IMG/VR virus record: IMGVR_UViG_3300025645_000065
Origin: a virus
Direction: 5' to 3' (one strand)
DNA length: 64,000 nt
Shown here: piece by piece, positions 1 through 64,000 of the stretch
How the letters are laid out: each line of letters opens with the position of its first letter
Numbering within the stretch: the first letter of the stretch is position 1
Made by a program: the position numbers and the translations under genes
Notes under the pieces: generated by a model
Database searches by the model: none
What the model was told of the DNA's origin: nothing
What the model saw: only the letters and a program-made list of their open reading frames with translations

Positions 1-806
1 AGTACAAGGTTTCCTTGTTTGATTTTATCAGATACTCTATTACGTACTCCGCTTACTACTTGATCGACTAGAGCGGTTTCGTAATTAGGGGTGAAGCTTC
101 CGCTAATAATATTAAATCCGTTTCCGGTTATAAAGGAATCAACTCTACTAAAACCTCCTGCTCTTGGATGTATTGAGCTTGATGCTGTGAATAACTCGCC
201 TCCTAGTGCTGCTCTAAAGAATAGTCCGCTGCTTCCTTCTATTGAGTTAGAATCTTGAACGTAGTCTTTAAACTGTACTTCTGTTATTACTGTTGAAAAA
301 TATCTTAATTCCTGAACCGACCCAGTGAATGGTGTGTATGTCTGTCCTGAGATGTCTCTAGAGCTAGATCCTGGCATGTAGTTATCTGCGGATCTATTCC
401 AATCTAAAGAACCTGTAAAAGAAGCAGATGCTTGAAATCCTACTGTGTTTCCATCTACTCCGTCATATACTTTACTCCCTGCGTATAGGGTATAGTTGTA
501 TCCTCCGGATATAGTTTCCTGTGTCACCATTGTGGACCACCACTCTCCGTTTAAGAATGGAAGTTCTATACTTGCAGATAGTGCTAGCTCTTCATGTATG
601 AATTTTAAAGTGCCGTATACGCTGTCTGGGTTAATAATAGAGCCTGAGTATGATCCGCTAGTTGTAGCTACTGTATGTTCTAATACTGCGGCAAACTGGT
701 TAGTATCGGTTTTATCTATACTCACAAATAAGGATTGCGAGGCGGGTGTGCTTGTAGAAGCTACTGGTGATTTAAACCTAAATTGTATACTCTTTGCTTT
801 TGGCAT
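1..806 (-). CDS. Structural (tail-fibre-like) protein, 3' end truncated by the window edge. ATG at 804-806.
   Basis: Open minus-strand frame runs from the ATG at 806 to position 1. Ser/Gly/Thr-rich composition typical of fibre proteins. Lies immediately downstream of the tail-fibre gene. Confidence 0.4.
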   Translation of the reverse strand, partial: MPKAKSIQFRFKSPVASTSTPASQSLFVSIDKTDTNQFAAVLEHTVATTSGSYSGSIINPDSVYGTLKFIHEELALSASIELPFLNGEWWSTMVTQETISGGYNYTLYAGSKVYDGVDGNTVGFQASASFTGSLDWNRSADNYMPGSSSRDISGQTYTPFTGSVQELRYFSTVITEVQFKDYVQDSNSIEGSSGLFFRAALGGELFTASSSIHPRAGGFSRVDSFITGNGFNIISGSFTPNYETALVDQVVSGVRNRVSDKIKQGNLV

Positions 807-826
807 TTATTATAAATAGTTTAGTA

Positions 827-3157
827 CTACAATCCTCCTCTATCTACTATGTACCAATTGTATGTATTGGTTAGGATATCTCTTGCACCTTGGCTAGTTA
901 TGCTAGTATAGTTAGTATCTGCTGCGCTAAAGGATACGTTCTGCGGTATAGCTGGTGCGGTTGCCCATGCATTTAGTAGGGTATCGTAGTTAGTTCGGCT
1001 GAAGCTTGTACCGTCTAGCATCTTCCATGCAGTCTGTAGGTTGTCGATAGGTATGCTTGAAATATCTTGATTAAACGATGTTGCGTTGTAAAACATCTCG
1101 TCTGCGTTTTGCAGGGAGGTGAAAGTACTCCAGTTTAGGGATTGGTCGAAAGCAGAGGCAGAATAAAACATACCGGAAGCATCTGTAATGCCGGTTAAGT
1201 TCCAGGTGTTTAGGTTTATTCCGTCATTGTTGTATGATACTGCTTCTGCGAACATATTACTGGTATTTCCTACGGAAGTCATAATCCAGTTTCCTATGTT
1301 TTGATTAAAGTTTCTTGTGCTTGCAAAGGTGTTTGACATGTTAAGGATGCCGTCAGTATCCCAGGTGAGAAGTGGGCTATTGAAAGATGTAGCGTTAGCG
1401 AACATATAACTTATGTTATGTGCATTGCTTAGGTTAAATCCTTGTATATCTTGATTGAATGAGGTAGCGTTATTGAACATATATGAGAAATCAATACCTG
1501 CAGCTGTATCGAGGTCTATTGCAGAGTTAAAATCTGTAGCATCTTTAAACATACTGTTAAATGTAAGAACTTGCGAGGTGTTCCAGGATAGTGGTTGATT
1601 GAAGTTGGATGCTCCTTCAAACATGCTCTTTACAGTAGTTGCATTTATAAGATTCCAGTCAGTTAATGGACTGTTAAAATTTACAGCATCTTTAAAGGTG
1701 TTCTCGAACGATGTTACTGTAGTAGTTATTAGGTCTGATAAGGAGCCACTTAATAAGGTAGTTCCTCTGAACATATCTTTAAAGCTAGTAGTACTTACTG
1801 CGGGTCGCCCTGTTGCAGTTAATTTAAAATCCGGCCTATTAGTTCCTAGGTTATCTGCTCCGTAAAAGGAAGCGCTTGTAGATAGTTCTAAAACGCCCCA
1901 ATCGAAGATGTCTAATATACTAGAGGTGTATCCTGTATTATTGAAAGCAAAGCCTTTACATGTTCCGTTTATTGTAATGGTGTAGTTTCCGGAGGTCGAG
2001 TAGTTGTGAGTCTTTTCGGCATCATCCCAGGCGGTTATTGTATCTGTAGTACCGTCTCCCCAGTCCACTATCATGTTATACTCTCCGTCTGCTACGAGCG
2101 GCAGTGAGATTGGGCTATTTGCTATCCAGTAGCTAGTGAAGGGGTCTCCTTCCCACGGAGTACTTATATAACCTGATCCTGATGTCTCAAATGAATAGTT
2201 AAATTGATTATACCAGTAGTCCCAGGTGTTTAGGTTTTTATCCTTACCTCCGAATTCTGAGATTCTTAATACTGTATCTGGTATTCCGAAACAGTTTAGT
2301 AATACCCTTAGCCCTGAAGCTGTTCCTTTCTTTTTTAATAGGTACGGAAGGTTGTGGTATAATCTCTTATAAATTAGTTTCTGAGCGTCGTTGAAGGGTA
2401 TAGTTTCTGCAGATGAAGTTACATATGTAGTAATTACCTCACTCCCTGTTGAGGGTAGTGTTCCGCCTGCTTCTGTTATTCCTAATAAAGCGGTAAATAA
2501 ATCTCCGTCTGTGAAGCTGCTTTCATATAGATCGATTCCGTAGGATTTTAATGCATCTGCTACTAGGTCGGTTGATATGCCTCCGCTAAGGCTATTATCT
2601 GCATCTTGTCTATTCTTTAATGCATCAGTATAGAGCCAGATTTCATCAAACATTTGAGCAGTTAACTCGGTGAAGAGTTTGAACTGTGCGTTGTTTTCGT
2701 CGTCTACTATATAGGTTGGGAACGTACTGTATAGGTTGTTTCTGTTATCGTTATCATATAATGTAGCGGTGCCAGATTGTTCATCAAGCCAGTTTATTAC
2801 TGCTGAAGAGCTATAGGAGTATGGTATGTAAGGGGGTGTTGTATTTTGTTTCGGCCACGCTGCAGATCCACTTTCGTAATACAAGTAGTAGTCATATCCA
2901 TCAAAGTTTCGGATGATACTCGCAATCTCGTTCTCGTAGAATGCTTTGCTAGATGCTAGTTCTGTGGGTGGGGTATTTGTAAGTCCGTTTAGAGTATCTA
3001 CTGCATTGCTATAGGTTTCTAAAAGGGTTGCTTTATAATTAAAGTTTGTTAACCTCGTTTCAGCGGAGCTAAAGAATATAAAGTTTTCATAGTCTGTATA
3101 GTCTATATTTAACTCTGCTCTATTCTCTGCTAGTATGCTCTGCAATCTGTTAGTCAT
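827..3157 (-). CDS. Tail fibre / receptor-binding protein with DUF285-type (BspA/Mycoplasma-like) ~26-aa repeats
   Basis: 776 aa. Tandem motifs FNxATSFNQDI..WNTS.VT.M..MF repeat about 8 times. Sits in the baseplate/tail module. Confidence 0.55.
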   Translation of the reverse strand: MTNRLQSILAENRAELNIDYTDYENFIFFSSAETRLTNFNYKATLLETYSNAVDTLNGLTNTPPTELASSKAFYENEIASIIRNFDGYDYYLYYESGSAAWPKQNTTPPYIPYSYSSSAVINWLDEQSGTATLYDNDNRNNLYSTFPTYIVDDENNAQFKLFTELTAQMFDEIWLYTDALKNRQDADNSLSGGISTDLVADALKSYGIDLYESSFTDGDLFTALLGITEAGGTLPSTGSEVITTYVTSSAETIPFNDAQKLIYKRLYHNLPYLLKKKGTASGLRVLLNCFGIPDTVLRISEFGGKDKNLNTWDYWYNQFNYSFETSGSGYISTPWEGDPFTSYWIANSPISLPLVADGEYNMIVDWGDGTTDTITAWDDAEKTHNYSTSGNYTITINGTCKGFAFNNTGYTSSILDIFDWGVLELSTSASFYGADNLGTNRPDFKLTATGRPAVSTTSFKDMFRGTTLLSGSLSDLITTTVTSFENTFKDAVNFNSPLTDWNLINATTVKSMFEGASNFNQPLSWNTSQVLTFNSMFKDATDFNSAIDLDTAAGIDFSYMFNNATSFNQDIQGFNLSNAHNISYMFANATSFNSPLLTWDTDGILNMSNTFASTRNFNQNIGNWIMTSVGNTSNMFAEAVSYNNDGINLNTWNLTGITDASGMFYSASAFDQSLNWSTFTSLQNADEMFYNATSFNQDISSIPIDNLQTAWKMLDGTSFSRTNYDTLLNAWATAPAIPQNVSFSAADTNYTSITSQGARDILTNTYNWYIVDRGGL

Positions 3158-3231
3158 CCCTGCAGCAGAGGCTGTGGTTAATGTACTGAGTGTCTGATAT
3201 TCTGTTGTGGTATTCGTCTGAGTACCGGTCT

Positions 3232-4077
3232 TTAAGTTAAAGTTAGGTCCTCGTAGGATTTTTCCTCTAGGTAGCTGTACCTCTTCTGGCGGGTATATAA
3301 CACTGAAGGAGGTAGAGTCTGATATTTTCCCGACCAGGTTAAAGTTAGAACTTCGGCTGAAGGTATTAGGGAGAGGTTGGTATAGTTTAAGGAGTAGGTT
3401 TCCGTTCCTCTAGGTAGCTGTACCTCTTCTGGCGGGTATATAACACTGAAGGAGGTAGAGTCTGATATTTTCCCGACCAGGTTAAAGTTAGAACTTCGGC
3501 TGAAGGTATTAGGGAGAGGCTGGTATAGTTTAAGGAGTAGGTTTCCGTTTTCAAATCCTACATTAACAGCTAACTGTATTTGATTAGAGCCGAAATCTAA
3601 GTACATGCCTGAAAAGGCAATACTTGTGTTTAGAGTTGTGTTTAGCTGCTCGTAAACTCCTCGTAGTTGTACTGTGTTTAGGGTGCTGCTACTTACTCTA
3701 AGCTCTGTTCTATCGAGTGATATTTCAGATATAAGAAGAGTTGGATTTCCGGTTATTAGCCCGGTTATGAAGTTGTACTGTGTATTGTATCTTCCCTGTG
3801 TATATCCGTTCCCTAAGAGGTCTTTCCCGGGATCTATACTTATAGAAGTTATACCGGATACAGGATTGGTAGTTACTACATTATAAGATGTAGTAAGTCT
3901 TGATATAAACGTATTGTTAAGGTCGTATAGGTACGCTTGTATTATATCGGTAGCGGGATTAAAAGTTCCTCCAACTTCAAAGCTAGTTACATTTGCTCCG
4001 TCTGTAGGAAGTAATGTACTTGTCGTTGTAGTTTCTAACGTATCTACGCCTAGTGCTGTTACTATTGGTTCTGCCAT
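3232..4077 (-). CDS. Tail-fibre N-terminal segment. Its 3' end is frameshifted by a 143-bp tandem duplication.
   Basis: 281 aa. The second repeat copy is read in the +2 frame and gives a stop at 3232. With a single copy the frame reads straight through into the 827..3157 ORF. Confidence 0.5.
   Translation of the reverse strand: MAEPIVTALGVDTLETTTTSTLLPTDGANVTSFEVGGTFNPATDIIQAYLYDLNNTFISRLTTSYNVVTTNPVSGITSISIDPGKDLLGNGYTQGRYNTQYNFITGLITGNPTLLISEISLDRTELRVSSSTLNTVQLRGVYEQLNTTLNTSIAFSGMYLDFGSNQIQLAVNVGFENGNLLLKLYQPLPNTFSRSSNFNLVGKISDSTSFSVIYPPEEVQLPRGTETYSLNYTNLSLIPSAEVLTLTWSGKYQTLPPSVLYTRQKRYSYLEEKSYEDLTLT
3264..3549. repeat. Tandem direct duplication, 2 x 143 bp (3264-3406 and 3407-3549), 1 mismatch
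   Basis: Direct sequence comparison. The only difference is ggttgg versus ggctgg. Confidence 0.9.
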
Positions 4078-4448
4078 TATACTATACTGTTTGCTAATCG
4101 TGTCGTTGTATTAGCTAATTCTATCACCTGTGCTTGGAGTGTCAAATTTTCTTCCCGTAATTGAGTTATTTCCGCTGTCAGTGCTTGTACTTCTGCACTT
4201 ACATCTTCTCCTCCTGCATACTCTCCGCTCTTATTCGCCAAGTACTGGTGTGAGTTTATTTCTCCATTTTTAGGTATCTCTAAAAATAACCTATCATAAG
4301 CAGTGAAGAATCCAGGTACATCTATAGTATCAGAAGCAGCTTCTACGGTTGCGGGGGTTGTTCCGAATTGAGTGAATTGAGTATTTACAGCTCTCTCAAA
4401 TTGTTCTTTATTATAGTTTACAACTTGTATATTAATGTTCTCACTCAT
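4077..4448 (-). CDS. Coiled-coil structural/assembly protein
   Basis: 123 aa with a heptad-like C-terminus (AEVQALTAEITQLREENLTLQAQVIEL). Confidence 0.35.
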   Translation of the reverse strand: MSENINIQVVNYNKEQFERAVNTQFTQFGTTPATVEAASDTIDVPGFFTAYDRLFLEIPKNGEINSHQYLANKSGEYAGGEDVSAEVQALTAEITQLREENLTLQAQVIELANTTTRLANSIV

Positions 4449-5565
4449 TACTTATCTTAAATTCATCTATTTCTGTTATAAGTACAGTCTCTCCGATAAC
4501 CGTCTTGAGTTCAATCTTATAATACCTTTCAGGTTGTAGTCCGTTTAAGTATAGGTCGAAGTAACTTCCAGTAGGGTCGCAGCTTATCTTAGTATAGGTA
4601 GAATTATAAGCAATAACAACTTCATTTGTAAATACATCCTTTATGCTGTAGAATGATTCTGAAGGGAGTGCGTTATTTATCGTGTATAGAGATCCGGTTT
4701 GGTATATTCTTGTGGGGTATGTAGGTCTGGAGTTGATTCTAAATCTATTAACGCTCTCGTTGTAGAATACTCCGGGATTATTTTTAACGCTAAAGGTAGC
4801 AGGGACTGTATCTAATACGTTTAAGCTTCCGGTATTGTAAACATAATCGTCCCACATAAACTCTATCTGTGGCGGGTATATTGTGTGAGTATCTCTTGAG
4901 AAGTACTTTAAAGTAGTTTGCTCATGTATATTTTCTACAAACTCTTGTGAGGAAGACTGTCTTACTATTACTCCGTAATTTTCAAATGCTGAGGATGACC
5001 AATTAGTTACTATGTTGGTTATGTCTGCAGTTATATCTGGATCTGTGTAGTAGTTAAATGTAAAGCTGGCTTCTGATCCTGTGTACCATGTACCTCCTCC
5101 TTGTGAGTTGCTATTAGTTGCTAAGTTGTAAGATCCGGTAGTGCCGGTTGCGTAGTTTGATGTTGTCCATAAAGTACCTCCTTCATATGTCCTATATGCC
5201 CAGGATGCTCCGTTTTGAGATTCCGGTAAGTCTAAGAATCTTCCAGTACCCATATTCCAGCTTTCTGCAATAGCGTTAACTTTTACAACGCTTGTACTAG
5301 AGAGACCAGTTACGTTTGCGGTAAAGCATTTTAAATCTGCTCGCCAGGTATTGTTCTGTATCTTATCCTCGAATAGAGAGGTAATTTCTGCTTGATCAAA
5401 CTGTAGTAGAAATCTAGAAGCTTGTGGGGTTCCTCCTTCTATTGCAGGGTTGCTAATCTTATAGTTGGTTGTTGCTTCGAGTATTTCATCTAACCCGGTA
5501 TTAGCGTTTACATACCCTGAGTAGAGAGTTGTGTCTGCAGTTGGAAAGAGTTTATAAATTGCCAT
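4441..5565 (-). CDS. Hypothetical virion structural protein
   Basis: 374 aa ORF inside the baseplate/tail-fibre module. Confidence 0.35.
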   Translation of the reverse strand: MAIYKLFPTADTTLYSGYVNANTGLDEILEATTNYKISNPAIEGGTPQASRFLLQFDQAEITSLFEDKIQNNTWRADLKCFTANVTGLSSTSVVKVNAIAESWNMGTGRFLDLPESQNGASWAYRTYEGGTLWTTSNYATGTTGSYNLATNSNSQGGGTWYTGSEASFTFNYYTDPDITADITNIVTNWSSSAFENYGVIVRQSSSQEFVENIHEQTTLKYFSRDTHTIYPPQIEFMWDDYVYNTGSLNVLDTVPATFSVKNNPGVFYNESVNRFRINSRPTYPTRIYQTGSLYTINNALPSESFYSIKDVFTNEVVIAYNSTYTKISCDPTGSYFDLYLNGLQPERYYKIELKTVIGETVLITEIDEFKISNE

Positions 5566-5604
5566 TTAGTATAAATATAAGGAGATCTCAATCTTATACT
5601 ATTC

Positions 5605-7464
5605 TTATAGTGATACTACTCGTCCTCTAATATCTGTGTTTGGGTATTTGACTTCGAATACGCATGGATCTAGTGAGGGGTATATTATATTATCTCTCGT
5701 AGCTCCTGTAATGTCATAAGCGTATTCAGAGTAGCCTAACGATATTCCGGATTTGTTTGTAATCTGTATATCTTTAACGGTCTGTACTCCGTTTATTTTA
5801 TCTAGGTTTATATACAACTCTTTTAACAGTATAGGTTGATTGAATGTTCTGTTATCTATATTAAAGTAGGATTGTAATTCTACTATACATCTACTTATAA
5901 CTTCGTTACTGTTAAAATTAGGAAGCGTGATGATTTCGAAATCTATTCCTATGTTAATAATAAAGCCGTCTTTAATACTAACGGTATCCCCTATTATCCT
6001 GTACTCAGAAAGGTATGTGCTTAAGTTCTTCTTTACTGTAGAGGATACTGTGTTTAAATTTTTAATTCGGTCAAACCCTAAAATATACAATGTTAGAGTT
6101 GCGGGTAATTCTCCCGGTAAGGTGTTCTCACTTGCTTTAGTAGGCTCTACGTAGGCTTTGGCTATTGACCCGTAATCAGAAGGCATTGATAGTGCTCTGA
6201 TCATATAATCTTTAGTTGTTACGTTTCTTAATTGTGATTGGAATCCTACTAAAGTGTTCTGTCTAATCTCTTCTACAGTATCTCCATCACCGCCGCCAGA
6301 TGCTGCGGATGGGTTAGTTATTGCTAAAGTATTGAAGATGTAATTAGAAGTAGTTGCGTTAAGGTTACTATTTTGAAAGTTAGCATTTCCTGTAGATACT
6401 ACTGTGGTGATTGTTTCCGCATCTACGTTTGCTGCTACTCCTCCGCCGGTAAGGTACCTGACTGTTAATGTTGTGTTAGCGGGTGCTATACCGTATGTAT
6501 CCGTCTGTAGGAAGTTGGTAGGATCAAATGCAGTGTACAGTTTTATTTGCTCGAAAGGTAATCCTAATCCTACGTTATTACTATTAGGTATAATACTCTC
6601 ATCTACATCTCCAGTAGTGCCTGATCCGAACTGTATCTCTAAGGTGTTGTTTGCTCTAAATCTTGTTACAAATCTTCTGCTTACTTTTTCTAGCTTAAGT
6701 AGATATGGCGCGTCTGCATCTGCAAAAGTGTTTGGGTTATCTACGTTGGTATTTTTTAATGACTTATAGATCAACTCTTGACCTAGGTATGGAACTTCGT
6801 ACCATGTATTTCCGTCGGAGTCTATTATATCTAGTACTTTGATTATGTTTGTATCTGATATAGAGACTGTTGAGAAGGCTTCGGGGGTATTGAAGGTGAA
6901 GGCTGTGGTTTGTATAGTAGAAGAGATTGCTTGACGTGTCTTTTTAAGCAGGTAGTATTGCGGATCCCCTCCACTGGTTTGATATATTGTTACTTCTGTA
7001 GGGTCATAAGAGCTTGAGACTGTAAAGTCTACTGAGTCTTGTACTAGGAAGTTGATCCCCTGTGCGTCTGTCTTTACTACTGTATTTTCTGAAATGAAGA
7101 GAGCGTAGTTGAAATCCGGTACGTATGTGCTTCCTTCTAGTTTTGAAGGTAGTTGTTGGTACATATCTATACCTACAGTTGAGGTCTTTGTTACTTTAGG
7201 TCTATATCCTAACATATAAGCTAGGTTATAAATACTTTCCGTCTGTCTTGCATGTTGTACGAAGGTCTCTTGTATTTGATTATCTAAATAGAAAGAGAGT
7301 ACGTCTCCAACGTAAGCAGACATTTCTAATACCATCATCCCTGGGGAGGCTGGTGAGAAGTCATTATAGGTGTCCGGGTAGTATGTCTTTGTAAAGTCTA
7401 CTAGGAGGTCCTTAAGTCCTGTGAAATCCCTATTAAAGTATTTTATGTCTTTTGTGTTAGCCAT
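5605..7464 (-). CDS. Baseplate wedge protein (Baseplate_J / gp6-like, tentative)
   Basis: 619 aa. Directly upstream of the gp25-like gene, with size and position matching the usual baseplate gene order. Confidence 0.4.
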   Translation of the reverse strand: MANTKDIKYFNRDFTGLKDLLVDFTKTYYPDTYNDFSPASPGMMVLEMSAYVGDVLSFYLDNQIQETFVQHARQTESIYNLAYMLGYRPKVTKTSTVGIDMYQQLPSKLEGSTYVPDFNYALFISENTVVKTDAQGINFLVQDSVDFTVSSSYDPTEVTIYQTSGGDPQYYLLKKTRQAISSTIQTTAFTFNTPEAFSTVSISDTNIIKVLDIIDSDGNTWYEVPYLGQELIYKSLKNTNVDNPNTFADADAPYLLKLEKVSRRFVTRFRANNTLEIQFGSGTTGDVDESIIPNSNNVGLGLPFEQIKLYTAFDPTNFLQTDTYGIAPANTTLTVRYLTGGGVAANVDAETITTVVSTGNANFQNSNLNATTSNYIFNTLAITNPSAASGGGDGDTVEEIRQNTLVGFQSQLRNVTTKDYMIRALSMPSDYGSIAKAYVEPTKASENTLPGELPATLTLYILGFDRIKNLNTVSSTVKKNLSTYLSEYRIIGDTVSIKDGFIINIGIDFEIITLPNFNSNEVISRCIVELQSYFNIDNRTFNQPILLKELYINLDKINGVQTVKDIQITNKSGISLGYSEYAYDITGATRDNIIYPSLDPCVFEVKYPNTDIRGRVVSL

Positions 7465-7867
7465 TAGTTAGGTTTAGTTGTATTGTATCGGTTACTCCTG
7501 TATTAGTAATTGTATAGTTAATTACAGTAAATAGTGAATTATTATCTTGATCTGCTCGTAACTCTACGGTTGCTTGTATACTTGGAAAGTATCTTGCTAT
7601 CTCTACTTCTATATACTCTTGGATACCGTCGATATTGTTCTGGCTCATTTGTTCAAATATAAAAGTCTGCAACCCGGCTCCGAATCCAGGGTGAAAAGGT
7701 CTTTCGCGTGGACTGGTTAATAGAAGGTTAATTAGGTTATTTCTAATAGCATCTTTAGTAGTGTAAGTAGCTTTAAACACGGCGGGGCCGTTAAAAGGGA
7801 TACTAACACCTACAGCTTTACTTGGTATTCTATCTATCGGGGCTATATTGATTGCGTTAATAGCCAT
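7457..7867 (-). CDS. Baseplate wedge subunit, GPW/gp25-like
   Basis: 136 aa. Motif LLTSPRERPFHPGFGAGL matches the gp25 family signature (ERxxxPxFGxxL). Confidence 0.55.
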   Translation of the reverse strand: MAINAINIAPIDRIPSKAVGVSIPFNGPAVFKATYTTKDAIRNNLINLLLTSPRERPFHPGFGAGLQTFIFEQMSQNNIDGIQEYIEVEIARYFPSIQATVELRADQDNNSLFTVINYTITNTGVTDTIQLNLTNG

Positions 7868-8250
7868 TAGCTTTTCTTAATGAATCCCATAATTTGATCC
7901 ATATTTACTTCTCCTGGAGGCAGTGCTGAGCCTTGTGCTGCAGTGTTTGCGGAAGGGGGAGGGGTATATCCTGGTGCTGCGTTAAAGTTTTGAGCATGAC
8001 TTGAGTTCATTGAAATGCCTCCCATATCTCCTAAAACACTCATCATGTTTTCTCTTAACTTCATTTTATCTTCTCCTGAAATAGGATTCATTGGGGATGG
8101 AGCTCCTACATTGCCTGTTATTTGGCGATGTTCTGCAACTACCTGGTGTTTTGGAGCGCGTACTGCTTCCAAAAGAATATCTTTCATTTCTTCTTGAATT
8201 GCTTCTTTAACTGCTTCTTTAATTAGTTTTTGTAATTCCGATGGTTTCAT
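7867..8250 (-). CDS. Hypothetical protein
   Basis: 127 aa ORF whose stop overlaps the start of the next gene. Confidence 0.3.
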   Translation of the reverse strand: MKPSELQKLIKEAVKEAIQEEMKDILLEAVRAPKHQVVAEHRQITGNVGAPSPMNPISGEDKMKLRENMMSVLGDMGGISMNSSHAQNFNAAPGYTPPPSANTAAQGSALPPGEVNMDQIMGFIKKS

Positions 8251-8266
8251 CTTTAATAAATATTTG

Positions 8267-9466
8267 TTAATATGCTTTTAGGTTATCTCTATCTATAATC
8301 AACTTAAGCTCTTCTATTAATACTTTTGGATTATCTGTAAAAGAGGGTTGCGATTCTAATGCCACTATTCCTTCTGTATTTAATGCTTGAGCTACGTTAC
8401 GTTGTATTCTAGGATCACTTGGTAATGGTCTCTGTATGATCTGGAATGTAAATCCTTGGTAGGATTGTTGCGTGTTACTTTCTATTCTCACCTGGTTTTC
8501 AGAGATAAACTTCATAGTCTCGGAACCTAAAGGTTTAACTTCCTTACCGCAGCGTTTTAGTAATTCCATAAAAATCTTCAATAGTACTACTATTTGATTT
8601 ACTATCGCTGCTGCTATGGCTGTGAAGAATGCTCCGGTTTGTACCTGTATTTTGGTTTCTTTTAGTCTTGGAGAGCCGTCTGCTTTAAAGGTAGATTGTG
8701 AAATAAACTCTTGTAGGTCTGTAAGTATGCTAGTTAACGGTCCGGGAGTTAAAGGTAGTGCTTTTACTGCTTGGTTAAACGCTATCTTCGCTATACTTAA
8801 CGCCTCTTTTACTGTGATTGCTCCTTCAAGTAGATTTGCTACAGTGTTCAGTGAGATGCTGGTTATGTTTAAGATTAATGTTGTATTCTCTAAGACATCT
8901 AGTAAAGCATTTAACTTCTTTAAAAGTTTATCTAAGTCTTTGTCTACTGGACAGTAGGGAGGTCTTTTACCCTGTAGAAATTTTAATGTTAACTCTTGAG
9001 CTAATTGCTTGGCTTGTTCTTCAAGAATAGAACTAATTCTTATCTGGTCTAGGAATTGTTCTTGTATCTTACCACTTACTAGATCTAATTCTGAGATTTT
9101 AACTTCTATAGGAGTGAGACTTAGTTTCGTACTCTTTATACCAGCTTCAGGGGGGAGTTCCGGTATGTTTAACTCTTGGATAGGTACAGAAGGAGGAGGG
9201 AGTGTAATAGAAGGCTCACCGTCCTCTAATCCTGTTATTCCGAAAGAGGTTGCGAGTTCTGTCAACTCTCCTGTGACTAAATCTTGGAGCTTACTTATCT
9301 GTTGAAGTATTAGTTGATTAGCTTTGTCTGCACCTGCTAATCCTCCAGCAGGGGCGATGAGTGAGAATCCCTCCTGTATTAGTGTTTTTATCTTAGCGCT
9401 AAGTATGCTTTTCTTTACTTTAGCTTTAGCTGCATTCCGTGTGTTTTGTATCTCTTGCTGTGTCAT
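8267..9466 (-). CDS. Hypothetical baseplate-associated protein
   Basis: 399 aa ORF in the structural module. Confidence 0.3.
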   Translation of the reverse strand: MTQQEIQNTRNAAKAKVKKSILSAKIKTLIQEGFSLIAPAGGLAGADKANQLILQQISKLQDLVTGELTELATSFGITGLEDGEPSITLPPPSVPIQELNIPELPPEAGIKSTKLSLTPIEVKISELDLVSGKIQEQFLDQIRISSILEEQAKQLAQELTLKFLQGKRPPYCPVDKDLDKLLKKLNALLDVLENTTLILNITSISLNTVANLLEGAITVKEALSIAKIAFNQAVKALPLTPGPLTSILTDLQEFISQSTFKADGSPRLKETKIQVQTGAFFTAIAAAIVNQIVVLLKIFMELLKRCGKEVKPLGSETMKFISENQVRIESNTQQSYQGFTFQIIQRPLPSDPRIQRNVAQALNTEGIVALESQPSFTDNPKVLIEELKLIIDRDNLKAY

Positions 9467-9472
9467 GGTGAG

Positions 9473-10618
9473 CTATTCAATAAATACGCATTGTGATTTA
9501 AGACTTGGAAGTATTTCTTTTAACTTAACTACTTGTGTCTGATATAAAACTAATTTATTTAGCGATGCTATCGGGCTTCCGTTAGCAGTAGCTGTTGAGC
9601 AAGCTCTTAGAATCTCCTCTAATAAGGTTAATGTACTCTCCAGTACTGTTACTGTTAGATCTCCATATAGTATAGGTTCGGTTGCGTCTTTACCTCCTAG
9701 ATTTATTCTAGTAGCTCTCGTCACAAACTCTTCAGTATCTATGTTAACGCTTCTTTCGCTGTTTAAATTTATAGATTGAGGGGAACTTATAAGTATGTTA
9801 TCGGTTGTACTATTAAAGAATAGCCTCCCGGAGTTAATTATTATTTGATCTCCTTTGTAGTCTCCTGCTGGTTGAGGGGGTGTTTTGTAACTGTAGTATT
9901 CTCTAGTACTACTAGGTTCTAAAGGTATTTGCTGTCCGTTAGTTAAGTAGATGCTGGAGTTGTCGTTATTTATATTCTCCTCTGTAGGTAGGAATCCGAC
10001 TGAGCCCTGTTGTCCTTGTCCATTCCTAAGTATGGTTATAGGCTGTCCGTTAAAACTTCCGGTAGACCAATTATTAAGGGGTTGTCCGTTCTGTATAGAG
10101 GTTGTTCCAAATCTTAAAGAGCTTCCTACCCTGCTTTCCATAATTACATCCCCTTCAAACTTCTTTAAAGGTTTAGTATTCGTAGACTCCTTAAAGTAGT
10201 TTCCGAGAGTAATATCCGTCGACCCTTCTGTTACTTTCCTAGTACTCCCTAAGCTAGTCTGCTGGTAATCTTGTCGCTGAGATTCTGGTATATTTGTGTT
10301 CTCGAATATATTAGGAATAGCATTATGGTGTTGGCTATTCCATATGTTTAGAGGAGATAGATAGTAGTATACCTCTCTAGTGTTATCTTCTTGAATATCT
10401 GGGGAAGGGAGTGTAAAGATATATACTAATTCATTTTTAAGTGGTAAATTTGAAAAATTAGAAAAATAAGGTTTAGCGAATCCACTACCTTTTCGAGAGG
10501 GTCCTTTTACTTTTCTAAATGTAATGGTACCAATACCGTTCCATTCCCCTGCATCCGCAAAGTATTTACTATTTACATCTAGTACTATATCTTCTACTAC
10601 TGCTACTTCGAATTTCAC
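9473..10618 (-). CDS. Hypothetical baseplate hub/spike-like protein
   Basis: 381 aa ORF in the structural module. Confidence 0.3.
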   Translation of the reverse strand: MKFEVAVVEDIVLDVNSKYFADAGEWNGIGTITFRKVKGPSRKGSGFAKPYFSNFSNLPLKNELVYIFTLPSPDIQEDNTREVYYYLSPLNIWNSQHHNAIPNIFENTNIPESQRQDYQQTSLGSTRKVTEGSTDITLGNYFKESTNTKPLKKFEGDVIMESRVGSSLRFGTTSIQNGQPLNNWSTGSFNGQPITILRNGQGQQGSVGFLPTEENINNDNSSIYLTNGQQIPLEPSSTREYYSYKTPPQPAGDYKGDQIIINSGRLFFNSTTDNILISSPQSINLNSERSVNIDTEEFVTRATRINLGGKDATEPILYGDLTVTVLESTLTLLEEILRACSTATANGSPIASLNKLVLYQTQVVKLKEILPSLKSQCVFIE

Positions 10619-10956
10619 TTCTCCTTACTCTCTTCTATATTCTTAACCTCTCTCATTAATTGCTCAATCTCCTCTTCTGAAATAGCTAAAGTATCCCCGG
10701 TGCTTTCTGAGGTGTTTAGTATTCTTTGAATTATTGTTGCCATTTTAATTAAGTGGTCATCGTTCTTTATACCTGCATCTAAGTACTCTCTAATTAAAGG
10801 TACGATTATAGTTGCATCTCCGGTATCTTGAATTAGAGGTTGTAACTCTCTTATCATTGCAGAGATCTGTTTACTTTTCTTTTTTTGATTATTGTAAATC
10901 TCCTCTAGGATATCTGCAAATTTTTTATCGCTAAATACTATCTTATCTAAACTCAT
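10615..10956 (-). CDS. Hypothetical protein
   Basis: 113 aa ORF. Confidence 0.3.
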   Translation of the reverse strand: MSLDKIVFSDKKFADILEEIYNNQKKKSKQISAMIRELQPLIQDTGDATIIVPLIREYLDAGIKNDDHLIKMATIIQRILNTSESTGDTLAISEEEIEQLMREVKNIEESKEK

Positions 10957-11001
10957 AGGGCTTTCCTCTTATTTATATTAATAAATAGAATCTAACTAAG
11001 T

Positions 11002-11745
11002 TTAGAAGCCTGTATACCCGTTCTCTTGGTAGAAGATATAATGTTTCTTGTAGATAGTTCCTAAAATTTTTGCTATTTTAGTTATCTTAGAGGTTTTAAC
11101 GTCTGTTATTTCTCTAATGTAAATGTATAGAGCTTTCTTATTGAATAAGGTAATTGTATCCCTCTTTCTAAATAACTCTAGTATTGCATCTGCAATTTGA
11201 GCTTGTTCTTTTTTAGGAAAGATCTTGTATATATTATCTGTACAATACTCTATATAGTCATTCATAAACTTCGTGGAATCTTCTTCTTGCTGGAGTAGGA
11301 GAGTTTCTGGTGTATTTTCCTCTAGGTTAATAGACTCCCTGTAGGAGGTCTGTGCATCTTCCTGCTCTACGTGTAAGTTTTCTAAAGATACCATCTCTAA
11401 CCTTTTCTTATAGTTCTTTTGATTAGAGGCTATTAAGTATCTTTTTGCGATAGTTCCGAAATAGGAGTATGCCTTCGCTCCGTTAGTAGGATCGAATTTG
11501 TGGAGTTTTGTTAAAAGGAAAGTAATAACTTCGTGTTGAAGGTCCTCTAAGTTGGATTCTTCTGTATAGTAAAACTTAAAGGTGTGAATTAAGTTTTGAG
11601 TAAGTTTAAAGAGAGCGAAGTGTATCTCATCTCTATAAATTGCATTCTTTTCTTCATAGTCTTCTGTTGCGTTATATCTATTTATTGCAAGTTCCGTCTC
11701 ATGTGAAAAGTAATTAGTTGTTTTTGTTTTCTTTTTGGGGGCCAT
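11002..11745 (-). CDS. Putative sigma-factor-like transcription regulator
   Basis: 247 aa. The segment AYSYFGTIAKRYLI resembles sigma-70 region 2. This is tentative. Confidence 0.3.
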   Translation of the reverse strand: MAPKKKTKTTNYFSHETELAINRYNATEDYEEKNAIYRDEIHFALFKLTQNLIHTFKFYYTEESNLEDLQHEVITFLLTKLHKFDPTNGAKAYSYFGTIAKRYLIASNQKNYKKRLEMVSLENLHVEQEDAQTSYRESINLEENTPETLLLQQEEDSTKFMNDYIEYCTDNIYKIFPKKEQAQIADAILELFRKRDTITLFNKKALYIYIREITDVKTSKITKIAKILGTIYKKHYIFYQENGYTGF

Positions 11746-12031
11746 CTACTCCTATTAATTTAAACCTACTTAGCATTCCTTGTAATTGTTTAATAGATTG
11801 AAAAAACCATCCTATCTCATCATCACTCTCGAAAGTGCCTTTACTATCTAATGTATCTAGCTTTTCTTGCGCATACTCTATGGTCTTGGACAGTTGGTCC
11901 ATATACAGTAGGTAGTTAGTTAGTACATCCTCTTGTTTTTCATTCTTTCTAAGGAGGTTAAATGTAGTGTAGGTTAATAGTACGTTTATTGCTACGCTTA
12001 CTAGTAGTATAATTTCCATGTTATTATTCAA
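11714..12031 (-). CDS. Small membrane protein
   Basis: 105 aa with an N-terminal hydrophobic helix. Confidence 0.3.
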   Translation of the reverse strand: MNNNMEIILLVSVAINVLLTYTTFNLLRKNEKQEDVLTNYLLYMDQLSKTIEYAQEKLDTLDSKGTFESDDEIGWFFQSIKQLQGMLSRFKLIGVDGPQKENKNN

Positions 12032-12036
12032 AAAAA

Positions 12037-12792
12037 TTAGACATTAGATCTTTTAATCCTTTCACTCTTAACTCCTCCTAGGGCTGTTGTTCGTGCCTTA
12101 GCTTGTACTTTTACTTTTGGTGCAGCAGTAAAGTTTTTAGATACGTCTCTAGTTGGTGCATGTAAGTGTCTTTCTACTTCTGCAGCTAAAAAATCTGCTT
12201 GATGTAAGATAAACATTATAACGCTCTTAGGACGGCTTTCTGGTATTCTTGATATAAAGTACCCTTTGTTAGCGTCATCATATAGGCCGTCGTGAGACCT
12301 GATTGCTAACATTTCGTTTAAAGTATACTGTATCCCTGCTTCTTGTAATAGGAATAATGACCTGTCTGGGATGGTCATAAATCCTACCTCTTTATTGTAG
12401 GAATATAGTTCTCCTAAGTTCTTCTTTCTCCAGTCGTTGTCTGAAGCTACATATAAATCATTGGTAGAGTCTCCTACTTTTCCTAAGTCGTGATTAATTG
12501 CAGAGAATACTAACTCCTCTACTGTGAAGGTCTCCATATCTGCTCCAAATCTACTCCATAATTCTCTAACCTCTAAAGCAGCAGATACTACTCTATTGAC
12601 ATGCTCTACATACCCTCCAGGGAAGCAATTGTGGTAGTTCACATTAGCGGCAGCAGGCATGAGAATAAACCTATCTATTTGGCTATTGTAGAATTCTAGT
12701 AACTTTTCTTTTCTTGGAGACGAAATATGAGTCTCAATATTACTAAGGAAGAGCGTCCAGTTAGATTGTATTTGTTCTGCGGTTAGATTCAT
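12037..12792 (-). CDS. HD-domain phosphohydrolase
   Basis: 251 aa carrying the H..HD..D motifs (INHDLGK, SHDGLYDD). Confidence 0.5.
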   Translation of the reverse strand: MNLTAEQIQSNWTLFLSNIETHISSPRKEKLLEFYNSQIDRFILMPAAANVNYHNCFPGGYVEHVNRVVSAALEVRELWSRFGADMETFTVEELVFSAINHDLGKVGDSTNDLYVASDNDWRKKNLGELYSYNKEVGFMTIPDRSLFLLQEAGIQYTLNEMLAIRSHDGLYDDANKGYFISRIPESRPKSVIMFILHQADFLAAEVERHLHAPTRDVSKNFTAAPKVKVQAKARTTALGGVKSERIKRSNV

Positions 12793-12816
12793 ATCTATAA
12801 TATAAGATAAGATTCT

Positions 12817-13011
12817 TTAATCTGCAACTTCAGAATCTGTGAAAGGCTCGATAGCGATTAAGTTTTTAACTTCTGCTAGATTCTCCTCTGTTTTTTGAAG
12901 CTGTTCTAAGTATTTTGCAACAGGCTCTTGACGCTGTACGATCATTCTTAAGATCTTCAGGTCGTTTTCTATAACTTCAATCTTAGTATTTGTTAAATGT
13001 CTATATCTCAT
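12817..13011 (-). CDS. Hypothetical small protein
   Basis: 64 aa ORF. Confidence 0.25.
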   Translation of the reverse strand: MRYRHLTNTKIEVIENDLKILRMIVQRQEPVAKYLEQLQKTEENLAEVKNLIAIEPFTDSEVAD

Positions 13012-13075
13012 AACTATTCTAGTTTAATATCTATATTGATAATATACCACTTATAGATTAAGATAGCAACTTCTA

Positions 13076-13495
13076 TTATAGAAATAAAATTTGATCTAGT
13101 ATTTGTTTTAGGTAACTACACTTCTCATACTGCTCTACTTCTGTAAAGTAGTTGAGCGCTTTATTTGCTGCTACTTTAAATCTAGGATCATTATAAGTCC
13201 TTAAGAAATCAAGATGCTCTTCATTCTTTAGGTTGATAGTGTTTAATTGATTATAAGCTTGGCTGTAGGTTAGGTGTACGCTTAAGCTTATTATATCAGC
13301 TTGAGTTTCTTCATCTACATTTAAACTTGCTACTATTGAATGTAGTGAAGTGTTATCTTCTCTGTTTATAAGCTTATGAAATATTCCCATAGCGAAGTAT
13401 GGGTGGTCTTTATATGATATAGATTGCTTAGCATATCTCAGAGTTTCCTCACTCTCAGATTCCGTAAACATTGAAAATATTTTATCTATATCCAT
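13076..13495 (-). CDS. Hypothetical protein
   Basis: 139 aa ORF. Confidence 0.3.
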   Translation of the reverse strand: MDIDKIFSMFTESESEETLRYAKQSISYKDHPYFAMGIFHKLINREDNTSLHSIVASLNVDEETQADIISLSVHLTYSQAYNQLNTINLKNEEHLDFLRTYNDPRFKVAANKALNYFTEVEQYEKCSYLKQILDQILFL

Positions 13496-13556
13496 TTAAA
13501 AAAAAGACCCGTACGCTGTTCTTATGGTAAGCAATACGGGTACTGTTGTATTTTAA

Positions 13557-13925
13557 TTAAGCGTTTCTTATTTTTCTTTGTATGTAGTTTACTAAATCAT
13601 CTTTAGCGTAGCCTTCCATACCTGGCTCTGTCATTGGTCCGGATTTCCATTCAGTAAAGATTCTAAGTATCTCGTCGATGTGAGTATCTAATTCTGGACC
13701 CATTGCTTCAACGTATCCTTCAGTATCATAATCCTCATTGTAATCTTCAGACTCTTCGGTCATTTTATGCTTAGCTTCATAAGCAGTTTTAACGCTTTCT
13801 GCAGTAGGAAGTGCATCTCCGAATTTTCTTTTTTCAAAACCGGGTGCTTGATCTTCTTTAAGAAGTTGAGCTTTCTTTTCTATACCTCCTTGTCTGAGGA
13901 ATTGTGCTAAATCGAAATTATGCAT
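13557..13925 (-). CDS. Acidic protein of the MxNFDL-leader family
   Basis: 122 aa. Its N-terminus MHNFDLAQFLRQGG is related to the MDNFDLKKYL leaders at 15958, 16769 and 38553. Confidence 0.35.
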   Translation of the reverse strand: MHNFDLAQFLRQGGIEKKAQLLKEDQAPGFEKRKFGDALPTAESVKTAYEAKHKMTEESEDYNEDYDTEGYVEAMGPELDTHIDEILRIFTEWKSGPMTEPGMEGYAKDDLVNYIQRKIRNA

Positions 13926-13931
13926 TCTATT

Positions 13932-14598
13932 TTATTGCTTAGGTTCGCCGAATATGACAGCTTTATTGAAGTAAGTAATTGTATTTGCAAGTTGACGAGT
14001 TAATTTCTCATCCCCTAAGCCCTTGGCAGCTTCATAAGCATCTACTAATTTACCGAATATTTCTTTTGAATCTCCGCCTGTTGCTAGATCTACTGGTGCA
14101 TCCATTCCCATATCAGGTTCAGCAGTCATGTCTGCCTCTGGTGCGTCGGTAGGTTCTTCTGCTGTATCTATAGCGATATCTTCTTCATCAGCTTCTCTAA
14201 GGTTCATCTCATCGTTAGGGTCTAAAGACATAAGTCTTTTAGCGATTTCTGAATGAAGGTACTCTGCTACATCAGCGGAATCAAACTCGTCGCCGGATTC
14301 GATCTGATCTCTATAGATCATCTCTGCAGCGTCTAGTAAGCTGTTTAATGCTTCTAAGTTAGTTAGTCCATCTATTCGATGCGGGATCAAACTCGTCGCC
14401 GGATTCGATCTGATCTCTATAGATCATCTCTGCAGCGTCTAGTAAGCTGTTTAATGCTTCTAAGTTGGTTAGTCCATCTATTCGATCAGCAGTTTCAGGA
14501 TCGAGTTGTTCTTTGATTAATGGTTTTTTATACATGTTGTCATAGAACTCTTTTCTAGTCTTCTGTACAAATGCTTGGATGTTGAAATTATCGGACAT
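13932..14598 (-). pseudogene. Hypothetical acidic protein gene split by a 106-bp tandem duplication. ORFs 14359..14598 and 13932..14390 are its two pieces.
   Basis: Both ORFs encode RIDGLTNLEALNSLLDAAEMIYRDQIESGDEFD. Removing one copy restores a single ORF of about 195 aa. Confidence 0.6.
14275..14486. repeat. Tandem direct duplication, 2 x 106 bp (14275-14380 and 14381-14486), 2 mismatches
   Basis: Direct sequence comparison. Confidence 0.9.
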
Positions 14599-14632
14599 AT
14601 CTTTATAAAGTGATTTATTAATAAATAGGCTT

Positions 14633-14938
14633 TTAATAGTTATTCATGAAGTTCTCTTTAAAACCTTTTAGCTTATTATATAGATCTGTAGCTGTCTGAA
14701 CTTGTCTTTGCTGTAGTAGTTCTATTCGAGAGTTTAGAAGGGTGTCCTGCTCTTTTTGAGAGGTTTCAACTACTTTAAGGTTCTCTTCCTGTGCTTTTCT
14801 AAGGGTTTGCATAGAATCTTCAAGCTTTATCTCCATCTTAATGACCTTTTCTCTAAGCTCTGTTAGGGTGTAGAATAAAATGCTATTATAAGCTATAAAA
14901 GTAAGAGCAGCAATTGAAATTAGAGTTGTAGATATCAT
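14633..14938 (-). CDS. Membrane-anchored coiled-coil protein
   Basis: 101 aa with an N-terminal transmembrane helix followed by a coiled coil. Confidence 0.3.
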   Translation of the reverse strand: MISTTLISIAALTFIAYNSILFYTLTELREKVIKMEIKLEDSMQTLRKAQEENLKVVETSQKEQDTLLNSRIELLQQRQVQTATDLYNKLKGFKENFMNNY

Positions 14939-14944
14939 AATAAA

Positions 14945-15160
14945 TTAAACTTCTTTATTGAAGATGTCAGAAAGTAAATCTAAGAAGTACTGTACGGTGA
15001 AAACGGCAGCAGTAACTTGTAGAGTTTCTATTACGAAGTCTAAAACTAAAGCGTCGTGAGACAGTACGCGAGCTCTAAACCAGGTACAGGCGGAGAAGAA
15101 AAGGATAAGTCCTAATAGTTTTGCTATTTGCATTAAGCGAAGGGTGGTGTTGTTACTCAT
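14945..15160 (-). CDS. Small membrane protein
   Basis: 71 aa with a hydrophobic core. Confidence 0.25.
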   Translation of the reverse strand: MSNNTTLRLMQIAKLLGLILFFSACTWFRARVLSHDALVLDFVIETLQVTAAVFTVQYFLDLLSDIFNKEV

Positions 15161-15550
15161 TAACGGAAGATACGAAATAAAGAGCGGGGAAGCAACTTAA
15201 AATAAACCGGCCTTCGCATTCTTACCAGTATATATATGTATAGTTCACTATTATTATAATGGGTCTGCCGTATTGTCTCCGGCTTGCCTGCATTCTTATA
15301 TAACCTTCTATAGAGAATAGGCTCTTGACTGTCTCAGACTAGTCTTTCACAGTGTAATAGGTCACCGTAGACCACCCCTCGGACGCTTTTATAGGGTCCA
15401 GGGAGGGTGTCAGGGTATAGAATTTAGGTTCTTGGTGTTCTTGGGCTTGATGTTGGGGTATCAATCCGGCAGTTTCACTTTCGTGAATATGTTTTAGGGT
15501 CCAGGGTCTTGTTTTTTCTTTTGTCATAACCTTTTACTTCAGTAACTTAA

Positions 15551-15958
15551 TTACATTTTTTCTAATTTACCTGTCCACCATTCGATGATGTAAGGTATAA
15601 ACTTATCTTTTCCGGATTGTAACATCCACCATTGACCGGAACCGGTGAAGTTGTGATTTTTAATAGCCTTCCCAGAAGGATCCATTAATATAGTCTTTAC
15701 TTCCATTATTCTCGGATTCTCCTCACTAAGGGTGTCGCTATAGCCTGCTACCCCCGGGTCTCTAAAGAAGTACGTAGAAGTAATTTGTACGGTGTACCCA
15801 TCCTTCAACTCTACCATATCTACAGTATCAAAGTAATGATTGGTGATTTCTTTATCTGCTGCCTGGCCGTCGCGGGCATTTATACGGTCACTTGAATACT
15901 GCTCTTCTTTTAAGAGCTTACCCTCGGTAAGGTATTTTTTTAAATCAAAATTGTCCAT
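15551..15958 (-). CDS. MDNFDLKKYLTEG-leader family protein
   Basis: 135 aa. N-terminus and 5' DNA are nearly identical to the gene at 16769. Confidence 0.4.
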   Translation of the reverse strand: MDNFDLKKYLTEGKLLKEEQYSSDRINARDGQAADKEITNHYFDTVDMVELKDGYTVQITSTYFFRDPGVAGYSDTLSEENPRIMEVKTILMDPSGKAIKNHNFTGSGQWWMLQSGKDKFIPYIIEWWTGKLEKM

Positions 15959-15971
15959 CTTATTTTATTTT

Positions 15972-16769
15972 TTATAATTTGTCTTGTAGTTTTGCAATCT
16001 CTTTGGTCCAGGCAATTATCGACTGCTTGGTCCAGGTAATATGTATACGTTTCCAGCTCTCTATACTACTAGCAAAACTGTCCTCCATCTCTTGATTGTA
16101 GTATGCTTCATCGTTGTTATAATTCTTGGCAGCACCTCGCTTTACGATTTCCTTCCAGGTCGGCCATTCATACCAATCTCCTTTATCCTTTAATGTTTGG
16201 ATGATTTCATCATCGGTTAGTTTTGAATCGTGTGCAAGTTCTGCTTGTGCCTTTGCAACTCTAGTTTCATACTGCTTAATATCTTTATTTAACCTTTCGA
16301 TCCTGTTCATTCTTTTGATCTTCTCAGAGTATTCTTTAGAAATCGTAGAAGATCCTGTTTTTGGGATATTTGTTCTTGTAATATATCTATAATGAAGTCG
16401 TTGGATGTTATAACCGCCTGCATAAATAGCCTCTGTTGAGAAGTTATAGGTAACTCCATCTCTTTCGATCTGTGCGGTTATTTCGATATTGTTCTTAATG
16501 CTCGTATTGACCTTTATTGAGAGTAATGTATCGGAAGGATTAGTATACGTCTCGATTGCCTTAACCATATCAAAGGTTAGATTGAGTCTTGCCATCTCTC
16601 TATCGAAATCAGTAAAGTCTTGTTTAAACTTTTCTTCAAACCAAGCCTCGGTTTGAGATACCATTTCAAAAATAGTAGGCTCTAACTTATTTAAAATAAC
16701 ATTAACAATATTACCTTCTTCAAATAACCTACCCTCGGTAAGGTACTTTTTTAAATCAAAATTATCCAT
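15972..16769 (-). CDS. MDNFDLKKYLTEG-leader family protein
   Basis: 265 aa paralog. Confidence 0.4.
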   Translation of the reverse strand: MDNFDLKKYLTEGRLFEEGNIVNVILNKLEPTIFEMVSQTEAWFEEKFKQDFTDFDREMARLNLTFDMVKAIETYTNPSDTLLSIKVNTSIKNNIEITAQIERDGVTYNFSTEAIYAGGYNIQRLHYRYITRTNIPKTGSSTISKEYSEKIKRMNRIERLNKDIKQYETRVAKAQAELAHDSKLTDDEIIQTLKDKGDWYEWPTWKEIVKRGAAKNYNNDEAYYNQEMEDSFASSIESWKRIHITWTKQSIIAWTKEIAKLQDKL

Positions 16770-16782
16770 CGTTTCTTATTAT

Positions 16783-16798
16783 GATATAAATATACGAA
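16783..16798 (-). promoter_or_regulatory. Motif-2-like (minus strand TTCGTATATTTATATC) upstream of 15972..16769
   Basis: Partial match to motif-2. Confidence 0.25.
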
Positions 16799-17649
16799 AA
16801 ATAATTCTAAGGACCTACCCTTTTAATTTGCTTTTTTAAGAAATAAGTTATAACTTCTAATAAAGAATGATACTCCTTTAAACGATAAAGGAGGAAAGGA
16901 AGAGAAGATGAATGAAAAGAATAAGAAAATATATAATGTATAATAAAATAGATATATTGAATAGAAACATTAGTAAGGTACCTTGCTAATAGAACTATGC
17001 TACTCCGGGAGGTTTTGATAAGACCTTGTTTTAACACTTGAAAATTTTGCCAAAAAAATTCCTTGGGTTTATTGTATTCTGATAACATGTTAGGATTTGG
17101 AAAACGGTACACTGGATAAGTTATACTGAATGTTTTTTAAGGTGTTTGGGTTTGAAATTCAATCTATCAAGTCTATTGGGTTCCTTAACGTGTTTAGGTT
17201 TTAAATATTCATAAGTTACCTCATACACCCTACCATCAACCTCTACTACCCTCTCTTCAATTACTCTAATACTATCCATTTTTTATTTTATTATAAGACT
17301 GTGCATAGACCTGGGAGATATCCATATATGGGTTTCTATCTCGTAAAGCTCTAACGCTTTTAAACAACTCGTCCTTACAGTTGGACTTAAGGCAATCATA
17401 AACAATTTCTTCTATAGAGGGCATGGCTTAAATACATAGTTTAATACTCACTTAATATACATATATATTTACTTATTACCCGAAAATTTTTCCGAAATAT
17501 ATTCGTAGAGTAGGCTCCCCTTACCTCTCAGATACACCTATAGTGATATTAAGTACACTTGTATTGATAGTGTGATACATACGTAGTACGTACGGTATGA
17601 GTACCTAGTGCGGCAGTAGCCATGCCTTACCGTGACCCTAGTGCCTTAG

Positions 17650-18453
17650 CTATACCTGCCAGTAAGAGCGGAATTCCTCGATGTTATGCTTTAAGAGGAC
17701 GTTATCCACCTCGATGCTCGGATAGAGGATCATTTCAAAGAGTTTCTGTGATTCCTTTGCCCATAACCCTTGTCCTTCCTTATACTTAATGCCTTTGATA
17801 GCATGTACGACCGGGTTGGAAGTATCCATAGAGTATATCCAATCATAATCTTTATAGTAAAGACCTTCCTGCGGTAACCCGGTCCCTAATAGATGATGAG
17901 GTTTATCTACATTGATTATACACATGTTCATTAATATGCCTAGCAATTGCACCCTGCCTAACATCCAAGACACTTTTTGATTAGGGTGAGGGAACATCTT
18001 CTCATATAGAGAATAGTCAAATGATATTGCTATCATATCTACCCCTAATCTATCTAGTGCCTGATAACATCTTATTATTTCCTCTAGTGTCTTTCCTTGT
18101 ACTACTCCGATGGATTTAGTTCCCTTAGGTATTCTATCTCCATATTCAAACAACCACTCCTCGGCCTGTCTTATTGTTCCATCACAATCCTCCAGTACAT
18201 CAGGAATGATATACCATGCAGGCATCAATCTATTTACCCACTTAAAGAAATGCTCTCCTTTAAATGCTGTCTCTAATTCAAAGATGCTATTATCTAATAT
18301 GATCTCCTCACCGAAGTCTTTTAAGTCTAAGAACTTCTTTCTATATGCCGGTATCTCATCCATTAAGTGTACCAGACAGTAAGAGTAGTCTGTCATTTTA
18401 TGTACCTCATCAAAGATAGATAAGGGTGCTTCGTGTGATATCTTAATTGCCAT
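17650..18453 (-). CDS. Possible DpdA/tRNA-guanine-transglycosylase-like protein (DNA 7-deazaguanine insertion), tentative
   Basis: 267 aa. The segment KPHHLLGTGLPQE...DWIYSMDTSNPVVHAIKG resembles the TGT catalytic region (HLMGVGxPE ... DCVMPTRNARNG). Confidence 0.3.
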   Translation of the reverse strand: MAIKISHEAPLSIFDEVHKMTDYSYCLVHLMDEIPAYRKKFLDLKDFGEEIILDNSIFELETAFKGEHFFKWVNRLMPAWYIIPDVLEDCDGTIRQAEEWLFEYGDRIPKGTKSIGVVQGKTLEEIIRCYQALDRLGVDMIAISFDYSLYEKMFPHPNQKVSWMLGRVQLLGILMNMCIINVDKPHHLLGTGLPQEGLYYKDYDWIYSMDTSNPVVHAIKGIKYKEGQGLWAKESQKLFEMILYPSIEVDNVLLKHNIEEFRSYWQV

Positions 18454-18520
18454 CTTACTTTAATATAAGAACAAACCTAAGAGAAGGCAACCTAAGCTGC
18501 TACCTCCTCTGTTTTTTATA

Positions 18521-18910
18521 TTATCCATACACTACGTCATTCATTACTAAAACTTGGAACACCACGTCAGCGTCATTAGCATCGTAGTCTCCGTTAAGTA
18601 CATTATCCAATGCCCACTGATGGTCTTTTGGGAAGTTCTCTAGCGTCTTTCTTACTGATTGGTAGGTAAGTGTACCTAGCGTCTCTTCCTCGTCCTCAGC
18701 GTCCAATATGGTTACTGATGACTCCTCGTTGTTATACAAAGCATCTGCTATCCTAATAGACTTAGGTCTAGGGTCATCTGCATACTTCTTTATGAACCCT
18801 GTTGAAGTGTCGAGGTCAAGCATATACCAATAGTTGCTACCACCCTCTAATGCGGTTACTATCAAATTCTCGAATGAATCGTAATCCATCTCTCTTTTTA
18901 TTGTTATCAT
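18521..18910 (-). CDS. Hypothetical protein
   Basis: 129 aa ORF. Confidence 0.3.
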   Translation of the reverse strand: MITIKREMDYDSFENLIVTALEGGSNYWYMLDLDTSTGFIKKYADDPRPKSIRIADALYNNEESSVTILDAEDEEETLGTLTYQSVRKTLENFPKDHQWALDNVLNGDYDANDADVVFQVLVMNDVVYG

Positions 18911-18922
18911 TTTAATATATAT

Positions 18923-18940
18923 TATACCTAAAGATACGAA
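18923..18940 (-). promoter_or_regulatory. Motif-1 (minus strand TTCGTATCTTTAGGTATA) after a terminator-like hairpin. Putative promoter.
   Basis: One of at least 14 copies of this motif. Confidence 0.4.
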
Positions 18941-18971
18941 CTAAATAGTTCCGGAACAAGCCTTTTCTTTT

Positions 18972-19475
18972 TTATTTTACCTTATATGCTGACCAAACCT
19001 CTCTATTTAACCTCCTATCATCCTCTCGATTTCCTATAATCTTACCATCTATTAAAGCGAAGGCGTGAGCATTTACCACTACAATATAACTCCCTTGATT
19101 GAATTCCTTTACGAACTCCTTAACCTGATAGCGGACCTGAACTGTCTGACGTCTGATAGTATACTTCTGCTTAGCATTACTCCACTTCTCTACCTTGGTC
19201 TTCTTAGCCCGTGTAAGTCTCCCTCCCCTACCCATCTTACTAATCCTTTTACCGAATGCCTGAGTAACCTTCCCCAGATATCTATTAGCGTAAGTGCCTT
19301 GACCGCTCACTCGATTCAATTTAGTCTCACAGAAGTGATGAGCATCTACATAATCAACCCCAAAGGCATGCTGAACTGCTCTCACTACACAATCGTTATT
19401 CTCACTCTTACTTAGAGTATCTGTAGCAGCTTGTTTACTCCCTAGCTCCTTAATTAAATCCTTCGCCTTACTCAT
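18972..19475 (-). CDS. Hypothetical basic protein
   Basis: 167 aa ORF. Confidence 0.3.
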   Translation of the reverse strand: MSKAKDLIKELGSKQAATDTLSKSENNDCVVRAVQHAFGVDYVDAHHFCETKLNRVSGQGTYANRYLGKVTQAFGKRISKMGRGGRLTRAKKTKVEKWSNAKQKYTIRRQTVQVRYQVKEFVKEFNQGSYIVVVNAHAFALIDGKIIGNREDDRRLNREVWSAYKVK

Positions 19476-19738
19476 AGCTGTATAAAACGCTCTTCCTTTG
19501 GACTACCTGTAGCGGTGACTAGGAACTTACTGCCGGATCCATCCTCAAATCTGATACTATCAACCTTGATTAGGTACTTTATCTCAATTAACTCCTTAGC
19601 TAATCTTAAATGTGTTTCTTGCATTATTGTCATAACTCTTATTCTTTCTATCTTATACCTAAAGATACGAACTCCTGAGTTAGCAAGCAAGCCTTTTCTT
19701 ATGTATTTCCGGAATATCCTATAGGCGTTTTCTACCAA
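19472..19738 (-). CDS. Hypothetical small protein
   Basis: 88 aa ORF. Confidence 0.2.
   Translation of the reverse strand: MVENAYRIFRKYIRKGLLANSGVRIFRYKIERIRVMTIMQETHLRLAKELIEIKYLIKVDSIRFEDGSGSKFLVTATGSPKEERFIQL
19654..19671 (-). promoter_or_regulatory. Motif-1 copy
   Basis: tatacctaaagatacgaa. Confidence 0.4.
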
Positions 19739-20049
19739 CTCCTCACTTTCCCCCCACCTCCAACAGCGAGCTCCCTATGTTAAACAGTGTTCACTTGCCT
19801 GGTTCCCCACAGTCTACCTTAAAATATCCTATAGGCGTTTTGTAGTCAAACCCTATTCTCCCTATGTAGAACACGGTTCCTTACTTTTGCAAGCCCACTC
19901 CCCCGGTAAATGGCATATAAAACTACTGCTAGAAGGTAAAGGCAAACAACAAACCGGATAGTAAACCCCAGCATCACCCCATTAATAAAGACTCTCATAT
20001 GATATAAATTGTTCTATATAAGAGAAATGGCCGGATGACGGCTACTGCC

Positions 20050-20086
20050 GTAAGATATCGTAAGATCCTACCAAATCTTGTAAGAT
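20050..20086. promoter_or_regulatory. Iteron-like GTAAGAT x3 at 10- and 20-bp spacing, inside a 1-kb non-coding region
   Basis: Copies at 20050-56, 20060-66 and 20080-86. The spacing keeps them on the same face of the helix. Confidence 0.35.
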
Positions 20087-20609
20087 TCACCTAATCCCTA
20101 TAGTAAGTGATCGAATCGACCGTATCCCCCTGTCTCAAAGGGTTTTAAAGGGGTCTCCCTATTTTCTCCGGAAAGATGTATCAACGAGGCAGGCCCGAGC
20201 CTAAACACGTCTAATCCTTCCATATGTACCATCTCTATTTACTTCACACACCATCCTATCTTCTCTCTATTATTCTACAGTACTTCTCCTCTATTTCTAC
20301 ACTTCCAGTATTACTTCCTACTCCTACCATGTTCTATTTTATTATATTATCATACAGTTTCTTATTACTTTCTATATAGTATTGTTTTATAATACTAATT
20401 CTATAATTCCTCTTACTTGTATGCTTTTATAATACTTCTCTATTGTTTATACTGTTTAATCGTTAGGATCTGTTGTTCCATTACCTTGTTCTTATTCTTC
20501 TTTACTTTCTTCTTTTTATTATCTATATTATCCTTATACGTCTTCTTATTAATAGTATTCTGAATAATGGTATTGGTACTCCGGTTCACTTTCCGGTTCT
20601 TATTTTTAG

Positions 20610-20747
20610 TGTCAAGGACAGGATTCGAACCTGTAAATTATTAAGTGCTTCATTCTATAGATCAGCTCACCATTACGTTTAGCTTAAGGATTTAATCACT
20701 ATAGAGAACTGCACAGGTTTTAGCGTCTGCCATTCCGCCACCTTGAC
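20610..20747 (-). ncRNA. tRNA-scaffold element, 138 nt. Acceptor variant GTCAAGG/CCTTGAC with a Leu-like D arm and canonical T arm.
   Basis: 5' GTCAAGGTGGCGGAATGGCAGACGC ... ACAGGTTCGAATCCTGTCCTTGACA 3' with an ~88-nt core. The downstream flank is conserved with the copy at 23790. Confidence 0.35.
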
Positions 20748-20801
20748 ATTTTGCGTTCTATTGAAAAAGGAAGTTAGTGCGCCTATACCTGATGTCTTTA
20801 A

Positions 20802-21023
20802 CTACTCATAAGTTTCTTTGTAATAATCTACTGCACTTCCGTTGCACCCTTGATTAAACTCCCCTTGATAGTAGGCTTCTATCTTCTGTTGCTTATCTAT
20901 TTCTTTTGCTTGTACAGTAAGTTTATCTAACATTGACCATTCCACCTCGCAGTACGACGGGTTTCCGTAGGTTTCTAATTGTTTTTTCAACCAATCAATC
21001 GATGTTTGTTGTTTATTCCCCAT
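20802..21023 (-). CDS. Small protein of the MSNKKQTAVEW...QYYKETYE family
   Basis: Starts MGNKQQTSIDW and ends AVDYYKETYE. Start moved to the internal Met that is conserved across the family. Confidence 0.35.
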   Translation of the reverse strand: MGNKQQTSIDWLKKQLETYGNPSYCEVEWSMLDKLTVQAKEIDKQQKIEAYYQGEFNQGCNGSAVDYYKETYE

Positions 21024-21243
21024 AAGTTTCTTTGTAGTATTGTTCTGCGGTTCTTCTTGGCTCAATGTTAATGTGATATTCATATTCATCATCAGCACCA
21101 TTTTTAAACGCTTCAATTTTCTGCTGCTTGTCCATTTCTTTAGCATCTTTATACGCTTGCAGCATATCATTACCGATAAAGTACTGCATCCTTTCAAGTT
21201 CACTAAAGAACCACTCTACTGCCGTTTGTTTTTTATTGCTCAT
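21013..21243 (-). CDS. Small protein of the MSNKKQTAVEW...QYYKETYE family
   Basis: Starts MSNKKQTAVEWFF and ends EQYYKETYGE. Confidence 0.35.
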   Translation of the reverse strand: MSNKKQTAVEWFFSELERMQYFIGNDMLQAYKDAKEMDKQQKIEAFKNGADDEYEYHINIEPRRTAEQYYKETYGE

Positions 21244-21427
21244 ATCCTTTAATTTTATTAAATCTCTCATCGATGCATTGTCTTTGATACTCAAGATGCA
21301 ATACTTCTGAATGTTGTTTGATTAATAGGTACGCATTATCTAATAATTCTTTTTCTTGTTCTGTTCTCACTCCTGTGTTCATGATGCATAGTGCATCAAT
21401 AAGTGAGAGTTGTTGTTTATTGCTCAT
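21233..21427 (-). CDS. Small protein with the MSNKQQ leader
   Basis: Starts MSNKQQLSLIDAL. Confidence 0.3.
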   Translation of the reverse strand: MSNKQQLSLIDALCIMNTGVRTEQEKELLDNAYLLIKQHSEVLHLEYQRQCIDERFNKIKGYEQ

Positions 21428-21782
21428 AAGTTTCTTTATAGTATTGTTCAGCACTTCTGTTGCACCCTTGATTGAACTCTCCTTGATTATAGGCATCTAT
21501 CTTCTGCGATTCCCAAGGTGCTTTTACGTAATGTTCAACACAATCCTTTAATTCACTTCTACCCCATTCACCTTTGTATGGAAACCAAAGCCTATTTATA
21601 GCATCCCATAAATCGTTTCCAGTTTCCCACTCACCAAAACACATTATAGTTGTACTACCATCTTCATCGTAAAAAGTTGTATAATCACTACTATGGTTAT
21701 GGTGGCAATAAAGTGTTTTGGTTTCTGTACTTGCATAAGCACCTTCTACACTATATGTTGTTTTTACTTTTGTGTGGCTCAT
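21417..21782 (-). CDS. Hypothetical protein with the family C-terminus (NQGCNRSAEQYYKETYEQ)
   Basis: 121 aa ORF. Confidence 0.3.
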   Translation of the reverse strand: MSHTKVKTTYSVEGAYASTETKTLYCHHNHSSDYTTFYDEDGSTTIMCFGEWETGNDLWDAINRLWFPYKGEWGRSELKDCVEHYVKAPWESQKIDAYNQGEFNQGCNRSAEQYYKETYEQ

Positions 21783-22233
21783 AAATTTTTCGTTTTAATA
21801 CCGCCCAGCATATAACAAGCGGTATAGTTAATAAAGGCTGAATTAAGTTTATTTCTTCGATTTGTCGGTAGTAGTCAGCCTTTACTAAACCATACCGCCA
21901 ACCGTTATGGAACAGATTGCTATAACTTTTTTCCACATTTTTTGCATATTCTAAAACCATTCTCATAAGTGATTTACCAATTACATCCCAATTACTCTTG
22001 AAAAATTCTTCACCTTCTGGTGAATTGTTCCAAAACATAAAACCATCAGTCTTTTCAATCTCTTTCATTCTATTAACAGATTTTTCAACAGTAATTTCAT
22101 CGGTTCGTAATTCCAAACAAACATCTTTACCAATTTGAATAACTCCGTTACTATCTTTATAGGTATATCCAATCCTACCCACTGGTAAACCACAAAAAAC
22201 TAAGTTCTTAAAATAAATTTCTCTTGTTGTCAT
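21751..22233 (-). CDS. Hypothetical protein
   Basis: 160 aa ORF. Confidence 0.3.
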   Translation of the reverse strand: MTTREIYFKNLVFCGLPVGRIGYTYKDSNGVIQIGKDVCLELRTDEITVEKSVNRMKEIEKTDGFMFWNNSPEGEEFFKSNWDVIGKSLMRMVLEYAKNVEKSYSNLFHNGWRYGLVKADYYRQIEEINLIQPLLTIPLVICWAVLKRKIYEPHKSKNNI

Positions 22234-22293
22234 AATATTTTTTTCAAAGGTATAAAAATTAATTTACATACACATAACAAAGTGTAAAAAACG

Positions 22294-22617
22294 TTATAAG
22301 CCATTTTGTGACCTAACCTTACGACCAAGTTTTCTATGAATAAAAATACCTAATCTTTCAGGACAAGGAATAGCGATTACACCACGTAAATATGGAAGTA
22401 AAAAAGTAATTCCAATTCCCCAATGTGTATCAATATTGAATGACAACTCAAATTGAAAAGTGTCTAACGACCAAAATGTAAAAAATAACCAACGGAAAGT
22501 AAATCCGCTTGTATTGTGTTCATTTGCTTTTTTAATAGTAATTACAGGTACTAATGGAAATATATTCCTATTGTACCATTTCTCTTTTAGGTAATACCCT
22601 GATGCTGTTTGTGACAT
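22294..22617 (-). CDS. Hypothetical membrane protein
   Basis: 107 aa with hydrophobic segments. Confidence 0.25.
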   Translation of the reverse strand: MSQTASGYYLKEKWYNRNIFPLVPVITIKKANEHNTSGFTFRWLFFTFWSLDTFQFELSFNIDTHWGIGITFLLPYLRGVIAIPCPERLGIFIHRKLGRKVRSQNGL

Positions 22618-23024
22618 TGTTTTTAAATTAAATTGCTATACCAAACCACTAAAAAACGGCTTATAACAGTGGTTTGGCAAAATACCGCCACAAGCCTTTG
22701 TACTATAATTTAACATTCTGCAAGGCGGTACTTCGCCAAGCCGCATCACGTTAGTTGCAATTTGCCCAATCACACACAAACGAACTCGGTATTCTAATAA
22801 ATATTTCGGTTTCGGTAAGTTTTGCACACTTAAACCTTTGAATGGTGCTTGATATTGCCACCCACATAAAAACTGCAACTAACATCGCATATACGACAAT
22901 AGCGGCATTCTCTTTAAATCTAAACTTTTTCATTCTATTTTATTTTTGTTGTTAATTAAACTTTTGCCTTTCAATCCGCTACTGCGTATATGCGTAGCCG
23001 TTAGCAGAAATAATTTTATCCTGC

Positions 23025-23225
23025 CTACGCTCTCCGAACATTATCCCAATTTTCAAGGAATGATACTATCGAACCATATTCACACCATCCGCCACCATTG
23101 GTATCTTCAATTTGAATATACTGGTCGGTTTTGTGGTGAATTATCAATGTGTATTCGCTGTTTGTTTTGTAACCACAAGAGTTATCTAAACCCTTGAAAA
23201 TTGCTTTTACTTTTACTGTTCTCAT
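23025..23225 (-). CDS. Hypothetical small protein
   Basis: 66 aa ORF. Confidence 0.2.
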   Translation of the reverse strand: MRTVKVKAIFKGLDNSCGYKTNSEYTLIIHHKTDQYIQIEDTNGGGWCEYGSIVSFLENWDNVRRA

Positions 23226-23319
23226 TTTGATTTTATTTTAGATTTGTGAAAGCCCAGCCACTAACAGCGGTTTGGCGGCATTAAAACGACCACCAAGCCG
23301 CATCACGTTATAAGCCATT

Positions 23320-23697
23320 TTAGGAGAACGCCAACTTAACAAGTCTATCCTCTTGACTTTGGTATTCTTCTTTCTCTTCAATTTTAGCAATCCAACGAGA
23401 AACATAGCCACCGTCAGTCCAACTTCCACAATCAGTTTCAAAATGAATATCTGTATGGTCATTGTATCTGTATTCTCCACCTTTGTAACCATAGAACGTT
23501 TCCGTATAAGCAAGTTCTATGTTTGCTAAAATTTCTTCTTTTGTCATTGGTTGTTCAAGCATTTTAAATGCTACCTCTGCATATACACCTCTCCAAGAAA
23601 AAGGTTGAGAAATACCAAAGTCAAATTTTGTTCCGTTAGGGAAACTTTCAATGTGTTGTTTAAAATCTTTAAGTTCCATTGTTTTTAAATGTTTCAT
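23320..23697 (-). CDS. Hypothetical protein
   Basis: 125 aa ORF, preceded by motif-2. Confidence 0.3.
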   Translation of the reverse strand: MKHLKTMELKDFKQHIESFPNGTKFDFGISQPFSWRGVYAEVAFKMLEQPMTKEEILANIELAYTETFYGYKGGEYRYNDHTDIHFETDCGSWTDGGYVSRWIAKIEEKEEYQSQEDRLVKLAFS

Positions 23698-23734
23698 CGT
23701 TTAAATATTTTTATTTCTTATTTCCTTATTACTC

Positions 23735-23769
23735 CGTAAATATACGAACAAGGGATTGGGGAACCAACC
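23735..23769 (-). promoter_or_regulatory. Motif-2 (minus strand GGTTGGTTCCCCAATCCCTTGTTCGTATATTTACGG) upstream of 23320..23697
   Basis: One of six copies with a conserved GGGGAACCAAC-like box 8-12 bp upstream of TTCGTATATTTACGG. Confidence 0.4.
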
Positions 23770-23789
23770 AAAGTCGCATTTATTTTTAG

Positions 23790-23948
23790 TGTCAAGGACA
23801 GGATTCGAACCTGTACGATTAGAGTTTTTGCACTTGTTAGTACTATCTTTTAAGCTATCAGCGATATCACCTACACACCTATCTAATCTATAAAACCTAC
23901 TAGCGTCTACCACGTCAGGGGACACCCCTAACCTTCCGCCACCTTGAC
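23790..23948 (-). ncRNA. tRNA-scaffold element, 159 nt (GTCAAGG acceptor variant) with an extra hairpin inserted in the D loop
   Basis: 5' GTCAAGGTGGCGGAAGGTTAGGGGTGTCCCCTGACGTGGTAGACGC ... ACAGGTTCGAATCCTGTCCTTGACA 3'. Confidence 0.3.
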
Positions 23949-24002
23949 ATTTTGCGTTCTATTGAAAAAGGAAGTTAGTGCGCCTATACCTTTTACCTTT
24001 AA

Positions 24003-24212
24003 CTACTCATAGGTTTCTTTATAGTATTGTTCTGCATCTTTATAAGAACCCCAGTCTGAGCAGCCATAATTAACAGAATCAATTTTCTGCTGCTTGTCAA
24101 TTTCTTTGGCTTGGTCAAATATTCCTTCAAATAATACTTCTTGTTCATACGTTAACCCTATATTTATTCGTTCTCGTAACCATTCTACTGCCGTTTGTTT
24201 TTTATTGCTCAT
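24003..24212 (-). CDS. Small protein of the MSNKKQTAVEW...QYYKETYE family
   Basis: 69 aa ORF. Confidence 0.35.
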   Translation of the reverse strand: MSNKKQTAVEWLRERINIGLTYEQEVLFEGIFDQAKEIDKQQKIDSVNYGCSDWGSYKDAEQYYKETYE

Positions 24213-24387
24213 CTTCTATCCGTTGTATTGCTGTTTTTAAGCCTTGTTTAAATCCTCTGTTAAAATAGTCTGCGTTTGCTTTGACTTGCATTGCTTTTGC
24301 TTGGTTAAATATATCTTTCATACTTAAATTAGGTTTTAGCATTTCACTTTCTAACCATTCAACTGCCGTTTGTTTTTTATTGCTCAT
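24202..24387 (-). CDS. Small protein with the MSNKKQTAVEW leader
   Basis: 61 aa ORF. Confidence 0.3.
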   Translation of the reverse strand: MSNKKQTAVEWLESEMLKPNLSMKDIFNQAKAMQVKANADYFNRGFKQGLKTAIQRIEDEQ

Positions 24388-24610
24388 AAGTTTCTATTTC
24401 TTGTTTAACTTCTTGCCAATAGTCATATAAATCATTTGTGTCCATAAATCCAACGTTTAATATTTCATCAACTGCAATCAATGCACATTGTTGAGCATTC
24501 CATAGTTGAATTTCATCGGAGTAAACAAATCCATCTTCAGTTGTTGCTTCGTTTGACGCAAAAACAAAACACATTTCTATTAACTCTTCTGCTTTTTCTT
24601 TTGGTGTCAT
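24377..24610 (-). CDS. Hypothetical small acidic protein
   Basis: 77 aa ORF. Confidence 0.3.
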   Translation of the reverse strand: MTPKEKAEELIEMCFVFASNEATTEDGFVYSDEIQLWNAQQCALIAVDEILNVGFMDTNDLYDYWQEVKQEIETYEQ

Positions 24611-24776
24611 AAATCTATCTGTTCATTAAGTGCCATTATAGCTTCATCAATAGAGCCTTGTTGCTATCCTGCGCACAACATCAAGCTGCTGAAAGTTTTT
24701 AAGACTTGTGTTCCTTCGAAAGTTTCCGATTGTGTTTCAATGGAGTAGGTGTCTCCGTAATGTGTAAGTGTTATTG

Positions 24777-25265
24777 TCATTTGTTTAGTATTTGTTGTGT
24801 TAATTTTAAATCGTTTTGGTTCTCAGGATGTTCAGCAAAACAATGTTCCCAATATTCTTGAACTGCTCGCTTGATAAATTCCACTTCTTCAATTGTGTAT
24901 GTTTTATCAAAGCCTCTGCTTTCTCCATTTGAACTTTTGAAGGTTAGTTCTTTGCCTTGTGAATCGTAGGTATATTCACAACAAGTTCCTTTTGAATTTT
25001 TATAGGTTAATAAATTACCATTTGAATCGTATGTATATTCACAACTATATCCATTTGAATGTTTGTAGGTTAATACCTTACCTTGTGAATCTCTTGTATA
25101 TTTATACCAAGTTCCATCTGAATTTTTATAGGTTAATAAATTACCATTAGAATCTCTGGTGTATTCACAACTATATCCATTTGAATCTTTGTAATACTTA
25201 TAAACTTTGATACCATTCTCATTGAATAGTTCTAAATTCTCTTCTGTTCCTTGTATGTTTTTCAT
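24777..25265 (-). CDS. YD/RHS-like repeat small protein (MKNIQGTEENLELFNENG leader family)
   Basis: 162 aa. Tandem ~21-aa repeats YKNSDG.S.EYTRDSNGK.LT carrying the Y.YD..G.L signature. Confidence 0.4.
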   Translation of the reverse strand: MKNIQGTEENLELFNENGIKVYKYYKDSNGYSCEYTRDSNGNLLTYKNSDGTWYKYTRDSQGKVLTYKHSNGYSCEYTYDSNGNLLTYKNSKGTCCEYTYDSQGKELTFKSSNGESRGFDKTYTIEEVEFIKRAVQEYWEHCFAEHPENQNDLKLTQQILNK

Positions 25266-25738
25266 TGTTTCTTTTTAAATTGTTCAAACCATTCTTGCTC
25301 TTGAATTTCATCACTAAAAGATAAATATTCTTTAAATTCTTTAAGAATTATCAACACCTCTTCAGGTGTGTAGGTTTTATCAAAGCCTCTGCTTACTCCT
25401 TTTGAATTTTTATAGGTTAGTTCCTTACCTTGTGAATCTCTTGTATATTCACAAGTAAATCCATTTGAATCTTTGAAGGTTAATACCTTACCATTTGAAT
25501 CGTACGTGCGTTCATACCAAGTTCCATATGAATCTTTGAAGGTTAATTCCTTACCATTTGAATCGTAGGTGTATTCATACCAATATCCATTTGAATTTTT
25601 ATAGCTTAACTCATTACCGTTTGAATCTCTTGTGTATTCATAGCTATATCCAAATGGATGTTTAAAATACTCATAAACTTGTTTACCATTATCATTGAAT
25701 AGCTCTAAGTTCTCTTCTGTTCCTTGTATGTTTTTCAT
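25262..25738 (-). CDS. YD/RHS-like repeat small protein
   Basis: 158 aa paralog ending WFEQFKKKQ. Confidence 0.4.
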   Translation of the reverse strand: MKNIQGTEENLELFNDNGKQVYEYFKHPFGYSYEYTRDSNGNELSYKNSNGYWYEYTYDSNGKELTFKDSYGTWYERTYDSNGKVLTFKDSNGFTCEYTRDSQGKELTYKNSKGVSRGFDKTYTPEEVLIILKEFKEYLSFSDEIQEQEWFEQFKKKQ

Positions 25739-25740
25739 TG

Positions 25741-26160
25741 TTATTTTTTTATCTTAAAGTTGCCTAATTTGGATACTAACTCCTCCATAGTGTACTCAGG
25801 TATATCAAAGCCTCTGCTTACTCCTTTTGAATTTTTAAAGGTTAGTTCATTGCCATTTGAATCTCTTGTATATTCATACCAAGTTCCTTTTGAATTTTTA
25901 TAGATTAACTCGTTACCCTTTAAATCGTAGGTGTATTCGTAACTAAATCCATTTGAATCTTTGAAGGTTAGTTCCTTACCGTTTGAATCGTATGTACATT
26001 CATAACTAAATCCATTTGAATTTTTGAAGGTTAATACCTTACCTTGTGAATCGTAAGTACATTCTTCACTATATTCATAAGCTTTAAAATACTCATAAAC
26101 TCTTATGCCATTCTCATTGAATAGCTCCAAATTCTCTTTTGTTCCTAATATGTTTTTCAT
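25741..26160 (-). CDS. YD/RHS-like repeat small protein
   Basis: 139 aa paralog ending SRGFDIPEYTMEELVSKLGNFKIKK. Confidence 0.4.
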   Translation of the reverse strand: MKNILGTKENLELFNENGIRVYEYFKAYEYSEECTYDSQGKVLTFKNSNGFSYECTYDSNGKELTFKDSNGFSYEYTYDLKGNELIYKNSKGTWYEYTRDSNGNELTFKNSKGVSRGFDIPEYTMEELVSKLGNFKIKK

Positions 26161-26162
26161 TA

Positions 26163-27011
26163 TTATTTCTTTTTAAATTGTTCAAACCATTGTTCTAAAT
26201 CTACTGTCACTAATGCTGATTGCAAGGCTTCTGAAATAATTAATTTAACTTCTTCCTCACTATACATTCTTTCTTGTTGCCATTCAGTACCTTCTTTAAA
26301 GTTTTGAATTTGTAATAGTTTACTATCTATCCATTGCTGTGTAGGAACTGGTATCATAGCTGTCTTCCTATTGTAATTAGCTTCGGCAGCTTCTTCAAGT
26401 GTTTCTTGTTTAGTTTCTTCTTTTGTCAGTTTAATTGCACAAGGTTCACATTGAACTGCTCTTTTATCTCCTGTAAATTCTATTTTACAAGTTACACAAG
26501 TACACCCATAATGACCCGGAGCATACCCACCAATTGGATATTTTTGTTTAGTTTTTTCTTTTGGAATGATAGTTTTGTGTCTTACTTTTGTATCAACTTC
26601 CCATTCAGATGGTAATAAAACCTCTTTCCATACTCCGTTGTTAGATAAGTATTCTTTCTCAACCTCAACCTCCTCACAACTTGGATTCTTAACAAACCAT
26701 TCTAAGAACTCATCATCAATAGCTTGTACACCATCTTTGATTAAATCTTGGTCTGTTGTTAGAATGATTTGTCTTGGTTTATTGTTACTTATTAAAGCCA
26801 TTGTGTTTTGCCATAACCAAACCCTACCATTATTATAAACCCAAATATTATTTTCAAATCCAGTAATTTCTTCATCAGATGTGATGTAGATGTGTTTTGC
26901 AATATTGGTTGGATGTTGAGAAGGAAATTCATCTAATTCTAATCTTCTTCTTAGATTATTAATCCATAACCTACTTGGTTTGTCTGTTGGAATTACGTGT
27001 ATATTTTTCAT
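26163..27011 (-). CDS. Hypothetical protein with a Cys-rich zinc-ribbon segment. Its C-terminus is shared with the gene at 41787..42500.
   Basis: 282 aa. Contains HYGCTCVTCKIEF...CEPC and a C-terminal EGTEWQQERMYSEE...WFEQFKKK module. Confidence 0.3.
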   Translation of the reverse strand: MKNIHVIPTDKPSRLWINNLRRRLELDEFPSQHPTNIAKHIYITSDEEITGFENNIWVYNNGRVWLWQNTMALISNNKPRQIILTTDQDLIKDGVQAIDDEFLEWFVKNPSCEEVEVEKEYLSNNGVWKEVLLPSEWEVDTKVRHKTIIPKEKTKQKYPIGGYAPGHYGCTCVTCKIEFTGDKRAVQCEPCAIKLTKEETKQETLEEAAEANYNRKTAMIPVPTQQWIDSKLLQIQNFKEGTEWQQERMYSEEEVKLIISEALQSALVTVDLEQWFEQFKKK

Positions 27012-27012
27012 A

Positions 27013-27372
27013 TTATTTTTTTATTTTAAAGTTTCCAATTTTGGATACTAACTCTTCCATAGTGTACTCAGGTATATCAAAGCCTCTGCTTTCTCCATTT
27101 GAATCTTTGTATGTTAATTCATTGCCATTTGAATCTCTTGTATATTCACAACTAAATCCATCTGAATTTTTGGAGGTTAATATCTTACCATTTGAATCTC
27201 TTGTAAATTCATAACTATATCCATCTGAATTTTTATAGGTTAATACCTTACCATTTGAATCTCTTGTATATTCACAACTAAATCCATTTGAATTTTTAAA
27301 ATACTCATAAACTCTTACACCCTCTTGATTGAATAGCTCTAATTTCTCTTCTGTTCCTAATATGTTTTTCAT
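27013..27372 (-). CDS. YD/RHS-like repeat small protein
   Basis: 119 aa paralog, preceded by motif-2. Confidence 0.4.
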   Translation of the reverse strand: MKNILGTEEKLELFNQEGVRVYEYFKNSNGFSCEYTRDSNGKVLTYKNSDGYSYEFTRDSNGKILTSKNSDGFSCEYTRDSNGNELTYKDSNGESRGFDIPEYTMEELVSKIGNFKIKK

Positions 27373-27388
27373 CTTATTTCTTATTACT

Positions 27389-27424
27389 CCGTAAATATAC
27401 GAACAGTATCTTGGGGAGCCAACA
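27389..27424 (-). promoter_or_regulatory. Motif-2 copy upstream of the YD-repeat gene 27013..27372
   Basis: ccgtaaatatacgaacagtatcttggggagccaac. Confidence 0.4.
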
Positions 27425-27430
27425 AAAATC

Positions 27431-27739
27431 TTATTTGTTTTTGTTAAACTCTTTCCAATTATTATAAGTCAAACCCCATTGTAGACTGAACCATTGCATT
27501 TCCTTCTCTGCTTGCTTAGCATACTTGTTTAAGTTTTTCATGAGGTATTTTTTACCCCATTTTTTAAACTCCTCACCTTGCTCAACCGTCATTGTGTACT
27601 TTTGAAACCAATTATCTACACCTACCACATCCTGATACGTAACATCATGACCAGCAATGATAAACATTTGATTGATTAAATCAATAACTGCCTTATCTTG
27701 CTTTTCCTCTCGACTTAATCGTTTACGTTTAACTTGCAT
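27431..27739 (-). CDS. Hypothetical protein
   Basis: 102 aa ORF. Confidence 0.3.
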   Translation of the reverse strand: MQVKRKRLSREEKQDKAVIDLINQMFIIAGHDVTYQDVVGVDNWFQKYTMTVEQGEEFKKWGKKYLMKNLNKYAKQAEKEMQWFSLQWGLTYNNWKEFNKNK

Positions 27740-28068
27740 AATTCGTAATTGCTATTTTCTGTCTTAAATATAATATAATTCTCTCGCTCTTCCACAATCT
27801 CTGTAATGGGGGTACATTGCCAAGTAAAGAATTGATTGAATGGAGACATAAGTAAACTCCTACCAATGGCAGGTTCATCATGTTTAGATTTAAAACGACC
27901 TTCATCGTTAAACTCAATCCACATTATCCTAGCTGATTCTTTTAGTAGATTATCTCGTTCACGAACCAATCTATATTTAGGTTCTTCTGTGTCTAAGTTT
28001 AATTCTAATTTCAACTCACCATCTAAACCTAATGTTACTGGTATTTTAGTTTGTTTTATCTTGCTCAT
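27715..28068 (-). CDS. Hypothetical protein
   Basis: 117 aa ORF. Confidence 0.3.
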   Translation of the reverse strand: MSKIKQTKIPVTLGLDGELKLELNLDTEEPKYRLVRERDNLLKESARIMWIEFNDEGRFKSKHDEPAIGRSLLMSPFNQFFTWQCTPITEIVEERENYIIFKTENSNYELCKLNVND

Positions 28069-28748
28069 ATAATTTCAAATACATTTCCATTACTGCTTAA
28101 TTTACCGAACTTACCATCAGTAACCACAGAACCATTTGAGAATATTGTATCTAGCTCTGGTATTGTTCTAGTACCAGCATTGATAATATCATTGTAATTA
28201 TGGATATGGCCAAACATCACAAATCCAGGATTTACTTCTATAACTCTATTCAATAATGATTTATCCCCACAATGCTCCATACTACCAACTCTATCATAAG
28301 ATAGATCTAACATACCTTTTGGAGGTCCGTGAACAACAATAATATCAACATCTTCATCTATAACATTTCTCCACATTCGTTCTAGTTTATTTCTATCCTT
28401 ATTGAACGACCATCCATATCCAAAAGTTGGGGTGTAGGGTGAACCAAAGATCTTTAAACCCTCTATTTGGATAGTTTCATTTTCAAGATAGTGAATACCA
28501 TGATCTTTAAAATCTGATTTAGTGACAAACCTTTTCTCAATACTAGTATCATGATTACCGGCTACAAATATTTTATGCTGTATAGGTAAATTAGCAAACC
28601 AATCAATAAATGCTCTAACTTCAGGTTCATTACTATAAGGGTCTCTTGGATTGCTACAATCACCACTAAAAATAACCATAGCAACACCTTCAGGTATTTC
28701 TAGTAAGTCATGGAAGGTGTGTGTATCGCTTATATGCCAGATTTTCAT
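28065..28748 (-). CDS. Calcineurin-like metallophosphoesterase
   Basis: 227 aa carrying the MPP motifs GDCSNPRD, GNHD and GHIH. Confidence 0.55.
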   Translation of the reverse strand: MKIWHISDTHTFHDLLEIPEGVAMVIFSGDCSNPRDPYSNEPEVRAFIDWFANLPIQHKIFVAGNHDTSIEKRFVTKSDFKDHGIHYLENETIQIEGLKIFGSPYTPTFGYGWSFNKDRNKLERMWRNVIDEDVDIIVVHGPPKGMLDLSYDRVGSMEHCGDKSLLNRVIEVNPGFVMFGHIHNYNDIINAGTRTIPELDTIFSNGSVVTDGKFGKLSSNGNVFEII

Positions 28749-29167
28749 TTTTTTATTTTAAAGTTACCTAATTTATTAACTAACTCCTCCATTGTGTACT
28801 CGGGTATATCAAAGCCTCTTGTTTCACCATTTGAATCTTTGAATGTTAATTCATTACCTTGTGAATCCCTTGTGTATTCATAACTATATCCATCTGAATT
28901 TTTGTAGTTTAATATATTACCTTTTGAATCGTAAGTGTATTCATAACTATATCCATCTGAATTTTTGAAGGTTAGTACTTTACCATTTGAATCTCTTGTA
29001 TATTCACAACTAAATCCATCTGAATTTTTATAGGTTAGTACATTACCATTTAAATCGTATGTGTAGTCATAACTTACTCCAGATAAATGTTTAAAATACT
29101 CATAAACTTTTATACCCTCTTTAGTAAATAATTCTAATTTCTCTTCTGTTCCTTGTATGTTTTTCAT
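28745..29167 (-). CDS. YD/RHS-like repeat small protein
   Basis: 140 aa paralog. Confidence 0.4.
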   Translation of the reverse strand: MKNIQGTEEKLELFTKEGIKVYEYFKHLSGVSYDYTYDLNGNVLTYKNSDGFSCEYTRDSNGKVLTFKNSDGYSYEYTYDSKGNILNYKNSDGYSYEYTRDSQGNELTFKDSNGETRGFDIPEYTMEELVNKLGNFKIKK

Positions 29168-29168
29168 A

Positions 29169-29528
29169 TTATTTTTTTATTTTAAAATTACCTAATTTAT
29201 TAACTAATTCTTCCATAGTGTACTCAGGTATATCAAAGCCTCTGCTTACACCATCTGAATTTTTGAAGGTTAATTCATTGCCATTTAAATCGTATGTAGC
29301 TTCATAACTAAATCCATCTGAATTTTTATAGGTTAATACCTTACCATTTGAATCTCTTGTAAATTCATAACTATATCCATCTGAATTTTTATAGGTTAAT
29401 ACCTTACCATTTGAATCTCTTGCAAATTCATAACTATATCCATATGAATCTTTGTAATACTCATAAACTCTAATACCATTCTTATTGAATAGGTTTAATT
29501 TGTCTTCTGTTCCTAATATGTTTTTCAT
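29169..29528 (-). CDS. YD/RHS-like repeat small protein
   Basis: 119 aa paralog. Confidence 0.4.
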   Translation of the reverse strand: MKNILGTEDKLNLFNKNGIRVYEYYKDSYGYSYEFARDSNGKVLTYKNSDGYSYEFTRDSNGKVLTYKNSDGFSYEATYDLNGNELTFKNSDGVSRGFDIPEYTMEELVNKLGNFKIKK

Positions 29529-29794
29529 TTTTTAATTTTATTATTTCTTAGTATTCGAATTAAAGTAGTTAAATCAGCAATTTCCCCAAAAGTACAGGTT
29601 TCTGAATCGAATACAGATATTGTCCATCCATGTTTTTCAATTTCATCACTTGCGTTAGATATTAAACAAATATCCCCGATATCGAGTGTATAATAATACC
29701 AACCCTTAGCAGCACCTGAGTTCTTAGCTGTCTCACGTTGAATCTTAAATTTTAATTTAATAAGTTCTTGTTCTGTTATTCCTGTTGTGTTCAT
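29525..29794 (-). CDS. Hypothetical protein
   Basis: 89 aa ORF, preceded by motif-2. Confidence 0.3.
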   Translation of the reverse strand: MNTTGITEQELIKLKFKIQRETAKNSGAAKGWYYYTLDIGDICLISNASDEIEKHGWTISVFDSETCTFGEIADLTTLIRILRNNKIKK

Positions 29795-29805
29795 ATTTTA
29801 TTATA

Positions 29806-29840
29806 CCGTAAATATACGAAAAGGAATTGGATAAACCAAC
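29806..29840 (-). promoter_or_regulatory. Motif-2 copy upstream of 29525..29794
   Basis: ccgtaaatatacgaaaaggaattggataaaccaac. Confidence 0.35.
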
Positions 29841-29872
29841 TCCTTTTTCATATACCTTTTAATACTGTTTAA

Positions 29873-30838
29873 TTACTTAATACCTAACATTGTACTTGAT
29901 TTATCACCTAACATTGTTGTTGGTAATTTACCATTCCATTTATTAATCCATTCTAATTGTAATAGTAAAGGTGTTAATGTTACTTGTTTCATTCTATTTG
30001 CTTCTGCTTCTGCCTTTGCTGCTGTAAGCATTGCCTCGGCATTACCATTTGCTGTTGCTACTTTAATTTTAGCTCGTGCTTCAGCAGTTTTAACTTCATT
30101 TTCTGCTCTCAATGCTGCTTGTACTGCATTATTCTTAGCTTCAATAGATTTCTTAAATGTATTAGGGTAAATTAAATTTGATGTAAATTGATTAATAACA
30201 AATCCTTCCTTTAATAATTGGCCATCTAGTAATCTACGTACTTCTATTTCAAATACAGCTCTGTTAGAGATCAATTCATCAGCTGTGTATTTATTAGTTG
30301 CTAAACGAAATGCATCATATACTGCAGTCTTTAAGAAACCTTCTTCAATATCCTCTAATGGTCTACGGTATTTAGCGAATATTGCAGGAACCTTATCACG
30401 TTGAACTGAATAGTTCATGATTGGGGATACTGAGAATTCACTTCCGTCTTTTGAATTTACAATAAATGAATTATCTTCATCTTCAGTTTTCTTATATTCT
30501 TTATGTTGAATAAAAGTTGGAAACTCGTAGATTTTTGTTGTGAATGTATTATAAAACACCCACCCTGTACACTCTGCTACATCTCCAACACCCTTGTTAG
30601 ATCCGAACATGTTTACTTTTACTCCTACATGCCCTGCATCAATACGCTCACATGAATTGAATAATGTTACTAATAGGATAAGACCTATAACTCCTGCGCT
30701 AATTCCTTTAATCATTTGTTTAATTTTTAATTGTTGTTGGTTGTAAAATTTTATTTGTAATTCGTCTAATTCTTCTGTGGTCCTACGATCACCATTCTCA
30801 TTCCATTGGTTGTCAAACCTGTTAAATTTATTTATCAT
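29873..30838 (-). CDS. SPFH/band-7 (prohibitin/HflK-like) membrane protein
   Basis: 321 aa with an N-terminal transmembrane helix and an Ala/Glu-rich C-terminus (AAKAEAEANRMKQ) typical of SPFH proteins. Confidence 0.5.
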   Translation of the reverse strand: MINKFNRFDNQWNENGDRRTTEELDELQIKFYNQQQLKIKQMIKGISAGVIGLILLVTLFNSCERIDAGHVGVKVNMFGSNKGVGDVAECTGWVFYNTFTTKIYEFPTFIQHKEYKKTEDEDNSFIVNSKDGSEFSVSPIMNYSVQRDKVPAIFAKYRRPLEDIEEGFLKTAVYDAFRLATNKYTADELISNRAVFEIEVRRLLDGQLLKEGFVINQFTSNLIYPNTFKKSIEAKNNAVQAALRAENEVKTAEARAKIKVATANGNAEAMLTAAKAEAEANRMKQVTLTPLLLQLEWINKWNGKLPTTMLGDKSSTMLGIK

Positions 30839-31043
30839 CTTTTGTTATTTTTTTAAATATTATATACCCAATTGTACAAATGCAAAGGAGGTTTAAGAAT
30901 AGTCCCGTATAGAATGCTATATCGTTTGGATAATTCATTAAAAAATTTCCTAGTTCGATTAAATTTAATACTGCTACCGCTCCTATAAACCATAGGAAGT
31001 AGTTAAGGAAAAGTTCGTAAAATTCTTTTAGTTTTTCTTTCAT
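30828..31043 (-). CDS. Small membrane protein
   Basis: 71 aa with two hydrophobic helices. Confidence 0.3.
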   Translation of the reverse strand: MKEKLKEFYELFLNYFLWFIGAVAVLNLIELGNFLMNYPNDIAFYTGLFLNLLCICTIGYIIFKKITKDDK

Positions 31044-31050
31044 TTTTTAT

Positions 31051-31068
31051 TATACCTAAAGATACGAA
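31051..31068 (-). promoter_or_regulatory. Motif-1 copy fused to a GC hairpin plus T-tract (terminator)
   Basis: tatacctaaagatacgaa followed by aaaaaagcctgcagaagcaagcttttt. Confidence 0.4.
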
Positions 31069-31098
31069 AAAAAGCCTGCAGAAGCAAGCTTTTTCTTT

Positions 31099-31281
31099 TT
31101 AGTCTTTCCAGGTAAGGAGCATCTTATCCGGGCCGTGGTCTAGCATATCGAAAGGATCATCCCATATCATTTTAACGGCCGGTGGAGTTAATTCTCCATT
31201 CGGGGCTACTATCACTAAGGGGAGCTCTCTTTTCTCTTCGCTGATGCGGTTCAGTTGGGCGATGAAATCGTTTATTGTCAT
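31099..31281 (-). CDS. Hypothetical small protein
   Basis: 60 aa ORF. Confidence 0.2.
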   Translation of the reverse strand: MTINDFIAQLNRISEEKRELPLVIVAPNGELTPPAVKMIWDDPFDMLDHGPDKMLLTWKD

Positions 31282-31505
31282 TATCGTACGTAGTTGTTAT
31301 GTAGTTCTATAGTATCACTCCAATCTATTTTTGAGGAGGTGTCGAAGAAGTTTACTGTATCTCCTATCTCGTACCTCCTTGATGTAAAGATAGTAATGCT
31401 ATAACTCTTCGAATCCTGAATATAGCCAGCCTCATAAGAGTAGCTGGTATTACCTTTGCTGCCCATCACTACCTCGCAGCATATTATTATTAATAGCTTT
31501 AACAT
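31281..31505 (-). CDS. Hypothetical small protein
   Basis: 74 aa ORF. Confidence 0.2.
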   Translation of the reverse strand: MLKLLIIICCEVVMGSKGNTSYSYEAGYIQDSKSYSITIFTSRRYEIGDTVNFFDTSSKIDWSDTIELHNNYVR

Positions 31506-31511
31506 TCCTTC

Positions 31512-31802
31512 TTAAATTTGTGCTATTAACATTATGGAGTTAATCTGCTCTCTGCTCTGCCATCCTATAACATCATCATTACAGCCAGGAATAACCAGCC
31601 CTGTTATCCACTCACGATCCTCATCTAATAATGCTACTTCAAATGAGCTGTACTCCTCAGGTGATGCTAAATCCTCTCTCGGTGTTGAATAAGATCCTCT
31701 ACTAGCTATAACTGACACTATGATCCCGTTGTCAAGTGTTAAGGAAGCTCCTACTCCTCCAAACTCCCTTGGCTTAAATTCTAAATCTTTAAATACTTTC
31801 AT
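31512..31802 (-). CDS. Hypothetical protein
   Basis: 96 aa ORF. Confidence 0.3.
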   Translation of the reverse strand: MKVFKDLEFKPREFGGVGASLTLDNGIIVSVIASRGSYSTPREDLASPEEYSSFEVALLDEDREWITGLVIPGCNDDVIGWQSREQINSIMLIAQI

Positions 31803-32548
31803 TATTTTACTTCTTGGTTGTTAAACATTCTTAATAACTCTAAAGAGCTCATTTGTGAAGCTACTGCATCAAACTTCTTATGAACATACTCTTGGTCTAT
31901 TTCATACCCTACTCTAAATGAAACCCAAGAACCAATTTTGAATCCAACTAGTACTATTGGAAAAGAAGTATAGTTGCTTCTATTTCTATCATAATCAGTT
32001 CCAACACTAACCTCCGCATTTGGAAATAATGTTCTGTACTTATCAACTGTATAATCTAAGATCCCTTTCTGCTTATTAGCAGCAATAAAGTCATACTCTG
32101 CTCTACTATTAAAGGTCTTTAATTTAGCGTAAAGCGTAGCTGGGTTATACGATCTATACTGGTCAGTTATACTTGAACATTCTAATCTATTGATATCTCT
32201 TGAAACTGGTGAGTGTCTCTCCACTATCTTATTACTGGAGTCATCGTATACTTGAGAAATAAGCTTACATCCTCCGCTGTTCTGAGTATAGGTTATCTCA
32301 ACTGTAACTTCATCATCTCCGTATCCGAAAGTCCTCTCTCCAGTAATTGTCTCTACCTTGAAATTATTTACATAATCGATTCCTCTTTGAAACCCTCCCT
32401 GTATAAGCAACTCCTCTATCCTAGCTTGTGATTCACTATTTGAAAGAGCGGTTGCTTTGCTATTCTTTACAAAGCGATCAACTCTATCTTGTTGCTCTAC
32501 AGTTAACATTCCAAAATCTAATTCTAATTGTTTTACTTGGTTCATCAT
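31802..32548 (-). CDS. Hypothetical protein
   Basis: 248 aa ORF. Confidence 0.3.
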   Translation of the reverse strand: MMNQVKQLELDFGMLTVEQQDRVDRFVKNSKATALSNSESQARIEELLIQGGFQRGIDYVNNFKVETITGERTFGYGDDEVTVEITYTQNSGGCKLISQVYDDSSNKIVERHSPVSRDINRLECSSITDQYRSYNPATLYAKLKTFNSRAEYDFIAANKQKGILDYTVDKYRTLFPNAEVSVGTDYDRNRSNYTSFPIVLVGFKIGSWVSFRVGYEIDQEYVHKKFDAVASQMSSLELLRMFNNQEVK

Positions 32549-32569
32549 AACTTTTATTTCTTATTATCT

Positions 32570-32587
32570 TATACCTAAAGATACGAA
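32570..32587 (-). promoter_or_regulatory. Motif-1 copy
   Basis: tatacctaaagatacgaa. Confidence 0.4.
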
Positions 32588-32786
32588 CTATCTCCGTACC
32601 AGGCAAGCCTTTTTTTATTTTTTTCTTCCTACGTACCCCGCTACTATAAGGACCCATACCAGAGGCCAGGCACCGATCATCTTAAAACGATCTCCGTTGC
32701 TAAAAGCATCTCCTTTTCCGAAGATACGATCTAATGCGTCCATGATGAAGGAAAAGACTGTTCCTATTACGAAATATATTAATACG

Positions 32787-33350
32787 TTACTCATTATCTG
32801 ATAGGTGTTTTATTATTGGATCTGTTAAGAAGTCTACCCACATCTCTACTGAGGTTGTATGTAGCACTTCATAGACTTTATCAAGTGGTAAATTCATTAT
32901 CTCTACTAGTTTCTCTTTCAAGATAGGTCCTTCATCTACTCCCTCTGTTACTCTATGGATAACACAGCCAGACACACTTAGACCCAAGCGATAAGCCTTC
33001 TCTTGAGGGTCCTTTCCTTTAAGTATTCCATCCTGTAGAGATAATGCCCCTGGATGTCCATTAAACATATTAGGGTGCTTCTGTAGAACCTCTGCTGGTA
33101 TTATTCTAAGCCATCCATGTAATGTAATTAAGGCTGACTCTTCTCCGAATGCTTCTAAGTAGTCCTCTACTGAAGGAGTTCCTTTTAGGTATGTAATTTC
33201 TCTTGTCGCCAATGCTGGATGTAGAGTACCTATACTCTCAGGCTTCCTGTTAGTTATAAGCCTATCAGGCCACTTACCTAACCTTTCTGCTATCTGTGCT
33301 ATTTCGGATCCTGTCTGCGAAAAACAACATATCCATTTTATATCTTTCAT
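32787..33350 (-). CDS. Formyltransferase-domain protein (PurN/Fmt N-terminal-domain-like)
   Basis: 187 aa. The segment LHGWLRIIPAEVL...NGHPGAL matches formyl-transferase core motifs. Confidence 0.45.
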   Translation of the reverse strand: MKDIKWICCFSQTGSEIAQIAERLGKWPDRLITNRKPESIGTLHPALATREITYLKGTPSVEDYLEAFGEESALITLHGWLRIIPAEVLQKHPNMFNGHPGALSLQDGILKGKDPQEKAYRLGLSVSGCVIHRVTEGVDEGPILKEKLVEIMNLPLDKVYEVLHTTSVEMWVDFLTDPIIKHLSDNE

Positions 33351-33641
33351 ACTGATTTTTAATTGTAGTAATATAAGTAATTGTTAGGAGCCTATCAACT
33401 CCTTTGAAAATAAGAGAAAGGGTAGAAGATTATCTACCCTGTCCTCTGTATGCTTTAGAGTAATGCTTTCCAGTTTTATGTACCGAGTTTTTACTCTTTG
33501 CGTGTACCCCTGGTCGTTTTCTCTTCCCTGCTGATTGGAAAGTAGAAACTGTTTGTTGCTTTGCCATTGGTAATACATATCTCGGTAGAAGAGTAAACAC
33601 TTAAAGGCCTCACATTTCTGTAAGGCCCTTCAGCGTATTCT

Positions 33642-34505
33642 TTATGCGTAAGCGTTTGCTAGTGCAAAGAGTTCTTTGTTCACCTGCAGGTCTCTTGAAA
33701 AGGATTGAACTCTTCGAGCTGTCTTATTACGACCAGTCTCTGTCTTATAGTCAAACCCTCCTTGGATCATATTCTCCTGAAGGATGTTATACACAGCCCA
33801 TAGACTATTACCAGCGTCTGCTTGTCTTGTTGGCTGTAGTACTTTAGAAGGCTCTACTACCGCTCCTTCTTTTCCGAATCTAATCCCTAGAGCTCCTAAA
33901 GCGAATTCGATCTTCTGCTCTTCCGTTAACTCTACCTGTCTAAATCTGTTCAGTACTTCTACTGTTGCAGGTAGCTCATTAACCATTCTAGTAAGAGTCT
34001 CTGAAAGCTCTTCGAAAGAGTATCCTCTATGTCTAATAGTAAGTGATCCGAAATTCTCAGTAGATACTACTAGACCGTTACTACAGGCCATTCTAAAGAG
34101 CCCGGCATTAAATTTAAAAGCTCCCATTCCGTTGTGAGAGTTAGTGATAAGGATCTGAGGATAAACAGTCTCTCCATCTTCAGTTCTCATTACGATCTCT
34201 TCGTTTCTGAAGACTACCATATGCTTTGCGAACTTGTTTCTTTCTTGATCTTTCCCAAACTGTTGATCTACGGCAGTTACATTCCATCCTAACTTCTCCA
34301 TATCCGAGATAAGAACCGTTGTAGGTACGTGAACATAACGTTCAGATACTCTAGGGTGACTGTTCTGCTCTACTACTGCAGGAGCTTGAGTTGCGATTTG
34401 AGCTAATGTAAGCGGGGTGTTGTTTTGTAAATTTAGCATAACTTTTATTTTTATATTTCTTATTATCTTATACCTAAAGATACGGACTAATTCCGTACCA
34501 GGCAA
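33642..34505 (-). CDS. Hypothetical protein (DUF932-like, tentative)
   Basis: 287 aa with the ILITNSHNGMGAF segment. Confidence 0.3.
   Translation of the reverse strand: MPGTELVRIFRYKIIRNIKIKVMLNLQNNTPLTLAQIATQAPAVVEQNSHPRVSERYVHVPTTVLISDMEKLGWNVTAVDQQFGKDQERNKFAKHMVVFRNEEIVMRTEDGETVYPQILITNSHNGMGAFKFNAGLFRMACSNGLVVSTENFGSLTIRHRGYSFEELSETLTRMVNELPATVEVLNRFRQVELTEEQKIEFALGALGIRFGKEGAVVEPSKVLQPTRQADAGNSLWAVYNILQENMIQGGFDYKTETGRNKTARRVQSFSRDLQVNKELFALANAYA
34469..34486 (-). promoter_or_regulatory. Motif-1 copy, between tRNA-Gln and the upstream CDS
   Basis: tatacctaaagatacgga with a TACGGAattagTCCGTA hairpin. Confidence 0.4.
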
Positions 34506-34522
34506 GCTTTTTTTTCAATTTG

Positions 34523-34595
34523 TAGTCAGGACAGGTCTCGAACCTATACTCTTCTGTACCAAAAACAGACGTGTTGCCAATTACACCACCTGACT
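34523..34595 (-). tRNA. tRNA-Gln(UUG), canonical 73-nt cloverleaf
   Basis: Hand fold: acceptor AGTCAGG/CCTGACT, D stem GTGT/ACAC, anticodon stem TCTGT/ACAGA, loop TTTTGGT, T loop TTCGAGA, A73. Confidence 0.6.
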
Positions 34596-34707
34596 AAATT
34601 ATTAATATAAAAGTAATAAGCTAAGGATTTTCACCTCCGAAGTCTCTTTATTAGATTGTTCCTTATCTAGCGAGTGCAATCGCGTATTACGACACTTATT
34701 ACTTCTG

Positions 34708-34819
34708 TAGTCAGGACAGGATTCGAACCTGTATTTGTATATGTTTGTGACCTCGACTGCCGTTGTATCCTCAAACTAAATCACCTGCCGATGTGCGTCT
34801 ACCATTCCGCCACCTGACT
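34708..34819 (-). ncRNA. tRNA-scaffold element B, 112 nt
   Basis: 5' AGTCAGGTGGCGGAATGGTAGACGC plus a 62-nt divergent core plus ACAGGTTCGAATCCTGTCCTGACTA 3'. Confidence 0.35.
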
Positions 34820-34925
34820 ATATTAAATGGGTAACCTCAACCAGTTTATGGTTATGCGTTATGACAATCATCTCGTGAATGTCATAGATAGACCCCATAT
34901 GCTATCTATTAGTTATTACCATTTG

Positions 34926-35010
34926 TAGTCAGGACAGGATTCGAACCTGTATTGTTGTTACATCACTCACATTCATTAGTGAGTAGCGTCTACCATTCCG
35001 CCACCTGGCT
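34926..35010 (-). tRNA. tRNA-like (type-II length, 85 nt) on the shared scaffold. The anticodon loop is non-canonical and may be 8 nt.
   Basis: Same acceptor/D/T arms. Candidate anticodon stem CTCAC/GTGAG with loop TAATGAAT. Confidence 0.35.
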
Positions 35011-35071
35011 ATATTCTAATTCTATGCTCTCCGCCCTAACACGGCTATGAATTAGTAACAGTCCCTTTTTG

Positions 35072-35212
35072 TAGTCAGGACAGGATTCGAACCTGTATAG
35101 ATTTAAAGATATAATCTCCCATCACTCGTGTTTGTAATGTGTCCTCCAGTTTCCCCTATTCAACACTCTTTTAGGTACTGACCAGCGCGTATACCAATTC
35201 CGCCACCTGACT
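35072..35212 (-). ncRNA. tRNA-scaffold element D, 141 nt
   Basis: Shared 5' and 3' tRNA arms with a ~90-nt core. Confidence 0.3.
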
Positions 35213-35293
35213 AAATGGTGGAGCGTCACTTATTTCTAAGTTATCCACCTCAGTTACATTATCTCACGATAAGAGGCTTTACTGAGCCCAAGG

Positions 35294-35400
35294 TAGTCAG
35301 GACAGGATTCGAACCTGTATGTTTAATAATTCTACACACCTGACGCTACACCAGGCATATTATTAAACTCACTTGCGTCTACCAATTTCGCCACCTGACT
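35294..35400 (-). ncRNA. tRNA-scaffold element E, 107 nt
   Basis: Shared arms. The D loop is AAATTGGTAGA. Confidence 0.3.
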
Positions 35401-35449
35401 ATTTTAATTTTATTACCAACATGTCAATGAACTCTTATTCTTTCTATCT

Positions 35450-35467
35450 TATACCTAAAGATAAGAA
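35450..35467 (-). promoter_or_regulatory. Motif-1 copy inside the tRNA array
   Basis: tatacctaaagataagaa. Confidence 0.35.
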
Positions 35468-35503
35468 CTAATTCTATCTTAAGCAAGCTTTTTTTTCAAT
35501 TTG

Positions 35504-35579
35504 TAGTCAGGACAGGATTCGAACCTGTACTCGGTGATACATTTGCAACTGCTCATTCCGATGCCAACTTTTCCTGACT
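35504..35579 (-). tRNA. tRNA-like, 76 nt. Shared acceptor and T arm but a divergent 5' half. Possible GCA (Cys) anticodon, poorly folded.
   Basis: 5' AGTCAGGAAAAGTTGGCATCGGAATGAGCAGTTGCAAATG...ACAGGTTCGAATCCTGTCCTGACTA 3'. Confidence 0.3.
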
Positions 35580-35660
35580 CCGATGTCTTTCCATCAGTAT
35601 AGATTTAGTATTGACTTACCAATGAACTGGCATTGGTACTTGCCCCAAACCAAGGCTAGG

Positions 35661-35760
35661 TAGTCAGGACAGGATTCGAACCTGTAACTTTTTCCGACCT
35701 AATTTACAACCTTATCTATCGACTCAGTGTCGTTGCGTCTACCAATTTCGCCACCTGACT
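35661..35760 (-). ncRNA. tRNA-scaffold element G, 100 nt
   Basis: Shared arms with a divergent core. Confidence 0.3.
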
Positions 35761-35953
35761 ATTTTATTAAAATGGCAAAGATTATAATACCACTTCTTCA
35801 ATATAAGGGATTTGTCTGTACCCCTTTGTTTTATATCTAGAAAGCAACCTATTAAAGTGTTTTTTATCTTTACAGATTATAGTGATAGTTCCTCCGCTTT
35901 TTTCCATTTTCAATATAAGGTTCATACTTTTTTTATTTTATTTCTTATTATCT

Positions 35954-35970
35954 TATACCTAAAGATACGG
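35954..35970 (-). promoter_or_regulatory. Motif-1 copy inside the tRNA array
   Basis: tatacctaaagatacgg. Confidence 0.35.
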
Positions 35971-36007
35971 ACTAATTCCGTACCAGGCAAGCTTTTTTTT
36001 CAATTTG

Positions 36008-36117
36008 TAGTCAGGACAGGATTCGAACCTGTATGTTTACTCGTTTAGGCAATCAGACGAATCACTCTGAACCACTTAACTTTCAACGGTCTGCGTCTAC
36101 CATTCCGCCACCTGACT
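36008..36117 (-). ncRNA. tRNA-scaffold element H, 110 nt
   Basis: Shared arms with a divergent core. Motif-2 lies upstream. Confidence 0.3.
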
Positions 36118-36164
36118 ATTTTAATTTTATTACCAACATGTCAATGAACCTAACCCTTTTACGT

Positions 36165-36198
36165 CGTAAATATACGACCGCTCCCTCGGGGAACCAAC
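36165..36198 (-). promoter_or_regulatory. Motif-2 copy inside the tRNA array, upstream of scaffold element H
   Basis: cgtaaatatacgaccgctccctcggggaaccaac. Confidence 0.35.
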
Positions 36199-36210
36199 AT
36201 TGTGTTTTTG

Positions 36211-36270
36211 TGGAGTGAAGGGATTTGAACCCTTTGTCTGTACCTGTACGACTTTAACCAAACCACTCCT
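36211..36270 (-). ncRNA. Truncated or degenerate tRNA-like element. T arm GGGTTCAAATCCC and acceptor GGAGTG/CACTCC, but no D arm.
   Basis: Hand inspection only. Confidence 0.2.
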
Positions 36271-36326
36271 GGACCTGCAGACCCGTTATAACTTATGCAT
36301 CAACCTCAATGCTTCAACCCTTTGGC

Positions 36327-36417
36327 TATTACGGGTGTGGACTCGAACCACATTTTTCAGTTACCTATGCTTTTTCAAACTTGGTTTTAGTTGCTTTCCT
36401 TGCGCAAGTTCCATAAC
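36327..36417 (-). ncRNA. Degenerate tRNA-like element, 91 nt. T arm TGTGG-TTCGAGT-CCACA and D arm TTGC/GCAA are present, but no clean anticodon stem.
   Basis: Hand inspection only. Confidence 0.2.
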
Positions 36418-36683
36418 TAATTTCCAGTATCGCCACGTGGAGGCGTTTGATGGATACCGCTGAGCTTCGTTATTCTTCTTTCGAATATTCTTTCATACTT
36501 TACTTTAGCCTTATCTCGAGTTGACTATTTCTAGCTTCTTATACAATTTATTTCTTTTCGTTATCCCCTACTGCCCGCTTGGATACGTTTACGAAAGCTT
36601 CCCGGTTTGTTCAATTCTGTTACGAACCCCAAACGAATATATGGGTTAAGAACCAATGCTTGTATCCGGTAATCAATACGGTG

Positions 36684-36757
36684 ATGTTGTGATAGGAATC
36701 GAACCTACTTACGGCAACTCCTGTTACGGACCCGCTCTGCCAATGAGCTACACAACA
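36684..36757 (-). tRNA. tRNA-like, 74 nt. Acceptor TGTTGTG/CACAACA, D stem GCTC/GAGC, T loop TTCGATT, and a weak anticodon stem.
   Basis: Hand fold. The isotype could not be resolved. Confidence 0.35.
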
Positions 36758-36802
36758 AACTTGCAACTTTGTCTTTCTATGTTTCGGGGTTGCCACCTTC
36801 TG

Positions 36803-36911
36803 TAGTCAGGACAGGATTCGAACCTGTAATGTAATATGGAGCTTAATTCAGCATACTTACCTTTCGTCTTACAACTATTCAATAATGCGTCTACCATTCC
36901 GCCACCTGACT
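36803..36911 (-). ncRNA. tRNA-scaffold element I, 109 nt
   Basis: Shared arms with a divergent core. Confidence 0.3.
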
Positions 36912-37038
36912 ATTTGCTGACTAATAAGGATTCGAACCTTAAACCTGAGCTCCAATTACGGCCTCCGTGCACCTTTACACCATAATCAATCGATGACTTG
37001 CAAATCATCAGTCTTAAGGTAATTAATCTTAAGATTTG

Positions 37039-37110
37039 TAGCGGGGGCAGGATTCGAACCTGCGACCTTCGGGTTATGAGCCCGCTGAGCTACCACTGCT
37101 CTACCCCGCA
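37039..37110 (-). tRNA. Initiator tRNA-fMet(CAU)
   Basis: Anticodon stem-loop GGGCTCATAACCC with three G-C pairs, a 1:72 mismatch (T/T), D stem GAGC/GCTC and T loop TTCGAAT. Close to bacterial initiator tRNA. Confidence 0.7.
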
Positions 37111-37116
37111 ATATAG

Positions 37117-37190
37117 AACTACCCATAGGACTCGAACCTATAACCCTTCGGCGATTGCCGATGTGCAAACCAATTTACACCATAAGTAGC
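37117..37190 (-). tRNA. tRNA-like, 74 nt. Acceptor GCTACTT/GGGTAGT with G-U pairs, T loop TTCGAGT, degenerate D and anticodon arms.
   Basis: Hand fold. In place of a 7-nt anticodon loop there is a 4-nt loop on stem TCGGC/GCCGA. Confidence 0.25.
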
Positions 37191-37285
37191 TATTCAAGAA
37201 GACAGCCAGAAATTAGTGACGTCAAATCTCTTTAAGCTATGTGAACTATCTTCTTGTTGGGATCAGTTAATTACTCCGATCTTTG

Positions 37286-37382
37286 TAATTATGATTGGAT
37301 TCGAACCAATTCCAGCTTTACAATAAAGAGTATATTTCAACTCAACCTTTGTGAGGTGCCGCCAACCAATGGCCTCATAATC
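37286..37382 (-). ncRNA. tRNA-like element, 97 nt. Acceptor GATTATG/CATAATT, T arm ATTGG-TTCGAAT-CCAAT.
   Basis: Hand inspection only. Confidence 0.25.
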
Positions 37383-37678
37383 ATTTTTAGTCTTTTCCTT
37401 ACCTCTTAATAATTACACTGCCAACCGGATGTTACTGTCCGGTGCTTACCAATCATACTGGGGCAATTATTACATTGAGCAGATACTCAGAATCGAACTG
37501 AGATCTCCAGATTGGAAGTCTGGAGTAATAACCGTTATACGATATCTGCTTATTTTTAATATCGAGAATTGTAATGTACTATTTCTATTAATGGCAGACT
37601 CACCTACATTCGGATTTTTAAAACTCCTCTCTATTAAATTATTACCAATACGTCAAAGAACTCTTATTCTTTCTATCT

Positions 37679-37696
37679 TATACTTAAAGATAAGAA
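37679..37696 (-). promoter_or_regulatory. Motif-1 copy
   Basis: tatacttaaagataagaa. Confidence 0.35.
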
Positions 37697-37898
37697 CTAA
37701 TTCTATCTTAAGCAAGCTTTATTTTAATTATCTTCTAGATAGCTTATAACTGTCTTAACAGTTCCCTGCAGGTATCCTACTATTTGTGCATGTGGCTTGC
37801 CGTCTTTCCACATTTGCTCTGATTCGTCTAGGAAGATTTGTAGGGATTTTGCTAATGCTGTTGATTCGTTTTTATTCATAACTCTTATTCTTTTTATC

Positions 37899-37950
37899 TA
37901 TACCTAAAGATACGAAAAAAGGCCTGCCGAAGCAAGCCTTTTCTTTTTTA
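37899..37950 (-). promoter_or_regulatory. Motif-1 copy fused to the terminator hairpin aaaaaaggcctgccgaagcaagccttttc
   Basis: Direct sequence inspection. Confidence 0.45.
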
Positions 37951-37965
37951 TTTTTAAATCTTCTG

Positions 37966-38553
37966 CTAGTATTGGTTAGCTAGGTCCCCTACTATTTCTG
38001 GGTATTCTGAAGTTAAATAATCTAGTTCTTCATCTGATAGTTCATCACCATCTTGATAGTTGCCGGATGCGAAGTAAGCGTCTACAAAGTCCGGACGATC
38101 TTGCAGATCAACTCCGTCAACATCAAGAGAATTTATATCTACTGCTCTGCCGTTTATGTGTACTGTGCTAGAGTCAGCATGTAGTTCTTCCTCTGCCATT
38201 CCCCTTAACTCTCTAGACTCTCCTACCGCTCTACTAACCTCATCCTCATACTCAGCAGGATTGTTGACTAGCTGATTAGCCATCTGGTCGTCCATCCCTA
38301 CTTGACGAAGGATGTACTCCATTGTCTCACCGTCAACATCCATATCCTTGAGCATCTGAATGATTTGCTCGGTGCGTGAGTCTTCCATCGGCGATCCTGC
38401 TTCTGGGATGACTTCCTCAACTTCCTCTACAGGTCGTCCGTCTATGTAAGGTACGCTGTCATCGTCTTGGTCATCGTCCATTTCTTTTTCGTACTCTTTA
38501 GACTCTAGTAAAAGGTTATTCTTTAGGTACTTTCTTAAATCAAAATCGTTCAT
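37966..38553 (-). CDS. Highly acidic protein of the MxNFDL-leader family (MNDFDLRKYL)
   Basis: 195 aa, Asp/Glu-rich. Confidence 0.35.
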   Translation of the reverse strand: MNDFDLRKYLKNNLLLESKEYEKEMDDDQDDDSVPYIDGRPVEEVEEVIPEAGSPMEDSRTEQIIQMLKDMDVDGETMEYILRQVGMDDQMANQLVNNPAEYEDEVSRAVGESRELRGMAEEELHADSSTVHINGRAVDINSLDVDGVDLQDRPDFVDAYFASGNYQDGDELSDEELDYLTSEYPEIVGDLANQY

Positions 38554-38731
38554 TGGTTTGTATTATATGTTATAAATATAGTGAATTCTAATATAAAGTA
38601 CTACTTAATCCAAAAGAAACTCTTTAGGTATTCTAATACTATGCTAAAGTAGTTCTCAACTACTAAGAAAGATAGTACAGTAGGGTGGCTATGCTCTCCA
38701 CAAAGCCCTAATGTATGCTTTATAATTTCTA

Positions 38732-38953
38732 TCATAAGTTACCTTCTAATATTTCATTAACCTGTGCACTCGTTTGATCGACTAACTTTGCTAGATTGCC
38801 GGTATTGATGTCTACTACTGTTACTTGGTACTTACATCCTACTGTGAAAAGTTCATCATCGAAAGCAGATACTGTTACTAACATCCCGCTGTCTAATAGT
38901 TCAGTTGCTTGTGCCACTCCCCCGCTTGTTTTAAATTTTATATCTTTTATCAT
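38732..38953 (-). CDS. Hypothetical small protein
   Basis: 73 aa ORF. Confidence 0.25.
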   Translation of the reverse strand: MIKDIKFKTSGGVAQATELLDSGMLVTVSAFDDELFTVGCKYQVTVVDINTGNLAKLVDQTSAQVNEILEGNL

Positions 38954-38960
38954 TTTATTT

Positions 38961-39164
38961 CTAATGCTGTACTGTTCTCAAGCCTCTCTTAATTTGAATG
39001 TTTAATGGGTGCTTTTTATTAAATTCAATTAGCTGATGCTTATAGTCTGGGCTGACTAGTAAGCGATCTATCACATCTTGGATGATCTCTTTTCTCTCGT
39101 ACAATGTTTCTAAACTTGACATTCTCTTCTTTCTTATTATACCTAAAGATATGAAAACCTCCAT
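38961..39164 (-). CDS. Hypothetical small protein
   Basis: 67 aa ORF. Confidence 0.25.
   Translation of the reverse strand: MEVFISLGIIRKKRMSSLETLYERKEIIQDVIDRLLVSPDYKHQLIEFNKKHPLNIQIKRGLRTVQH
39138..39155 (-). promoter_or_regulatory. Motif-1 copy
   Basis: tatacctaaagatatgaa. Confidence 0.35.
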
Positions 39165-39233
39165 CTAAAAGCAAGAGTTATTTTAAAAAAGAAAAGCCTA
39201 CCGAAGTAGGCTCTCTTAAGGGTGCTACAGTAA

Positions 39234-39401
39234 CTACTCCGCAATAGCAGAGTCATCTACTATAGAGTCGGTAAACATTGTTGTATCCCCACAGCAATCA
39301 ATAGCAGCGCTATCAACTAAGGTGCTTTCAACCGGTTCTGATGTGTTTGTGCAGGAAGCTAAACTTGCTGCTAGTACTAATACGTAAAATACTTTTTTCA
39401 T
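39234..39401 (-). CDS. Putative small lipoprotein (MKKVFYVLVLAASLASC lipobox)
   Basis: 55 aa ORF below the track cut-off, translated by hand. It carries a signal peptide with Cys at +1. Confidence 0.35.
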   Translation of the reverse strand: MKKVFYVLVLAASLASCTNTSEPVESTLVDSAAIDCCGDTTMFTDSIVDDSAIAE

Positions 39402-39426
39402 TTGTTTAATTTATTATTTGGTTTGT

Positions 39427-39951
39427 TTATATATACTTTTTAATTTGCTCTACCCTTTGCTTAGGCGAACCAGTAACGGTTAGATATTCTATGTTATTAT
39501 ACTCTAACTCCTTTACAAATTCCTTATCGATAGATTCTCTCCACTCTTCGTTAATACTCCTTACTCCGTCCTCTACGGATTTAAACTCTATAGGGAAGTA
39601 GATAAACTTTGTATAACAGTGTCTAACCCTATCCCATGTTCCTTCTATATAGTCTATCGTAGCTTTATCGATACCATCTAAGAACCTGGAATACACTACT
39701 AGATCTAGGTATCCTCTATCGAGTACTAGGTTACTATCCTGAAGTAATGCTTCTAAGTGGAAGCTTGAAATAGCCAATTGAGTAGCATTAGTTCCTTCTT
39801 CATTTATAGGAAATCCATAACTCCGTACTGTTCGAGTACTTTCTGAGATAAATTTATAATACTTTAACTCTAACTTAAGTAACTCCGCCACAGTCGTCTT
39901 CCCCGTACTTGAAGCTCCTACTAATACTACCCTTTGGTTATTCATTGCCAT
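39427..39951 (-). CDS. P-loop NTPase / nucleoside(tide)-kinase-like protein
   Basis: 174 aa with the Walker A motif VVLVGASSTGKTTV. Confidence 0.45.
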   Translation of the reverse strand: MAMNNQRVVLVGASSTGKTTVAELLKLELKYYKFISESTRTVRSYGFPINEEGTNATQLAISSFHLEALLQDSNLVLDRGYLDLVVYSRFLDGIDKATIDYIEGTWDRVRHCYTKFIYFPIEFKSVEDGVRSINEEWRESIDKEFVKELEYNNIEYLTVTGSPKQRVEQIKKYI

Positions 39952-39984
39952 AAATATAATGTCTTAAAAGTTATAAAGCAACTC

Positions 39985-40188
39985 TTAATCCTGTAATACA
40001 TCTATGATTCTAGATTGCTCAGCTTTGATTACTGAGAAGTTCGACTCTCCTTCGAAGTTCTTGTATACCTTAGCTTCGGCATCTGTAGCAGATACAGCCT
40101 CTAGTAAGTATAACTCTTTAACTTTTTGAGATCGTCCGGAATCACTCTCTATTTCAAAGAGTACGGTAACTTGCCAGTACTTACTCAT
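39985..40188 (-). CDS. Hypothetical small protein
   Basis: 67 aa ORF. Its start overlaps the stop of the upstream ORF as TAATG. Confidence 0.25.
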   Translation of the reverse strand: MSKYWQVTVLFEIESDSGRSQKVKELYLLEAVSATDAEAKVYKNFEGESNFSVIKAEQSRIIDVLQD

Positions 40189-40355
40189 TACTTAGCCTCT
40201 AGTACGGATAGTTTTCGGTACTCGGTTACTAGTTTCTTAACCTCTCCGAGTGCTTTTCTTGCTCTTCCTTTTCCTGCTTTTGTTGGTGCGTTGTGGCCTT
40301 CAACAAATTGTTCAAATAGATCCTTGATCTGTTCAAATACTTCCTGTGAATTCAT
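40188..40355 (-). CDS. Small basic protein, possibly DNA-binding (KAGKGRARKALGEVKK)
   Basis: 55 aa ORF translated by hand. It is translationally coupled to the next gene. Confidence 0.25.
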   Translation of the reverse strand: MNSQEVFEQIKDLFEQFVEGHNAPTKAGKGRARKALGEVKKLVTEYRKLSVLEAK

Positions 40356-40360
40356 AATTT

Positions 40361-40612
40361 TTATTTGTTATTAACTGTCTTATTTGACTTACGTCCTTTT
40401 CTCTTAGAGCCTTTAACTGCTCCTGCTACATCTTTTACTTGAGATAGCACTTCTTCAGATGCATCTTTTACATCTTGGAGTTCTTGTTTAACTCGTTTTA
40501 CTCTACGTTTAACTTCTTTTTTAGCAACAGATACTTTTTCTTCTACTTGCTCGTCGATAGTGGTGGTACTCCAAAACCAAGTCCACATTTGTTTTAGGTG
40601 TTTTATTATCAT
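40361..40612 (-). CDS. Hypothetical small protein
   Basis: 83 aa ORF. Confidence 0.25.
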   Translation of the reverse strand: MIIKHLKQMWTWFWSTTTIDEQVEEKVSVAKKEVKRRVKRVKQELQDVKDASEEVLSQVKDVAGAVKGSKRKGRKSNKTVNNK

Positions 40613-40631
40613 AATTTTAAATTAGTTGCTT

Positions 40632-41342
40632 TTAATGTCTACAGATTGATGCGAGTTCAATATTCTTATAGAACTCTGCTTTAGTTGAGTCTTCATTTAG
40701 GAATGCTCCTGTAAGTACTGCAGTCTGCATTGATGCTCCTTGATGTCCTACTCCCCTACATGCTACGCAATTATGTCCTGCATTTATCTGCACTGCTACC
40801 CCTAGGTTACCCTCGCATATCTTATCTACTGCATTGTGTATCGCTACTGTAAGCTGCTCTTGTATTGCCCCTCTTCTGCCGAATTGTTCTACTATCCTAT
40901 TAAGTTTAGATAGCCCTACTACCATGCCGTTTTCAGAGGCTATATATGCTATAGAAACCTTCCCGGTAATCGTTAAGTGGTGGTGACTGCACATTGAAAT
41001 TACCGGTATATTAGACTCCTGCACTATCCCTGAATAGCCATCGCTAGGAAAAGCTGTTACTCTATCTAGAGGATTATACCTTCCAGCAAACAGATCATTC
41101 ACATATGCTTTAGCTACCCTCTTAGGAGTATCGGAAGAGTTAGGATCATTCTCCCAATCTACTCCTAAAGCAGTAAGGAAGCTTCCGAAGTGCTTAGCTG
41201 CTTGGCTGATTATTTTTTCTTTCTCTTTATCAGTTAATCTAGCTTCTGGGCCATCTTTTAACTGCTTCTCTGCTAGTTGGGTTGAAATCCCGTTAGCGAA
41301 TCCTGCTTGAACTAATTCAGTTCCTTCTATAAACTTCTTCAT
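40632..41342 (-). CDS. folE: GTP cyclohydrolase I
   Basis: 236 aa carrying the FolE signature CSHHHL...HNCVACRGV. Confidence 0.75.
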   Translation of the reverse strand: MKKFIEGTELVQAGFANGISTQLAEKQLKDGPEARLTDKEKEKIISQAAKHFGSFLTALGVDWENDPNSSDTPKRVAKAYVNDLFAGRYNPLDRVTAFPSDGYSGIVQESNIPVISMCSHHHLTITGKVSIAYIASENGMVVGLSKLNRIVEQFGRRGAIQEQLTVAIHNAVDKICEGNLGVAVQINAGHNCVACRGVGHQGASMQTAVLTGAFLNEDSTKAEFYKNIELASICRH

Positions 41343-41381
41343 TTGATTGTAATATACGACTTATTCTTTTAGGTGGCAACG

Positions 41382-41714
41382 TTAAATGCCTGCTACTGCA
41401 GTTCTTTTTGTTTCTTCTCTCCTCTCACCCGGCCTGTAGACTACGCTATTAGCATCAAAGTCTTTTGGATCGTAGGTAGAATTCTCTCCATGGTAGTAGT
41501 AGGGTCCATGGTAATCTACAGTAATCATATTTTCAAAGATCTCTCCTAACTGAGACGGGTCCGGGTAGGATACCCTACGCTTGCCGTTATAAGACCTGAA
41601 GTCTCTCTCTGTTGTCCTACACCACCGTCCTGAGGGTATTTGTACCTCGAGTACGTGGCTTGTCTCGTATCCCCAATGTTCTAACTTACCAGTATTTCCT
41701 CTTTTCTCTCCCAT
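41382..41714 (-). CDS. Hypothetical protein
   Basis: 110 aa ORF, preceded by motif-2. Confidence 0.3.
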   Translation of the reverse strand: MGEKRGNTGKLEHWGYETSHVLEVQIPSGRWCRTTERDFRSYNGKRRVSYPDPSQLGEIFENMITVDYHGPYYYHGENSTYDPKDFDANSVVYRPGERREETKRTAVAGI

Positions 41715-41734
41715 CTTTTATTTCCTTATTACGC

Positions 41735-41769
41735 CCGGAATATACGACCGCTATTTTGGGGAACCAACC
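41735..41769 (-). promoter_or_regulatory. Motif-2 copy upstream of 41382..41714
   Basis: ccggaatatacgaccgctattttggggaaccaacc. Confidence 0.35.
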
Positions 41770-41786
41770 CTTCTCGTATATACTTT

Positions 41787-42500
41787 TTATTTCTTTTTAA
41801 ATTGTTCAAACCATTCTTTAAAACTTCCTTTATCCTCACCAATAAACATCATTCCTGCTTCAAAAGCGCTAAGTAAATCTTCCTCACTATACATTCTTTC
41901 AGCTTGCCATTTAGCACCTTCAATAAAATCATTTATTGGATATTCCTTTTCTACTCCCATAGGATATTGCATTTTTACATAGTATTCTGCAGCTTCTTCA
42001 AGTGTGTATGTTTTATCAAACCCTCTGCTTACTCCATCTGAATTTTTGTAGGTTAATTCCTTACCTTGTGAATCTCTTGTATATTCACAACTAAATCCAT
42101 TTGAATTTTTGTAGGTTAGTTCCTTACCGTTTGAATCGTAGGTATATTCAGAATTAACTCCATCTGAATCTTTATAGGTTAATTCCTTACCGTTTGAATC
42201 TCTTGTATATTCATAACTAAATCCATTTGAATTTTTGTAGGTTAATACCTTACCTTGTGAATCATAGGCGTATTCAGAATTAAATCCATCTGAATCTTTA
42301 TAGGTTAATTCCTTACCGTTTGAATCTCTTGTATATTCACAACTAAATCCATCTGAATTTTTATAGGTTAGTTCCTTACCTTGTGAATCGTAGGTATATT
42401 CATAGATATATCCATATGAATTTTTAAAATACTCATAAACTTTGATGCCATTCTCATTGAATAGCTCTAATTTGTCTTCTGTTCCTTGTATGTTTTTCAT
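41787..42500 (-). CDS. YD/RHS-like repeat protein with the shared C-terminal module
   Basis: 237 aa with about 8 YD repeats, ending EGAKWQAERMYSEE...WFEQFKKK. Confidence 0.4.
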   Translation of the reverse strand: MKNIQGTEDKLELFNENGIKVYEYFKNSYGYIYEYTYDSQGKELTYKNSDGFSCEYTRDSNGKELTYKDSDGFNSEYAYDSQGKVLTYKNSNGFSYEYTRDSNGKELTYKDSDGVNSEYTYDSNGKELTYKNSNGFSCEYTRDSQGKELTYKNSDGVSRGFDKTYTLEEAAEYYVKMQYPMGVEKEYPINDFIEGAKWQAERMYSEEDLLSAFEAGMMFIGEDKGSFKEWFEQFKKK

Positions 42501-42508
42501 ATTATTTC

Positions 42509-42691
42509 TTACTTTTTTATACCTGCTGCGAATGCTATTGCTCCAAAAAACGATACTGCTGAGAATGCTAATTCATTCTTAAATCCTGCAAAGTGAATAT
42601 ACTCTTGAATTGTTCCTGTCAGTATGCCTAACCCTAATCCTAGGAATGCTACTGAAATTATTACTGCTGTGAAATTGATTTTCTTTATCAT
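42509..42691 (-). CDS. Small two-TM membrane protein (holin-like candidate)
   Basis: 60 aa, hydrophobic. Confidence 0.25.
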   Translation of the reverse strand: MIKKINFTAVIISVAFLGLGLGILTGTIQEYIHFAGFKNELAFSAVSFFGAIAFAAGIKK

Positions 42692-42705
42692 GACTCTTAT
42701 TATCT

Positions 42706-42750
42706 TATACCTAAAGATACGAAGAAAGACTCACCGAAGCAAGCCTTTTC
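42706..42750 (-). promoter_or_regulatory. Motif-1 copy plus a terminator hairpin (gactcaccgaagcaagccttttc)
   Basis: Direct sequence inspection. Confidence 0.4.
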
Positions 42751-42767
42751 TTTCATATTCTCTCTTT

Positions 42768-42980
42768 CTAGTCCGGTAAAAGCCCGGCTTTCTCGACCGC
42801 TGTCCACAAACGAGACTTCCACAGATCCACAGAGGTTCCTTCTATCTCCGTAACACCCCTTAAAGTAGCCTCAGCTAATTGGGCGATACAAATATCAAAC
42901 TTCTCGTCTGCCTTCTCTAGGTTTCCGACCTTTACAAAATCTCTTCCTTCTTTAAACGTTTTTTTAATTGTACTTATCAT
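42768..42980 (-). CDS. Hypothetical small protein
   Basis: 70 aa ORF. Confidence 0.25.
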   Translation of the reverse strand: MISTIKKTFKEGRDFVKVGNLEKADEKFDICIAQLAEATLRGVTEIEGTSVDLWKSRLWTAVEKAGLLPD

Positions 42981-43126
42981 AATTTTATTTTTAATTAGCT
43001 TCTCTTTTTAACTGCTCTTCTAAGGACATGAATACACATGCATTGTAAAGTTCCTTAGGGTAATCTTTAAACATTTCTACTACCTCCTGATCATTAAGTT
43101 CATGTAGCATCTCTTTTACTGTCATA

Positions 43127-43693
43127 TTACTTAAAAAGTTCTTTTAATTTATGCTTCTCTACAGTATTCTTAACTACCTTCACGTAGTCTGGATTTTCTG
43201 CGTAGCTATTACCGAGGTAGGCATAGTATTCAGCCTCAGTTCTAATACCTCCTAGGTACCTACATTGATAGAAAGCGTAATCATAAATGCTTTCCATCCA
43301 TGTTTCGTAATAAGCATGGTTGTTCTGCGTACCAGCTGCTGTGTTAATTCTCGATTTAGCTTCTCTCATGCCAAATAAGTTGTGATTCTCTCTAAAGATA
43401 CGGCTCTTCCAATGCCCTGTTTCAATAATAGATTGAGCCATCACTATATGAGGCTGTTTTATATGCAGCCGCTTAAGCTCAGCTACTAACTTGTCTTGAG
43501 AAAATTTCTTCTTCTCAGCTTGAACATTTAATACGATTAGTTCTTTCTCGAAGCTTTCTAGGGAATCAAACTTTAGGTACCGTCCTGCAGCAAAGGAGAT
43601 CGCTAAAGCTCCTGCAATAATTAATAGTGAGAGCTTAACACCCTTCCAGTTTCTCTTCCATAGTAGTTCGTCTTTATCAAATTTGTATAACAT
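43127..43693 (-). CDS. Peptidoglycan hydrolase (glucosaminidase / FlgJ-like domain) with an N-terminal TM anchor. Candidate endolysin.
   Basis: 188 aa. Motif QSIIETGHWKS...NHNLFGMREAK matches the glucosaminidase family. Residues 20-40 are hydrophobic. Confidence 0.5.
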   Translation of the reverse strand: MLYKFDKDELLWKRNWKGVKLSLLIIAGALAISFAAGRYLKFDSLESFEKELIVLNVQAEKKKFSQDKLVAELKRLHIKQPHIVMAQSIIETGHWKSRIFRENHNLFGMREAKSRINTAAGTQNNHAYYETWMESIYDYAFYQCRYLGGIRTEAEYYAYLGNSYAENPDYVKVVKNTVEKHKLKELFK

Positions 43694-43706
43694 ATCTTTC
43701 TCTCTT

Positions 43707-43728
43707 TATAGTACTTAAAGATACGAAC
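43707..43728 (-). promoter_or_regulatory. Motif-1 variant (tatagtacttaaagatacgaac)
   Basis: Direct sequence inspection. Confidence 0.3.
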
Positions 43729-43910
43729 AAATAAGTTCTCAGGCAAGGAAAAGGTTTAGAACAAGTCGAACAGTCCTTCGTACGGCATATTATACTGCTT
43801 TAAAGACTGTCTTCGATCGTCCTGTTTTAACAGGTCGTCGGCCATTCTCTTAAGCTGCTTTGCTTTCTGTTCTTTAAGCTTCCTTTCCGCTCTTTCTCCT
43901 TTAAGCTCTT

Positions 43911-44561
43911 TCATTTATTTCTGCTAATATAATCCTCTTCTTTCGGAGGTTCTTCCATCAGCCCTAGTTGCCTGAGGACCCCTAACTGGTATTCGTCTAA
44001 CTCCCATTCGGGTTCCTTCCCTAGTTTATCTTGCGCGGAGTAGTCTTCTATGTGAACTATCTCTCGAGGTGTAAATAGGTTATCAACTGTAAGGAAGTAG
44101 CAGTTATAACAAACTAAACTAATATTGTCTAGCTTATAGTTACTCTTGTTGGTATCCGCAAAATGCAAAAGTAAAGGCATTTTATAATCCGTAACTCTTC
44201 TTTCTTGCATCTTACATATAGCACACTCTTCAGCTAAGTACCCCTCCGCTATAAGTCTGTGTTTAATTTTCTCAGGCTTAAACGAATGAGGTGTAGCCCT
44301 TCCTTCTATAATGTCAAGAAGGCCTATAGTATCGTTCTTCTTTGTAGCGTACAGGAACTTAGGAATACCTACTCCGTATTGATTCTTATGCTGTTCAAAT
44401 AGATTAGTGTACCCCTCCTCAGTAGCATCGTAGAACTTTGCCCATTTCTTATAGTGAGGGAAAGAGCAGGAAAGGTACCTCGAGGCGGCAAGATTTGACT
44501 GCGTCTTACTCATTGCAGTTAGTATCTGCTCTTTTGATAGATCTTTCCTTGCTTTAGCCAT
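43911..44561 (-). CDS. Hypothetical protein with an HNH-like Cys4 motif
   Basis: 216 aa with CAIC...H..N...CYNC. Confidence 0.3.
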   Translation of the reverse strand: MAKARKDLSKEQILTAMSKTQSNLAASRYLSCSFPHYKKWAKFYDATEEGYTNLFEQHKNQYGVGIPKFLYATKKNDTIGLLDIIEGRATPHSFKPEKIKHRLIAEGYLAEECAICKMQERRVTDYKMPLLLHFADTNKSNYKLDNISLVCYNCYFLTVDNLFTPREIVHIEDYSAQDKLGKEPEWELDEYQLGVLRQLGLMEEPPKEEDYISRNK

Positions 44562-44564
44562 TTT

Positions 44565-44789
44565 CTAATCTAAAGTATTCTTTCTTAATTCATCTTTAAA
44601 AAGAGTCTCGTACTCGTCGTGTTCCATTACTACAATATCATTGTAGGTATGATCTCCTGTACCTTTAGTAACCGTTACTGCTTTCTTAGGAGCAGCTGTT
44701 GAACAGTTAACACAGGTCTTAGTATTGGGCAACGCCCTTAACCGTCCTTGTGGTATTTCTTCACCACAGTAAATACATTCTGTTTGCAT
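44565..44789 (-). CDS. TraR/DksA-type C4 zinc-finger protein
   Basis: 74 aa with CIYCGEEIPQGRL...CVNC. Confidence 0.45.
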   Translation of the reverse strand: MQTECIYCGEEIPQGRLRALPNTKTCVNCSTAAPKKAVTVTKGTGDHTYNDIVVMEHDEYETLFKDELRKNTLD

Positions 44790-44801
44790 ATGTGTTATTT
44801 G

Positions 44802-45209
44802 TTATTCTTTGTATTTGTATATTATGAAGTCAAATAGATCAGAAGCTTCTTTAAACTCATACTCCTTACCGTCTTCGTCTTCCCATTTAGTTAATTTACC
44901 TGCAGCATTTTTTCTCTCATGAACATACCACCATATAAGATCTGCTGCTCCATCTTCATACGTAAAGTCGATTAAGTCCTCTATAATATCCCAATACGGT
45001 TCAGCCATCGTACTCATATCTACTTTGTACTCTTCGTACATAGCATGTTCATTATGCACTAGCTTCTCTAGATGGTTAATAATTCTACTGAACCACTTTC
45101 TTTCTTCTTCTAAATCTGACTCCTCTAACTCGTCTGAGATATCTTGACTTACCAACCTGATACTCAGGAGCTTTTCTAGAGTCTGTTTTACGATATCATC
45201 GTTCATCAT
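44802..45209 (-). CDS. Hypothetical acidic protein
   Basis: 135 aa ORF. Confidence 0.3.
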   Translation of the reverse strand: MMNDDIVKQTLEKLLSIRLVSQDISDELEESDLEEERKWFSRIINHLEKLVHNEHAMYEEYKVDMSTMAEPYWDIIEDLIDFTYEDGAADLIWWYVHERKNAAGKLTKWEDEDGKEYEFKEASDLFDFIIYKYKE

Positions 45210-45368
45210 ACTACTTCTTTATCACTACTACGCTAAACATATTTAAGAAAGTATCGATAGGCAGGTTCTTAATTTGTGCAAAAGTGGTAATTGCATCTTC
45301 TAAAGTACTGAAGGTACCGCTTCCGATAACCTCTTTGGTCGGGCTGTTTTTAATGTAGTATCCTATTT

Positions 45369-45695
45369 TCATAAATTTTCTATTATTTTTTTAATTAGTA
45401 CGCATCTGTCGTAGTCTTCATCCTCTTCTGCATATCGTAGCATAGTGTTGAGAAGGTTCTTATACTGGTTCTTCTTTACTATGTAGTCTTGGTTATGGTG
45501 AGGTAATCTAAACGCTATAAACCTTTCTTTCCCGTTCTTGACAGCTAAGAGCAGGTTCGTATAAAGTAGGGTTGTTATGATCTCTCTGAAGCTTTCGCTG
45601 TGTAAAGACTCTCTAACAGCTTCTTTAGTCTCGTCAGGATCATCCTCTCCCATTACAATATCTAAATATATTAATGTTTCTTCTTCCTCTTTCAT
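45369..45695 (-). CDS. Hypothetical protein
   Basis: 108 aa ORF. Confidence 0.3.
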   Translation of the reverse strand: MKEEEETLIYLDIVMGEDDPDETKEAVRESLHSESFREIITTLLYTNLLLAVKNGKERFIAFRLPHHNQDYIVKKNQYKNLLNTMLRYAEEDEDYDRCVLIKKIIENL

Positions 45696-45730
45696 TACGT
45701 AAATATAATATAAATAGAGGTGTAATGCAA

Positions 45731-46456
45731 CTATAATCTATAGTACGTTCCGTATACTCTTAAAGCCGGGTATAGTGTGTTGTAGTTGGAGGTTTCAAAG
45801 TACTGGTTCATATTTCTCTCTGCATTTGCACAGAACTCTGAGATTCCTATATTGATTTTATTTTGTTTGAAGGTTTGGGAATTGAGGTGACATATAGTAT
45901 TGTTATCAGATACGACAGTTCTGTAGTTCTTCTCCTCTGCAATACAGCCAGTATAGAAGTCTAACCCCCATCCATAGATTAACTCTGCAGGGAACTGTGC
46001 TATCTCTTTAAGGAGATCTCTTCTCAATAGAGGGGATTGGAAGTCAATCCATCTTACCTCCCTAAGACCTTTACCCCAGTTCCACATCTGCTTCCAATGG
46101 CATTGTTCAATAGAGGCGTTTATTACCGATGGAGAGTATACGGCTGCGTCACTTTCTATTGCTTCTTTTAAGGAGGTTGTTAAAAAGGAAGGTCCATGGA
46201 ATATTAAATCATTATTTAGAAAGTATAGATAGTCATGATCTGTTTCGTTTAAGAAGTATTCCAACACTACATTAAAACCTCCTCCAAAGAATATATTCTC
46301 CTCTAGCTTGTGAGTTGTACTCTTTGCAAGCTGTTCCTTAGATCCGTTATCGACTACCATCAACTCGCATTGAGCGTAAAGAGGGTCTCGTTTAAGCTGG
46401 TTGACAAGATTGTCTGTTAAGTCTGGTAGGTTGTGGTTAAGTGTTGCTATTAACAT
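45731..46456 (-). CDS. Glycosyltransferase family-2-like
   Basis: 241 aa with the N-terminal motif MVVDNGSKE. Confidence 0.4.
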   Translation of the reverse strand: MLIATLNHNLPDLTDNLVNQLKRDPLYAQCELMVVDNGSKEQLAKSTTHKLEENIFFGGGFNVVLEYFLNETDHDYLYFLNNDLIFHGPSFLTTSLKEAIESDAAVYSPSVINASIEQCHWKQMWNWGKGLREVRWIDFQSPLLRRDLLKEIAQFPAELIYGWGLDFYTGCIAEEKNYRTVVSDNNTICHLNSQTFKQNKINIGISEFCANAERNMNQYFETSNYNTLYPALRVYGTYYRL

Positions 46457-47136
46457 AGAGCCCAGTTAGTTAAAGGGGAGAGCCAAGCTGTCTCTCCGTG
46501 AGTCGAATACCCAGGTAAAGGAGTTATAAGGGATGTTCCTTGGCTACGTAAATCTGTCCACATCTCAAAATCATATGGATGGCTTGTTGCTGTGTATTTC
46601 CTCAAGGTAGGTTCGAACTGTTTAAGTTTAGAAGCATACGCTGCAAATGTCATCGTTGTGGAATTTGTTAACTTCCAATGACATGTATTTGATAAGAACA
46701 CTTTCGTTGTTTCTCCGCCATCCTCAACATACGGATTAATACCGTCCTGATACTTATCCGGATGGTCGTAAAGCGATACAAAATCAGATCCTAGCTTAAG
46801 ACCTTCCAGCAAAACCTTGGCGGAGTCTTTCTTATGTAAGTAGTCGTTCTCAATAAAGTAAACAGCCTCATCATCTACTGACTGTAACGCTTCATCTAGA
46901 GCTAAGTTAAAAGTTCCCGCTCCATGGCCGACAGAAACATATTCAATAAAGTTCCTAGGTATATGCTTCTGTATCATACTGTTAGTCTCTTCTGAGGTAT
47001 TATCAGCGAGAATTGACCAGTTATGTTCCTGCCAAGGGAAGGCTTGGATAGCGTTTTTCAAGCAGGTTTCATTACTTATGTAGGTTGGCTTTACCTTACT
47101 ATAGCCTGCATCAGATATTCTGTAGATTAGTTTCAT
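46450..47136 (-). CDS. Hypothetical protein in the glycosylation island
   Basis: 228 aa ORF. Confidence 0.3.
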   Translation of the reverse strand: MKLIYRISDAGYSKVKPTYISNETCLKNAIQAFPWQEHNWSILADNTSEETNSMIQKHIPRNFIEYVSVGHGAGTFNLALDEALQSVDDEAVYFIENDYLHKKDSAKVLLEGLKLGSDFVSLYDHPDKYQDGINPYVEDGGETTKVFLSNTCHWKLTNSTTMTFAAYASKLKQFEPTLRKYTATSHPYDFEMWTDLRSQGTSLITPLPGYSTHGETAWLSPLTNWALC

Positions 47137-47879
47137 ACTAGGTTAAATTGATTAGGAACTTCTACATACCGGTACCCATGCACAAAGTCTGATCCGTTAA
47201 AGGGCCTGCTGAATTCGTCTCGCACTAATGTGGTCCAGTCTTTATCTCCCTTATGTCCCCAGTTGTAGACCTTCTTTAACATCTCAGCTTCCTCCCTAAC
47301 CCATGAATAGTGATGTACTAAGGGAGTTCCGTTGTGTAGGATTGGTTGATGATCTCCGTTTATAAAACCGTCAACAGCAAATAGCTGCTGTCGCTCCGCT
47401 CTTATATTAACATTCCAGTTGCATTTATCCCTTCTAATTAAAAGGCCAGCCGATTCGAGGGATGTTGCTCGGTATATTGGATCTCTAAAATACCAGTAGC
47501 AAGTTAGCCAGAAAGTATTATCAGTATGTTCAACACCTGTAAACCATTCTCTGAAAGAGTCATCTACGATCTCATCCCCATCTACGAATAGTAACCAGTC
47601 TCCCCGGCTTTTCTCTGTGCCGATACATCTACTTAAATTATGATAATACCCAGGGTTATCTTTCTCGCCTTCCCACTCGAATATGTATCCTATGCAGTTA
47701 GAAGTGTTCCTTATGACTTCAAAAGATTCTTTGAGTAGATTCTCATCTTCTAGCTCTCCGTTGAAGAAGTGATCGCAGACTACTACTATAATTTCGTCAC
47801 TAAACTTACTTAACTGTTCTAAATTGGTTTTTAAGAACCTAAAATCTATTGTGCTATACTGTACTACTGATGTTATCAT
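47133..47879 (-). CDS. Putative glycosyltransferase
   Basis: 248 aa with IIVVVCDH ... FVDGDE, a DxD-like motif. Confidence 0.3.
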   Translation of the reverse strand: MITSVVQYSTIDFRFLKTNLEQLSKFSDEIIVVVCDHFFNGELEDENLLKESFEVIRNTSNCIGYIFEWEGEKDNPGYYHNLSRCIGTEKSRGDWLLFVDGDEIVDDSFREWFTGVEHTDNTFWLTCYWYFRDPIYRATSLESAGLLIRRDKCNWNVNIRAERQQLFAVDGFINGDHQPILHNGTPLVHHYSWVREEAEMLKKVYNWGHKGDKDWTTLVRDEFSRPFNGSDFVHGYRYVEVPNQFNLV

Positions 47880-47888
47880 TATGTTTTT

Positions 47889-48515
47889 CTAGAAAATAAC
47901 TACTCCGGTGCCGGAGTGATGTCCATGGTTTGAGATGTCATACTTCTCCTCAGTTACACTGTTCCAGAAACCCTTCATCGGACTATTCAATTTAATATCA
48001 TCTAAGACAAGAGTACCTTTCCAGTTAAGAGCCTTTAAATGCTCATAGAACTTGTACTCAAATGAGCCATCGTGATCAGTGTCCAGTAGTATGAATGGAC
48101 TGGATAATATTACATCTGTAAACTGAGTATCTATAATATTTCCAATAATATACTCGATATTTTTAGGATTGCCGTTTAATTTACGTAGGTTTGGATGGAT
48201 ATCAAAGGACTTAACCTGGTTACTGGGGTTATATGCTAGTGCTATTGAGGAACATCCTTTGTAAGTTCCGATGTCTAGGAGAGTTGTGTTTTGGTATTTT
48301 GTACTAAAATAAGCTAGTAGCCTATAATGTTCACTACCTGGAGTACCTAGAAAGTAGTCTCGGAACTGATCTTCAATTATGTAGGGTGCGCTTCCTGTTA
48401 AGTCTATGTTACCAAGTTCGGTATCGTTAATTATCATTAGTATATGTTTTGTTAAAATTGTGTTATCATTCCGTATTCGTCGAAGGTAGGCATTTTTCCC
48501 CACTTCTCCACCCAT
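47889..48515 (-). CDS. SAM-dependent methyltransferase (FkbM/class-I-like)
   Basis: 208 aa with motif I LLDIGTYKGCSS. Confidence 0.4.
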   Translation of the reverse strand: MGGEVGKNAYLRRIRNDNTILTKHILMIINDTELGNIDLTGSAPYIIEDQFRDYFLGTPGSEHYRLLAYFSTKYQNTTLLDIGTYKGCSSIALAYNPSNQVKSFDIHPNLRKLNGNPKNIEYIIGNIIDTQFTDVILSSPFILLDTDHDGSFEYKFYEHLKALNWKGTLVLDDIKLNSPMKGFWNSVTEEKYDISNHGHHSGTGVVIF

Positions 48516-49303
48516 TTTTGTATATTCCTTTGCTCAGTCTCTCTCTGTCTTTGAGAGGACTGTCCGTTATTTTCTTCCAGCCTATGAGAACCTCTTGCAG
48601 CGAAGTGCCAAACTATAGAACTAAATGGAAGTACGAACTTAACTCCATGTTGTAGCATTCTAACGAATAGGTCCATATCATCCCAGGACGTTGGAGCGAA
48701 CCTAGGATCATTACCTCCTACCTCATCCCAGACTTCTTTAGATACTATTCCGGAAACTCCTTCTCCTTTTGGTATCTCAAAATAGGTATTGATCTCTTGT
48801 AACTCTTCTACCCACTCCTCGAAAGCATCCGCTTTAAAATCGTTATAATAAGCTCCGAACATTTCCTCCGGTACCATAATAGTACCAGGGCGGGTAGTGC
48901 CGTTAAAGATATTAGGCTCTATTCTTTGAGAATTTACCCATAACTTTTCACCCGGCCGTGTAAGATGTACATCTAGTAAAGGCTTATCCCAGTTTTTAGT
49001 TACATAGAAGTCTGAATGTAGGAAGTTAATGTATTGGGTCTGTACTTTATCCGCACAGAAATTCATACCGCCTCCTATTCCTTTAGAAGACTCAACATGC
49101 ACATCTAAGTAATATGTTAATTGGTACTTCTCAGCGTTATCTTCTAACCATTCATTAGTTCCATCAGTACAGTTCTCAGCATGTATAATAAAAGGTGCGT
49201 CTTTATAGTAGGAGTTCCTCCGAACAGACTCTATTGCTAGTTTCAAGTACGGAAGATTATTATAAGTTGATATGCAGTGTGTTATTAAGTTATCAGGGTT
49301 CAT
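48452..49303 (-). CDS. Glycosyltransferase family 2
   Basis: 283 aa with an N-terminal GT-A fold signature (ISTYNNLPYLKLAIESV ... DGTNEWL). Confidence 0.5.
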   Translation of the reverse strand: MNPDNLITHCISTYNNLPYLKLAIESVRRNSYYKDAPFIIHAENCTDGTNEWLEDNAEKYQLTYYLDVHVESSKGIGGGMNFCADKVQTQYINFLHSDFYVTKNWDKPLLDVHLTRPGEKLWVNSQRIEPNIFNGTTRPGTIMVPEEMFGAYYNDFKADAFEEWVEELQEINTYFEIPKGEGVSGIVSKEVWDEVGGNDPRFAPTSWDDMDLFVRMLQHGVKFVLPFSSIVWHFAARGSHRLEENNGQSSQRQRETEQRNIQKWVEKWGKMPTFDEYGMITQF

Positions 49304-49977
49304 ACTTTATACTTCTGTCTTCCTGTTGCTTCTATTTTATCATAGAGATCATTCTGCTGTACCTGCCTATCTAACTGCTTAGGGTGTAGTATACAATACG
49401 CTTCTTCGGTAGGAAGATAAACATATGTTTTAAATCCTTCGATCTTACTATGAAGTAATCCATCCCACTTAACCCATTCACAGTTTCTATATAACCTCAT
49501 TTGCCAATCCGGAAAGTTAACCCATCCTGCTTCGCTTACATTCCATCTCCATTTCGCAATATACTCAGGAGTAAGTCCTTCTACTGTATTAATACGAGGC
49601 ATAATAAATAAATCAGTCTCGTTATTAGACTCCAGGAACTCTGGAAGAACTTCTATAAGCTCTTGACTTATCAGCTCGTCAGCATCTAGCTGTAGGATAT
49701 AATCTCCTGTACATAAGCTATTTAGATAGTTCTTTTGAGTATGATCACCGTCAAAGGTTCTGTAGAATAATTTAATGTGAGGTTTATACTCGTTTAAATA
49801 CTCTACAGTTGCTTTGTCGCTTGAGTGATCATCCACTACGACTATCTCATCTCCCGGTCTCTTATTGTTGACTAGAAAGCTAAGAAGTTTATTAATATAT
49901 TCTCCTTCGTTATGAGTTAATATAGCGTAGCTTATTTTCATTACTCTAATATAAGAACTTTTAGTTAAAGATGCCAA
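49300..49977 (-). CDS. Glycosyltransferase family 2
   Basis: 225 aa with ILTHNEGEYI...VVVDDHSSD and DADE. Confidence 0.5.
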   Translation of the reverse strand: MASLTKSSYIRVMKISYAILTHNEGEYINKLLSFLVNNKRPGDEIVVVDDHSSDKATVEYLNEYKPHIKLFYRTFDGDHTQKNYLNSLCTGDYILQLDADELISQELIEVLPEFLESNNETDLFIMPRINTVEGLTPEYIAKWRWNVSEAGWVNFPDWQMRLYRNCEWVKWDGLLHSKIEGFKTYVYLPTEEAYCILHPKQLDRQVQQNDLYDKIEATGRQKYKV

Positions 49978-50422
49978 TAAAGTCTAGAGCTTCTAGGTAA
50001 TCTTTCTCTATATAGTCCGTCCGTGTACTCATATCCATTCTAAATTCATAGTACTGATCTTTCTTACCGGGTAGTGGGTACTTAGTTTTCTCCTCTTCTT
50101 TAACAGGCACCGCCTTAACCGCTGACCATCTCCAGTTATCCTTACTAGGTCCGTTAGCAAATACCATTCCCAGAGTAGGAATGTTTATAGTCGAAGGCAT
50201 CCACGTCTCTCTAGTCGTCTTATCCATCCACATTAGGTCTTTATATAGCTCCGGAAGAGATTCCATTTGAAGATCATAGAATTCATTACCCTCTATCATT
50301 AAGGAGTTCGATTGGAAGCCACACCCCATACACTGTTTAAGGTTAATATCTGCTGTTACTTCTTGTATATAGCAGGCATCACTTCCGCATCTTGCACATA
50401 TTATTAATTTATCTGTGTTCAT
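49961..50422 (-). CDS. Zinc-ribbon protein
   Basis: 153 aa with CARCGSD...CMGCGF. Confidence 0.3.
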   Translation of the reverse strand: MNTDKLIICARCGSDACYIQEVTADINLKQCMGCGFQSNSLMIEGNEFYDLQMESLPELYKDLMWMDKTTRETWMPSTINIPTLGMVFANGPSKDNWRWSAVKAVPVKEEEKTKYPLPGKKDQYYEFRMDMSTRTDYIEKDYLEALDFIGIFN

Positions 50423-51697
50423 TTATATTTTTTTAAGTTTTGGTAATTTTATCTCTATCTGCTTTGGGAACTCAGGAACCAATTCATCTAACCTACTTCC
50501 TAATAAGTCTTTCATCTTCTCCCAGCTAAACTGATTCTTAGAGATGTAAGCCTGTCTGTTTGCAAGTTCTTTATACTTCTTATAGTTTTCGAATACATCT
50601 CTTAAGTAGCCCCCTGCCTGCATAAAGTCTACGCTAAACCACTGTCCTTCCTTTAGGAGCCATTTATTAGCTGCAGACGGATGAATATTAGTTAATTCTC
50701 CTTTGAGTAGTGTAGTAAATTCCGGGTTAAGGTAATCTAATTGCCCGGACCAGTTAGTTGTTATAAGAGGTTTATGAGAGGTTGTAAACTCCAGCAAAGG
50801 TCTTCCGAATCCTTCCCCTTTAGTTAAGCTAATCATAGCTTTTACTTTAGGGTGGTTATAGAGGTCGTTCATCTCCTCATCAGTAAGATCTCCGTTAAGT
50901 AAATATACATTTGGTAGATTACTAGACTTAACTGTCTTTTTTATCTCTGCTATCTTAGCCAATACCCTATCTCTCCCTGCATAAGAACTATTACCTATTG
51001 ATACCTTTAAGAGCAAAGCCGGCTTCTTCTGCTTGTTTTTAAAAGTCTCATAGAAGGCTTTAATAGTTAAGCCGATATTTTTCCTATCCTCTCCCATCTC
51101 TCCTTCCAACCACATACCGCAATGTAAGAAAGCGAAGTCTTCTTTAATGTCTCCCAGGTTTAGAAAGGTCTCAGGTACGTCTTTCTTCTGTCTGTATGTA
51201 TCTACGTCTACCCCTTCGAAAAGTACTTCAACAGGCTTTACTACTTTTATATGTCCTATGACTTGTTGGGTATTATTATCTCTCTTTTCAAAAGACAGCC
51301 CTTCAAATATTTCTTTTGAATGCTTGGAAGACACAAAATTAACATCCATTACATTTAAGCCTTCAATCCAGTCCGGAGCACATACTGTAGCTTCTATTCC
51401 GGCTGTAAAGCCTATGTTGTATTTACCTACTGCTCTAAATTCACTAGGTATGGTTACCTGTGACCATATATCCGGTGTGGTTATTATGGAGGTTACAAAG
51501 CGGTCCTTCAACATACTCCACTCTGGGTTCTTTTCTATAAAGCCCCAAGGAGTACTGCCCCATCTCTGAGGTAGGAGTTTAACATCGTATTTATCTAAAT
51601 CTATAACTGCTCTTGCAAGATCTCTTGCTCTGGCACCATATCCTGAAAAGGTATCGAATGGACCTGAGATATAGAAGGTTGGTTTATTTGTATTCAT
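50423..51697 (-). CDS. Putative glycosyltransferase (GT-B-like)
   Basis: 424 aa. Called from size and context only. Confidence 0.3.
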   Translation of the reverse strand: MNTNKPTFYISGPFDTFSGYGARARDLARAVIDLDKYDVKLLPQRWGSTPWGFIEKNPEWSMLKDRFVTSIITTPDIWSQVTIPSEFRAVGKYNIGFTAGIEATVCAPDWIEGLNVMDVNFVSSKHSKEIFEGLSFEKRDNNTQQVIGHIKVVKPVEVLFEGVDVDTYRQKKDVPETFLNLGDIKEDFAFLHCGMWLEGEMGEDRKNIGLTIKAFYETFKNKQKKPALLLKVSIGNSSYAGRDRVLAKIAEIKKTVKSSNLPNVYLLNGDLTDEEMNDLYNHPKVKAMISLTKGEGFGRPLLEFTTSHKPLITTNWSGQLDYLNPEFTTLLKGELTNIHPSAANKWLLKEGQWFSVDFMQAGGYLRDVFENYKKYKELANRQAYISKNQFSWEKMKDLLGSRLDELVPEFPKQIEIKLPKLKKI

Positions 51698-51707
51698 TTA
51701 TTGTATA

Positions 51708-53150
51708 TTAGTAAAGTATGTTATGCTTAATATTCTTCTCCTCTAGATCTCCTGCTAGTACTAACTCAAACCTCTCTCTAGGGGTCCAAGTACTGAATAG
51801 TTTATCTATATTGTCTATGATTCTCTGACCCATGATGACGGAAGTAAAACCTGCTTCCGAACCTGTAGCCCATTCCATACCTGCTGTACCTCTTGCTGTT
51901 CTTTCTTCTTTAGACAGTTCATAAACCTCTGTCAATCTATCAGCAGCATCTTCCGGTTGACATCTATCATCCCAAATATAAGGAGTAATAGGAGAGCCAA
52001 CAATCGATATCGAGGAAGGATATACAGGAAAGGCCCATACCCCGTGCTGGGTTACAGTACGTCTATGGTTAGAAGGAATCTCCTCATTCAACTCCATCCA
52101 CTTACCGTCCATAACAAATCTCATTTGATCCTGCATCCCTCCGGTAACATTTGCTATAAATGGAGTACCTGATACTAAAGATTCAGTTAACGATAAACCC
52201 CATCCTTCATTAGAGGATAGTAAAATAGATACATCAGCCATACTATACAACCAATTCATCTGTACAGGTGCAAGATTTCCGTAAGTAAAATGGATGTTAT
52301 AGCCTTGAGAGGCCGGCGCCAGAAGGTCAATGACAGCATTCAAGTCCGTACCATTATCATCAACCGGTTGGGTGTGGAGTAGAAGAAGAGTCTTCTCTTT
52401 CTTACCTTTAGGTAACCGGTCCACGAAATGTTTGAAGGCAAGTATAGTATCCGGAACCTGCTTACGTCTAATGTTACGCGAATTATATAACACAACAAAG
52501 TCAATATCCTTTTCCTTCTTCATCTTCTCAACAAACGAAAGATACTCCTTATCCTCTAACTCCTCCTTGGTTAATGGACGGAAGGTATTAGGATCAACAC
52601 CGTGAGGTACATACTCTATGAGTTTGTTATCCCCTTTCTCTCCTAGTACTAGCTTGTTTATGTTAACAGTCTGTTTGGAGATACCTAGAAGTGCATCACA
52701 ACTTTCATAGAAGGTCTTATTGTAGATCGGTGCCGGATAATTATCCCATATGTTTAAATAGATAATCGGAACCTGTGTACGTATTTCAGACTCCATCTCA
52801 AATAGCCACGTCCAGTATCTAGGATCTGTGATGATAAAGACAGCATCTGCCTTTTCGGCTTTGATCAATCCTCTCAGTACTTCCGGTGACCCGTATCCGG
52901 ATATCGGATAGATATACACCGATGCATCCTCCATACCCATAAGGTCATTGGTTGATTGAGAGAGATCAAATCTCTTACCCTCATCCGGATGCTTTACCGA
53001 TCCTCCTAAATTGACCCAATTGTAACGGTGGGCGGTATTGGCTACCAACTCCCTACCCATGTGAGCTACACCCGAATGGGCTCTAATGTCATCACACAGA
53101 AGAAGGATCTTCTTCCTATCTTCTTTTTTTATATAACCTTCTTTATTCAT
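51708..53150 (-). CDS. Putative glycosyltransferase (GT-B-like)
   Basis: 480 aa. Called from size and context only. Confidence 0.3.
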   Translation of the reverse strand: MNKEGYIKKEDRKKILLLCDDIRAHSGVAHMGRELVANTAHRYNWVNLGGSVKHPDEGKRFDLSQSTNDLMGMEDASVYIYPISGYGSPEVLRGLIKAEKADAVFIITDPRYWTWLFEMESEIRTQVPIIYLNIWDNYPAPIYNKTFYESCDALLGISKQTVNINKLVLGEKGDNKLIEYVPHGVDPNTFRPLTKEELEDKEYLSFVEKMKKEKDIDFVVLYNSRNIRRKQVPDTILAFKHFVDRLPKGKKEKTLLLLHTQPVDDNGTDLNAVIDLLAPASQGYNIHFTYGNLAPVQMNWLYSMADVSILLSSNEGWGLSLTESLVSGTPFIANVTGGMQDQMRFVMDGKWMELNEEIPSNHRRTVTQHGVWAFPVYPSSISIVGSPITPYIWDDRCQPEDAADRLTEVYELSKEERTARGTAGMEWATGSEAGFTSVIMGQRIIDNIDKLFSTWTPRERFELVLAGDLEEKNIKHNILY

Positions 53151-53198
53151 AAATTAGTATTCTTAATATAGCTGCCCTATAAAGATAAGGCAAGTGCT

Positions 53199-53378
53199 TT
53201 ACTTATTTTTTTCGTTTAAAATAAACTCCTTGAACTTAGGATCCTGCAGGTATCTTGTAATGCAAATATCCACAAGGTCCGTTAGCGTGAACTTGTCACG
53301 AACACACTCTACTTTAAAATCTTCAAATTTAATTTGATCCACCTTTAGTGAAGTCAATATTCTGTTTGGCTTATTCAT
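53199..53378 (-). CDS. Hypothetical small protein
   Basis: 59 aa ORF translated by hand. Confidence 0.2.
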   Translation of the reverse strand: MNKPNRILTSLKVDQIKFEDFKVECVRDKFTLTDLVDICITRYLQDPKFKEFILNEKNK

Positions 53379-53499
53379 AATATCTTATTTATATATAAAT
53401 ATACTACCTTTAGGTTTCTCCCCGATCCTCCCCTAGTGCCGGTTTTGGGTCTGCGGGCCGGAATATATATACCGAGAATTTTGCGAGGCCATGTTTTTA

Positions 53500-54459
53500 T
53501 TACGCGCCCCCCTTCCCCCTGTCGCACAAGTCTGGCCGGTCATTGAAAGGACACCATCTGCAATTACTCTGTGAGGGTATCTTCTTATATGTCTTATCTT
53601 GATAAGTTCCTTCTTTAGTAAAGCATTCTGTTATAAACTCCTTTACTGTTGCTACCGCCTTCTTACTCTTGATAGGACCTGAAGCTGGAATGAATTCTGA
53701 TATACGCGGTTGTGGGTATTCGCTTTGATCCCATATCTTCCGTTTTACGATTAAGAATGCTACTTCTATTTTCTCTTTCGGTACGTTAAATTGTCTGCTG
53801 AAGAATTCTTTGTATAGGATGATTTGGTTTTGTTTCATTTCATCTTTCTTGGCTTCTGCGTTCCAACCTCGTGTTGAGGTTTTAAAATCTAAAATTCTAA
53901 AAGTCTCTGTCGGTTCATGATAAAGTACTGCATCGATAAATCCTTTGAAGAGCACGTTTGTGTATTCCTCTTCCGGAGTTATCATAATAGGTATCTCTAT
54001 TCCGGCTAGGTGCCATCCTTTTTTAGATATAAAGTTTGCTTTTCTTTTCTTAAATTCTTTTAGAATTGCAACTCCATCTTCATAAAACTCTAGTAGTTCT
54101 GTTGAGGTAGAGAAGTGCTCTCCTCCATTCTTTTCTTTTCCTAAAGCATAGTTACTTTTCATTTGAGTACCTAGCATGAGAGCTAAGTCCATTTCGTCTG
54201 CTGCTTTAGTTGAGTCATTATAGTACGTTTCAAAGTAGGCTTGTATCACTTCATGGAAGCTGGTCCCAAAAAGCGTATGTATAGAGTCTTTGTAAATTTG
54301 AAGCTTCTCCTTGTACGCTAGTTCCCATTGATGTGGACATCTAGTGAACATACTAATTTGACTATAGCTTATATTCTTCTGTCCTCCTTCATAGTCAACA
54401 ATTGCAGGTTGGAAGGCTTTAATCTCTTTTAGTATTTGGGGAAGCTTCTTTTTACTCAT
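53500..54459 (-). CDS. PD-(D/E)XK nuclease of the RecB/Cas4-like family with a C-terminal Cys cluster
   Basis: 319 aa with GFIDAV...ILDFKTS (D...ExK) and C-terminal CRWCPFNDRPDLC. Confidence 0.45.
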   Translation of the reverse strand: MSKKKLPQILKEIKAFQPAIVDYEGGQKNISYSQISMFTRCPHQWELAYKEKLQIYKDSIHTLFGTSFHEVIQAYFETYYNDSTKAADEMDLALMLGTQMKSNYALGKEKNGGEHFSTSTELLEFYEDGVAILKEFKKRKANFISKKGWHLAGIEIPIMITPEEEYTNVLFKGFIDAVLYHEPTETFRILDFKTSTRGWNAEAKKDEMKQNQIILYKEFFSRQFNVPKEKIEVAFLIVKRKIWDQSEYPQPRISEFIPASGPIKSKKAVATVKEFITECFTKEGTYQDKTYKKIPSQSNCRWCPFNDRPDLCDRGKGGA

Positions 54460-54462
54460 AAC

Positions 54463-54687
54463 TTACTTTTGTTTTAATAACTCTTGTTTTAGTTTTTCCA
54501 TATAGAGTACTTGATCTAACATCTCTTCAACGGCATGATCTAGCCATTCGATTACGCTTAAGTCGTCTCTATCCATAGTCGCTCCGTATTTGTTAAAGCC
54601 TACTTCTGCTCTTGATACGAGTTTAGTATTTATAGCTTGTACGATTGAGTCAGGCTGGAAGCCGGAATAGTTTATCTTATTCTCCAT
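54463..54687 (-). CDS. Hypothetical small protein
   Basis: 74 aa ORF. Confidence 0.25.
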   Translation of the reverse strand: MENKINYSGFQPDSIVQAINTKLVSRAEVGFNKYGATMDRDDLSVIEWLDHAVEEMLDQVLYMEKLKQELLKQK

Positions 54688-54925
54688 CTTCCTCTGTTAC
54701 AAATTCGCTTCTTAAATCTTTAGGTAAAGTGTCTGTTAGTATCTCTCCTGTCTTTACATCGTAAAATACAGGAACCGGTAGTACGCCATCTTCAGCTGTA
54801 CCCGCTACAAACTTAGATACTTTCCTGAGTATTACTCCTTCTGCGAATAGTTGGTTACCGTCTTTTGAGATAACCGGGGTGGTGTTCTTTAAGTCAATAC
54901 TGACTTGAGGTGCTTGTTTCATCAT
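54677..54925 (-). CDS. Hypothetical small protein
   Basis: 82 aa ORF. Confidence 0.25.
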   Translation of the reverse strand: MMKQAPQVSIDLKNTTPVISKDGNQLFAEGVILRKVSKFVAGTAEDGVLPVPVFYDVKTGEILTDTLPKDLRSEFVTEEDGE

Positions 54926-54954
54926 ACTTTTTTATTAATATACGAACTTTATAT

Positions 54955-55623
54955 CTAAGGTTCAACTTGTAATAGTTTTTTAAGCTTAGTATAGTATATA
55001 CCGGTTGCTTTAACAGCGGATCTAATACTGGGGTATGTTATGTTCTGATATGTTACTGGGATTGAAGTGTCTGGGGCGGGATGGCTGCTATTCTTCCTGG
55101 CTTCTGATATCTTCTCTCGGGTTTCAGCGGATCTCTTCCTACCCTTATGAAATGTTGATACTTTTTGTTTTTGTTCCTCTGTTAATTTCCGTCCTTTGTT
55201 GGCTTCTGATATTTTATGTCCCCAGGTTACTTTTCTGTTCTTAAGAGTTTCAGAAATTTTCTTTTTGTGCTGTTCTGTAAGTGGCGGCTTCTTTCTTCCT
55301 GTATTCGCTTTTGATATAGCTCTACTTGCAATTACCTTTAATCTTGCGTAGGTTCTTGATGATATATTAAGTCCTTTCTTAGTGCATGCTAGTACCCACA
55401 CAGCATGGTGTAGTCCATCTTCGTAGGGGTATACCTCCAACAACAACAGGTGACATATGTAATGCTCTCTTGCTGTCAGTAACACTAAGTTCTCAGAAGT
55501 ATTGCATCCGCCCATACATTTGGGTATTATGTGGTGTTTCTCATAATAAACACCTTTCCCTTTGCTTCGATTCTCTTTTTGCCCTCTCTCTATGATTTGA
55601 TCATATACTTTCTTGTAATTCAT
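54955..55623 (-). CDS. HNH homing endonuclease with NUMOD3-like DNA-binding repeats
   Basis: 222 aa with YEKHHIIPKCMGGCNTSENLVLLTAREHYICH, followed by repeated GRK..ISEA/ISET motifs. Confidence 0.75.
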   Translation of the reverse strand: MNYKKVYDQIIERGQKENRSKGKGVYYEKHHIIPKCMGGCNTSENLVLLTAREHYICHLLLLEVYPYEDGLHHAVWVLACTKKGLNISSRTYARLKVIASRAISKANTGRKKPPLTEQHKKKISETLKNRKVTWGHKISEANKGRKLTEEQKQKVSTFHKGRKRSAETREKISEARKNSSHPAPDTSIPVTYQNITYPSIRSAVKATGIYYTKLKKLLQVEP

Positions 55624-55761
55624 TTTAAATAAAAAACGCTACGGCTTTCAGTGATAAGGGCACCTACTAACCAATAGCGTTAAATTGTTTTCTTTATATA
55701 ATGTAAGGCCCTTATCTCTTACCTATATAAATAGGCTACTTTTAATATAACTGTTTTTACT

Positions 55762-56028
55762 TTACTTCTCAACTTCATAGTCTCCGTAGATAGAATAGAT
55801 CTTAGGCTTCTCTATCGGCACTTCTACCTCTACGGTTGTAATTGCATAGAGTTTTCCTTTTAAAGGCTCTAATCTAAAATCTGCTTTTGTGTTTGATTTC
55901 TCAAACCAGGCTTGTAATGCTTCTGCTATTCCATTCCGTACGGTAGTCTCTCCTTCAAGAGTCCATTTATCACCCGGAGGAGTTCTAGTAGCGATAAGTG
56001 TAAGTATTTCTTTATTTTCTTTTTCCAT
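55762..56028 (-). CDS. Hypothetical small protein
   Basis: 88 aa ORF. Confidence 0.25.
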   Translation of the reverse strand: MEKENKEILTLIATRTPPGDKWTLEGETTVRNGIAEALQAWFEKSNTKADFRLEPLKGKLYAITTVEVEVPIEKPKIYSIYGDYEVEK

Positions 56029-56244
56029 TTAGTCTACTATATCTTCCCATTCTACATCCTGTACTGCTCTTACAAAGAAGTACTGTCCGTGGTTGTCTGA
56101 CTTGAATACCTTCTCTGCATACCACATATCTCTAATGAAGTCTGTAGTCTCTTTATCGTAATCTCTCTCGGTAGGTATCGGGAGGGTCCGTACGATTTCG
56201 TACAGCCCTCCTTCAACTTCTATAGTTTTTCCAAGCCCAATCAT
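56029..56244 (-). CDS. Hypothetical small protein
   Basis: 71 aa ORF. Confidence 0.25.
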   Translation of the reverse strand: MIGLGKTIEVEGGLYEIVRTLPIPTERDYDKETTDFIRDMWYAEKVFKSDNHGQYFFVRAVQDVEWEDIVD

Positions 56245-56245
56245 C

Positions 56246-57853
56246 TTAGCCGTAGATTAAGTCTTGACTTTTCTCCTCTGGCTTGTCTGTAAGTTCGTCT
56301 GCTACGACTGCTTCGGTAAGCATTATCGTTCCTGCTACTGATGCTGCATTCTCTAATGCTGTTCTTGTTACTTTAAAAGGGTCTATAATACCTGCTTCTT
56401 TCATATTAACAATCTTTCTATCATGTACATGGTAGCTACTCCAAGGCCCTGCTTCTAAGACTTCTCCTAATACGGTTTCGATTTCCTCTCTCTCGTATCC
56501 TGCATTGCTTAGGATCTTAATAAATGGAGCTTGACAAGCTTCTTGAACAATCATTGCACCTGTTGAGGTTCCGGTTATGTTCATACTTGCATGTAGTAAT
56601 GTTGATCCTCCGCCAGGTACGATTCCTTGCTCGATTGCTGCTCTAGTAGCGTGTAATGAATCCTCTACCCGGTCTTTAGTCTCTTTCATTTCTATTTCAG
56701 AATTACCTCCTACGTGTATGATAGATACTCCTCCTGTAAACTTACCTAATCTTTCTTGAAGCTTTTCAGTCTCGAATGGAGTTTTTGCATTATCGATTTG
56801 AGATCTTAGTTCTGCTATTCTCTGATCGATTGCTTCTGGTGCTCCTTTGCCGTCTATAATGATAGTATTCTCTTTCATTATGTTAGCTTTTCTAGCTTGT
56901 CCGAACCATGCTCTATCTAGCCGAGTGAGCTTCATTCCCTTCTCAGGGCTAATTACTTGCCCGCCTGTTAGTATAGCTATGTCTTCCATTATTAACTTTC
57001 TCCTATCTCCAAAGTCAGGAGCCTTTACTGCAACTACTTTTAAAGTACCTCTCATCTTATTAACGATTAAGGTTGCAAGTGCTTCGTTGTCTATATCCTC
57101 ACATACAATTAATAAAGATTTATTCTCAGAAGATACTGATTCTAATACCGGTAGTAGTTCTTTAGCTTGAGATAGTTTACCGTCGTAGATTAATACGTAA
57201 GGTGAGTCTAGGACTGCTGACATATTACTGTTATCGTTTACGAAGTATGGAGACTTGTAACCTCTATCGAATTGAATGCCTTCTACAGTCTCTAAGTAAG
57301 TCTCTCCTGTTCTAGATTCTTCGATAGTTACAATACCGTCTCTACCTACTGCTTCGAGTGCAGATGTAATAAGGTTACCTACCATCTCATCGTTGTTAGC
57401 AGATACTGTAGCAACTTGCTTAAGCTGGTCTTCTGCTGTTATCTCTTCTGCAATGTTTGCTTTAATATAGGCTATAACTTCTTTAACTGCTTCATCTACT
57501 TCTCTTTTAATCTGTACTGCATTTCCTTTATTATCTAATGCGTTAAGACCTCCTCTAGTAATAGATTGCGCTAGTAGAGTAGAGGTTGTTGTTCCATCCC
57601 CTGCTGTGTTAGCGGTGTTGATTGCAGCCTGCTTAAGCATATCGATTGCTATTGATCTAACTGGATCTTTTAGCTCTATAACTTTTGCTACCGTTACACC
57701 ATCTTTAGTGGACCGTACTTCTCCGGTTTCATCTCTGTACACTACGTTCCGTCCGTTAGGCCCTAATGTGGAGGTTACTGCATTTGCCAGTAAGTCAATA
57801 CCTGCAAGCAGTTGCTTCCTAGCTTCGTTTGAATATTCTATGTGTTTGCTCAT
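56246..57853 (-). CDS. groL: Chaperonin GroEL (Cpn60)
   Basis: 535 aa, full-length similarity to GroEL (AAVEEGIVPGGG, GGG(S/T)). No GGM tail. Confidence 0.9.
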   Translation of the reverse strand: MSKHIEYSNEARKQLLAGIDLLANAVTSTLGPNGRNVVYRDETGEVRSTKDGVTVAKVIELKDPVRSIAIDMLKQAAINTANTAGDGTTTSTLLAQSITRGGLNALDNKGNAVQIKREVDEAVKEVIAYIKANIAEEITAEDQLKQVATVSANNDEMVGNLITSALEAVGRDGIVTIEESRTGETYLETVEGIQFDRGYKSPYFVNDNSNMSAVLDSPYVLIYDGKLSQAKELLPVLESVSSENKSLLIVCEDIDNEALATLIVNKMRGTLKVVAVKAPDFGDRRKLIMEDIAILTGGQVISPEKGMKLTRLDRAWFGQARKANIMKENTIIIDGKGAPEAIDQRIAELRSQIDNAKTPFETEKLQERLGKFTGGVSIIHVGGNSEIEMKETKDRVEDSLHATRAAIEQGIVPGGGSTLLHASMNITGTSTGAMIVQEACQAPFIKILSNAGYEREEIETVLGEVLEAGPWSSYHVHDRKIVNMKEAGIIDPFKVTRTALENAASVAGTIMLTEAVVADELTDKPEEKSQDLIYG

Positions 57854-57856
57854 TGT

Positions 57857-58185
57857 TTAGTCTTCTATTTGTGCTAATATTTGATTCTCCGGTCCGATGA
57901 AGTACTCTTCTCCTCTGTACTCGAATCTAGTGAATCCCATTGTTGGAAGTACTACCCGGTCTCCTTCTTTGAAAAGGGTAGCTACAAAGCCTACTCCTGG
58001 CATATTATTCCCAGGACCTACGCTTACTATTTCTCCCATTTTGTTTTTCTCGCTACCTAAATCCGGAATTCTCCCATTTTGTTTTTCTCGCTACCTAAAT
58101 CCGGAACAATAATGTTACCGTGGTATTCATCCTCTAGCTCTATCGGCTTTACGATAACTGCATTGTAAACTGCTTTTAGTTTCAT
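57857..58185 (-). pseudogene. groS: Co-chaperonin GroES interrupted by a perfect 38-bp tandem duplication (frameshift). ORF 57857..58039 is its C-terminal part.
   Basis: The N-terminal 41 codons starting at 58185 (MKLKAVYNAVIVKP...GSEKNKMGE) hit a stop inside the second repeat copy. Removing one copy gives a 96-aa GroES. Confidence 0.7.
58031..58106. repeat. Tandem direct duplication, 2 x 38 bp (58031-58068 and 58069-58106), identical
   Basis: Direct sequence comparison. Confidence 0.95.
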
Positions 58186-58466
58186 ACTAATTCTATTGAT
58201 TTTAATTTATTTATTGTTGTTGACATTTCTTCTATGTAGGTTTGCAAGCTCTCATAGTTTTGATCTCTGACTGAATCCTCTAATATTAACTCAAAGCATC
58301 GAGCTATATTATAAGTATATCCGAGAGCTACCTCTCGCATATTGCCTGTTTTTCTAGCTGCTGTAGCTTTAAATACTGTATAGCAGTACTGATCCATTTG
58401 GATATGGTACGGAGCTAATTTTGGATCTTTAATAACTTTGTAATTGGTTTTTTTCTTCTCACTCAT
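58182..58466 (-). CDS. Hypothetical protein
   Basis: 94 aa ORF. Confidence 0.3.
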   Translation of the reverse strand: MSEKKKTNYKVIKDPKLAPYHIQMDQYCYTVFKATAARKTGNMREVALGYTYNIARCFELILEDSVRDQNYESLQTYIEEMSTTINKLKSIELV

Positions 58467-58540
58467 ATAACTTTAAGATAGTACCTTTTTAGGTATTTTC
58501 CAACTCTATTATAAATAAAACCTCCGGGCGGGGGTTAAAT

Positions 58541-58957
58541 TTATTTAATTGTAAGGGTTGTTGGTTTACTTGATTCTGCGAAAGGAATATGTACCTGTAG
58601 AAGTCCGTTCTCCATCTCTGCTGATGCTTTTTGGAGATTAAATTTAGGTGCTATCTTATAGCCTAATTCGAAAGAACGTTTAGCGATTCCTTTATGGATG
58701 TAGTTCTTAGGTTCCTCTATAGGCGGTTTAGCGTATCTAAACTTAAGGATGTCTTCGTGAATGTCGATTTGAACATCTGACTTAGTGAGACCAGTACATG
58801 CTATTTCAAAATGCAAGCCTTCTGGATCTTCGTAGATGTCTAATGGATGTGTTGCTTTAGCCTCTGATGTAGGGCTGAATGTGGATGTGGTCTGAAAGAA
58901 ATCTCTAAATAAGATGTCAAACGGACCTGCGTAAGTGTAGTTTGTTTTGTTGTTCAT
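58541..58957 (-). CDS. Small heat-shock protein (Hsp20 / alpha-crystallin domain)
   Basis: 138 aa. The C-terminal segment GLLQVHIP matches an alpha-crystallin-domain beta strand pattern. Confidence 0.45.
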   Translation of the reverse strand: MNNKTNYTYAGPFDILFRDFFQTTSTFSPTSEAKATHPLDIYEDPEGLHFEIACTGLTKSDVQIDIHEDILKFRYAKPPIEEPKNYIHKGIAKRSFELGYKIAPKFNLQKASAEMENGLLQVHIPFAESSKPTTLTIK

Positions 58958-59019
58958 AATGTTTAATCTTCTAAAATGATTACTAAATTGCCCGGAGGTC
59001 TATTATACATATGTTAGTT

Positions 59020-59439
59020 TTAAAGTTCTTCTATTCCATCGTTCCAATTACTCAATACAAATGATAGATCAAGTCCTGTTATGTGAGTTTTATCTTCATT
59101 ACACCATGCTCTTGCTTCAAAACCACCACATCCGTGCATGATGGTTGCTTCATGGGTTGTTTCTTTATATTCTCCTAAACGAGATTTAGCAGCATCTCTA
59201 AGTAATCTTTCACCTTCCTCTTTAAGCATTTCAACTGTAACGTATTCACCCCTCCATTCCCATCGTAAATAATCCATTGTCATTTGAATTTTTTCCCAAT
59301 CCATATTTTCCATAATATCATCAATCATTTCATTGACTGGATCTGAGTATGGTTTTTTAATAGGTTGAGGTGGATTCATTTTATTAAGCAGTGTTTGAAG
59401 TTGCTCTAACTCTTGTGTGTTTAAATTCTGTATATTCAT
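59020..59439 (-). CDS. Hypothetical protein
   Basis: 139 aa ORF. Confidence 0.3.
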   Translation of the reverse strand: MNIQNLNTQELEQLQTLLNKMNPPQPIKKPYSDPVNEMIDDIMENMDWEKIQMTMDYLRWEWRGEYVTVEMLKEEGERLLRDAAKSRLGEYKETTHEATIMHGCGGFEARAWCNEDKTHITGLDLSFVLSNWNDGIEEL

Positions 59440-59440
59440 A

Positions 59441-59830
59441 TTATTTATTTTTAGCTATTTCTATTAATTTTTTAAGACATTCAAGTTCTGCTTCTTCGTG
59501 CGAATCATAAAACTCAGAGGTGTAAGACTTTTCATCGAATTTTTCAATGTAGAATCTATACTTATCTTTTTTTACCTCTCTAACGTATTGTGTATACCCA
59601 TGCTTCTTTCTAAACCATCCAAATGCTTGTTGGTATAGTGGTGCTTCTATTACAGGAATATTTGTTGAATTATAAACAATATCATTAGATATAAATAAAG
59701 TACTTGCTAAATAATAACCAAAACAAGTTTCATCAAATCCTAATTCTTTTAAATCTAATGCTTGTTCGTAAGGTATAAATTCTTTTTCCATAGTTATTTT
59801 TTTACAATTAATATTAGTTTCTTTAAACAT
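59441..59830 (-). CDS. Hypothetical protein, paralog of 59794..60183
   Basis: Shares EKEFIPY.QAL.LKELGFDETCF, PLYQQAF.WFR.KHG and EEAELECLKKLI with its neighbour. Confidence 0.35.
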   Translation of the reverse strand: MFKETNINCKKITMEKEFIPYEQALDLKELGFDETCFGYYLASTLFISNDIVYNSTNIPVIEAPLYQQAFGWFRKKHGYTQYVREVKKDKYRFYIEKFDEKSYTSEFYDSHEEAELECLKKLIEIAKNK

Positions 59831-60183
59831 TCAAGTTCTGCTTCTTCATAAATTCCATTGTATTTTAAAGGTTCATTTCCAAGTTGTCTATTTCCTTTAT
59901 CATTAAAAACTTGATAAGAAAATTCTTGTGTGCCAATTTCAATTAAACCACTTAATCCATGCTTCTCTCTAAACCATCTAAATGCTTGTTGGTACAGTGG
60001 TGATTCACATTCAAAAGTAACATCATCACCAGCACTTTCAGCTTCTTCGATTTCAGATTCACCTATTTGCATAAAAGGTGTGTTACCATCTTGTTGATAG
60101 TATTTAGCAAAACAAGTTTCATCAAATCCTAATTCTTTTAAAGACAAAGCTTGGTTGTATGGTATAAATTCTTTTTCTGTCAT
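59794..60183 (-). CDS. Hypothetical protein, paralog of 59441..59830
   Basis: Shares the same three motifs. Confidence 0.35.
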   Translation of the reverse strand: MTEKEFIPYNQALSLKELGFDETCFAKYYQQDGNTPFMQIGESEIEEAESAGDDVTFECESPLYQQAFRWFREKHGLSGLIEIGTQEFSYQVFNDKGNRQLGNEPLKYNGIYEEAELECLKKLILIVKK

Positions 60184-60184
60184 A

Positions 60185-60577
60185 TTATTTATTTTCTATT
60201 AATTCAATTTTAATACTCCCTAAATTACCACTAGGTAAGGAAGGTGAAGAATATACATTATTCCAATCGTTATCTATTGCTAATTGATGTAATATCGTTC
60301 TATAGATTTGGTAAGTATTACCTATAAACTCGGTACCATCATACCCTTTACTTGCATTATCCGACATGTCCGGTAAAAGTATTCTTTTAACCTGTTTTAA
60401 TAACTCTTCAACTTCTCTACGTCTTTTCATCTGTTCTTCAAATGGTAAACCACGTAACATTTGTTCAATTGTATATCTCATCTCATACTGACCCGCTGCA
60501 AACCTTGATACGTCATCAAGGCATGAAGAGATTAATCTCATTTGATCCTCTGAAACTTCTATTTTATATCTTTTCAT
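60185..60577 (-). CDS. Hypothetical protein
   Basis: 130 aa ORF. Confidence 0.3.
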   Translation of the reverse strand: MKRYKIEVSEDQMRLISSCLDDVSRFAAGQYEMRYTIEQMLRGLPFEEQMKRRREVEELLKQVKRILLPDMSDNASKGYDGTEFIGNTYQIYRTILHQLAIDNDWNNVYSSPSLPSGNLGSIKIELIENK

Positions 60578-60776
60578 TTTTCTTTAATTTGTCAATAAGC
60601 TCTTCTATCTGTAATTTAATTTTGATTAGTTCAATTTCATTAACTAACGAAACTAAATACCACATCATTCCTATAAGAGCCCATGTAAAATCTCCACCTC
60701 TAGATAATTCTAATCCAATTTTACTAATAAATGCAATAAATGCAATTACATACGTTAATTTGTTTATTTTTTTCAT
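60564..60776 (-). CDS. Small membrane protein
   Basis: 70 aa with two transmembrane helices. Confidence 0.3.
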   Translation of the reverse strand: MKKINKLTYVIAFIAFISKIGLELSRGGDFTWALIGMMWYLVSLVNEIELIKIKLQIEELIDKLKKNEKI

Positions 60777-60803
60777 TTTCTATAACTCTTATTCTTATTA
60801 CCT

Positions 60804-60850
60804 TATACCTAAAGATACGAAAAAAGGCTTACCGAAGCAAGCCTTTTTTT
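60804..60850 (-). promoter_or_regulatory. Motif-1 copy plus a terminator hairpin (aaaaaaggcttaccgaagcaagccttttttt), upstream of the small membrane gene and downstream of the DNA polymerase gene
   Basis: Direct sequence inspection. Confidence 0.45.
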
Positions 60851-60855
60851 ATTTT

Positions 60856-63198
60856 CTAATGAGCTTCAGCAAGATTTCTTCCTATTTCTGGAGGCGCTTT
60901 TAATGTTACGCCTTGCATCTTGGTTGTATTCTCCATCAAGTCTTGTATCCATGGCATACATTCTTTTGCCTTATCAGCAGGTACTCTCATTACTAACTGG
61001 TCATGTATCTGTGCTACTACTACTCCGTCTATCCCTAGTTCTTTAAACCTTCTATTAATTACTAGTGCTGCTCTGTTTACTACCGATGCTGCTAGACTCT
61101 GGAGCTGGTAGTTAAGCACGTTATTGAGAGCATTCTTATAGTCTCTATACCACTGCAGTACTTGATCTTTCCCGTAGTCTCTCTCTAAGTCTTTCCTAGC
61201 TTTCCAGTCCATAATAGACTCCCCAAAGACGTCGTACACTGCTTTACCTTTATCTAAATGCCGAATACGTCCTACTTCATTTCTAATAAACCCATCTTTT
61301 TTAAACTTTGCTCTAGAGTCATCAATCCATTTAGCAACCCCTGGAAACCCTGTTAAGTAACCTTCGTGAAGTCTTTTTCCTTCTTCTTGAGAAACTCCAA
61401 GAGACATTGCTAATGCATATGCTGACATTCCGTATGCTATTCCTAAGGAGTATCCTTTAGCTGTATTTCTCTTCGTAGGGTCTAGCTTTTTTAAGAAGTT
61501 TGGAGCTTTAGTATCTGCTGATACTCCGTTCGGGTATTTTTCTACGTCCTCGTTTAGCTTTTCGGTTCGTATTGCTACTGTTGAATAGAAATCGTGTTCT
61601 TTATTAAAGATCTCTTGAAGTGCTTTATCGTCAGATACAGACGCAAACAGGTGAGGTTCTAGTGAAGTGTAATCGCTATCGATAAACACCGTACCTGGAT
61701 CTGATATGAAGAATGCTCTCACTGTATTAGTATAGTGTACTATAATTGGATCTGCCTCTCCTTCTTCTTTCGGCTTAGGAAGCTGTTGTAAATCTGATCC
61801 ATACCTTCCTGACACTGTTCCGTTTTGTTTAAAGTATGGGTAGAATCTTCCGTCTTCAGCAGCGTGGTAGAATCTATCGATGTAGGTTGATTTAATCTTA
61901 AGGAGTTTGTTACAGAGTCTTAAGTTCTTACACCATTCGTATTTATCCGATAAGGCTTGAATCACGTCGTCATCGAACTGTGCTTGTCCTTTACCGGTCT
62001 TAGATAGAGGCTTCTCTTTTAAGTAATTAAAAGCTATCTCTGCTAATTGCTTTTTAGATTGAATATTGATAAGCACTCCATCGTTTGCATCCTTCCATAG
62101 TTTCATTGATACCCTAACTACTACTTCCTCCTCCAGGTGATCTAAGTCTCCAGTCAGGAGGTACTCTCTAACAGGATGAGTATCCATTGCTAATACGTTA
62201 GCTTGTTTTAAGGAGTATCCTCTTGCTGTCTTAGGTACAGGAAGTCCGTACAGCTCTACCAAGGCAGAAGCCCATTTGCCTTTTGCAGAAGGAGGGAATG
62301 CTTTTAATGCCGAATCCATAACCCACTCTTTAACAGGCCGTAATTTTAAGAGCTCTGTCATAACTGCATCTTTATACTTAACTTGATCGGCCATGATATC
62401 GTCTCTAGTCTTTTCTATCAAAGGGATATCTAGGGCTATCCCCTCTATCTCCATTGGAATAGTAACCTCTCTATACAACGGCATTACCTCATCTTCAAAA
62501 AAGAATTTCTCTAACCCTTCAGCTTCTAAAACCTTTAAGAAATGGTTGCAGATTCTTAAAGTTAAATCCGTATCTGCAGCTGCGTATTTCGAAAGTATAT
62601 CAATATCTGCTTTATAAATCTCAAAGTTAACTCTAGTAGTAACTCCTCCATTCTCTTTTATAGAAGCTTTTAGTTCTAGTTGTTCTTGATTGGCAGCTTC
62701 CTTTACATCTAATCCGATCTCGTCCTGGATCATAATAGCAATAGATTTCAACCCGAATGGATTACCGAATCCGAATGCTCCTTCTTCTTTTACTGTATGA
62801 ACTAGTAGTGCTGTATCTACCCATAGACTAGGAAGTAGGTCTACTCCGTAGAAGTTCTTAGTGTATCGAGCATCGAAAGAAGCATTATGCATTATAAGCT
62901 TCTTACCTACTAACATTGCAATTAGTTTTTTTGCTATGTTATGACAACTAGTGCCTTCAATAGTACATTCCTTTAACTCTTCAGCATCTTTATCCCAATA
63001 CATAGTAGGGAGGTAGAAGCCCATACCTTCATCTCCTGATACTGAGAATCCTATTATCTTCCCTTTCCTAGGATTAAGACTAGTAGTCTCTGTATCGTAT
63101 GCTAGGATTGGACTTTCTTGGATGTGTTGGAATAGTAACTGAAGAGTCTCTTTAGAATCGACTTTGTAGTATTTTTTTTCTATAACCTGTTTAATCAT
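60856..63198 (-). CDS. DNA polymerase I (family A) with a 3'-5' exonuclease domain
   Basis: 780 aa. Exo I motif YDTETTSL, pol motif A DSDYTSLEPHL, motif B RNTAKGYSLGIAYGMSAYAL, motif C VAQIHDQLV. Confidence 0.85.
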   Translation of the reverse strand: MIKQVIEKKYYKVDSKETLQLLFQHIQESPILAYDTETTSLNPRKGKIIGFSVSGDEGMGFYLPTMYWDKDAEELKECTIEGTSCHNIAKKLIAMLVGKKLIMHNASFDARYTKNFYGVDLLPSLWVDTALLVHTVKEEGAFGFGNPFGLKSIAIMIQDEIGLDVKEAANQEQLELKASIKENGGVTTRVNFEIYKADIDILSKYAAADTDLTLRICNHFLKVLEAEGLEKFFFEDEVMPLYREVTIPMEIEGIALDIPLIEKTRDDIMADQVKYKDAVMTELLKLRPVKEWVMDSALKAFPPSAKGKWASALVELYGLPVPKTARGYSLKQANVLAMDTHPVREYLLTGDLDHLEEEVVVRVSMKLWKDANDGVLINIQSKKQLAEIAFNYLKEKPLSKTGKGQAQFDDDVIQALSDKYEWCKNLRLCNKLLKIKSTYIDRFYHAAEDGRFYPYFKQNGTVSGRYGSDLQQLPKPKEEGEADPIIVHYTNTVRAFFISDPGTVFIDSDYTSLEPHLFASVSDDKALQEIFNKEHDFYSTVAIRTEKLNEDVEKYPNGVSADTKAPNFLKKLDPTKRNTAKGYSLGIAYGMSAYALAMSLGVSQEEGKRLHEGYLTGFPGVAKWIDDSRAKFKKDGFIRNEVGRIRHLDKGKAVYDVFGESIMDWKARKDLERDYGKDQVLQWYRDYKNALNNVLNYQLQSLAASVVNRAALVINRRFKELGIDGVVVAQIHDQLVMRVPADKAKECMPWIQDLMENTTKMQGVTLKAPPEIGRNLAEAH

Positions 63199-63205
63199 AC
63201 TTTAT

Positions 63206-63255
63206 TATAACATAAAGATACGAAAAAAGGCCTGCCGAAGCAAGCCTTTTCTTAT
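63206..63255 (-). promoter_or_regulatory. Motif-1 variant plus a terminator hairpin (aaaaaaggcctgccgaagcaagccttttc), upstream of the DNA polymerase gene
   Basis: Direct sequence inspection. Confidence 0.4.
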
Positions 63256-63280
63256 TTATTTATTTAGAGTTCAGTCCATA

Positions 63281-63940
63281 TTATTTTCTGTATTCTGCTA
63301 TTAATGCATCCGCTCTCTTGACAGCTTCTTCTAAACCTAAAGCATTATCCCCAGGTGTTCCTAAGTCCCCTCCTTCGTATTCTTCATCAGCTCCATGAGC
63401 TATTTTATTATCAAACTCAGTGTAGGCATCTTGTATACTTTGAAGTTCCGGTAGAGCATTTCCTTCATAGTTTTGCTCTAGCCAATGCCCCATTTCTACC
63501 AGTCCTGAATTAATTTTTCCGGTTATTCTATCGTAGTCTTCAGGTAGTACCTTATTCGTCATACTGTAAGGAGCTTCGTTTAGCTCTTCATTAAACATAT
63601 CCGTCATACTGTAAGGAGCTTCGTTTAGCTCTTCACTAAACATATCCTGTATATGGTTTGCAGCTAGTTCTGCTGCTTCGTCTAGTGAGATTCCTGCTGT
63701 ATGTGCTATGTTTTTAACTACCCGCTCTAAGTCCTCTAAAGCTGCATCCATGAATCTATCCTCAGTGACATTTCCTTCCATAGTAGTTACTTTAGCACCT
63801 GCTTTTTCAAGATTAGCCTTATCTGCAGGAGATACTACTTGTGCAGCAGATGTTCCAGATGGGCCGGTTACTTTACTTAAAGTTCCTACCTCTTTTAACA
63901 TTGCCTGGCGTATAACTTCTTTTAGTTCTGCTCTTTTCAT
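63281..63940 (-). CDS. Hypothetical protein with an in-frame 15-aa tandem duplication
   Basis: 219 aa with MFSEELNEAPYSMTD followed by MFNEELNEAPYSMTN. Confidence 0.35.
   Translation of the reverse strand: MKRAELKEVIRQAMLKEVGTLSKVTGPSGTSAAQVVSPADKANLEKAGAKVTTMEGNVTEDRFMDAALEDLERVVKNIAHTAGISLDEAAELAANHIQDMFSEELNEAPYSMTDMFNEELNEAPYSMTNKVLPEDYDRITGKINSGLVEMGHWLEQNYEGNALPELQSIQDAYTEFDNKIAHGADEEYEGGDLGTPGDNALGLEEAVKRADALIAEYRK
63557..63646. repeat. Tandem duplication, 2 x 45 bp, 1 mismatch, in frame
   Basis: Direct sequence comparison. Confidence 0.9.
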
Positions 63941-64000
63941 TATTTACGTATTGTATATGTTATAAATATGGTACTATTGCGCTTTCGCCCATGCTGTTGT

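What the first reader, a model, noticed from the sequence alone, without database searches (positions are those of the whole stretch)
827..4077. A 143-bp near-perfect tandem duplication splits what would otherwise be one ~1036-aa tail-fibre ORF
Copies at 3264-3406 and 3407-3549 differ at one base. Because 143 is not a multiple of 3, the second copy is read out of frame. That ends ORF 3232..4077 at a TAA at 3232. If one copy is deleted in silico, the frame continues ...VQLPRGKILRGPNFNLKTGTQTNTTTEYQTLSTLTTASAAG and runs directly into MTNRLQS, the start of the 776-aa DUF285-repeat fibre ORF. The two ORFs are therefore halves of a single receptor-binding protein. The options are a very recent duplication, an assembly artefact, or an unstable on/off switch for a host-range determinant that reverts by recombination between the copies.
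Basis: seen in the sequence. Interest (0 to 1): 0.65.

Follow-up and report, generated by a model that had tools for sequence, protein, structure and literature searches.

The report
False tandem duplication splitting a fibre gene
The 143-bp duplication is really in this sequence and does cut one 1035-residue phage baseplate or fibre gene in two, but it is almost certainly an assembly error of one metagenome contig and not a biological host-range switch.

Summary
Positions 3262-3549 are a 143-bp unit repeated 2.0 times with one mismatch (3377 T / 3520 C). Removing either copy fuses ORF 4077..3232 (281 aa) and ORF 3157..827 (776 aa) into one 1035-aa ORF.

The biological reading is not supported.
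1. The intact 1035-aa gene exists in many independent assemblies that are 97.8-99.9% identical in DNA to the window. Every one is single-copy.
2. The split products occur once among about 15 billion proteins, all on one 67,632-bp JGI/IMG contig, which is the window's source.
3. The window holds three more private near-perfect tandem duplications: 106 bp at 14275-14486, 38 bp at 58031-58106 and 45 bp at 63553-63647. Two of these also break genes, including a phage GroES.
4. The mismatches between copies fall exactly on sites that are polymorphic in the natural population.
5. The flanking haplotype changes at three of the four duplications.
6. Contigs from other assemblies tend to end at these sites.

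Together these are the signature of uncollapsed strain overlaps, known as false "heterotype" duplications. A real recent duplication is unlikely, at about 10%, but cannot be excluded without the reads. An evolved on/off switch is very unlikely. Interest is low.

The parts
3264..3406 (-). Copy 1 of the 143-bp unit on the + strand. It is the second copy met by the ribosome and is read out of frame. It carries T at 3377 (allele A in gene orientation).
   Evidence: The T allele is also present in the independent contig Ga0075466_1000829 (L005).
3407..3549 (-). Copy 2 of the 143-bp unit. It is the first copy in gene orientation and is read in the native frame. It carries C at 3520.
   Evidence: The C allele is shared with L003 and L004. 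This copy plus 3 kb to its right is identical to L003.
3232..4077 (-). ORF A, 281 aa. It consists of native residues 1-225 of the fibre-like protein plus 56 out-of-frame residues, then TAA.
   Evidence: This exact product is a singleton in the 15-billion-protein collection and sits on one 67,632-bp JGI/IMG contig.
827..3157 (-). ORF B, 776 aa. It starts at an internal Met (residue 260 of the intact protein) and holds the helical domain plus the C-terminal DUF285 (BspA-type LRR) repeats.
   Evidence: Pfam DUF285 E=1.7e-69. The identical product P0086 is found only on the 67,632-bp contig.
827..4077 (-). The true gene. After one copy is removed it is a single 1035-aa ORF lying downstream of the baseplate genes (gp25-like 7457-7867, wedge 5605-7464, 374-aa 4441-5565, 123-aa 4077-4448).
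   Evidence: Intact 1035-aa orthologues are on L003, L004, L005 and the contigs of L006-L010, L012 and L013. Synteny with immuto35A_157-161. PHROG/Pfam baseplate hits.
3261..3261 (.). Private SNP immediately left of the repeat (T; all comparators C; Lys225 instead of Arg225).
14275..14486 (-). Second private tandem duplication: 106 bp x 2.0 with two mismatches, out of frame. It splits a 186/187-aa gene into ORF 14598..14359 (79 aa) and ORF 14390..13932 (152 aa).
   Evidence: It is single-copy in all nine comparator contigs that cover the site, and the eight that carry the whole gene (L006-L013) have one 186/187-aa ORF. Copy 1 matches the haplotype of L011 (A,A) and copy 2 matches the haplotype of L012, L008 and L006 (G,G).
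58031..58106 (-). Third private tandem duplication: 38 bp x 2.0, identical copies, out of frame. It splits a phage GroES (Cpn10) gene into 42-aa and 60-aa ORFs directly upstream of GroEL (57853..56246). A private SNP at 58030 abuts it.
   Evidence: All five comparators have an intact 96-aa Cpn10. In-silico repair restores Pfam Cpn10 positions 1-93 of 93.
63553..63647 (-). Fourth private tandem duplication: 45 bp x 2.1, in frame. It adds 15 residues to ORF 63940..63281, giving 219 aa where other contigs have 204 aa.
   Evidence: It is single-copy in L016 and L017 (204-aa gene). The within-unit mismatch 63591/63636 is a population polymorphism.
12057..12060 (-). Private 1-bp insertion (GAAGG to GAAAGG) next to a polymorphic site. 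It frameshifts the last codons of a 255-aa gene, which is 251 aa in the window.
   Evidence: The insertion is absent from all 11 comparators.

Best explanation
The 143-bp tandem duplication is a false duplication made when the source metagenome contig was built. The source is a 67,632-bp JGI/IMG contig assembled from a mixture of closely related phage strains. At a place where strains differ, two partial assemblies from different haplotypes overlapped by 143 bp. They were abutted, or a gap was filled, instead of the overlap being collapsed. The overlap therefore appears twice, each copy carrying its own strain's allele.

The real phage has one uninterrupted 1035-aa gene at 4077..827 (minus one copy). 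The gene encodes a baseplate-distal, fibre-like protein with an N-terminal beta domain, a helical middle and a C-terminal DUF285/LRR domain.

Shown: the duplication is private to this contig; it is one of four in the window; the copies carry population alleles; and the flanking haplotype switches at the join. Inferred: the exact software step that produced it.
For: 1. Single-copy allele in independent assemblies. P0001 and P0002 (1035 aa) are essentially identical to the in-silico fusion. Their contigs L003 and L004, plus L005, are 97.8-99.8% identical in DNA to the window, and every alignment breaks exactly at the duplication. Seven further contigs (L006-L010, L012, L013) carry a 1035-aa gene call.

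2. Uniqueness. The 281-aa and 776-aa products, and the 219-, 42-, 60- and 79-aa products of the other duplications, each occur on only one contig among about 15 billion proteins. It is the same 67,632-bp JGI/IMG contig for all six. The junction 38-mer is absent from the IMG/VR and JGI contig collections.

3. Not an isolated event. There are four near-perfect tandem duplications of 38, 45, 106 and 143 bp in 64 kb. All are absent from every comparator. Three are out of frame, and one of those splits the phage GroES gene. There is also a private 1-bp frameshifting insertion. Against these five private structural changes, only four private SNPs were found in 28 kb covered by at least three comparators.

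4. Heterotype signature. All four within-unit mismatches between copies fall on the only four sites in those units that are polymorphic among the comparators. These are 3377/3520; 14279/14385 and 14361/14467; and 63591/63636.

5. Haplotype switch at the joins. To the right of the 143-bp duplication there are 0 mismatches to L003 in 3 kb, and to the left 10 true mismatches. To the right of the 106-bp duplication there are 0 mismatches to L012 in 1043 bp, while the left side matches L011.

6. Assembly break points. Contigs from other assemblies end near these sites: 6 of 23 contig ends lie within 150 nt of a duplication, P about 0.001.

7. All four units are shorter than 150 bp.

8. The phenomenon is documented. 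False heterotype and homotype duplications that create false or fragmented genes are described in Ko et al. 2022 (PMC9516828).
Against: - No reads are available, so read depth and junction-spanning reads, which are the direct test, were not examined.
- There is no run of N between the copies. Such a gap often marks false duplications in scaffolds (PMC9516828).
- No single k-mer or overlap length explains the four unit sizes, and the responsible program is unknown.
- The 2-bp microhomology at the junction is also what replication slippage would leave.
- The break falls in a predicted inter-domain linker, so a split protein is not obviously non-functional.
- The 38-bp duplication shows no haplotype switch.
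Confidence: 0.85

Rival explanations
1. A real, very recent duplication in a real genome. Template switching or unequal recombination between two co-infecting strains would have produced a tandem duplication that inactivates the gene. The contig would then report a defective or transient genotype that was abundant in that one sample.
For: The 2-bp TT microhomology at the junction fits slippage. Different alleles in the two copies could come from recombination between strains. Real tandem duplications in phage tail-fibre genes are documented, for example the in-frame 1.8-kb duplications in Enterococcus phage EfV12-phi1 (PMC6365445).
Against: The same contig would need four independent fresh duplications plus a 1-bp frameshift. 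These would disrupt the fibre-like gene, GroES, a 186-aa gene and the end of a 255-aa gene, and the genotype would still have to dominate a natural population. None of these changes is seen in any of about 20 contigs from other samples and assemblies, nor in the protein collection. Two private SNPs sit on the outer edge of two duplications and not at the novel junction. Slippage does not predict that, whereas an assembly unit that starts at a variant site does.
Confidence: 0.1
2. An evolved, reversible on/off switch of a host-range determinant. The out-of-frame duplication would turn the fibre gene off, and recombination between the copies would turn it back on.
For: Perfect direct repeats of 143 bp can be lost by homologous recombination, so reversion is mechanistically possible (established knowledge, not tested here). 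The gene has a strain-variable C-terminal LRR domain, as adhesins often have.
Against: There is no copy-number variation at this site in any other contig, and all are single-copy. No pre-existing repeat tract or conserved sequence feature marks the site in homologues. The same kind of duplication hits unrelated genes in the same contig, including a chaperonin cofactor. The copies carry different population alleles. An off state would leave a structural gene of the baseplate module broken.
Confidence: 0.02
3. A naturally split gene, or one expressed through programmed ribosomal frameshifting that joins the two ORFs.
For: The two ORFs overlap in different frames across copy 1. The break lies in a low-confidence linker between predicted domains.
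Against: 77 of 78 homologues, including near-identical ones and the isolated phage immuto, are single ORFs that are colinear across the site. The only other 776-aa gene call (P0080, L021) is single-copy DNA with a 1-bp insertion, in a contig full of indels. A frameshift product would carry a duplicated 48-residue segment that is seen in no homologue.
Confidence: 0.01

Closest known systems
False heterotype duplications in genome assemblies (Kelley & Salzberg 2010, cited from memory and within PMC9516828; Ko et al. 2022, Genome Biol 23:205, PMC9516828)
   Same: Two alleles of one locus are placed next to each other in one assembly. The copies differ only at sites that are polymorphic in the sampled population. 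The result is a false gain or fragmentation of genes, and the duplication is absent from better or independent assemblies.
   Different: The published cases are kilobase-scale haplotype duplications in diploid vertebrate assemblies, often with an assembly gap between the copies. Here the units are 38-143 bp with no Ns between them, the 'haplotypes' are co-occurring phage strains in a metagenome, and read depth could not be checked.
Adaptive tandem duplications in phage tail-fibre genes (Enterococcus phage EfV12-phi1, PMC6365445; T4 gene 37 duplications, Tetart et al. 1996, cited within PMC6365445 and from memory)
   Same: A tandem duplication lies inside a putative fibre or adhesin gene of a myovirus.
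   Different: The real cases are in frame, lengthen the fibre, recur in independent populations and were confirmed by coverage, PCR and long reads. Here the unit is out of frame (143 mod 3 = 2), truncates the protein, occurs in one contig only and is accompanied by similar duplications in unrelated genes.
Flavobacterium phage vB_FspM_immuto gene immuto35A_161 (MW353176, genus Immutovirus)
   Same: The gene occupies the same place in the same gene order: gp25-like, baseplate wedge, a protein of about 370 aa, a protein of about 115 aa, then this gene. It shares 34% identity over residues 30-575 in one colinear alignment across the split point.
   Different: It is a single 1265-aa ORF with a different C-terminal part that has no DUF285 match to the window's protein. 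It is annotated only as a hypothetical protein.

Membership tests
False (heterotype) assembly duplication | The duplication is absent from independent assemblies of the same genome or population. | tested here: met
   L003, L004 and L005 are single-copy at 97.8-99.8% DNA identity. Seven more contigs (L006-L010, L012, L013) encode the intact 1035-aa gene. The split products are singletons on one contig.
False (heterotype) assembly duplication | The two copies carry alternative alleles that segregate in the sampled population. | tested here: met
   At 3377/3520 the alleles are T and C; L005 has T, while L003 and L004 have C. The same holds for the 106-bp and 45-bp duplications. In total, 4 of 4 within-unit mismatches fall on the only 4 polymorphic sites.
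False (heterotype) assembly duplication | Each copy is in phase with the haplotype of its own flank, giving a chimeric join. | tested here: met
   A haplotype switch occurs at the 143-bp, 106-bp and 45-bp duplications but not at the 38-bp one.
False (heterotype) assembly duplication | There is about half read depth on each copy, with discordant or missing junction-spanning reads. | not testable with these tools
   No reads of the source metagenome are available.
False (heterotype) assembly duplication | An assembly gap (run of N) lies between the duplicated copies. | tested here: not met
   The copies abut directly at 3406|3407 with no N. This feature is frequent in published cases but is not obligatory.
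Adaptive in-frame tail-fibre duplication (T4 gp37 / EfV12-phi1 type) | The unit length is a multiple of 3, so the fibre is lengthened and not truncated. | tested here: not met
   143 mod 3 = 2. The ORF ends 56 codons into the second copy.
Adaptive in-frame tail-fibre duplication (T4 gp37 / EfV12-phi1 type) | The duplication recurs, or its copy number varies, in independent populations. | tested here: not met
   Every other contig is single-copy.
Phase-variable contingency locus (reversible repeat-number switch) | Both on and off repeat numbers are found among close relatives at the same site. | tested here: not met
   Only the one-copy state is found outside this contig.
Programmed ribosomal frameshift / naturally split gene | The two-ORF arrangement is conserved in homologues. 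| tested here: not met
   77 of 78 homologues span residues 200-300 in one HSP. The immuto orthologue is a single ORF.
DUF285 (PF03382, BspA-type leucine-rich repeat) proteins | A Pfam DUF285 match above the gathering score. | tested here: met
   E=1.7e-69, 231.5 bits against a cut-off of 25, with four stretches in the C-terminal third. The AlphaFold model shows a repetitive beta/LRR-like C-terminal region with weak LRR fold hits only.
Phage tail fibre / receptor-binding protein | Sequence or fold similarity to a characterised fibre or receptor-binding protein. | tested here: inconclusive
   There is no PDB sequence hit, no Foldseek hit at E<=0.001, and the PHROG hits are all 'unknown function'. 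Only the position after the baseplate wedge genes and the variable C-terminus support this assignment.

The most novel reading that the evidence does not exclude
The contig is faithful. In that one sample the dominant genotype of this estuarine or Baltic-type Flavobacteriia-like myophage would really carry several fresh tandem duplications of 38-143 bp. These would have formed by template switching between co-infecting strains, which would explain why the two copies carry different alleles. The fibre-like gene and GroES would be knocked out and could revert by recombination between the copies. That would imply an unusually duplication-prone replication or recombination system, and tolerated, perhaps helper-complemented, defective genomes in nature.
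Probability: 0.04. Interest if true: 0.6.

Novelty: not a real feature. Interest (0 to 1): 0.08.

Why it matters
Taken at face value, the duplication would suggest a reversible genetic switch on a phage host-range gene and a split receptor-binding protein. Neither reading is warranted.

The practical value is as a quality flag. This 67.6-kb metagenome contig contains at least four uncollapsed overlaps and one frameshifting indel. These create six spurious ORFs (281, 776, 79, 152, 42 and 60 aa) and one protein with 15 extra residues, and these products have already entered a public protein collection as singletons.

Tandem repeats in such contigs that are near-perfect, shorter than a read and out of frame should be checked against independent assemblies before being interpreted biologically. 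Checking whether between-copy mismatches fall on population polymorphisms is a quick read-free way to recognise them.

Tried and rejected
- Near-identity search of 827-4077 against 50,697 phage records gave no match, so the window is not a deposited isolate.
- Exact look-ups of ORF A, ORF B and the 219-aa product in the contig index found nothing on record. The source contig could therefore not be fetched. Only its length and origin (67,632 bp, JGI/IMG) came out of the protein collection.
- The junction 38-mer was not found in IMG/VR or in the JGI metagenome contigs, and the 3261-T 46-mer was not found in IMG/VR.
- The two 776-aa members of the P0001 cluster looked at first like independent split genes. 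P0086 turned out to be the window's own ORF B. P0080 (L021) is single-copy DNA with a 1-bp insertion, in a contig riddled with indels. This lead was rejected.
- I tried to explain the four unit lengths (38, 45+5, 106, 143+2) and the edge SNPs by a single de Bruijn k-mer overlap (MEGAHIT or SPAdes k lists). No consistent k fits, so the assembler step stays unidentified.
- Misincorporation at the slippage junction was rejected as an explanation for the private SNPs at 3261 and 58030, because they sit on the outer edge of the duplication and not at the copy1|copy2 junction.
- Structure prediction gave pLDDT 72.6. The PDB Foldseek search and the PDB sequence search gave no significant match, so the fibre or receptor-binding role could not be confirmed.
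- TRF at a lower score threshold found no further near-perfect two-copy duplications.
Full report
**1.

Tandem Repeats Finder reports one array at 3262-3549 with period 143, 2.0 copies, 99% matches and no indels.

The gene is on the minus strand. ORF 4077..3232 (281 aa) reads the first copy it meets (3549..3407) in the native frame and the second copy (3406..3264) out of frame. It stops at TAA 3234..3232. ORF 3157..827 (776 aa) carries DUF285 repeats. Both deletions give the same protein, because the mismatch is a synonymous CAA/CAG Gln codon.

**2. The two ORFs are halves of one gene**

A search with the first 599 residues of the fused protein found 78 homologues. The best are 1035-aa proteins that are 100% identical (rounded) over the query (P0001, P0002). 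Over its full length the fusion differs from P0001 at four residues. 77 of the 78 homologues span residues 200-300 in a single alignment.

In the isolated Flavobacterium phage vB_FspM_immuto the gene order is the same: gp25-like, baseplate wedge, a 369-aa protein, a 112-aa protein, then the homologue. That homologue is one 1265-aa ORF, colinear with the fusion over residues 30-575. Near-invariant residues lie inside the duplicated segment (K183, L184, Y185, L188) and just after it (P230, N231).

An AlphaFold model has mean pLDDT 72.6. It shows a beta domain at residues 1-216, a low-confidence linker at 217-274, a helical domain at 275-550 and a beta/LRR C-terminal region. The duplicated unit encodes residues of about 178-225, which form the last two strands of the N-terminal domain.

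No solved structure matches significantly by sequence or fold, and the PHROG hits are of unknown function. 'Tail fibre / receptor-binding protein' is therefore an inference from position and from the variable LRR C-terminus.

**3. The single-copy allele is what exists in nature**

Three contigs that encode the intact gene were fetched:
- ERZ27275003 k141_482299 (L003)
- ERZ23495719 NILS19-1 scaffold_5353 (L004)
- Ga0075466_1000829 (L005)

They are 97.8-99.8% identical to the window over 7-14 kb. In each, the alignment breaks exactly at the duplication and resumes 143 bp on. Seven further contigs from other samples encode a 1035-aa gene at this place, and the 90%-identity cluster holds many more intact members.

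The window's 281-aa and 776-aa products each occur on one contig only among about 15 billion proteins. That contig is a 67,632-bp JGI/IMG contig, evidently the window's source. The junction 38-mer is absent from the IMG/VR and JGI contig collections.

Another 776-aa gene call (P0080) turned out to be single-copy DNA with a 1-bp insertion in an indel-ridden contig. It is not a natural split.

**4. The duplication is one of four**

Scanning the whole window shows three more near-perfect two-copy tandem repeats:

| Position | Unit | Mismatches | Frame |
|---|---|---|---|
| 14275-14486 | 106 bp | two | out of frame |
| 58031-58106 | 38 bp | none | out of frame |
| 63553-63647 | 45 bp | one true within-unit mismatch | in frame |

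- The 106-bp duplication splits a gene into 79-aa and 152-aa ORFs that share the peptide DRIDGLTNLEALNSLLDAAEMIYRDQIESGDEFD. The eight comparator contigs that carry the whole gene (L006-L013) have one ORF of 186 or 187 aa there.
- The 38-bp duplication splits a phage GroES gene into 42-aa and 60-aa ORFs just upstream of a GroEL gene. All five comparators have a 96-aa Cpn10, and collapsing the repeat restores Pfam Cpn10 positions 1-93 of 93.
- The 45-bp duplication adds 15 residues to a protein that is 204 aa elsewhere.

All comparator alignments break exactly at each duplication. The window also has a private 1-bp insertion near 12058-12060 that frameshifts the end of a 255-aa gene. Against these five private structural changes there are only four private SNPs in 28 kb covered by at least three comparators. 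That ratio is implausible for real evolution and typical of consensus errors.

**5. The copies are different strains' alleles**

- 143-bp unit: the only mismatch (T/C) is a site where independent contigs differ. L005 has T; L003 and L004 have C.
- 106-bp unit: copy 1 carries A,A as in L011, and copy 2 carries G,G as in L012, L008 and L006. L007 and L013 carry A,G.
- 45-bp unit: the within-unit mismatch is T in L017 and C in L016.

All four within-unit mismatches therefore fall on the only four sites in these units that vary among the comparators. Random post-duplication mutations would not do that.

The flanking haplotype also changes at the joins:
- Right of the 143-bp duplication the window is identical to L003 for 3 kb, with one SNP in 6.5 kb. 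To the left there are 10 differences in 3 kb.
- Right of the 106-bp duplication it is identical to L012 for 1043 bp. To the left it follows L011.
- A switch is also seen at the 45-bp duplication, but not at the 38-bp one.

Contigs from other assemblies tend to end at these same places. Two JGI contigs end at window 3692, one ends 8 nt left of the 143-bp unit, one starts inside the 106-bp unit, one starts 89 nt from it, and one starts 32 nt from the 45-bp unit. That is 6 of 23 contig ends within 150 nt of a duplication, P about 0.001 under uniform placement. These sites are therefore graph break points caused by strain variation.

**6. Interpretation**

The pattern has five elements:
- It is private to one metagenome contig.
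- It occurs several times in that contig, in unrelated genes.
- The units are shorter than a short read.
- The copies carry alternative population alleles.
- The haplotype switches at the join.

This is the signature of overlaps between strain-specific partial assemblies that were abutted and not collapsed. It is the metagenomic equivalent of the false heterotype duplications, with one homotype case at the 38-bp site, that Ko et al. describe as creating false and fragmented genes (PMC9516828). I put this at about 85%.

A real recent duplication is not excluded without reads, and the 2-bp microhomology would fit slippage. It would, however, require four fresh duplications plus a frameshift, four of the five gene-disrupting, in a genotype that dominates a natural sample and is seen nowhere else. 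I put this at about 10%.

An evolved reversible switch, and a programmed frameshift or natural split, are contradicted by the uniformly single-copy, single-ORF relatives. Genuine adaptive fibre duplications are in frame and recurrent (PMC6365445).

**7. Unexplained detail**

Two of the four private SNPs lie on the base immediately left of a duplication: 3261 next to 3262, and 58030 next to 58031. Both are C to T on the + strand. They are on the outer edge of the duplication, not at the novel junction. This fits an assembly unit that begins right after a variant site better than it fits a replication error. I could not derive a single k-mer or overlap rule that explains all four unit lengths, so the responsible software step is unknown.

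**8. Verdict**

The inference that the two ORFs are one gene is confirmed. The biological switch is not supported, and the most likely cause is an assembly artefact. Interest is low. The useful outcome is a warning about this contig and its spurious ORFs, and a simple read-free test for such artefacts: check whether mismatches between copies coincide with population polymorphisms, and whether independent assemblies are single-copy.

Noticed in passing
window 14275-14486, 58031-58106, 63553-63647: Three more near-perfect two-copy tandem duplications (106, 38 and 45 bp). They split a 186/187-aa gene, split the phage GroES gene and add 15 residues to a 204-aa protein. All are absent from independent contigs.
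   Followed up: yes
window 12057-12060: Private 1-bp insertion (GAAGG to GAAAGG) next to a G/A polymorphic site. It shifts the frame of the last codons of a gene that is 255 aa in 11 other contigs and 251 aa here.
   Followed up: partly
window 3261 and 58030: Two of the window's four private SNPs (both C to T on the + strand) sit on the base directly left of a tandem duplication. They are on its outer edge, not at the copy1|copy2 junction. The cause is unexplained.
   Followed up: partly
window 56246-58957: The phage encodes its own chaperone set: GroEL (535 aa, Cpn60_TCP1), GroES (96 aa once repaired) and an HSP20-family protein (138 aa, 58541-58957).
   Followed up: partly
window 34500-37600: A tRNA cluster on the minus strand. 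ARAGORN calls six genes (Gln, Val, Ile, Met, Gly and one with an odd 4-base anticodon). About eleven copies of a tRNA 3'-end-like repeat (GGACAGGATTCGAACCTG) suggest further tRNA or tRNA-like genes that were not called.
   Followed up: no
window 18907-63253 (14 copies, e.g. 31035-31097, 37883-37945): A conserved intergenic motif, TATACCTAAAGATACGAA, followed by a GC-rich hairpin and a T run. It lies upstream of many minus-strand genes and looks like a phage promoter with a terminator module of the Bacteroidota type.
   Followed up: no
window 24777-29528 and 42028-42515: A family of seven small paralogous genes built from 63-nt (21-aa) repeats, all with the same N-terminus MKNI(Q/L)GTEE.LELF. 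Pfam gives RHS_repeat (YD repeat) for the one member tested.
   Followed up: partly
L021 (JGI 3300073957, Ga0634395_01785), whole locus: A related 43.5-kb contig (about 92-95% identity) has many small indels that fragment most baseplate genes. Its 776-aa gene call mimics the window's ORF B but arises from a 1-bp insertion. It is probably an unpolished long-read assembly.
   Followed up: partly
window 3254, 3692, 14186, 14466, 63521: Contigs of other, independent assemblies end at these positions, close to the duplications. This indicates recurrent assembly break points caused by strain variation, notably at the start of the variable fibre-like gene.
   Followed up: yes

What the first reader, a model, noticed from the sequence alone, without database searches (positions are those of the whole stretch)
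20610..23948. Two outlying scaffold copies with conserved downstream flanks bracket a 3-kb block of small-protein genes
The elements at 20610-20747 and 23790-23948 share the scaffold with acceptor variant GTCAAGG/CCTTGAC. They also share about 10 nt beyond the 3' end (tatttttagt) and about 45 nt beyond the 5' end (ttttgcgttctattgaaaaaggaagttagtgcgcctatacc). After that shared flank each runs into a gene of the MSNKKQTAVEW...QYYKETYE family. This reads as a segmental duplication of a tRNA-like element plus the start of a small gene. The second copy carries an extra GGGGTGTCCCC hairpin inside its D loop. That again shows this scaffold tolerates insertions. The two elements are in direct orientation around about 3 kb of small ORFs.
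Basis: seen in the sequence. Interest (0 to 1): 0.55.

Follow-up and report, generated by a model that had tools for sequence, protein, structure and literature searches.

The report
Swappable tRNA-shaped RNA cassettes in phage
The two look-alike elements are two copies of a portable phage gene cassette, a conserved control box followed by a tRNA-shaped RNA whose middle part is a different, exchangeable insert in each copy, and related phages carry the same cassette frame with many other inserts.

Summary
Elements A (20610-20747) and B (23790-23948), both on the minus strand, share a tRNA(Leu)-like frame, a 41-nt upstream box, a 10-nt trailer and the tail of a paralogous small gene.

It is not a plain segmental duplication. 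The two 88-nt inserts ("cargos") that replace the anticodon and variable arms are unrelated.

- **Upstream box:** it recurs before many different transcription units in about 20 other phage contigs, so it is most likely a promoter.
- **D-loop hairpin of B:** it is a recurrent scaffold subtype with compensatory changes.
- **Same frame, other cargos:** population variants of this phage and an unrelated small Flavobacterium-type phage carry the same frame with other cargos (X, Y, Z, W and a mini cargo), and carry cargo A or B in other contexts.
- **The interval between A and B is itself polymorphic:** six orphan genes are replaced by 0.7 kb in one variant, and there is no B or block between the family genes in another. 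The right-hand junction lies in the small-gene family, not in the tRNA-like copies.

Across about 3 Mb of related contigs I found about 180 such RNAs with long cargos, falling into about 148 families. They show acceptor-stem covariation, A73 and U48.

RNA-level function, processing and possible leucylation are inferred, not shown.

No description of this class turned up in the seven full-text searches I ran.

The parts
20610..20747 (-). Element A, a tRNA(Leu)-like scaffold RNA of 138 nt. Sub-parts: 5' acceptor 20741-20747; U8 G9 20739-20740; D arm 20723-20738; cargo A 20635-20722 (88 nt); T arm 20618-20634; 3' acceptor 20611-20617; discriminator A at 20610.
   Evidence: Rfam tRNA 35.1 bits, with an 82-nt insertion in place of the anticodon arm. 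The MFE is a four-way cloverleaf, z = -1.95. Cargo A is 100% identical in L139 and L003. The A junction is confirmed in an independent assembly, L289, at 99.9%.
20749..20789 (-). Conserved 41-nt box upstream of A, most likely a promoter. It has two conserved blocks, GGTATAGGCGCACTAACTTCC and ATAGAACGC, around a T-rich spacer.
   Evidence: Two copies in the window against 0 expected. About 20 further copies occur in other IMG/VR phage contigs, ahead of scaffold RNAs, other short RNAs with terminators, and a gene start. Islands of 95-100% identity lie in contigs that are otherwise unalignable with the window.
23790..23948 (-). Element B, a scaffold RNA of 159 nt. Sub-parts: 5' acceptor 23942-23948; D arm with inserted hairpin 23903-23939 (hairpin 23914-23932); cargo B 23815-23902 (88 nt); T arm 23798-23814; 3' acceptor 23791-23797; discriminator A at 23790.
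   Evidence: The MFE is a cloverleaf with an extra D-loop hairpin, z = -3.09. It is identical in L256-L263 and has 2 substitutions in L287. The D-loop hairpin subtype recurs in at least 15 contigs.
23950..23990 (-). Conserved 41-nt box upstream of B, identical to the copy before A.
23713..23789 (-). Downstream flank of B. It holds the trailer CTAAAAATAA and a terminator-like hairpin GGTTGGTTCCCCAATC at 23754-23769. It travels with the cassette.
   Evidence: It is identical in L286, where a different D-loop insert and a different cargo (Z) occupy the frame.
20600..20609 (-). 10-nt trailer CTAAAAATAA after A, shared with B (23780-23789).
   Evidence: repeat D7, 100%. Trailers of the wider family start with CAAA or CTAA, and no CCA is encoded.
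20802..21023 (-). 73-aa gene of the MGNKQQ/MSNKKQ...YYKETYE family. Its stop lies 12 nt before the box of A.
   Evidence: The identical protein is followed by box + cargo Y in L266 and by box + X + B in L263.
24003..24212 (-). 69-aa gene of the same family. Its stop lies 12 nt before the box of B.
   Evidence: The order is the same in L256-L262 and L287.
21507..23693 (-). Polymorphic core of the interval. It holds five orphan genes (23320-23697, 23025-23225, 22751-22933, 22294-22617, 21751-22233) and the non-family N-terminal part of ORF 21417-21782.
   Evidence: In L287 it is replaced by 685 nt with other genes, and L287 has the same flanks as the window on both sides. It is present unchanged in L257. 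There are no informative Pfam or PHROG hits.
21013..21506 (-). Family-gene segment before A. It comprises the family-type C-terminal tail of the fusion ORF 21417-21782, the 64-aa gene 21233-21427 and the 76-aa gene 21013-21243.
   Evidence: The tail of the 121-aa ORF equals the tail of an intact 73-aa family gene in L287.

Best explanation
A and B are two independent copies of a modular phage cassette. Each cassette consists of:
1. a conserved 41-nt box that most likely acts as a phage-specific promoter;
2. a tRNA(Leu)-derived RNA frame, namely a 7-bp acceptor stem, a class-II-type D arm, a T arm and discriminator A73;
3. a cassette-specific structured insert ('cargo', 88 nt in both) that takes the place of the anticodon and variable arms;
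4. a short trailer, which for B includes a terminator-like hairpin.

The flanks are identical because they are the conserved parts of the cassette. Those parts are shared with many related phages and even with an unrelated small Flavobacterium-type phage. They are not the remains of one recent duplication of a whole element.

**Shown:**
- the anatomy of the cassette;
- the wide recurrence of the box and the frame;
- covariation in the acceptor stem;
- conservation of tertiary-contact positions;
- cargo replacement between identical flanks;
- free reassortment of upstream context, cargo and downstream context among population variants;
- polymorphism of the gene block between A and B.

**Inferred:**
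- The RNA is transcribed from the box.
- Its 5' leader is cut by RNase P (U at -1).
- Its 3' end is trimmed and CCA is added.
- The result is a stable L-shaped RNA that displays the cargo, which is the functional, partner-binding part.
- It might be charged by LeuRS, since Leu identity does not need an anticodon.
- At the DNA level, the conserved halves serve as portable homology for homologous recombination. This swaps cargos and shuffles neighbouring accessory genes.
For: **Frame**
- Rfam tRNA hit with the anticodon arm replaced by an insertion; cloverleaf minimum-free-energy folds.
- The D arm equals that of canonical phage tRNA-Leu(UAA) genes in the same clusters.
- Among 224 frames in about 3 Mb of related contigs there are 45 distinct acceptor pairs, most of them fully complementary. 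The discriminator is A in 196 of 224.
- U8 is present in 175 of 178 long elements, and U48 (the last cargo base) in 166 of 178.
- T at -1 and C at 74 are the commonest flanking bases.

**Not decoding tRNAs**
- ARAGORN finds none.
- Short members have 4-nt loops.

**Box**
- It has two conserved blocks with a variable spacer of about 6-9 nt.
- It sits 2-6 nt before +1 of the scaffolds.
- It also precedes short RNA + terminator units and a gene start.

**Modularity**
- L286 has identical 5' and 3' flanks to B but a different D-loop insert and cargo.
- L295 carries X at the A locus. L263 has box-X-spacer-B. L266 has the same 73-aa gene and box followed by cargo Y.
- L285 and L288 carry further cargos.
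- The same cargos occur in both acceptor variants: L005/L010, and L002 and L132 versus the window.
- The same cargo occurs with or without the D-loop hairpin: L254/L079.

**Conservation**
- Cargo A is 100% identical in L139, whose terminase resembles those of 42-kb Flavobacterium phages, not the immuto-like phage of the window.
- Cargo diversity: 180 cargos fall into 148 families.
- There is one compensatory pair in a cargo helix of a 4-member family.

**Not a host tRNA**
- The 3' half occurs in only 18 contigs of metagenome-assembled genomes (MAGs) among 185,579 species genomes. More than half of these are labelled Bacteroidota, and none is an isolate.
Against: - There is no expression, end-mapping or aminoacylation data.
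- Cargos A and B have only identical or near-identical copies, so there is no covariation test for them.
- Fold z-scores are modest for A (-1.95).
- The box could be a transcribed leader. In 9 contigs it is preceded by TTAAATTATTTTTG, which matches the Bacteroidetes -7 promoter box TAnnTTTG.
- Some context switches (L003/L292, L290, and perhaps L286) could be assembly chimeras across the 150-180-nt shared module.
- The closest cultured relative, Flavobacterium phage immuto, has no such RNAs or box in the syntenic 50 kb, so the elements are dispensable for that lineage.
- No antisense target of any cargo exists in the window.
Confidence: 0.6

Rival explanations
1. This is a plain segmental duplication. 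One tRNA-like element plus the adjacent gene end was copied 3.2 kb away, and the interiors then diverged.
For: There are 57 identical nt upstream and 36 identical nt downstream. The post-stop sequence TATGAGTAGTTAAAG is found only at these two loci in the window. The gene tails are 80-90% identical.
Against: The cargos are no more similar than shuffles while the flanks are identical, which duplication plus drift cannot produce. The box and frame are shared with many other phages. Both loci carry other cargos between the same flanks in population variants. Gene-tail similarity is a property of the whole paralog family, with five copies of repeat D1.
Confidence: 0.12
2. This is a DNA- or transcript-level regulatory cassette only. 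The tRNA-like fold would serve merely as a processing or punctuation signal or a stabilising end for the neighbouring mRNAs, and as a recombination site. The insert would have no function of its own.
For: B lies 92 nt upstream of the next gene. The cassettes sit at the borders of a variable gene block. PeSL cassettes of T4-type phages work this way (PMC2839356). No target or partner of any cargo was found.
Against: Cargos are conserved to 97-100% between contigs that share no other alignable DNA. U48 is kept at the cargo's last base. There are compensatory changes in a cargo helix and in the D-loop hairpin. Many copies lie in dense RNA-only arrays with no adjacent mRNA.
Confidence: 0.17
3. These are interrupted or decayed tRNA-Leu genes. 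They would be either intron-containing genes spliced to a working tRNA, or pseudogenes hit by insertions.
For: The D arm, T arm and A73 are those of tRNA-Leu. Rfam scores them as tRNA. Insertions occur at two sites, the D loop and the anticodon region.
Against: No anticodon stem-loop is left on either side of the insert (alignments). ARAGORN finds no tRNA. Minimal members of 69-72 nt have 4-nt loops. No group I intron or other Rfam family is hit. Acceptor covariation and strict cargo conservation argue against pseudogenes.
Confidence: 0.06

Closest known systems
tmRNA (SsrA)
   Same: It has a tRNA-like acceptor and T-arm domain, with a large functional insert where the anticodon arm would be. 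It is processed like a tRNA and is found in phages too.
   Different: The elements here have no G3:U70 alanine identity (C3:G70 in A and B), and no tag ORF is called by ARAGORN. They are 70-190 nt rather than about 260-430 nt and keep a full D arm. tmRNA is one conserved family, whereas here there are more than 100 unrelated inserts.
Bacterial Y RNAs (YrlA), tRNA mimics bound by Ro60/Rsr (PMC4201824)
   Same: They are non-coding RNAs with D- and T-arm mimicry. They are substrates of tRNA enzymes, and one is cut by RNase P and receives CCA. They are also encoded by phages. The tRNA module is proposed to stabilise or recruit.
   Different: In YrlA the RNA ends form the Ro60-binding stem. Here the ends form the acceptor stem. 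No rsr gene was seen in the part of the window I checked, there is no Rfam Y-RNA hit, and the cargo is hypervariable.
Class II tRNA-Leu
   Same: The D arm GGCGRAAUUGGUAGACGC, A73, the A15:U48 pairing potential, G18G19, the TΨC loop and the 7-bp acceptor match.
   Different: There is no anticodon arm and no variable-arm hairpin, and lengths reach about 190 nt. tRNA finders do not detect the elements.
Promoter-early stem-loop cassettes (PeSLs) of T4-type phages (PMC2839356, PMC4122927)
   Same: They are short conserved regulatory cassettes that flank orphan genes in hyperplastic regions. They provide homology for modular shuffling between related phages.
   Different: A PeSL is a sigma70-type promoter plus a terminator hairpin. 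Here the structured part is a full tRNA-like RNA gene with its own variable insert. Mini-circles have not been shown here.
Phage T4 small RNAs RNAC and RNAD from the tRNA region (PMC3014915)
   Same: They are stable small RNAs of unknown role, encoded among phage tRNA genes.
   Different: T4 has two fixed species. I did not test sequence or structure relatedness, and my recollection that they have tRNA-like ends is from memory only.
Engineered 'tRNA scaffold' for recombinant RNA expression (Ponchon and Dardel, recalled from memory; use described in PMC3753655)
   Same: The design is the same: the RNA of interest is inserted in place of the anticodon arm, so the chimera is processed and protected like a tRNA.
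   Different: That scaffold is man-made. The elements here are natural, widespread and evolving by cassette exchange.

Membership tests
Canonical tRNA (class II, Leu) | 7-bp acceptor stem with a discriminator base | tested here: met
   GTCAAGG/CCTTGAC plus A in both elements. The wider set has 45 acceptor pair types, mostly complementary, and A73 in 196 of 224.
Canonical tRNA (class II, Leu) | D arm and T arm with the conserved elbow nucleotides (U8, A14, G18G19, T54-Psi55-C56, 15:48 pair) | tested here: met
   The sequence shows U8, GG in the D loop and a TTCGAAT loop. U48 is present in 166 of 178 elements. The D arm equals that of phage tRNA-Leu(UAA). In B the D loop carries an extra hairpin.
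Canonical tRNA (class II, Leu) | Anticodon stem with a 7-nt loop (U33, anticodon, purine 37) | tested here: not met
   The Rfam alignment deletes model positions 27-43 and inserts 82 nt. ARAGORN makes no call. Minimal relatives have 4-nt loops.
Canonical tRNA (class II, Leu) | Aminoacylation and use in translation | not testable with these tools
   Acylation assays or tRNA sequencing are needed.
tmRNA | G3:U70 alanine identity and a tag-peptide reading frame with a resume codon | tested here: not met
   Pair 3:70 is C:G. ARAGORN's tmRNA search finds nothing in the window. The only Rfam tmRNA match scores 12.6 bits and lies elsewhere.
Intron-containing tRNA gene (bacterial group I type) | Group I intron core inside an otherwise intact anticodon loop | tested here: not met
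   No Rfam intron family is hit at gathering threshold or at E<=5. The inserts are 20-130 nt, and no anticodon stem halves flank them.
Bacterial Y RNA (YrlA) | Ro60-binding stem formed by the RNA ends, encoded next to rsr | tested here: not met
   The ends form an acceptor stem. There is no Rfam Y-RNA hit. No Ro60-like protein is among the 30 window proteins I scanned. The scan of the window was not exhaustive.
Segmental duplication | Contiguous similarity through the whole repeated unit | tested here: not met
   The flanks are identical, but the 88-nt interiors are at shuffle level (z = 0.24).
PeSL-type mobile regulatory cassette | Conserved promoter-bearing cassette repeated at the borders of variable orphan genes | tested here: inconclusive
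   The box is conserved and placed like a promoter, and the block beside it is polymorphic. Promoter activity is untested, and the structured part is an RNA gene rather than a terminator.
PeSL-type mobile regulatory cassette | Indel or replacement junctions between relatives coincide with the cassettes | tested here: met
   For the cargo swaps, L286 versus the window breaks at GGCGGAA and at TACAGG, and L295 carries X at the A locus. For the gene block, only the left junction adjoins the cassette flank (23693). The right one lies in a family gene (21507).

The most novel reading that the evidence does not exclude
Phages of aquatic Bacteroidota carry a natural 'tRNA-scaffold display' system. 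One conserved tRNA(Leu)-shaped frame, with its own promoter box, presents well over a hundred unrelated structured RNA domains. The frame makes each RNA processable and stable, and possibly chargeable with leucine. At the DNA level it lets phages, including unrelated ones that share a host, trade these RNA domains and adjacent accessory genes by recombination within the frame. The cargos would then be a large, unexplored arsenal of host-manipulating or anti-defence RNAs.
Probability: 0.4. Interest if true: 0.85.

Novelty: new variant of a known kind. Interest (0 to 1): 0.7.

Why it matters
- **Annotation.** If the RNAs are made and stable, the 'odd tRNAs' or 'tRNA pseudogenes' of many environmental phage genomes are in fact a large family of non-decoding RNAs with exchangeable functional domains. 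That would be a natural counterpart of the engineered tRNA scaffold used in RNA biotechnology.
- **RNA discovery.** It opens a catalogue of more than 100 structured RNA domains of unknown function. These are under strong conservation and are horizontally shared between unrelated phages.
- **Genome evolution.** It adds an RNA-gene-based analogue to the PeSL mechanism of modular shuffling in phage genomes.
- **This window.** It explains why two distant loci share perfect flanks, and it shows that the interval between them is a population-level variable region.

Tried and rejected
- **GenBank phages, nucleotide searches.** No near or distant match for the region or for A with its flank; the RNA cluster gave only generic tRNA hits.
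- **Closest cultured relative.** Flavobacterium phage immuto (DNA polymerase 63% aa identity) is syntenic. It has no tRNAs, no box and no frame in 50 kb, so it gave no comparative help.
- **Rfam.** At gathering threshold and at E<=5 only tRNA matches appear. No known family fits the cargos.
- **Block and family proteins.** Pfam and PHROGs gave nothing informative.
- **The 267-aa neighbour.** No match to any solved structure.
- **Antisense targets.** Searching the window for targets of all nine cargos gave only chance-length matches of 11-13 nt.
- **Diverged homologues of cargo A or B.** None turned up in about 3 Mb of fetched loci. A 20-nt hit in L205 is not a scaffold.
- **Relatives spanning both flanks.** Protein-based locus searches gave only distant phages (<=46% identity) or short contigs.
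- **L003 as proof of recombination.** I first read it that way. I now treat L003, L292 and L290 as possibly chimeric assemblies across the shared module.
- **Purine-rich 850 nt downstream of A.** It is not significantly structured (z = -1.1).
- **Literature.** Seven full-text searches found no description of this RNA class.

Full report
**Setting**

All genes in the window run on the minus strand. The window encodes a family A DNA polymerase, GroEL, baseplate wedge proteins and glycosyltransferases. The polymerase is 63% identical to that of the 160-kb Flavobacterium myovirus vB_FspM_immuto, and gene order is syntenic. No GenBank phage matches at the nucleotide level. Contigs 99.9-100% identical to parts of the window occur in several JGI and ENA metagenome assemblies. 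The local arrangement around both elements is therefore independently confirmed. L256 and L257 cover B and the block, and L289 covers the 73-aa gene, the box, A and 1.2 kb downstream.

**The observation**

Read on the minus strand, A (20747 to 20610, 138 nt) and B (23948 to 23790, 159 nt) have the same parts:
- a 7-bp acceptor stem GUCAAGG/CCUUGAC and discriminator A;
- U8 G9;
- a D arm of the type GCGGAAUGG.AGACGC;
- a T arm ACAGG-UUCGAAU-CCUGU.

Rfam's tRNA model matches A at 35.1 bits, but only by deleting its anticodon arm and inserting 82 nt. B is not called, because its D loop holds an extra hairpin. Both fold into four-way cloverleaves as their minimum-free-energy and centroid structures, with z = -1.95 for A and -3.09 for B.

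- 36 nt are identical at the 3' side, including the 10-nt trailer CUAAAAAUAA.
- 103 nt are 90% identical at the 5' side, of which 57 are identical.
- The 41-nt core occurs twice in the window against none expected.

Two corrections are needed. The long flank is upstream of the RNA genes. It ends in the last codons and stop of a small gene, not in its start.

**Why this is not a simple duplication**

The 88-nt inserts that fill the place of the anticodon and variable arms are unrelated, with an alignment score at the shuffle mean (z = 0.24). Identical flanks around unrelated interiors call for a modular explanation.

*The upstream box.* An exact 17-mer scan of IMG/VR gave 29 loci. About 20 of them hold the full box, GGTATAGGCGCACTAACTTCC, then a T-rich spacer of about 6-9 nt, then (A/T)ATAGAACGC. 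What follows differs between loci:
- scaffold RNAs starting 2-6 nt later (L003, L131, L139, L144, L148, L153);
- a small leader hairpin GCUGGAAAGACAGC (L137, L141, L145);
- about 110-nt RNAs that end in a terminator (L127, L129, L136);
- a gene whose ATG lies 16 nt downstream (L128).

Against the window, these contigs align only over the box (95-100% identity) and over scaffold RNAs. Two conserved blocks, a spacer of variable length and a fixed short distance to whatever is expressed are the signature of a promoter. I rate that reading at about two in three. The alternative is a transcribed leader. In nine contigs the box is preceded by TTAAATTATTTTTG, which fits the Bacteroidetes -7 box TAnnTTTG. 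That consensus is from my own knowledge.

*The frame.* The window has eight more copies with acceptor AGUCAGG in an RNA-dense cluster at 34.7-36.9 kb. An unbiased pairing of D-arm and T-arm anchors over about 3 Mb of fetched phage contigs gave 224 distinct elements with at least 6 of 7 acceptor pairs.
- There are 45 different acceptor pairs, most of them fully complementary. Examples are CACGGAG/CTCCGTG, GGTGCAA/TTGCACC, AATGAAG/CTTCATT and TCAGGTG/CACCTGA. The stem therefore covaries.
- The discriminator is A in 196 of 224.
- In the 178 long elements, U8 is kept in 175. The base just before the T stem is U in 166, although it is the last base of a hypervariable insert. That fits an A15:U48 tertiary pair.
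- The base before +1 is usually U, which is the RNase P preference (from my own knowledge). Trailers start with CAAA or CUAA, with no encoded CCA.
- The D arm is that of canonical tRNA-Leu(UAA) genes found in the same phage clusters.
- The 3' half of the frame occurs in only 18 contigs among 185,579 species genomes. All are metagenome-assembled genomes (MAGs), more than half are labelled Bacteroidota, and none is an isolate. It is a phage lineage, not a host tRNA.

*These are not decoding tRNAs.* ARAGORN does not find them. Minimal members of 69-72 nt have 4-nt loops where an anticodon loop should be. No intron family is hit.

*The D-loop hairpin of B.* A scan for GGCGGAAGGTTAGGGG found the same hairpin in at least 15 further contigs, with many different acceptor stems and cargos.
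- L048 (GGUAGGGG/CCCUUGCC) carries a U-A to G-C exchange.
- L060 lacks one whole base pair.
- The same cargo occurs with the hairpin in L254 and without it in L079.

The hairpin is therefore a third exchangeable module. Other D-loop inserts of 17-60 nt also exist.

**Cassette exchange, seen directly**

The table lists the arrangements found (read 5' to 3' on the RNA strand).

| Contig(s) | Upstream context | Cargo | Downstream |
|---|---|---|---|
| window, L289 | 73-aa family gene + box | A | A's flank |
| L295 | family gene + box | X (75-nt tRNA-like) | A's flank |
| L263 | 73-aa gene tail + box | X, 27-nt spacer, then B without its own box | B's flank and the 125-aa gene |
| L266 | 73-aa gene (100% aa) + box | Y | another hairpin RNA |
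| window, L256-L262, L287 | 69-aa family gene + box | B | B's flank |
| L286 | small-phage context + box | Z, with a different D-loop insert | B's flank (75 nt identical) |
| L290, L003/L292 | small-phage context + box | A | A's flank |
| L139 | small-phage context + box | A (AGUCAGG frame) | structural genes |
| L285, L288 | small-phage context + box | W; a 20-nt mini cargo | other |

- In L286 the sequence is identical to the window from the box through GGCGGAA, and again from UACAGG through 75 nt downstream of B. Everything between differs. Cargo Z is related to the cargo of L107.
- Cargo A is 100% identical in L139. L139's terminase resembles those of 42-kb Flavobacterium phages, not immuto.
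- The window's cluster cargos c36008 and c36803 recur at 98% identity in GUCAAGG frames, in contigs with no other similarity to the window (L002 and L132).

Upstream context, cargo and downstream context thus reassort freely, and the breakpoints fall in the conserved parts of the cassette.

Several of these contigs are MEGAHIT k141 contigs. The conserved joints (57 and 36 nt) are shorter than k. Chimeric assembly is therefore unlikely for L263, L266 and L295; this is an inference from how de Bruijn assemblers work. It cannot be excluded for L003/L292, L290 and perhaps L286, where the shared module is 150-180 nt.

**The 3-kb interval**

L257 carries the same interval as the window (99.98% identity over 21135-25404).

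In L287 the stretch 23693 to 21507 is replaced by 685 nt that encode two other small proteins and the start of an intact 73-aa family gene. That stretch holds five orphan genes and the non-family N-terminal part of a sixth ORF.
- The left junction is at the end of B's downstream flank.
- The right junction is exactly where family-type sequence resumes.

The window's 121-aa ORF (21417-21782) is therefore a fusion of foreign sequence with a family gene tail.

In L266 a homologue of the 77-aa gene (24377-24610) is followed by an uninterrupted run of family genes that ends with the 73-aa gene and the box. There is no B and no block. One of those genes is a mosaic of the N-terminus of 24202-24387 and another member's tail.

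However, the mapped junctions lie in the small-gene family and beside the cassette, not between the two tRNA-like copies. The family genes share a conserved stop/start overlap (UAUGAGCAAUAAAAAACAA) and conserved ends. These evidently act as additional recombination sites.

**How it most likely works**

*Shown:* the cassette anatomy, its conservation, the stem covariation and the exchanges.

*Inferred, RNA level:* each cassette is a transcription unit. RNase P and 3' trimming with CCA addition produce a stable L-shaped RNA in which the cargo projects where the anticodon arm would be. The cargo is the functional, partner-specific part. Three results point that way:
- 180 cargos of at least 35 nt fall into 148 families.
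- Individual cargos are kept at 97-100% identity between unrelated phages.
- A four-member family shows one compensatory pair in its cargo helix.

A73 and a Leu-type D arm make charging by LeuRS conceivable, because Leu identity in bacteria does not depend on the anticodon (from my own knowledge). No antisense targets exist in the window, and host genomes could not be searched.

*Inferred, DNA level:* the invariant halves give 57 + 36 nt (or more) of portable homology. This would allow cargo replacement and the shuffling of adjacent accessory genes, in the manner of PeSL cassettes in T4-type phages (PMC2839356).

**Comparison with known systems and novelty**

The elements work like tRNA-mimic non-coding RNAs such as tmRNA and YrlA (PMC4201824), and like the engineered tRNA scaffold. 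They fail the defining tests of each:
- no anticodon arm, so not a tRNA;
- no G3:U70 pair or tag ORF, so not a tmRNA;
- the RNA ends sit in the acceptor stem rather than in a Ro60-binding stem, so not a YrlA.

T4's RNAC and RNAD are small RNAs of unknown role in a phage tRNA region (PMC3014915) and are a loose precedent.

Seven full-text searches found no description of a tRNA-shaped frame with exchangeable inserts in phages. That is absence in the searched library, not proof of absence. I class it as a new variant of a known kind (tRNA-mimic RNAs) with an unusual modular genetics. Function remains unproven, and the specific duplication claim is only partly right.

Noticed in passing
window 34500-37600 (-): This is an RNA-dense cluster. 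It holds seven AGTCAGG-type scaffold RNAs with unrelated cargos (34708-34819, 34926-35010, 35072-35212, 35294-35400, 35661-35760, 36008-36117, 36803-36911). There is also a variant without a D arm (35504-35580), canonical tRNAs (Gln, Met, Gly) and several odd elements that contain T arms. tRNA-Gln(UUG) at 34522-34595 uses the same acceptor stem as the scaffolds.
   Followed up: partly
window 20802-21506 and 24003-24610 (-): This is a family of small genes (MSNKKQTAVEW...YYKETYE/Q). The stop of one gene overlaps the start of the next (TATGAGCAATAAAAAACAA). Members are mosaics between population variants. ORF 21417-21782 is a fusion of foreign sequence with a family tail.
   Followed up: partly
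window 19740-20600 (-): About 850 nt downstream of A are purine-rich and have no convincing ORF. The stretch includes a direct repeat ACAAAACGCCTATAGGATATT (near 19715-19735 and 19825-19845). The part I folded (19740-20300) is not significantly structured (z = -1.1).
   Followed up: partly
window 22291-22307, 22736-22763, 23293-23321: GC-rich intergenic repeats lie between the orphan genes of the block (CCAAGCCGCATCACGTTA; ACGTTATAAGCCATTTT, which also occurs inverted at 22653-22667). They may be terminators or further shuffling sites.
   Followed up: no
L266 1245-1355; L002 2045-2150; L288 after 6610: Another conserved RNA-like element lies next to the cassettes. It is a long hairpin whose arms are GTATATGAGTAGTGGC... 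and ...GCCATTACTTATATAC.
   Followed up: no
L137, L141, L145, L114, L238; window about 35590-35610 (-): A small conserved leader hairpin, GCTGGAAAGACAGC with compensatory variants, sits between the box or a preceding tRNA-like gene and the next scaffold. It was seen within 40 nt upstream of 13 of 224 scaffolds.
   Followed up: no
window 35427, 36144, 37656 (-); diverged copies near 18918-18977, 19649-19708, 32518-32625, 37876-37953, 42685-42752, 60757-60852: This is a second repeated terminator/promoter-like unit (...AAGATAGAAAGAATAAGAGTTCATTGACATGTTGGTAATAAAATTAAAAT). Two copies (35427, 36144) abut AGTCAGG scaffolds, and one of the diverged copies ends about 8 nt before the start of ORF 18521-18910.
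   Followed up: no
window 24777-26160, 27000-29500, 41787-42500 (-): These are tandem and dispersed paralogs of a YD/RHS-repeat-like small protein, 75-88% identical to each other at the nucleotide level.
   Followed up: no
window 40632-41342 (-): This is a GTP cyclohydrolase I gene (Pfam PF01227, E = 6e-43). It suggests a 7-deazaguanine or queuosine-type pathway in this phage.
   Followed up: no
L003/L292 1606-1743: Cargo A is framed by a 5' AGTCAGG and a 3' CCTTGACA, a mixed acceptor with 6 pairs after a 1-nt shift. This is either a natural recombinant between the two frame types or an assembly chimera.
   Followed up: partly

Follow-up and report, generated by a model that had tools for sequence, protein, structure and literature searches.

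The 64,000-nt stretch of DNA analysed here (the window) belongs to an uncultured large phage, kin to Flavobacterium phages, and carries seven paralogs of a small YD-repeat protein, all encoded on the minus strand. Judged from their sequence, the repeats are true YD/RHS repeats, and the family is a variant of this already known class, much smaller than the RHS shells. There is an even chance, in our estimate, that the proteins act inside the cell as non-enzymatic, modular binders or adaptors, and that they evolve through duplication of units and genes and through tail swapping. A literature search found no paper on such proteins, and Pfam, PHROGs, NCBIfam and PADLOC return nothing for the paralogs beyond 'YD repeat'.

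Architecture and predicted fold of the paralogs

Every ORF named in a preliminary description of the window is present, on the minus strand. A family HMM trained on 49 metagenome members and run against the window ORFs matches exactly seven of them (E-values 3e-61 to 3e-80), which bears out the small YD/RHS-like repeat family with a conserved leader that had been proposed. Eight members had been counted; seven are real at their coordinates, whereas the eighth, Z, is unrelated and lies outside the HMM matches. Z and the YD paralogs have nothing in common but the four opening residues, MKNI, and the terminal WFEQFKKK; the Z C-terminal module, GAKWQxERMYSEE...WFEQFKKK, is found in B and G. Z adjoins a YD gene, directly downstream of it in the window and in L042, directly upstream in L049/L050. 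It is also the 'zinc-ribbon protein' of the earlier account: the motif is visible at residues 170-191, but no family model matches it.

Each paralog consists of a 10-aa MKNI leader, one degenerate and three to six canonical 21-aa YD units, an SRGFD joint and a tail. The 21-aa register is perfect. In 7/7 genes Tandem Repeats Finder detects a 63-bp array, of 3.2-6.3 copies and with 0% indels; it also picks up a super-period of 126 bp, which scores better, and a 473-bp tandem spanning genes A and B. The ~21-aa repeat had been recognised correctly, but with 4-8 copies, where the count is 4-7 units. Variable repeat number between fixed termini, also claimed, is seen between the paralogs (3, 4 or 6 canonical units) and in the wider family alike. 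The seven have at least three tail types; the two described before both exist, and A carries a third. In G the ladder is fused to a complete ETLEEAA...GAKWQAERMYSEE...WFEQFKKK module.

Table 1. Coordinates and supporting evidence for the features of the window
Feature	Position	Strand	Evidence and remarks
YD paralog A, 162 aa	24777..25265	-	ORF; register; family HMM 1.2e-66; PF05593 32.7 bits; leader, 1 degenerate and 4 canonical units, A-type tail; full-length orthologs P0075/P0094, 72-74% identity
YD paralog B, 158 aa	25262..25738	-	ORF; register; family HMM 2.4e-65; PF05593 21.3 bits, marginally under the cut-off of 22; 4 canonical units; tail end WFEQFKKKQ; stop overlaps start of A (ATGA)
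YD paralog C, 139 aa	25741..26160	-	ORF; register; family HMM 3.7e-75; Pfam scan; 4 canonical units; degenerate first unit short by one residue (deletion); K-type tail (GNFKIKK)
Z, 282 aa, not a YD protein	26163..27011	-	conserved N-domain MKNIHxIPTDKPSRL...; CxCxxC...CxxC motif
YD paralog D, 119 aa	27013..27372	-	3 canonical units, K-type tail; first gene after a promoter-like cassette
Regulatory cassette	27389..27422	-	Exact motif copy; short hairpin TTGGCTCCCCAA then box TTCGTATATTTACGG, 16 nt upstream of D ATG
Calcineurin-like metallophosphatase, 227 aa	28065..28748	-	PF00149 (Metallophos) 9.3e-14; PADLOC PDC-S10 3.8e-57; between E and D, start overlaps stop of E
YD paralog E, 140 aa	28745..29167	-	ORF; register; family HMM 3.1e-80; PF05593 37.1 bits; 4 canonical units; K-type tail
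YD paralog F, 119 aa	29169..29528	-	ORF; register; family HMM 3e-61; 3 canonical units; K-type tail; 80% identity to D
89-aa ORF	29525..29794	-	First gene of upstream unit; end ...NNKIKK; overlaps start of F
Regulatory cassette	29806..29847	-	Terminator scan and motif; terminator-like hairpin (12 bp stem), then at once TTCGTATATTTACGG; 11 nt upstream of the 89-aa ORF ATG
SPFH/Band_7 membrane protein, 321 aa	29873..30838	-	PF01145 8.5e-20
YD paralog G, 237 aa	41787..42500	-	Family HMM 1.1e-70; register; 126-bp period, 89% matches; 6 canonical units, Y/R alternating at unit position 6 (126-bp super-repeat)
60-aa membrane ORF	42509-42691		Precedes G
Class-II cassette	42709..42749	-	GC hairpin AAAAGGCTTGCTTCGGTGAGTCTTTC then TTCGTATCTTTAGGT; upstream of 60-aa membrane ORF
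K-type tail			IPEYTMEELVxKxGNFKIKK, in C, D, E, F
WFEQFKKK tail			...WFEQFKKK(Q), in B, G
A-type tail			...EHPENQNDLKLTQQILNK, in A; own orthologs elsewhere

The assignment of the repeats to the YD/RHS class is upheld by sequence models and by predicted fold. PF05593 (RHS_repeat) scores above its gathering threshold in 5/7 paralogs (A, C, D, E, G), TIGR01643 matches every paralog scanned with it (A, B, E and G pass), and a family profile matches RhsA 7q97 at 8.5e-8. Structure prediction on D yields a beta-hairpin ladder, a repeat fold most similar to the Rhs, teneurin and Tc shells. In this model, the sheet starts with a strand made of leader residues 11-14 (pLDDT 95-98); the C-terminal 20 residues are nearly invariant, yet of lower model confidence (pLDDT 67-74). 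The paralogs contain 13-20% Y+F+W and a surface rich in aromatic and polar residues, with a maximum 15-aa hydropathy of at most 0.87, a GRAVY of about -1 and a pI of 4.6-5.5. No signal peptide or export signal was found in them.

Distribution, genomic setting and selection

The family is phage-specific and widespread in metagenomes. Paralog E served as query for the metagenome homolog search, and the family numbers 679 cluster representatives there. Its carriers are IMG/VR viral contigs and contigs, the longest of 183 kb, whose genes are of phage type (DNA ligase, DNA polymerase, thymidylate synthase, RNA ligase). It is almost absent from cultured-phage records, and 185,579 bacterial species genomes hold only four loci; L043, located on a MAG contig of 16 kb, is the single full-length one. 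Family lengths step by 21 aa (77/98/119/140/162); among 125 members, 98 aa (n=26), 119 aa (n=49) and 140 aa (n=12) are represented, and 77-, 162-, 183- and 196-aa forms are found besides. The closest cultured relative, Flavobacterium phage immuto (DNA polymerase identity 63%), is without any family member, indicating that the genes are dispensable and possibly neutral or selfish; copy number spans 0 (immuto) to 7 (the window phage). The cultured Verrucomicrobia phage P8625 encodes a related 152-aa YD-hairpin protein within its replication module.

A baseplate wedge protein (5605-7464) marks the one part of the window that can be recognised as structural, and the YD genes lie outside it. Their neighbours are genes for DNA polymerase, ligase, thymidylate synthase and RNA ligase and many small ORFs, a replication and nucleotide-metabolism neighbourhood that phage P8625 and five further large contigs show as well. 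The window also contains several further families of multi-copy small genes. A promoter-like cassette motif has 14 matches where 2.4 are expected. Every match lies on the coding strand, and the part below 15 kb, which contains the baseplate gene, has none. Exact copies stand directly upstream of the two YD units. From their position, the YD genes would belong to an early-type accessory region.

PeSL elements, the promoter-terminator cassettes of T4-type phage hyperplastic regions, mediate modular shuffling (PMC2839356, PMC4122927). Like them, the window cassettes combine a repeated stem-loop with a promoter-like box just upstream of small accessory genes, but they differ in sequence (TTCGTAT[A/C]TTTA...), in phage lineage and in host (Bacteroidota-type promoters). 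By analogy, they may offer a route to duplication and shuffling.

The metallophosphatase and SPFH identities given in the preliminary description stand (Table 1). Metallophosphatase orthologs (57-61% identity) occur in L006, L013, L042 and L051, 1.1-6.7 kb from family-HMM matches, of which that in L013 is weak (E 5.6e-15), and an SPFH ortholog (45% identical) lies 1.0-1.3 kb from YD genes in L049/L050. The two genes thus recur near YD genes in some related phages, at varying distance and in varying order, and their interleaving appears to reflect shared synteny and not a functional unit. Between the SPFH gene and the YD unit stands the cassette at 29806..29847, and the SPFH gene is probably upstream of and outside this transcription unit. 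The 89-aa ORF that begins the unit matches no Pfam family and has no homolog in the fetched loci.

A conservation profile over 288 repeat units from many phages shows a conservation of 94% or more for E3, T5, D7, G10, L13, T14, K16, S18 and G20, whereas positions 2, 4, 12, 19 and 21 vary. In the DSSP strand register of the model, positions 2, 4 and 12 point to one side of the sheet and E3, T5, L13 and Y/F15 to the other, faces being assigned from strand alternation and not from coordinates. This register-derived shared face is the only feature that suggests ligand binding. The pN/pS ratio is 0.11 in the tail, 0.37 in the leader and 0.56-0.88 in the repeats, where, among 28 units, the five positions that vary most have 0.88 and the remaining ones 0.56. 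Purifying selection acts strongly on the termini. The repeat pattern indicates relaxed constraint rather than positive selection, of which the variable positions of these 28 units bear no signature (pN/pS < 1); the family had been called 'diversifying', and these ratios do not support the term. Recent divergence is likewise unsupported. Identity among the paralogs (57-80%) is about equal to that with members in other phages, so they represent old subtypes and not a rapidly diverging array.

Possible function and alternatives

We picture the YD proteins as small, soluble, cytoplasmic 'mini-RHS' proteins, each a single ladder of four to seven 21-aa hairpin units, acting within the infected cell; the location, the binding role and the timing of expression are our inference. 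The N-terminal segment MKNI.GTEENLELFN belongs to the predicted sheet, and the nearly invariant joint and helix, SRGFD-x-x-YTxEE-hydrophobic, cap its far end and bear an exchangeable C-terminal module. The conserved sheet face and the termini may stabilise the fold and provide the contact with a constant partner, or with one another, while the variable Tyr/Ser/Cys/Arg-rich face and the number of units would determine the target bound, and the tail type would pick a second contact. Units of 63 or 126 bp would be gained and lost by unequal recombination, genes duplicated in tandem, and tails swapped by recombination at the common YTxEE helix. Conserved A-type and B-type subfamilies are consistent with such swapping, as is G, presumably a YD ladder joined to a module that is also a free-standing gene: the last 44 aa of G share 91% identity with a 97-aa protein that stands alone in L010. 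The genes would be early or middle accessory genes, driven by the repeated hairpin-plus-promoter-like cassettes.

It is possible, but unlikely, that the proteins associate with the virion: they could be internal proteins, recognised by their conserved leader or tail, packaged and injected, or else surface or decoration proteins that bind polysaccharide with a Tyr-rich hairpin sheet. T4 internal proteins share a capsid-targeting leader, and fixed termini around a variable body are their signature. The YD family resembles IPI-III in its conserved terminal sequence, its small variable proteins and its accessory locus, and a nearly invariant C-terminus of low model confidence is expected of a docking motif. 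The hairpin repeats of choline-binding proteins and clostridial CROPs bind polysaccharide. Carbohydrate binding has also been proposed for RHS repeats (PMC3482391), and the aromatic and polar surface would suit it. However, the genes lie among replication genes, away from the baseplate part, and the proteins have no detected signal peptide. Unlike that of IPI-III, the YD leader is predicted to be an integral strand at high pLDDT and thus not a detachable targeting peptide, and a protease cleavage motif was not identified in the YD proteins.

We consider it improbable that the array arose chiefly as a side effect of genome mechanics, in which small repeat genes, set between mobile promoter-terminator cassettes and conserved gene boundaries, duplicate and shuffle readily in a hyperplastic region and persist with little or no function. 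The resemblance of the cassettes to PeSL elements, the other multi-copy families, the range in copy number, and the internal 63-bp repeats and A/B tandem, which show ongoing unequal recombination, all fit such a process. Yet 7/7 ORFs are intact, the termini are under purifying selection, the scaffold residues are conserved across many phages and distinct tail subtypes are kept among them, which argues for a selected function.

That the genes are orphan pieces of Rhs toxins, or targets of a DGR, has hardly any probability left. Matches to RHS repeat models and to Rhs effector structures speak for it. Against it stand the absence of the PxxxxDPxGL core motif, of toxin or immunity domains, PAAR, VgrG and signal peptide, NF041261 (RHS_core) scores of 20-28 bits against a cut-off of 2000, and hundreds of homologs that are full-length, equally small and have a conserved start and stop of their own. 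Many variable codons are of Asn or Tyr type, but variation is not limited to one variable copy against a template, and no reverse transcriptase was matched among about 30 window ORFs of at least 160 aa scanned against Pfam, which makes a DGR in the window unlikely, as the preliminary description had held.

Among known systems, the RHS/YD shell proteins (T6SS Rhs effectors such as RhsA 7q97 and 8qjc; TcB/TcC of Tc toxins such as YenC2 4igl; teneurins) share with the paralogs the ~21-aa YxYDxxGxL hairpin (PF05593, TIGR01643). The shells exceed 1000 aa and form a closed cocoon, whereas the paralogs have 119-237 aa and about 9-15 strands, lack the N-terminal plug, DPxGL autoprotease core, encapsulated toxin, immunity gene and secretion adaptor, and are phage-encoded and apparently cytoplasmic. 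An RHS toxin identity is ruled out, since they are too short and have too few strands for a closed shell, and have no protease, toxin or secretion parts. Single-layer beta-sheet proteins (the Borrelia OspA central sheet; the TCP or G-box domain of CPAP/SAS-4) have no sequence relationship to them; these are not built of YD repeats, and their sheets lie between globular domains or bind defined peptides. Other small viral hairpin-repeat proteins are likewise short stand-alone ladders: MORN-repeat proteins, a separate family encoded by giant viruses and phages; P8625 gp42, with 21-aa GYWxxxEYDxxGxxTYYENS units and encoded in a replication module; and A0A6J7XC94, a small protein of an uncultured Caudovirales. 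Their leaders, tails and consensus differ from those of the YD family, whose MKNI leader and GNFKIKK tail they do not carry.

Anatomy of the YD-unit family

The YD genes of the window belong to a family confined to phages: miniature ladders of YD hairpins whose caps are fixed, whose length varies by whole units, whose tails can be exchanged and whose genes lie in a non-structural setting. Here the family has expanded to seven copies. A family HMM built from 49 metagenomic members matches exactly seven window ORFs (paralogs A to G in the table; E 3e-61 to 3e-80). All of them lie on the minus strand. The preliminary description of the locus had placed these ORFs correctly, and what it observed holds and is aptly described except for minor miscounts: it spoke of eight paralogs, of 4-8 repeats and of two tails, instead of the seven members found by the HMM, the 4-7 units given by the register and at least three tail types. 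When the register is set by 21-residue steps backwards from the SRGFD joint, it is perfect in all paralogs. A 10-residue leader is followed by one degenerate unit (LELFNxxGxxVYEYFKxSxGY) and then by three (D, F), four (A, B, C, E) or six (G) canonical units. Tandem Repeats Finder reports 63-bp arrays devoid of indels in all seven genes, a stronger super-period of 126 bp and a 473-bp tandem over genes A and B. The tails are of the K-type (ending in GNFKIKK) in C, D, E and F, end in WFEQFKKK in B and G, or are of the A-type, which ends in LTQQILNK; all open with the same helix start (YTMEELV, YTIEEVE, YTPEEVL or YTLEEAA). The paralogs are strongly hydrophilic (GRAVY about -1) and slightly acidic (pI 4.6-5.5), with 13-20% aromatic residues, a composition that suits a sheet exposed on two sides.

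The repeats had been called YD/RHS-like, and profile scores bear this out. Five paralogs exceed the PF05593 cut-off of 22 bits (A 32.7, C 24.2, D 23.6, E 37.1 and G 32.9 bits), with B (21.3) and F (20.4) slightly under it, and the four scanned against TIGR01643 (YD_repeat_2x; A, B, E and G) all pass its cut-off of 15.8 bits, at 23.5-41.2 bits. When PDB sequences are searched with a profile built from 46 of the 119-aa members, Rhs effectors and teneurins are the sole matches (RhsA, 7q97, at 8.5e-8). The predicted model of paralog D is a β-hairpin ladder of 9 strands, as in the YD-repeat class, in which the strands occupy positions 1-6 and 12-17 of the unit. The family is a variant of a known repeat class, not a new kind of system. 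In PHROGs, the only matches are weak ones to a functionally unassigned RHS-like profile of 2333 positions, and the PADLOC defence models match no YD protein, nor the SPFH protein, nor Z, a 282-aa non-YD protein encoded within the cluster. Pfam matches to Lipocalin_4, Hpf1_C, Ribosomal_L27 and Phage_Y01A were dismissed as sub-threshold or spurious; the third of these accounts for two 'L27' names assigned by JGI. Antifreeze-type TxT arrays were ruled out by inspection of the repeat consensus.

Over 288 canonical units this consensus reads S-x-E-x-T-[YR]-D-S-N-G-[NK]-x-L-T-[YF]-K-[DN]-S-x-G-x. Conservation is 94% or more at E3, T5, D7, G10, L13, T14, K16, S18 and G20, and positions 2, 4, 12, 19 and 21 vary most. 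Those of the variable positions that lie in strands hold Y/S/C/F/H/W (2), Y/R/C/S/K (4) and E/V/I/T (12). Judging from the strand register, antiparallel pairing would bring positions 2, 4, 6, 12, 14 and 16 to one face, so that variable positions 2, 4 and 12 would lie together; positions 1, 3, 5, 13, 15 and 17 would form the opposite face, which would carry ladders of the conserved E3, T5, L13 and Y/F15.

Coordinates of the features discussed (positions in the window unless a locus, L, is named; L loci are metagenomic phage-type loci used for comparison)
Feature	Position	Strand	Basis or remark
YD paralog A	24777-25265	-	ORF and family HMM
YD paralog B	25262-25738	-	ORF and family HMM
YD paralog C	25741-26160	-	ORF and family HMM
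YD paralog D	27013-27372	-	ORF and family HMM
YD paralog E	28745-29167	-	ORF and family HMM
YD paralog F	29169-29528	-	ORF and family HMM
YD paralog G	41787-42500	-	ORF and family HMM
Z	26163-27011	-	
Z and Z-related proteins in other loci	L042 10360-11208; L049 17364-18173; L051 8215-9444		
ETLEEAA...WFEQFKKK module	41787-42020; 26163-26290		C-terminal part of G; end of Z
Same module, stand-alone genes (examples)	L013 9986-10249; L016 7561-7758; L010 8685-8978		
Metallophosphatase	28065-28748	-	
Box, upper half of window	63210-63224, 60807-60821, 43713-43727, 42709-42723, 41734-41748, 37902-37916, 36164-36178, 32573-32587	-	
Box, lower half of window	31054-31068, 29806-29820, 27389-27403, 23734-23748, 19657-19671, 18926-18940, 16784-16798, 15162-15176	-	
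776-aa protein	827-3157	-	four DUF285 repeats (E 7e-72)
GTP cyclohydrolase I (FolE) and PF00551 formyltransferase	40632-41342 and 32787-33350	-	
Glycosyltransferase block	45731-53150	-	at least five genes
Cpn60/GroEL-type chaperonin	56246-57853	-	
tRNA cluster	34522-37549	-	sixth tRNA at 34925-35010
Multi-copy small genes with common ends	24003-24212, 24202-24387, 20802-21170, 21417-21782, 13557-13925, 15551-15958, 15972-16769, 37966-38553	-	
38-aa ORF	24664-24780	-	putative

Distribution and gene neighbourhood

A word-indexed search with paralog E retrieves 679 cluster representatives, nearly all small and with the same ends. Among 125 retrieved sequences, lengths peak at 98 (26 sequences), 119 (49), 140 (12) and 162 aa; MKNIL is the start of 76 and LGNFKIKK the end of 74. 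Viral contigs carry further forms of 77, 183 and 196 aa, and the length classes as a whole are spaced by 21-aa steps. The original claim that repeat number varies between fixed termini is upheld both by this stepping and by the 3-6 canonical units seen in the window. When 1.84 billion representatives are searched exhaustively with a profile, 12,954 match at E <=0.001, a mixture of giant RHS proteins, the window family and other small YD-ladder families with different end modules. One of the other small groups has a C-terminal ...AGC(R/Q)xF...EA(L/I)xHW...ERAK(L/I)F tail and a second an N-terminal ...L..xxAC..G(I)..F head; small YD-ladder proteins outside the window family include the metagenomic sequences P0248, P0268, P0286, P0307, P0312 and P0339 and, as a second set, P0285, P0366, P0373, P0380 and P0391. 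Short YD ladders seem to have been combined repeatedly with small terminal modules. Many members bear the JGI name 'YD repeat-containing protein', and a literature search for small phage YD-repeat proteins found nothing relevant.

The 185,579 bacterial and archaeal species genomes hold four loci, of which one is full-length and lies on a 16-kb MAG contig. Among 50,697 GenBank phage records, megablast of 24000-31000 gives no match and no member of the family is present; tblastn of G matches three records that represent two phages only, a Streptococcus phage with a giant RHS-like ORF and the cultured Verrucomicrobia phage P8625, whose gp42 is a related 152-aa YD-hairpin protein. No copy is found in immuto, the nearest cultured relative of the window phage. 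Taken over species genomes, GenBank phages and metagenomes, this distribution indicates that the family is essentially confined to uncultured phages.

In other loci the number of copies within about 20 kb ranges from one to four, as against six within 4.8 kb, plus G, in the window. On large contigs (112-183 kb) the YD genes lie amid small ORFs and genes for DNA ligase, DNA polymerase, thymidylate synthase, RNA ligase and NAMPT, not among structural genes; gp42 of P8625 is placed between helicase and resolvase. Pfam confirms the reported metallophosphatase and SPFH protein. A metallophosphatase lies 1-7 kb from the YD genes in several loci, and two of them (L049/L050) have the order YD, YD, metallophosphatase, 64-aa ORF, Band_7. 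Since distance and order vary, shared synteny in one phage group fits better than an operon-level link. The window metallophosphatase is a full-length match to the PADLOC candidate defence model PDC-S10 (E 3.8e-57), and orthologs with 57-61% identity recur in related phage contigs.

Z adjoins a YD gene in three lineages, downstream in the window and in L042 and upstream in L049/L050. Its sequence starts with MKNIHxLPTDKPSRL, contains a CxCxxC...CxxC motif and ends in WFEQFKKK. Because its phage family, although very large (at least 7999 matches), is uncharacterised, and because its model resembles no PDB structure, this adjacency yields no functional lead. Locus L051 encodes a 409-aa protein with NUMOD4/HNH_3 homing-endonuclease domains that matches Z at 67% identity over a segment of 121 residues.

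The end module itself comprises ~70 aa, (K)ETLEEAA...GAKWQxERMYSEE...FKEWFEQFKKK, and matches no Pfam or PHROG family. In G the YD ladder runs on into the complete module. The module also occurs as free-standing genes of 65-137 aa, often two per locus, one of which is 91% identical to the final 44 residues of G, and it ends Z-like proteins as well.

Candidate functions and origins

The function of the YD proteins, which we infer throughout, may well be a non-enzymatic binding or adaptor activity within the infected cell. The conserved face and the termini would then provide for folding and constant contacts, and the variable face for specificity. It is conceivable, if improbable, that the family is a phage-borne modular binder scaffold, a 'mini-RHS' counterpart of ankyrin/LRR binders, and that the seven copies make up a multi-target toolkit for counter-defence or takeover, of a kind so far undescribed. 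With its variable face and unit number, each paralog would bind a host protein of its own, such as a defence or takeover target, and the invariant tail would dock all paralogs to one hub or join them head-to-tail into longer sheets. If the YD proteins do bind host factors, they would represent a novel class of accessory or anti-host proteins in phages and would offer binder engineering a compact natural scaffold; if they have no specific role, they are simply a well-described orphan repeat family.

Packaging of the YD proteins, or a role at a surface, is unlikely. The packaged internal proteins of T4-type phages, found in virions, have a detachable N-terminal capsid-targeting sequence that is cut by the prohead protease. 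The YD leader is conserved, yet residues 11-14 are modelled as the first strand of the sheet (pLDDT 95-98).

A largely neutral, recombination-driven expansion of the YD genes appears quite unlikely.

Units within and between paralogs have 79-97% nucleotide identity, D, F and G have near-identical units in common, and A and B form a gene tandem. For the 28 units of the window, pN/pS comes to 0.88 at the five variable positions and to 0.56 at the remaining ones, compared with 0.37 for the leader and 0.11 for the K-type tail. Constraint is strong at the termini and relaxed in the repeats, and the preliminary term 'diversifying' is not borne out, as the repeats give no signature of positive selection: pN/pS is clearly above 1 in no site class of the units except the dimorphic position 6. 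There Y and R alternate in successive units, and the signal reflects this two-unit super-repeat, not diversification. Whole paralogs nevertheless differ about as much from each other (57-80% identity) as from members in other phages (70-78%), and orthologs specific to the A-type and to the B-type tail exist elsewhere (for example P0075, P0094, P0015 and P0260), implying that the subtypes are old. The genes lie end to end, separated by 0-2 nt or overlapping in ATGA, and the Lys-rich ends (KIKK or FKKK plus stop) make up the A-rich stretch ahead of the next ATGAAAAACAT start. Such junctions may partly account for the conservation of both gene boundaries.

Remnants of RHS toxins and a diversity-generating retroelement (DGR) are effectively excluded. 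Closure of an Rhs/Tc-type cocoon takes many tens of strands and a protein of more than about 700 aa; at 119-237 aa, the YD paralogs cannot close one. They score 19.5-27.7 bits against the RHS_core equivalog NF041261 (cut-off 2000), and none of the seven contains the DPxGL of the aspartyl autoprotease core motif PxxxxDPxGL. The tails match no family, toxin or other, in Pfam, PHROG, NCBIfam or PADLOC. Immunity domains, PAAR, VgrG, TcB and signal peptides are absent, and the neighbours are YD genes, Z and the phosphatase. RHS toxin fragments are ruled out by the RHS_core score and the absence of DPxGL and of toxin or secretion parts, and secreted proteins by the lack of a hydrophobic N-terminus in the paralogs. 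The window family thus has the repeat in common with RHS toxins, but not the system. About 30 ORFs of at least 160 aa from this 64-kb window of a probably larger genome were scanned against Pfam with no match to a reverse transcriptase, which makes a DGR within the window unlikely and speaks against the YD genes as its target, in agreement with the initial reading. To our knowledge, YD/RHS repeats are familiar almost solely as the walls of large toxin-encapsulating shells. The family represents a second use of the repeat, in which a few hairpins make a free-standing, length-adjustable sheet with fixed ends.

Promoter-like cassettes and genome setting

Nearly all sizeable ORFs of the window are on the minus strand. 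Window proteins have identical copies on a metagenomic contig of 67,632 bp, which identifies the window as a piece of an uncultured large phage; its host is probably a member of the Bacteroidota. A baseplate wedge protein at 5.6-7.5 kb is the sole recognisable structural gene, and from ~15 kb on small ORFs lie among replication, nucleotide-metabolism and glycosyltransferase genes.

The box TTCGTATATTTACGG is present in three exact copies (29806-29820, 27389-27403 and 23734-23748). With up to three mismatches there are 14 matches against 2.4 expected, on the coding strand only and none below 15 kb, the part that contains the baseplate gene. Most boxes are preceded by a hairpin, and the aligned boxes split into two classes: in class I a short TTGGyTCCCCAA hairpin is followed by TATATTTACGG, and in class II a GC-rich AAAAGGCTTGCTTCGGCAGGCCTTTT hairpin by TATCTTTAGGT. 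The box motif of these composite cassettes is TTCGTAT(A/C)TTTA, and each cassette lies 11-30 nt upstream of a start codon, that of the DNA polymerase included. The Bacteroidota -7 element is TAnnTTTG, which we take the box to resemble. A sigma-70 scan (33 sites, 41 expected) addresses the wrong promoter type for Bacteroidota and is uninformative.

We infer two YD transcription units, one from 29794 to 27431 (an 89-aa ORF, F, E, the phosphatase and two small ORFs) and one from 27372 to 24777 (D, Z, C, B, A). G is preceded by a class-II cassette and a 60-aa membrane ORF, a terminator-like hairpin separates the SPFH gene from the YD cluster, and similar cassettes occur upstream of YD genes in two other loci (L005 and L006). 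In design, a repeated composite of stem-loop and promoter-like box upstream of accessory genes, the cassettes are like the PeSL elements of T4-type phages (PMC2839356, PMC4122927). The cassettes may be early or middle promoters of the window phage and substrates for gene shuffling. The locus illustrates clearly, for a phage outside the T4 group, how accessory genes expand beside promoter-terminator cassettes by slippage of repeat units, by gene tandems and by the swapping of modules.

This genome seems to favour modular heads and tails in general. The other multi-copy small genes in the table also have common ends: two start with MSNKKQTAVEWL, four with M(D/H/N)NFDL(K/A/R)(K/Q)(Y/F)L, and three end in (Q/D)YYKETYE. 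The 776-aa DUF285 protein is possibly a receptor-binding or surface protein. [quoted passage not shown] By analogy, the DNA of the window phage may be modified in the same way. The six clustered tRNA genes are for Gln, Val, Ile, Met, Gly and one other, the last with a four-base anticodon (atga) to which ARAGORN assigns no amino acid. The putative 38-aa ORF MTITLTHYGDTYSIETQSETFEGTQVLKTFSSLMLCAG overlaps with its start the stop codon of paralog A (ATGA) and occupies most of the 166-nt gap preceding the next gene.
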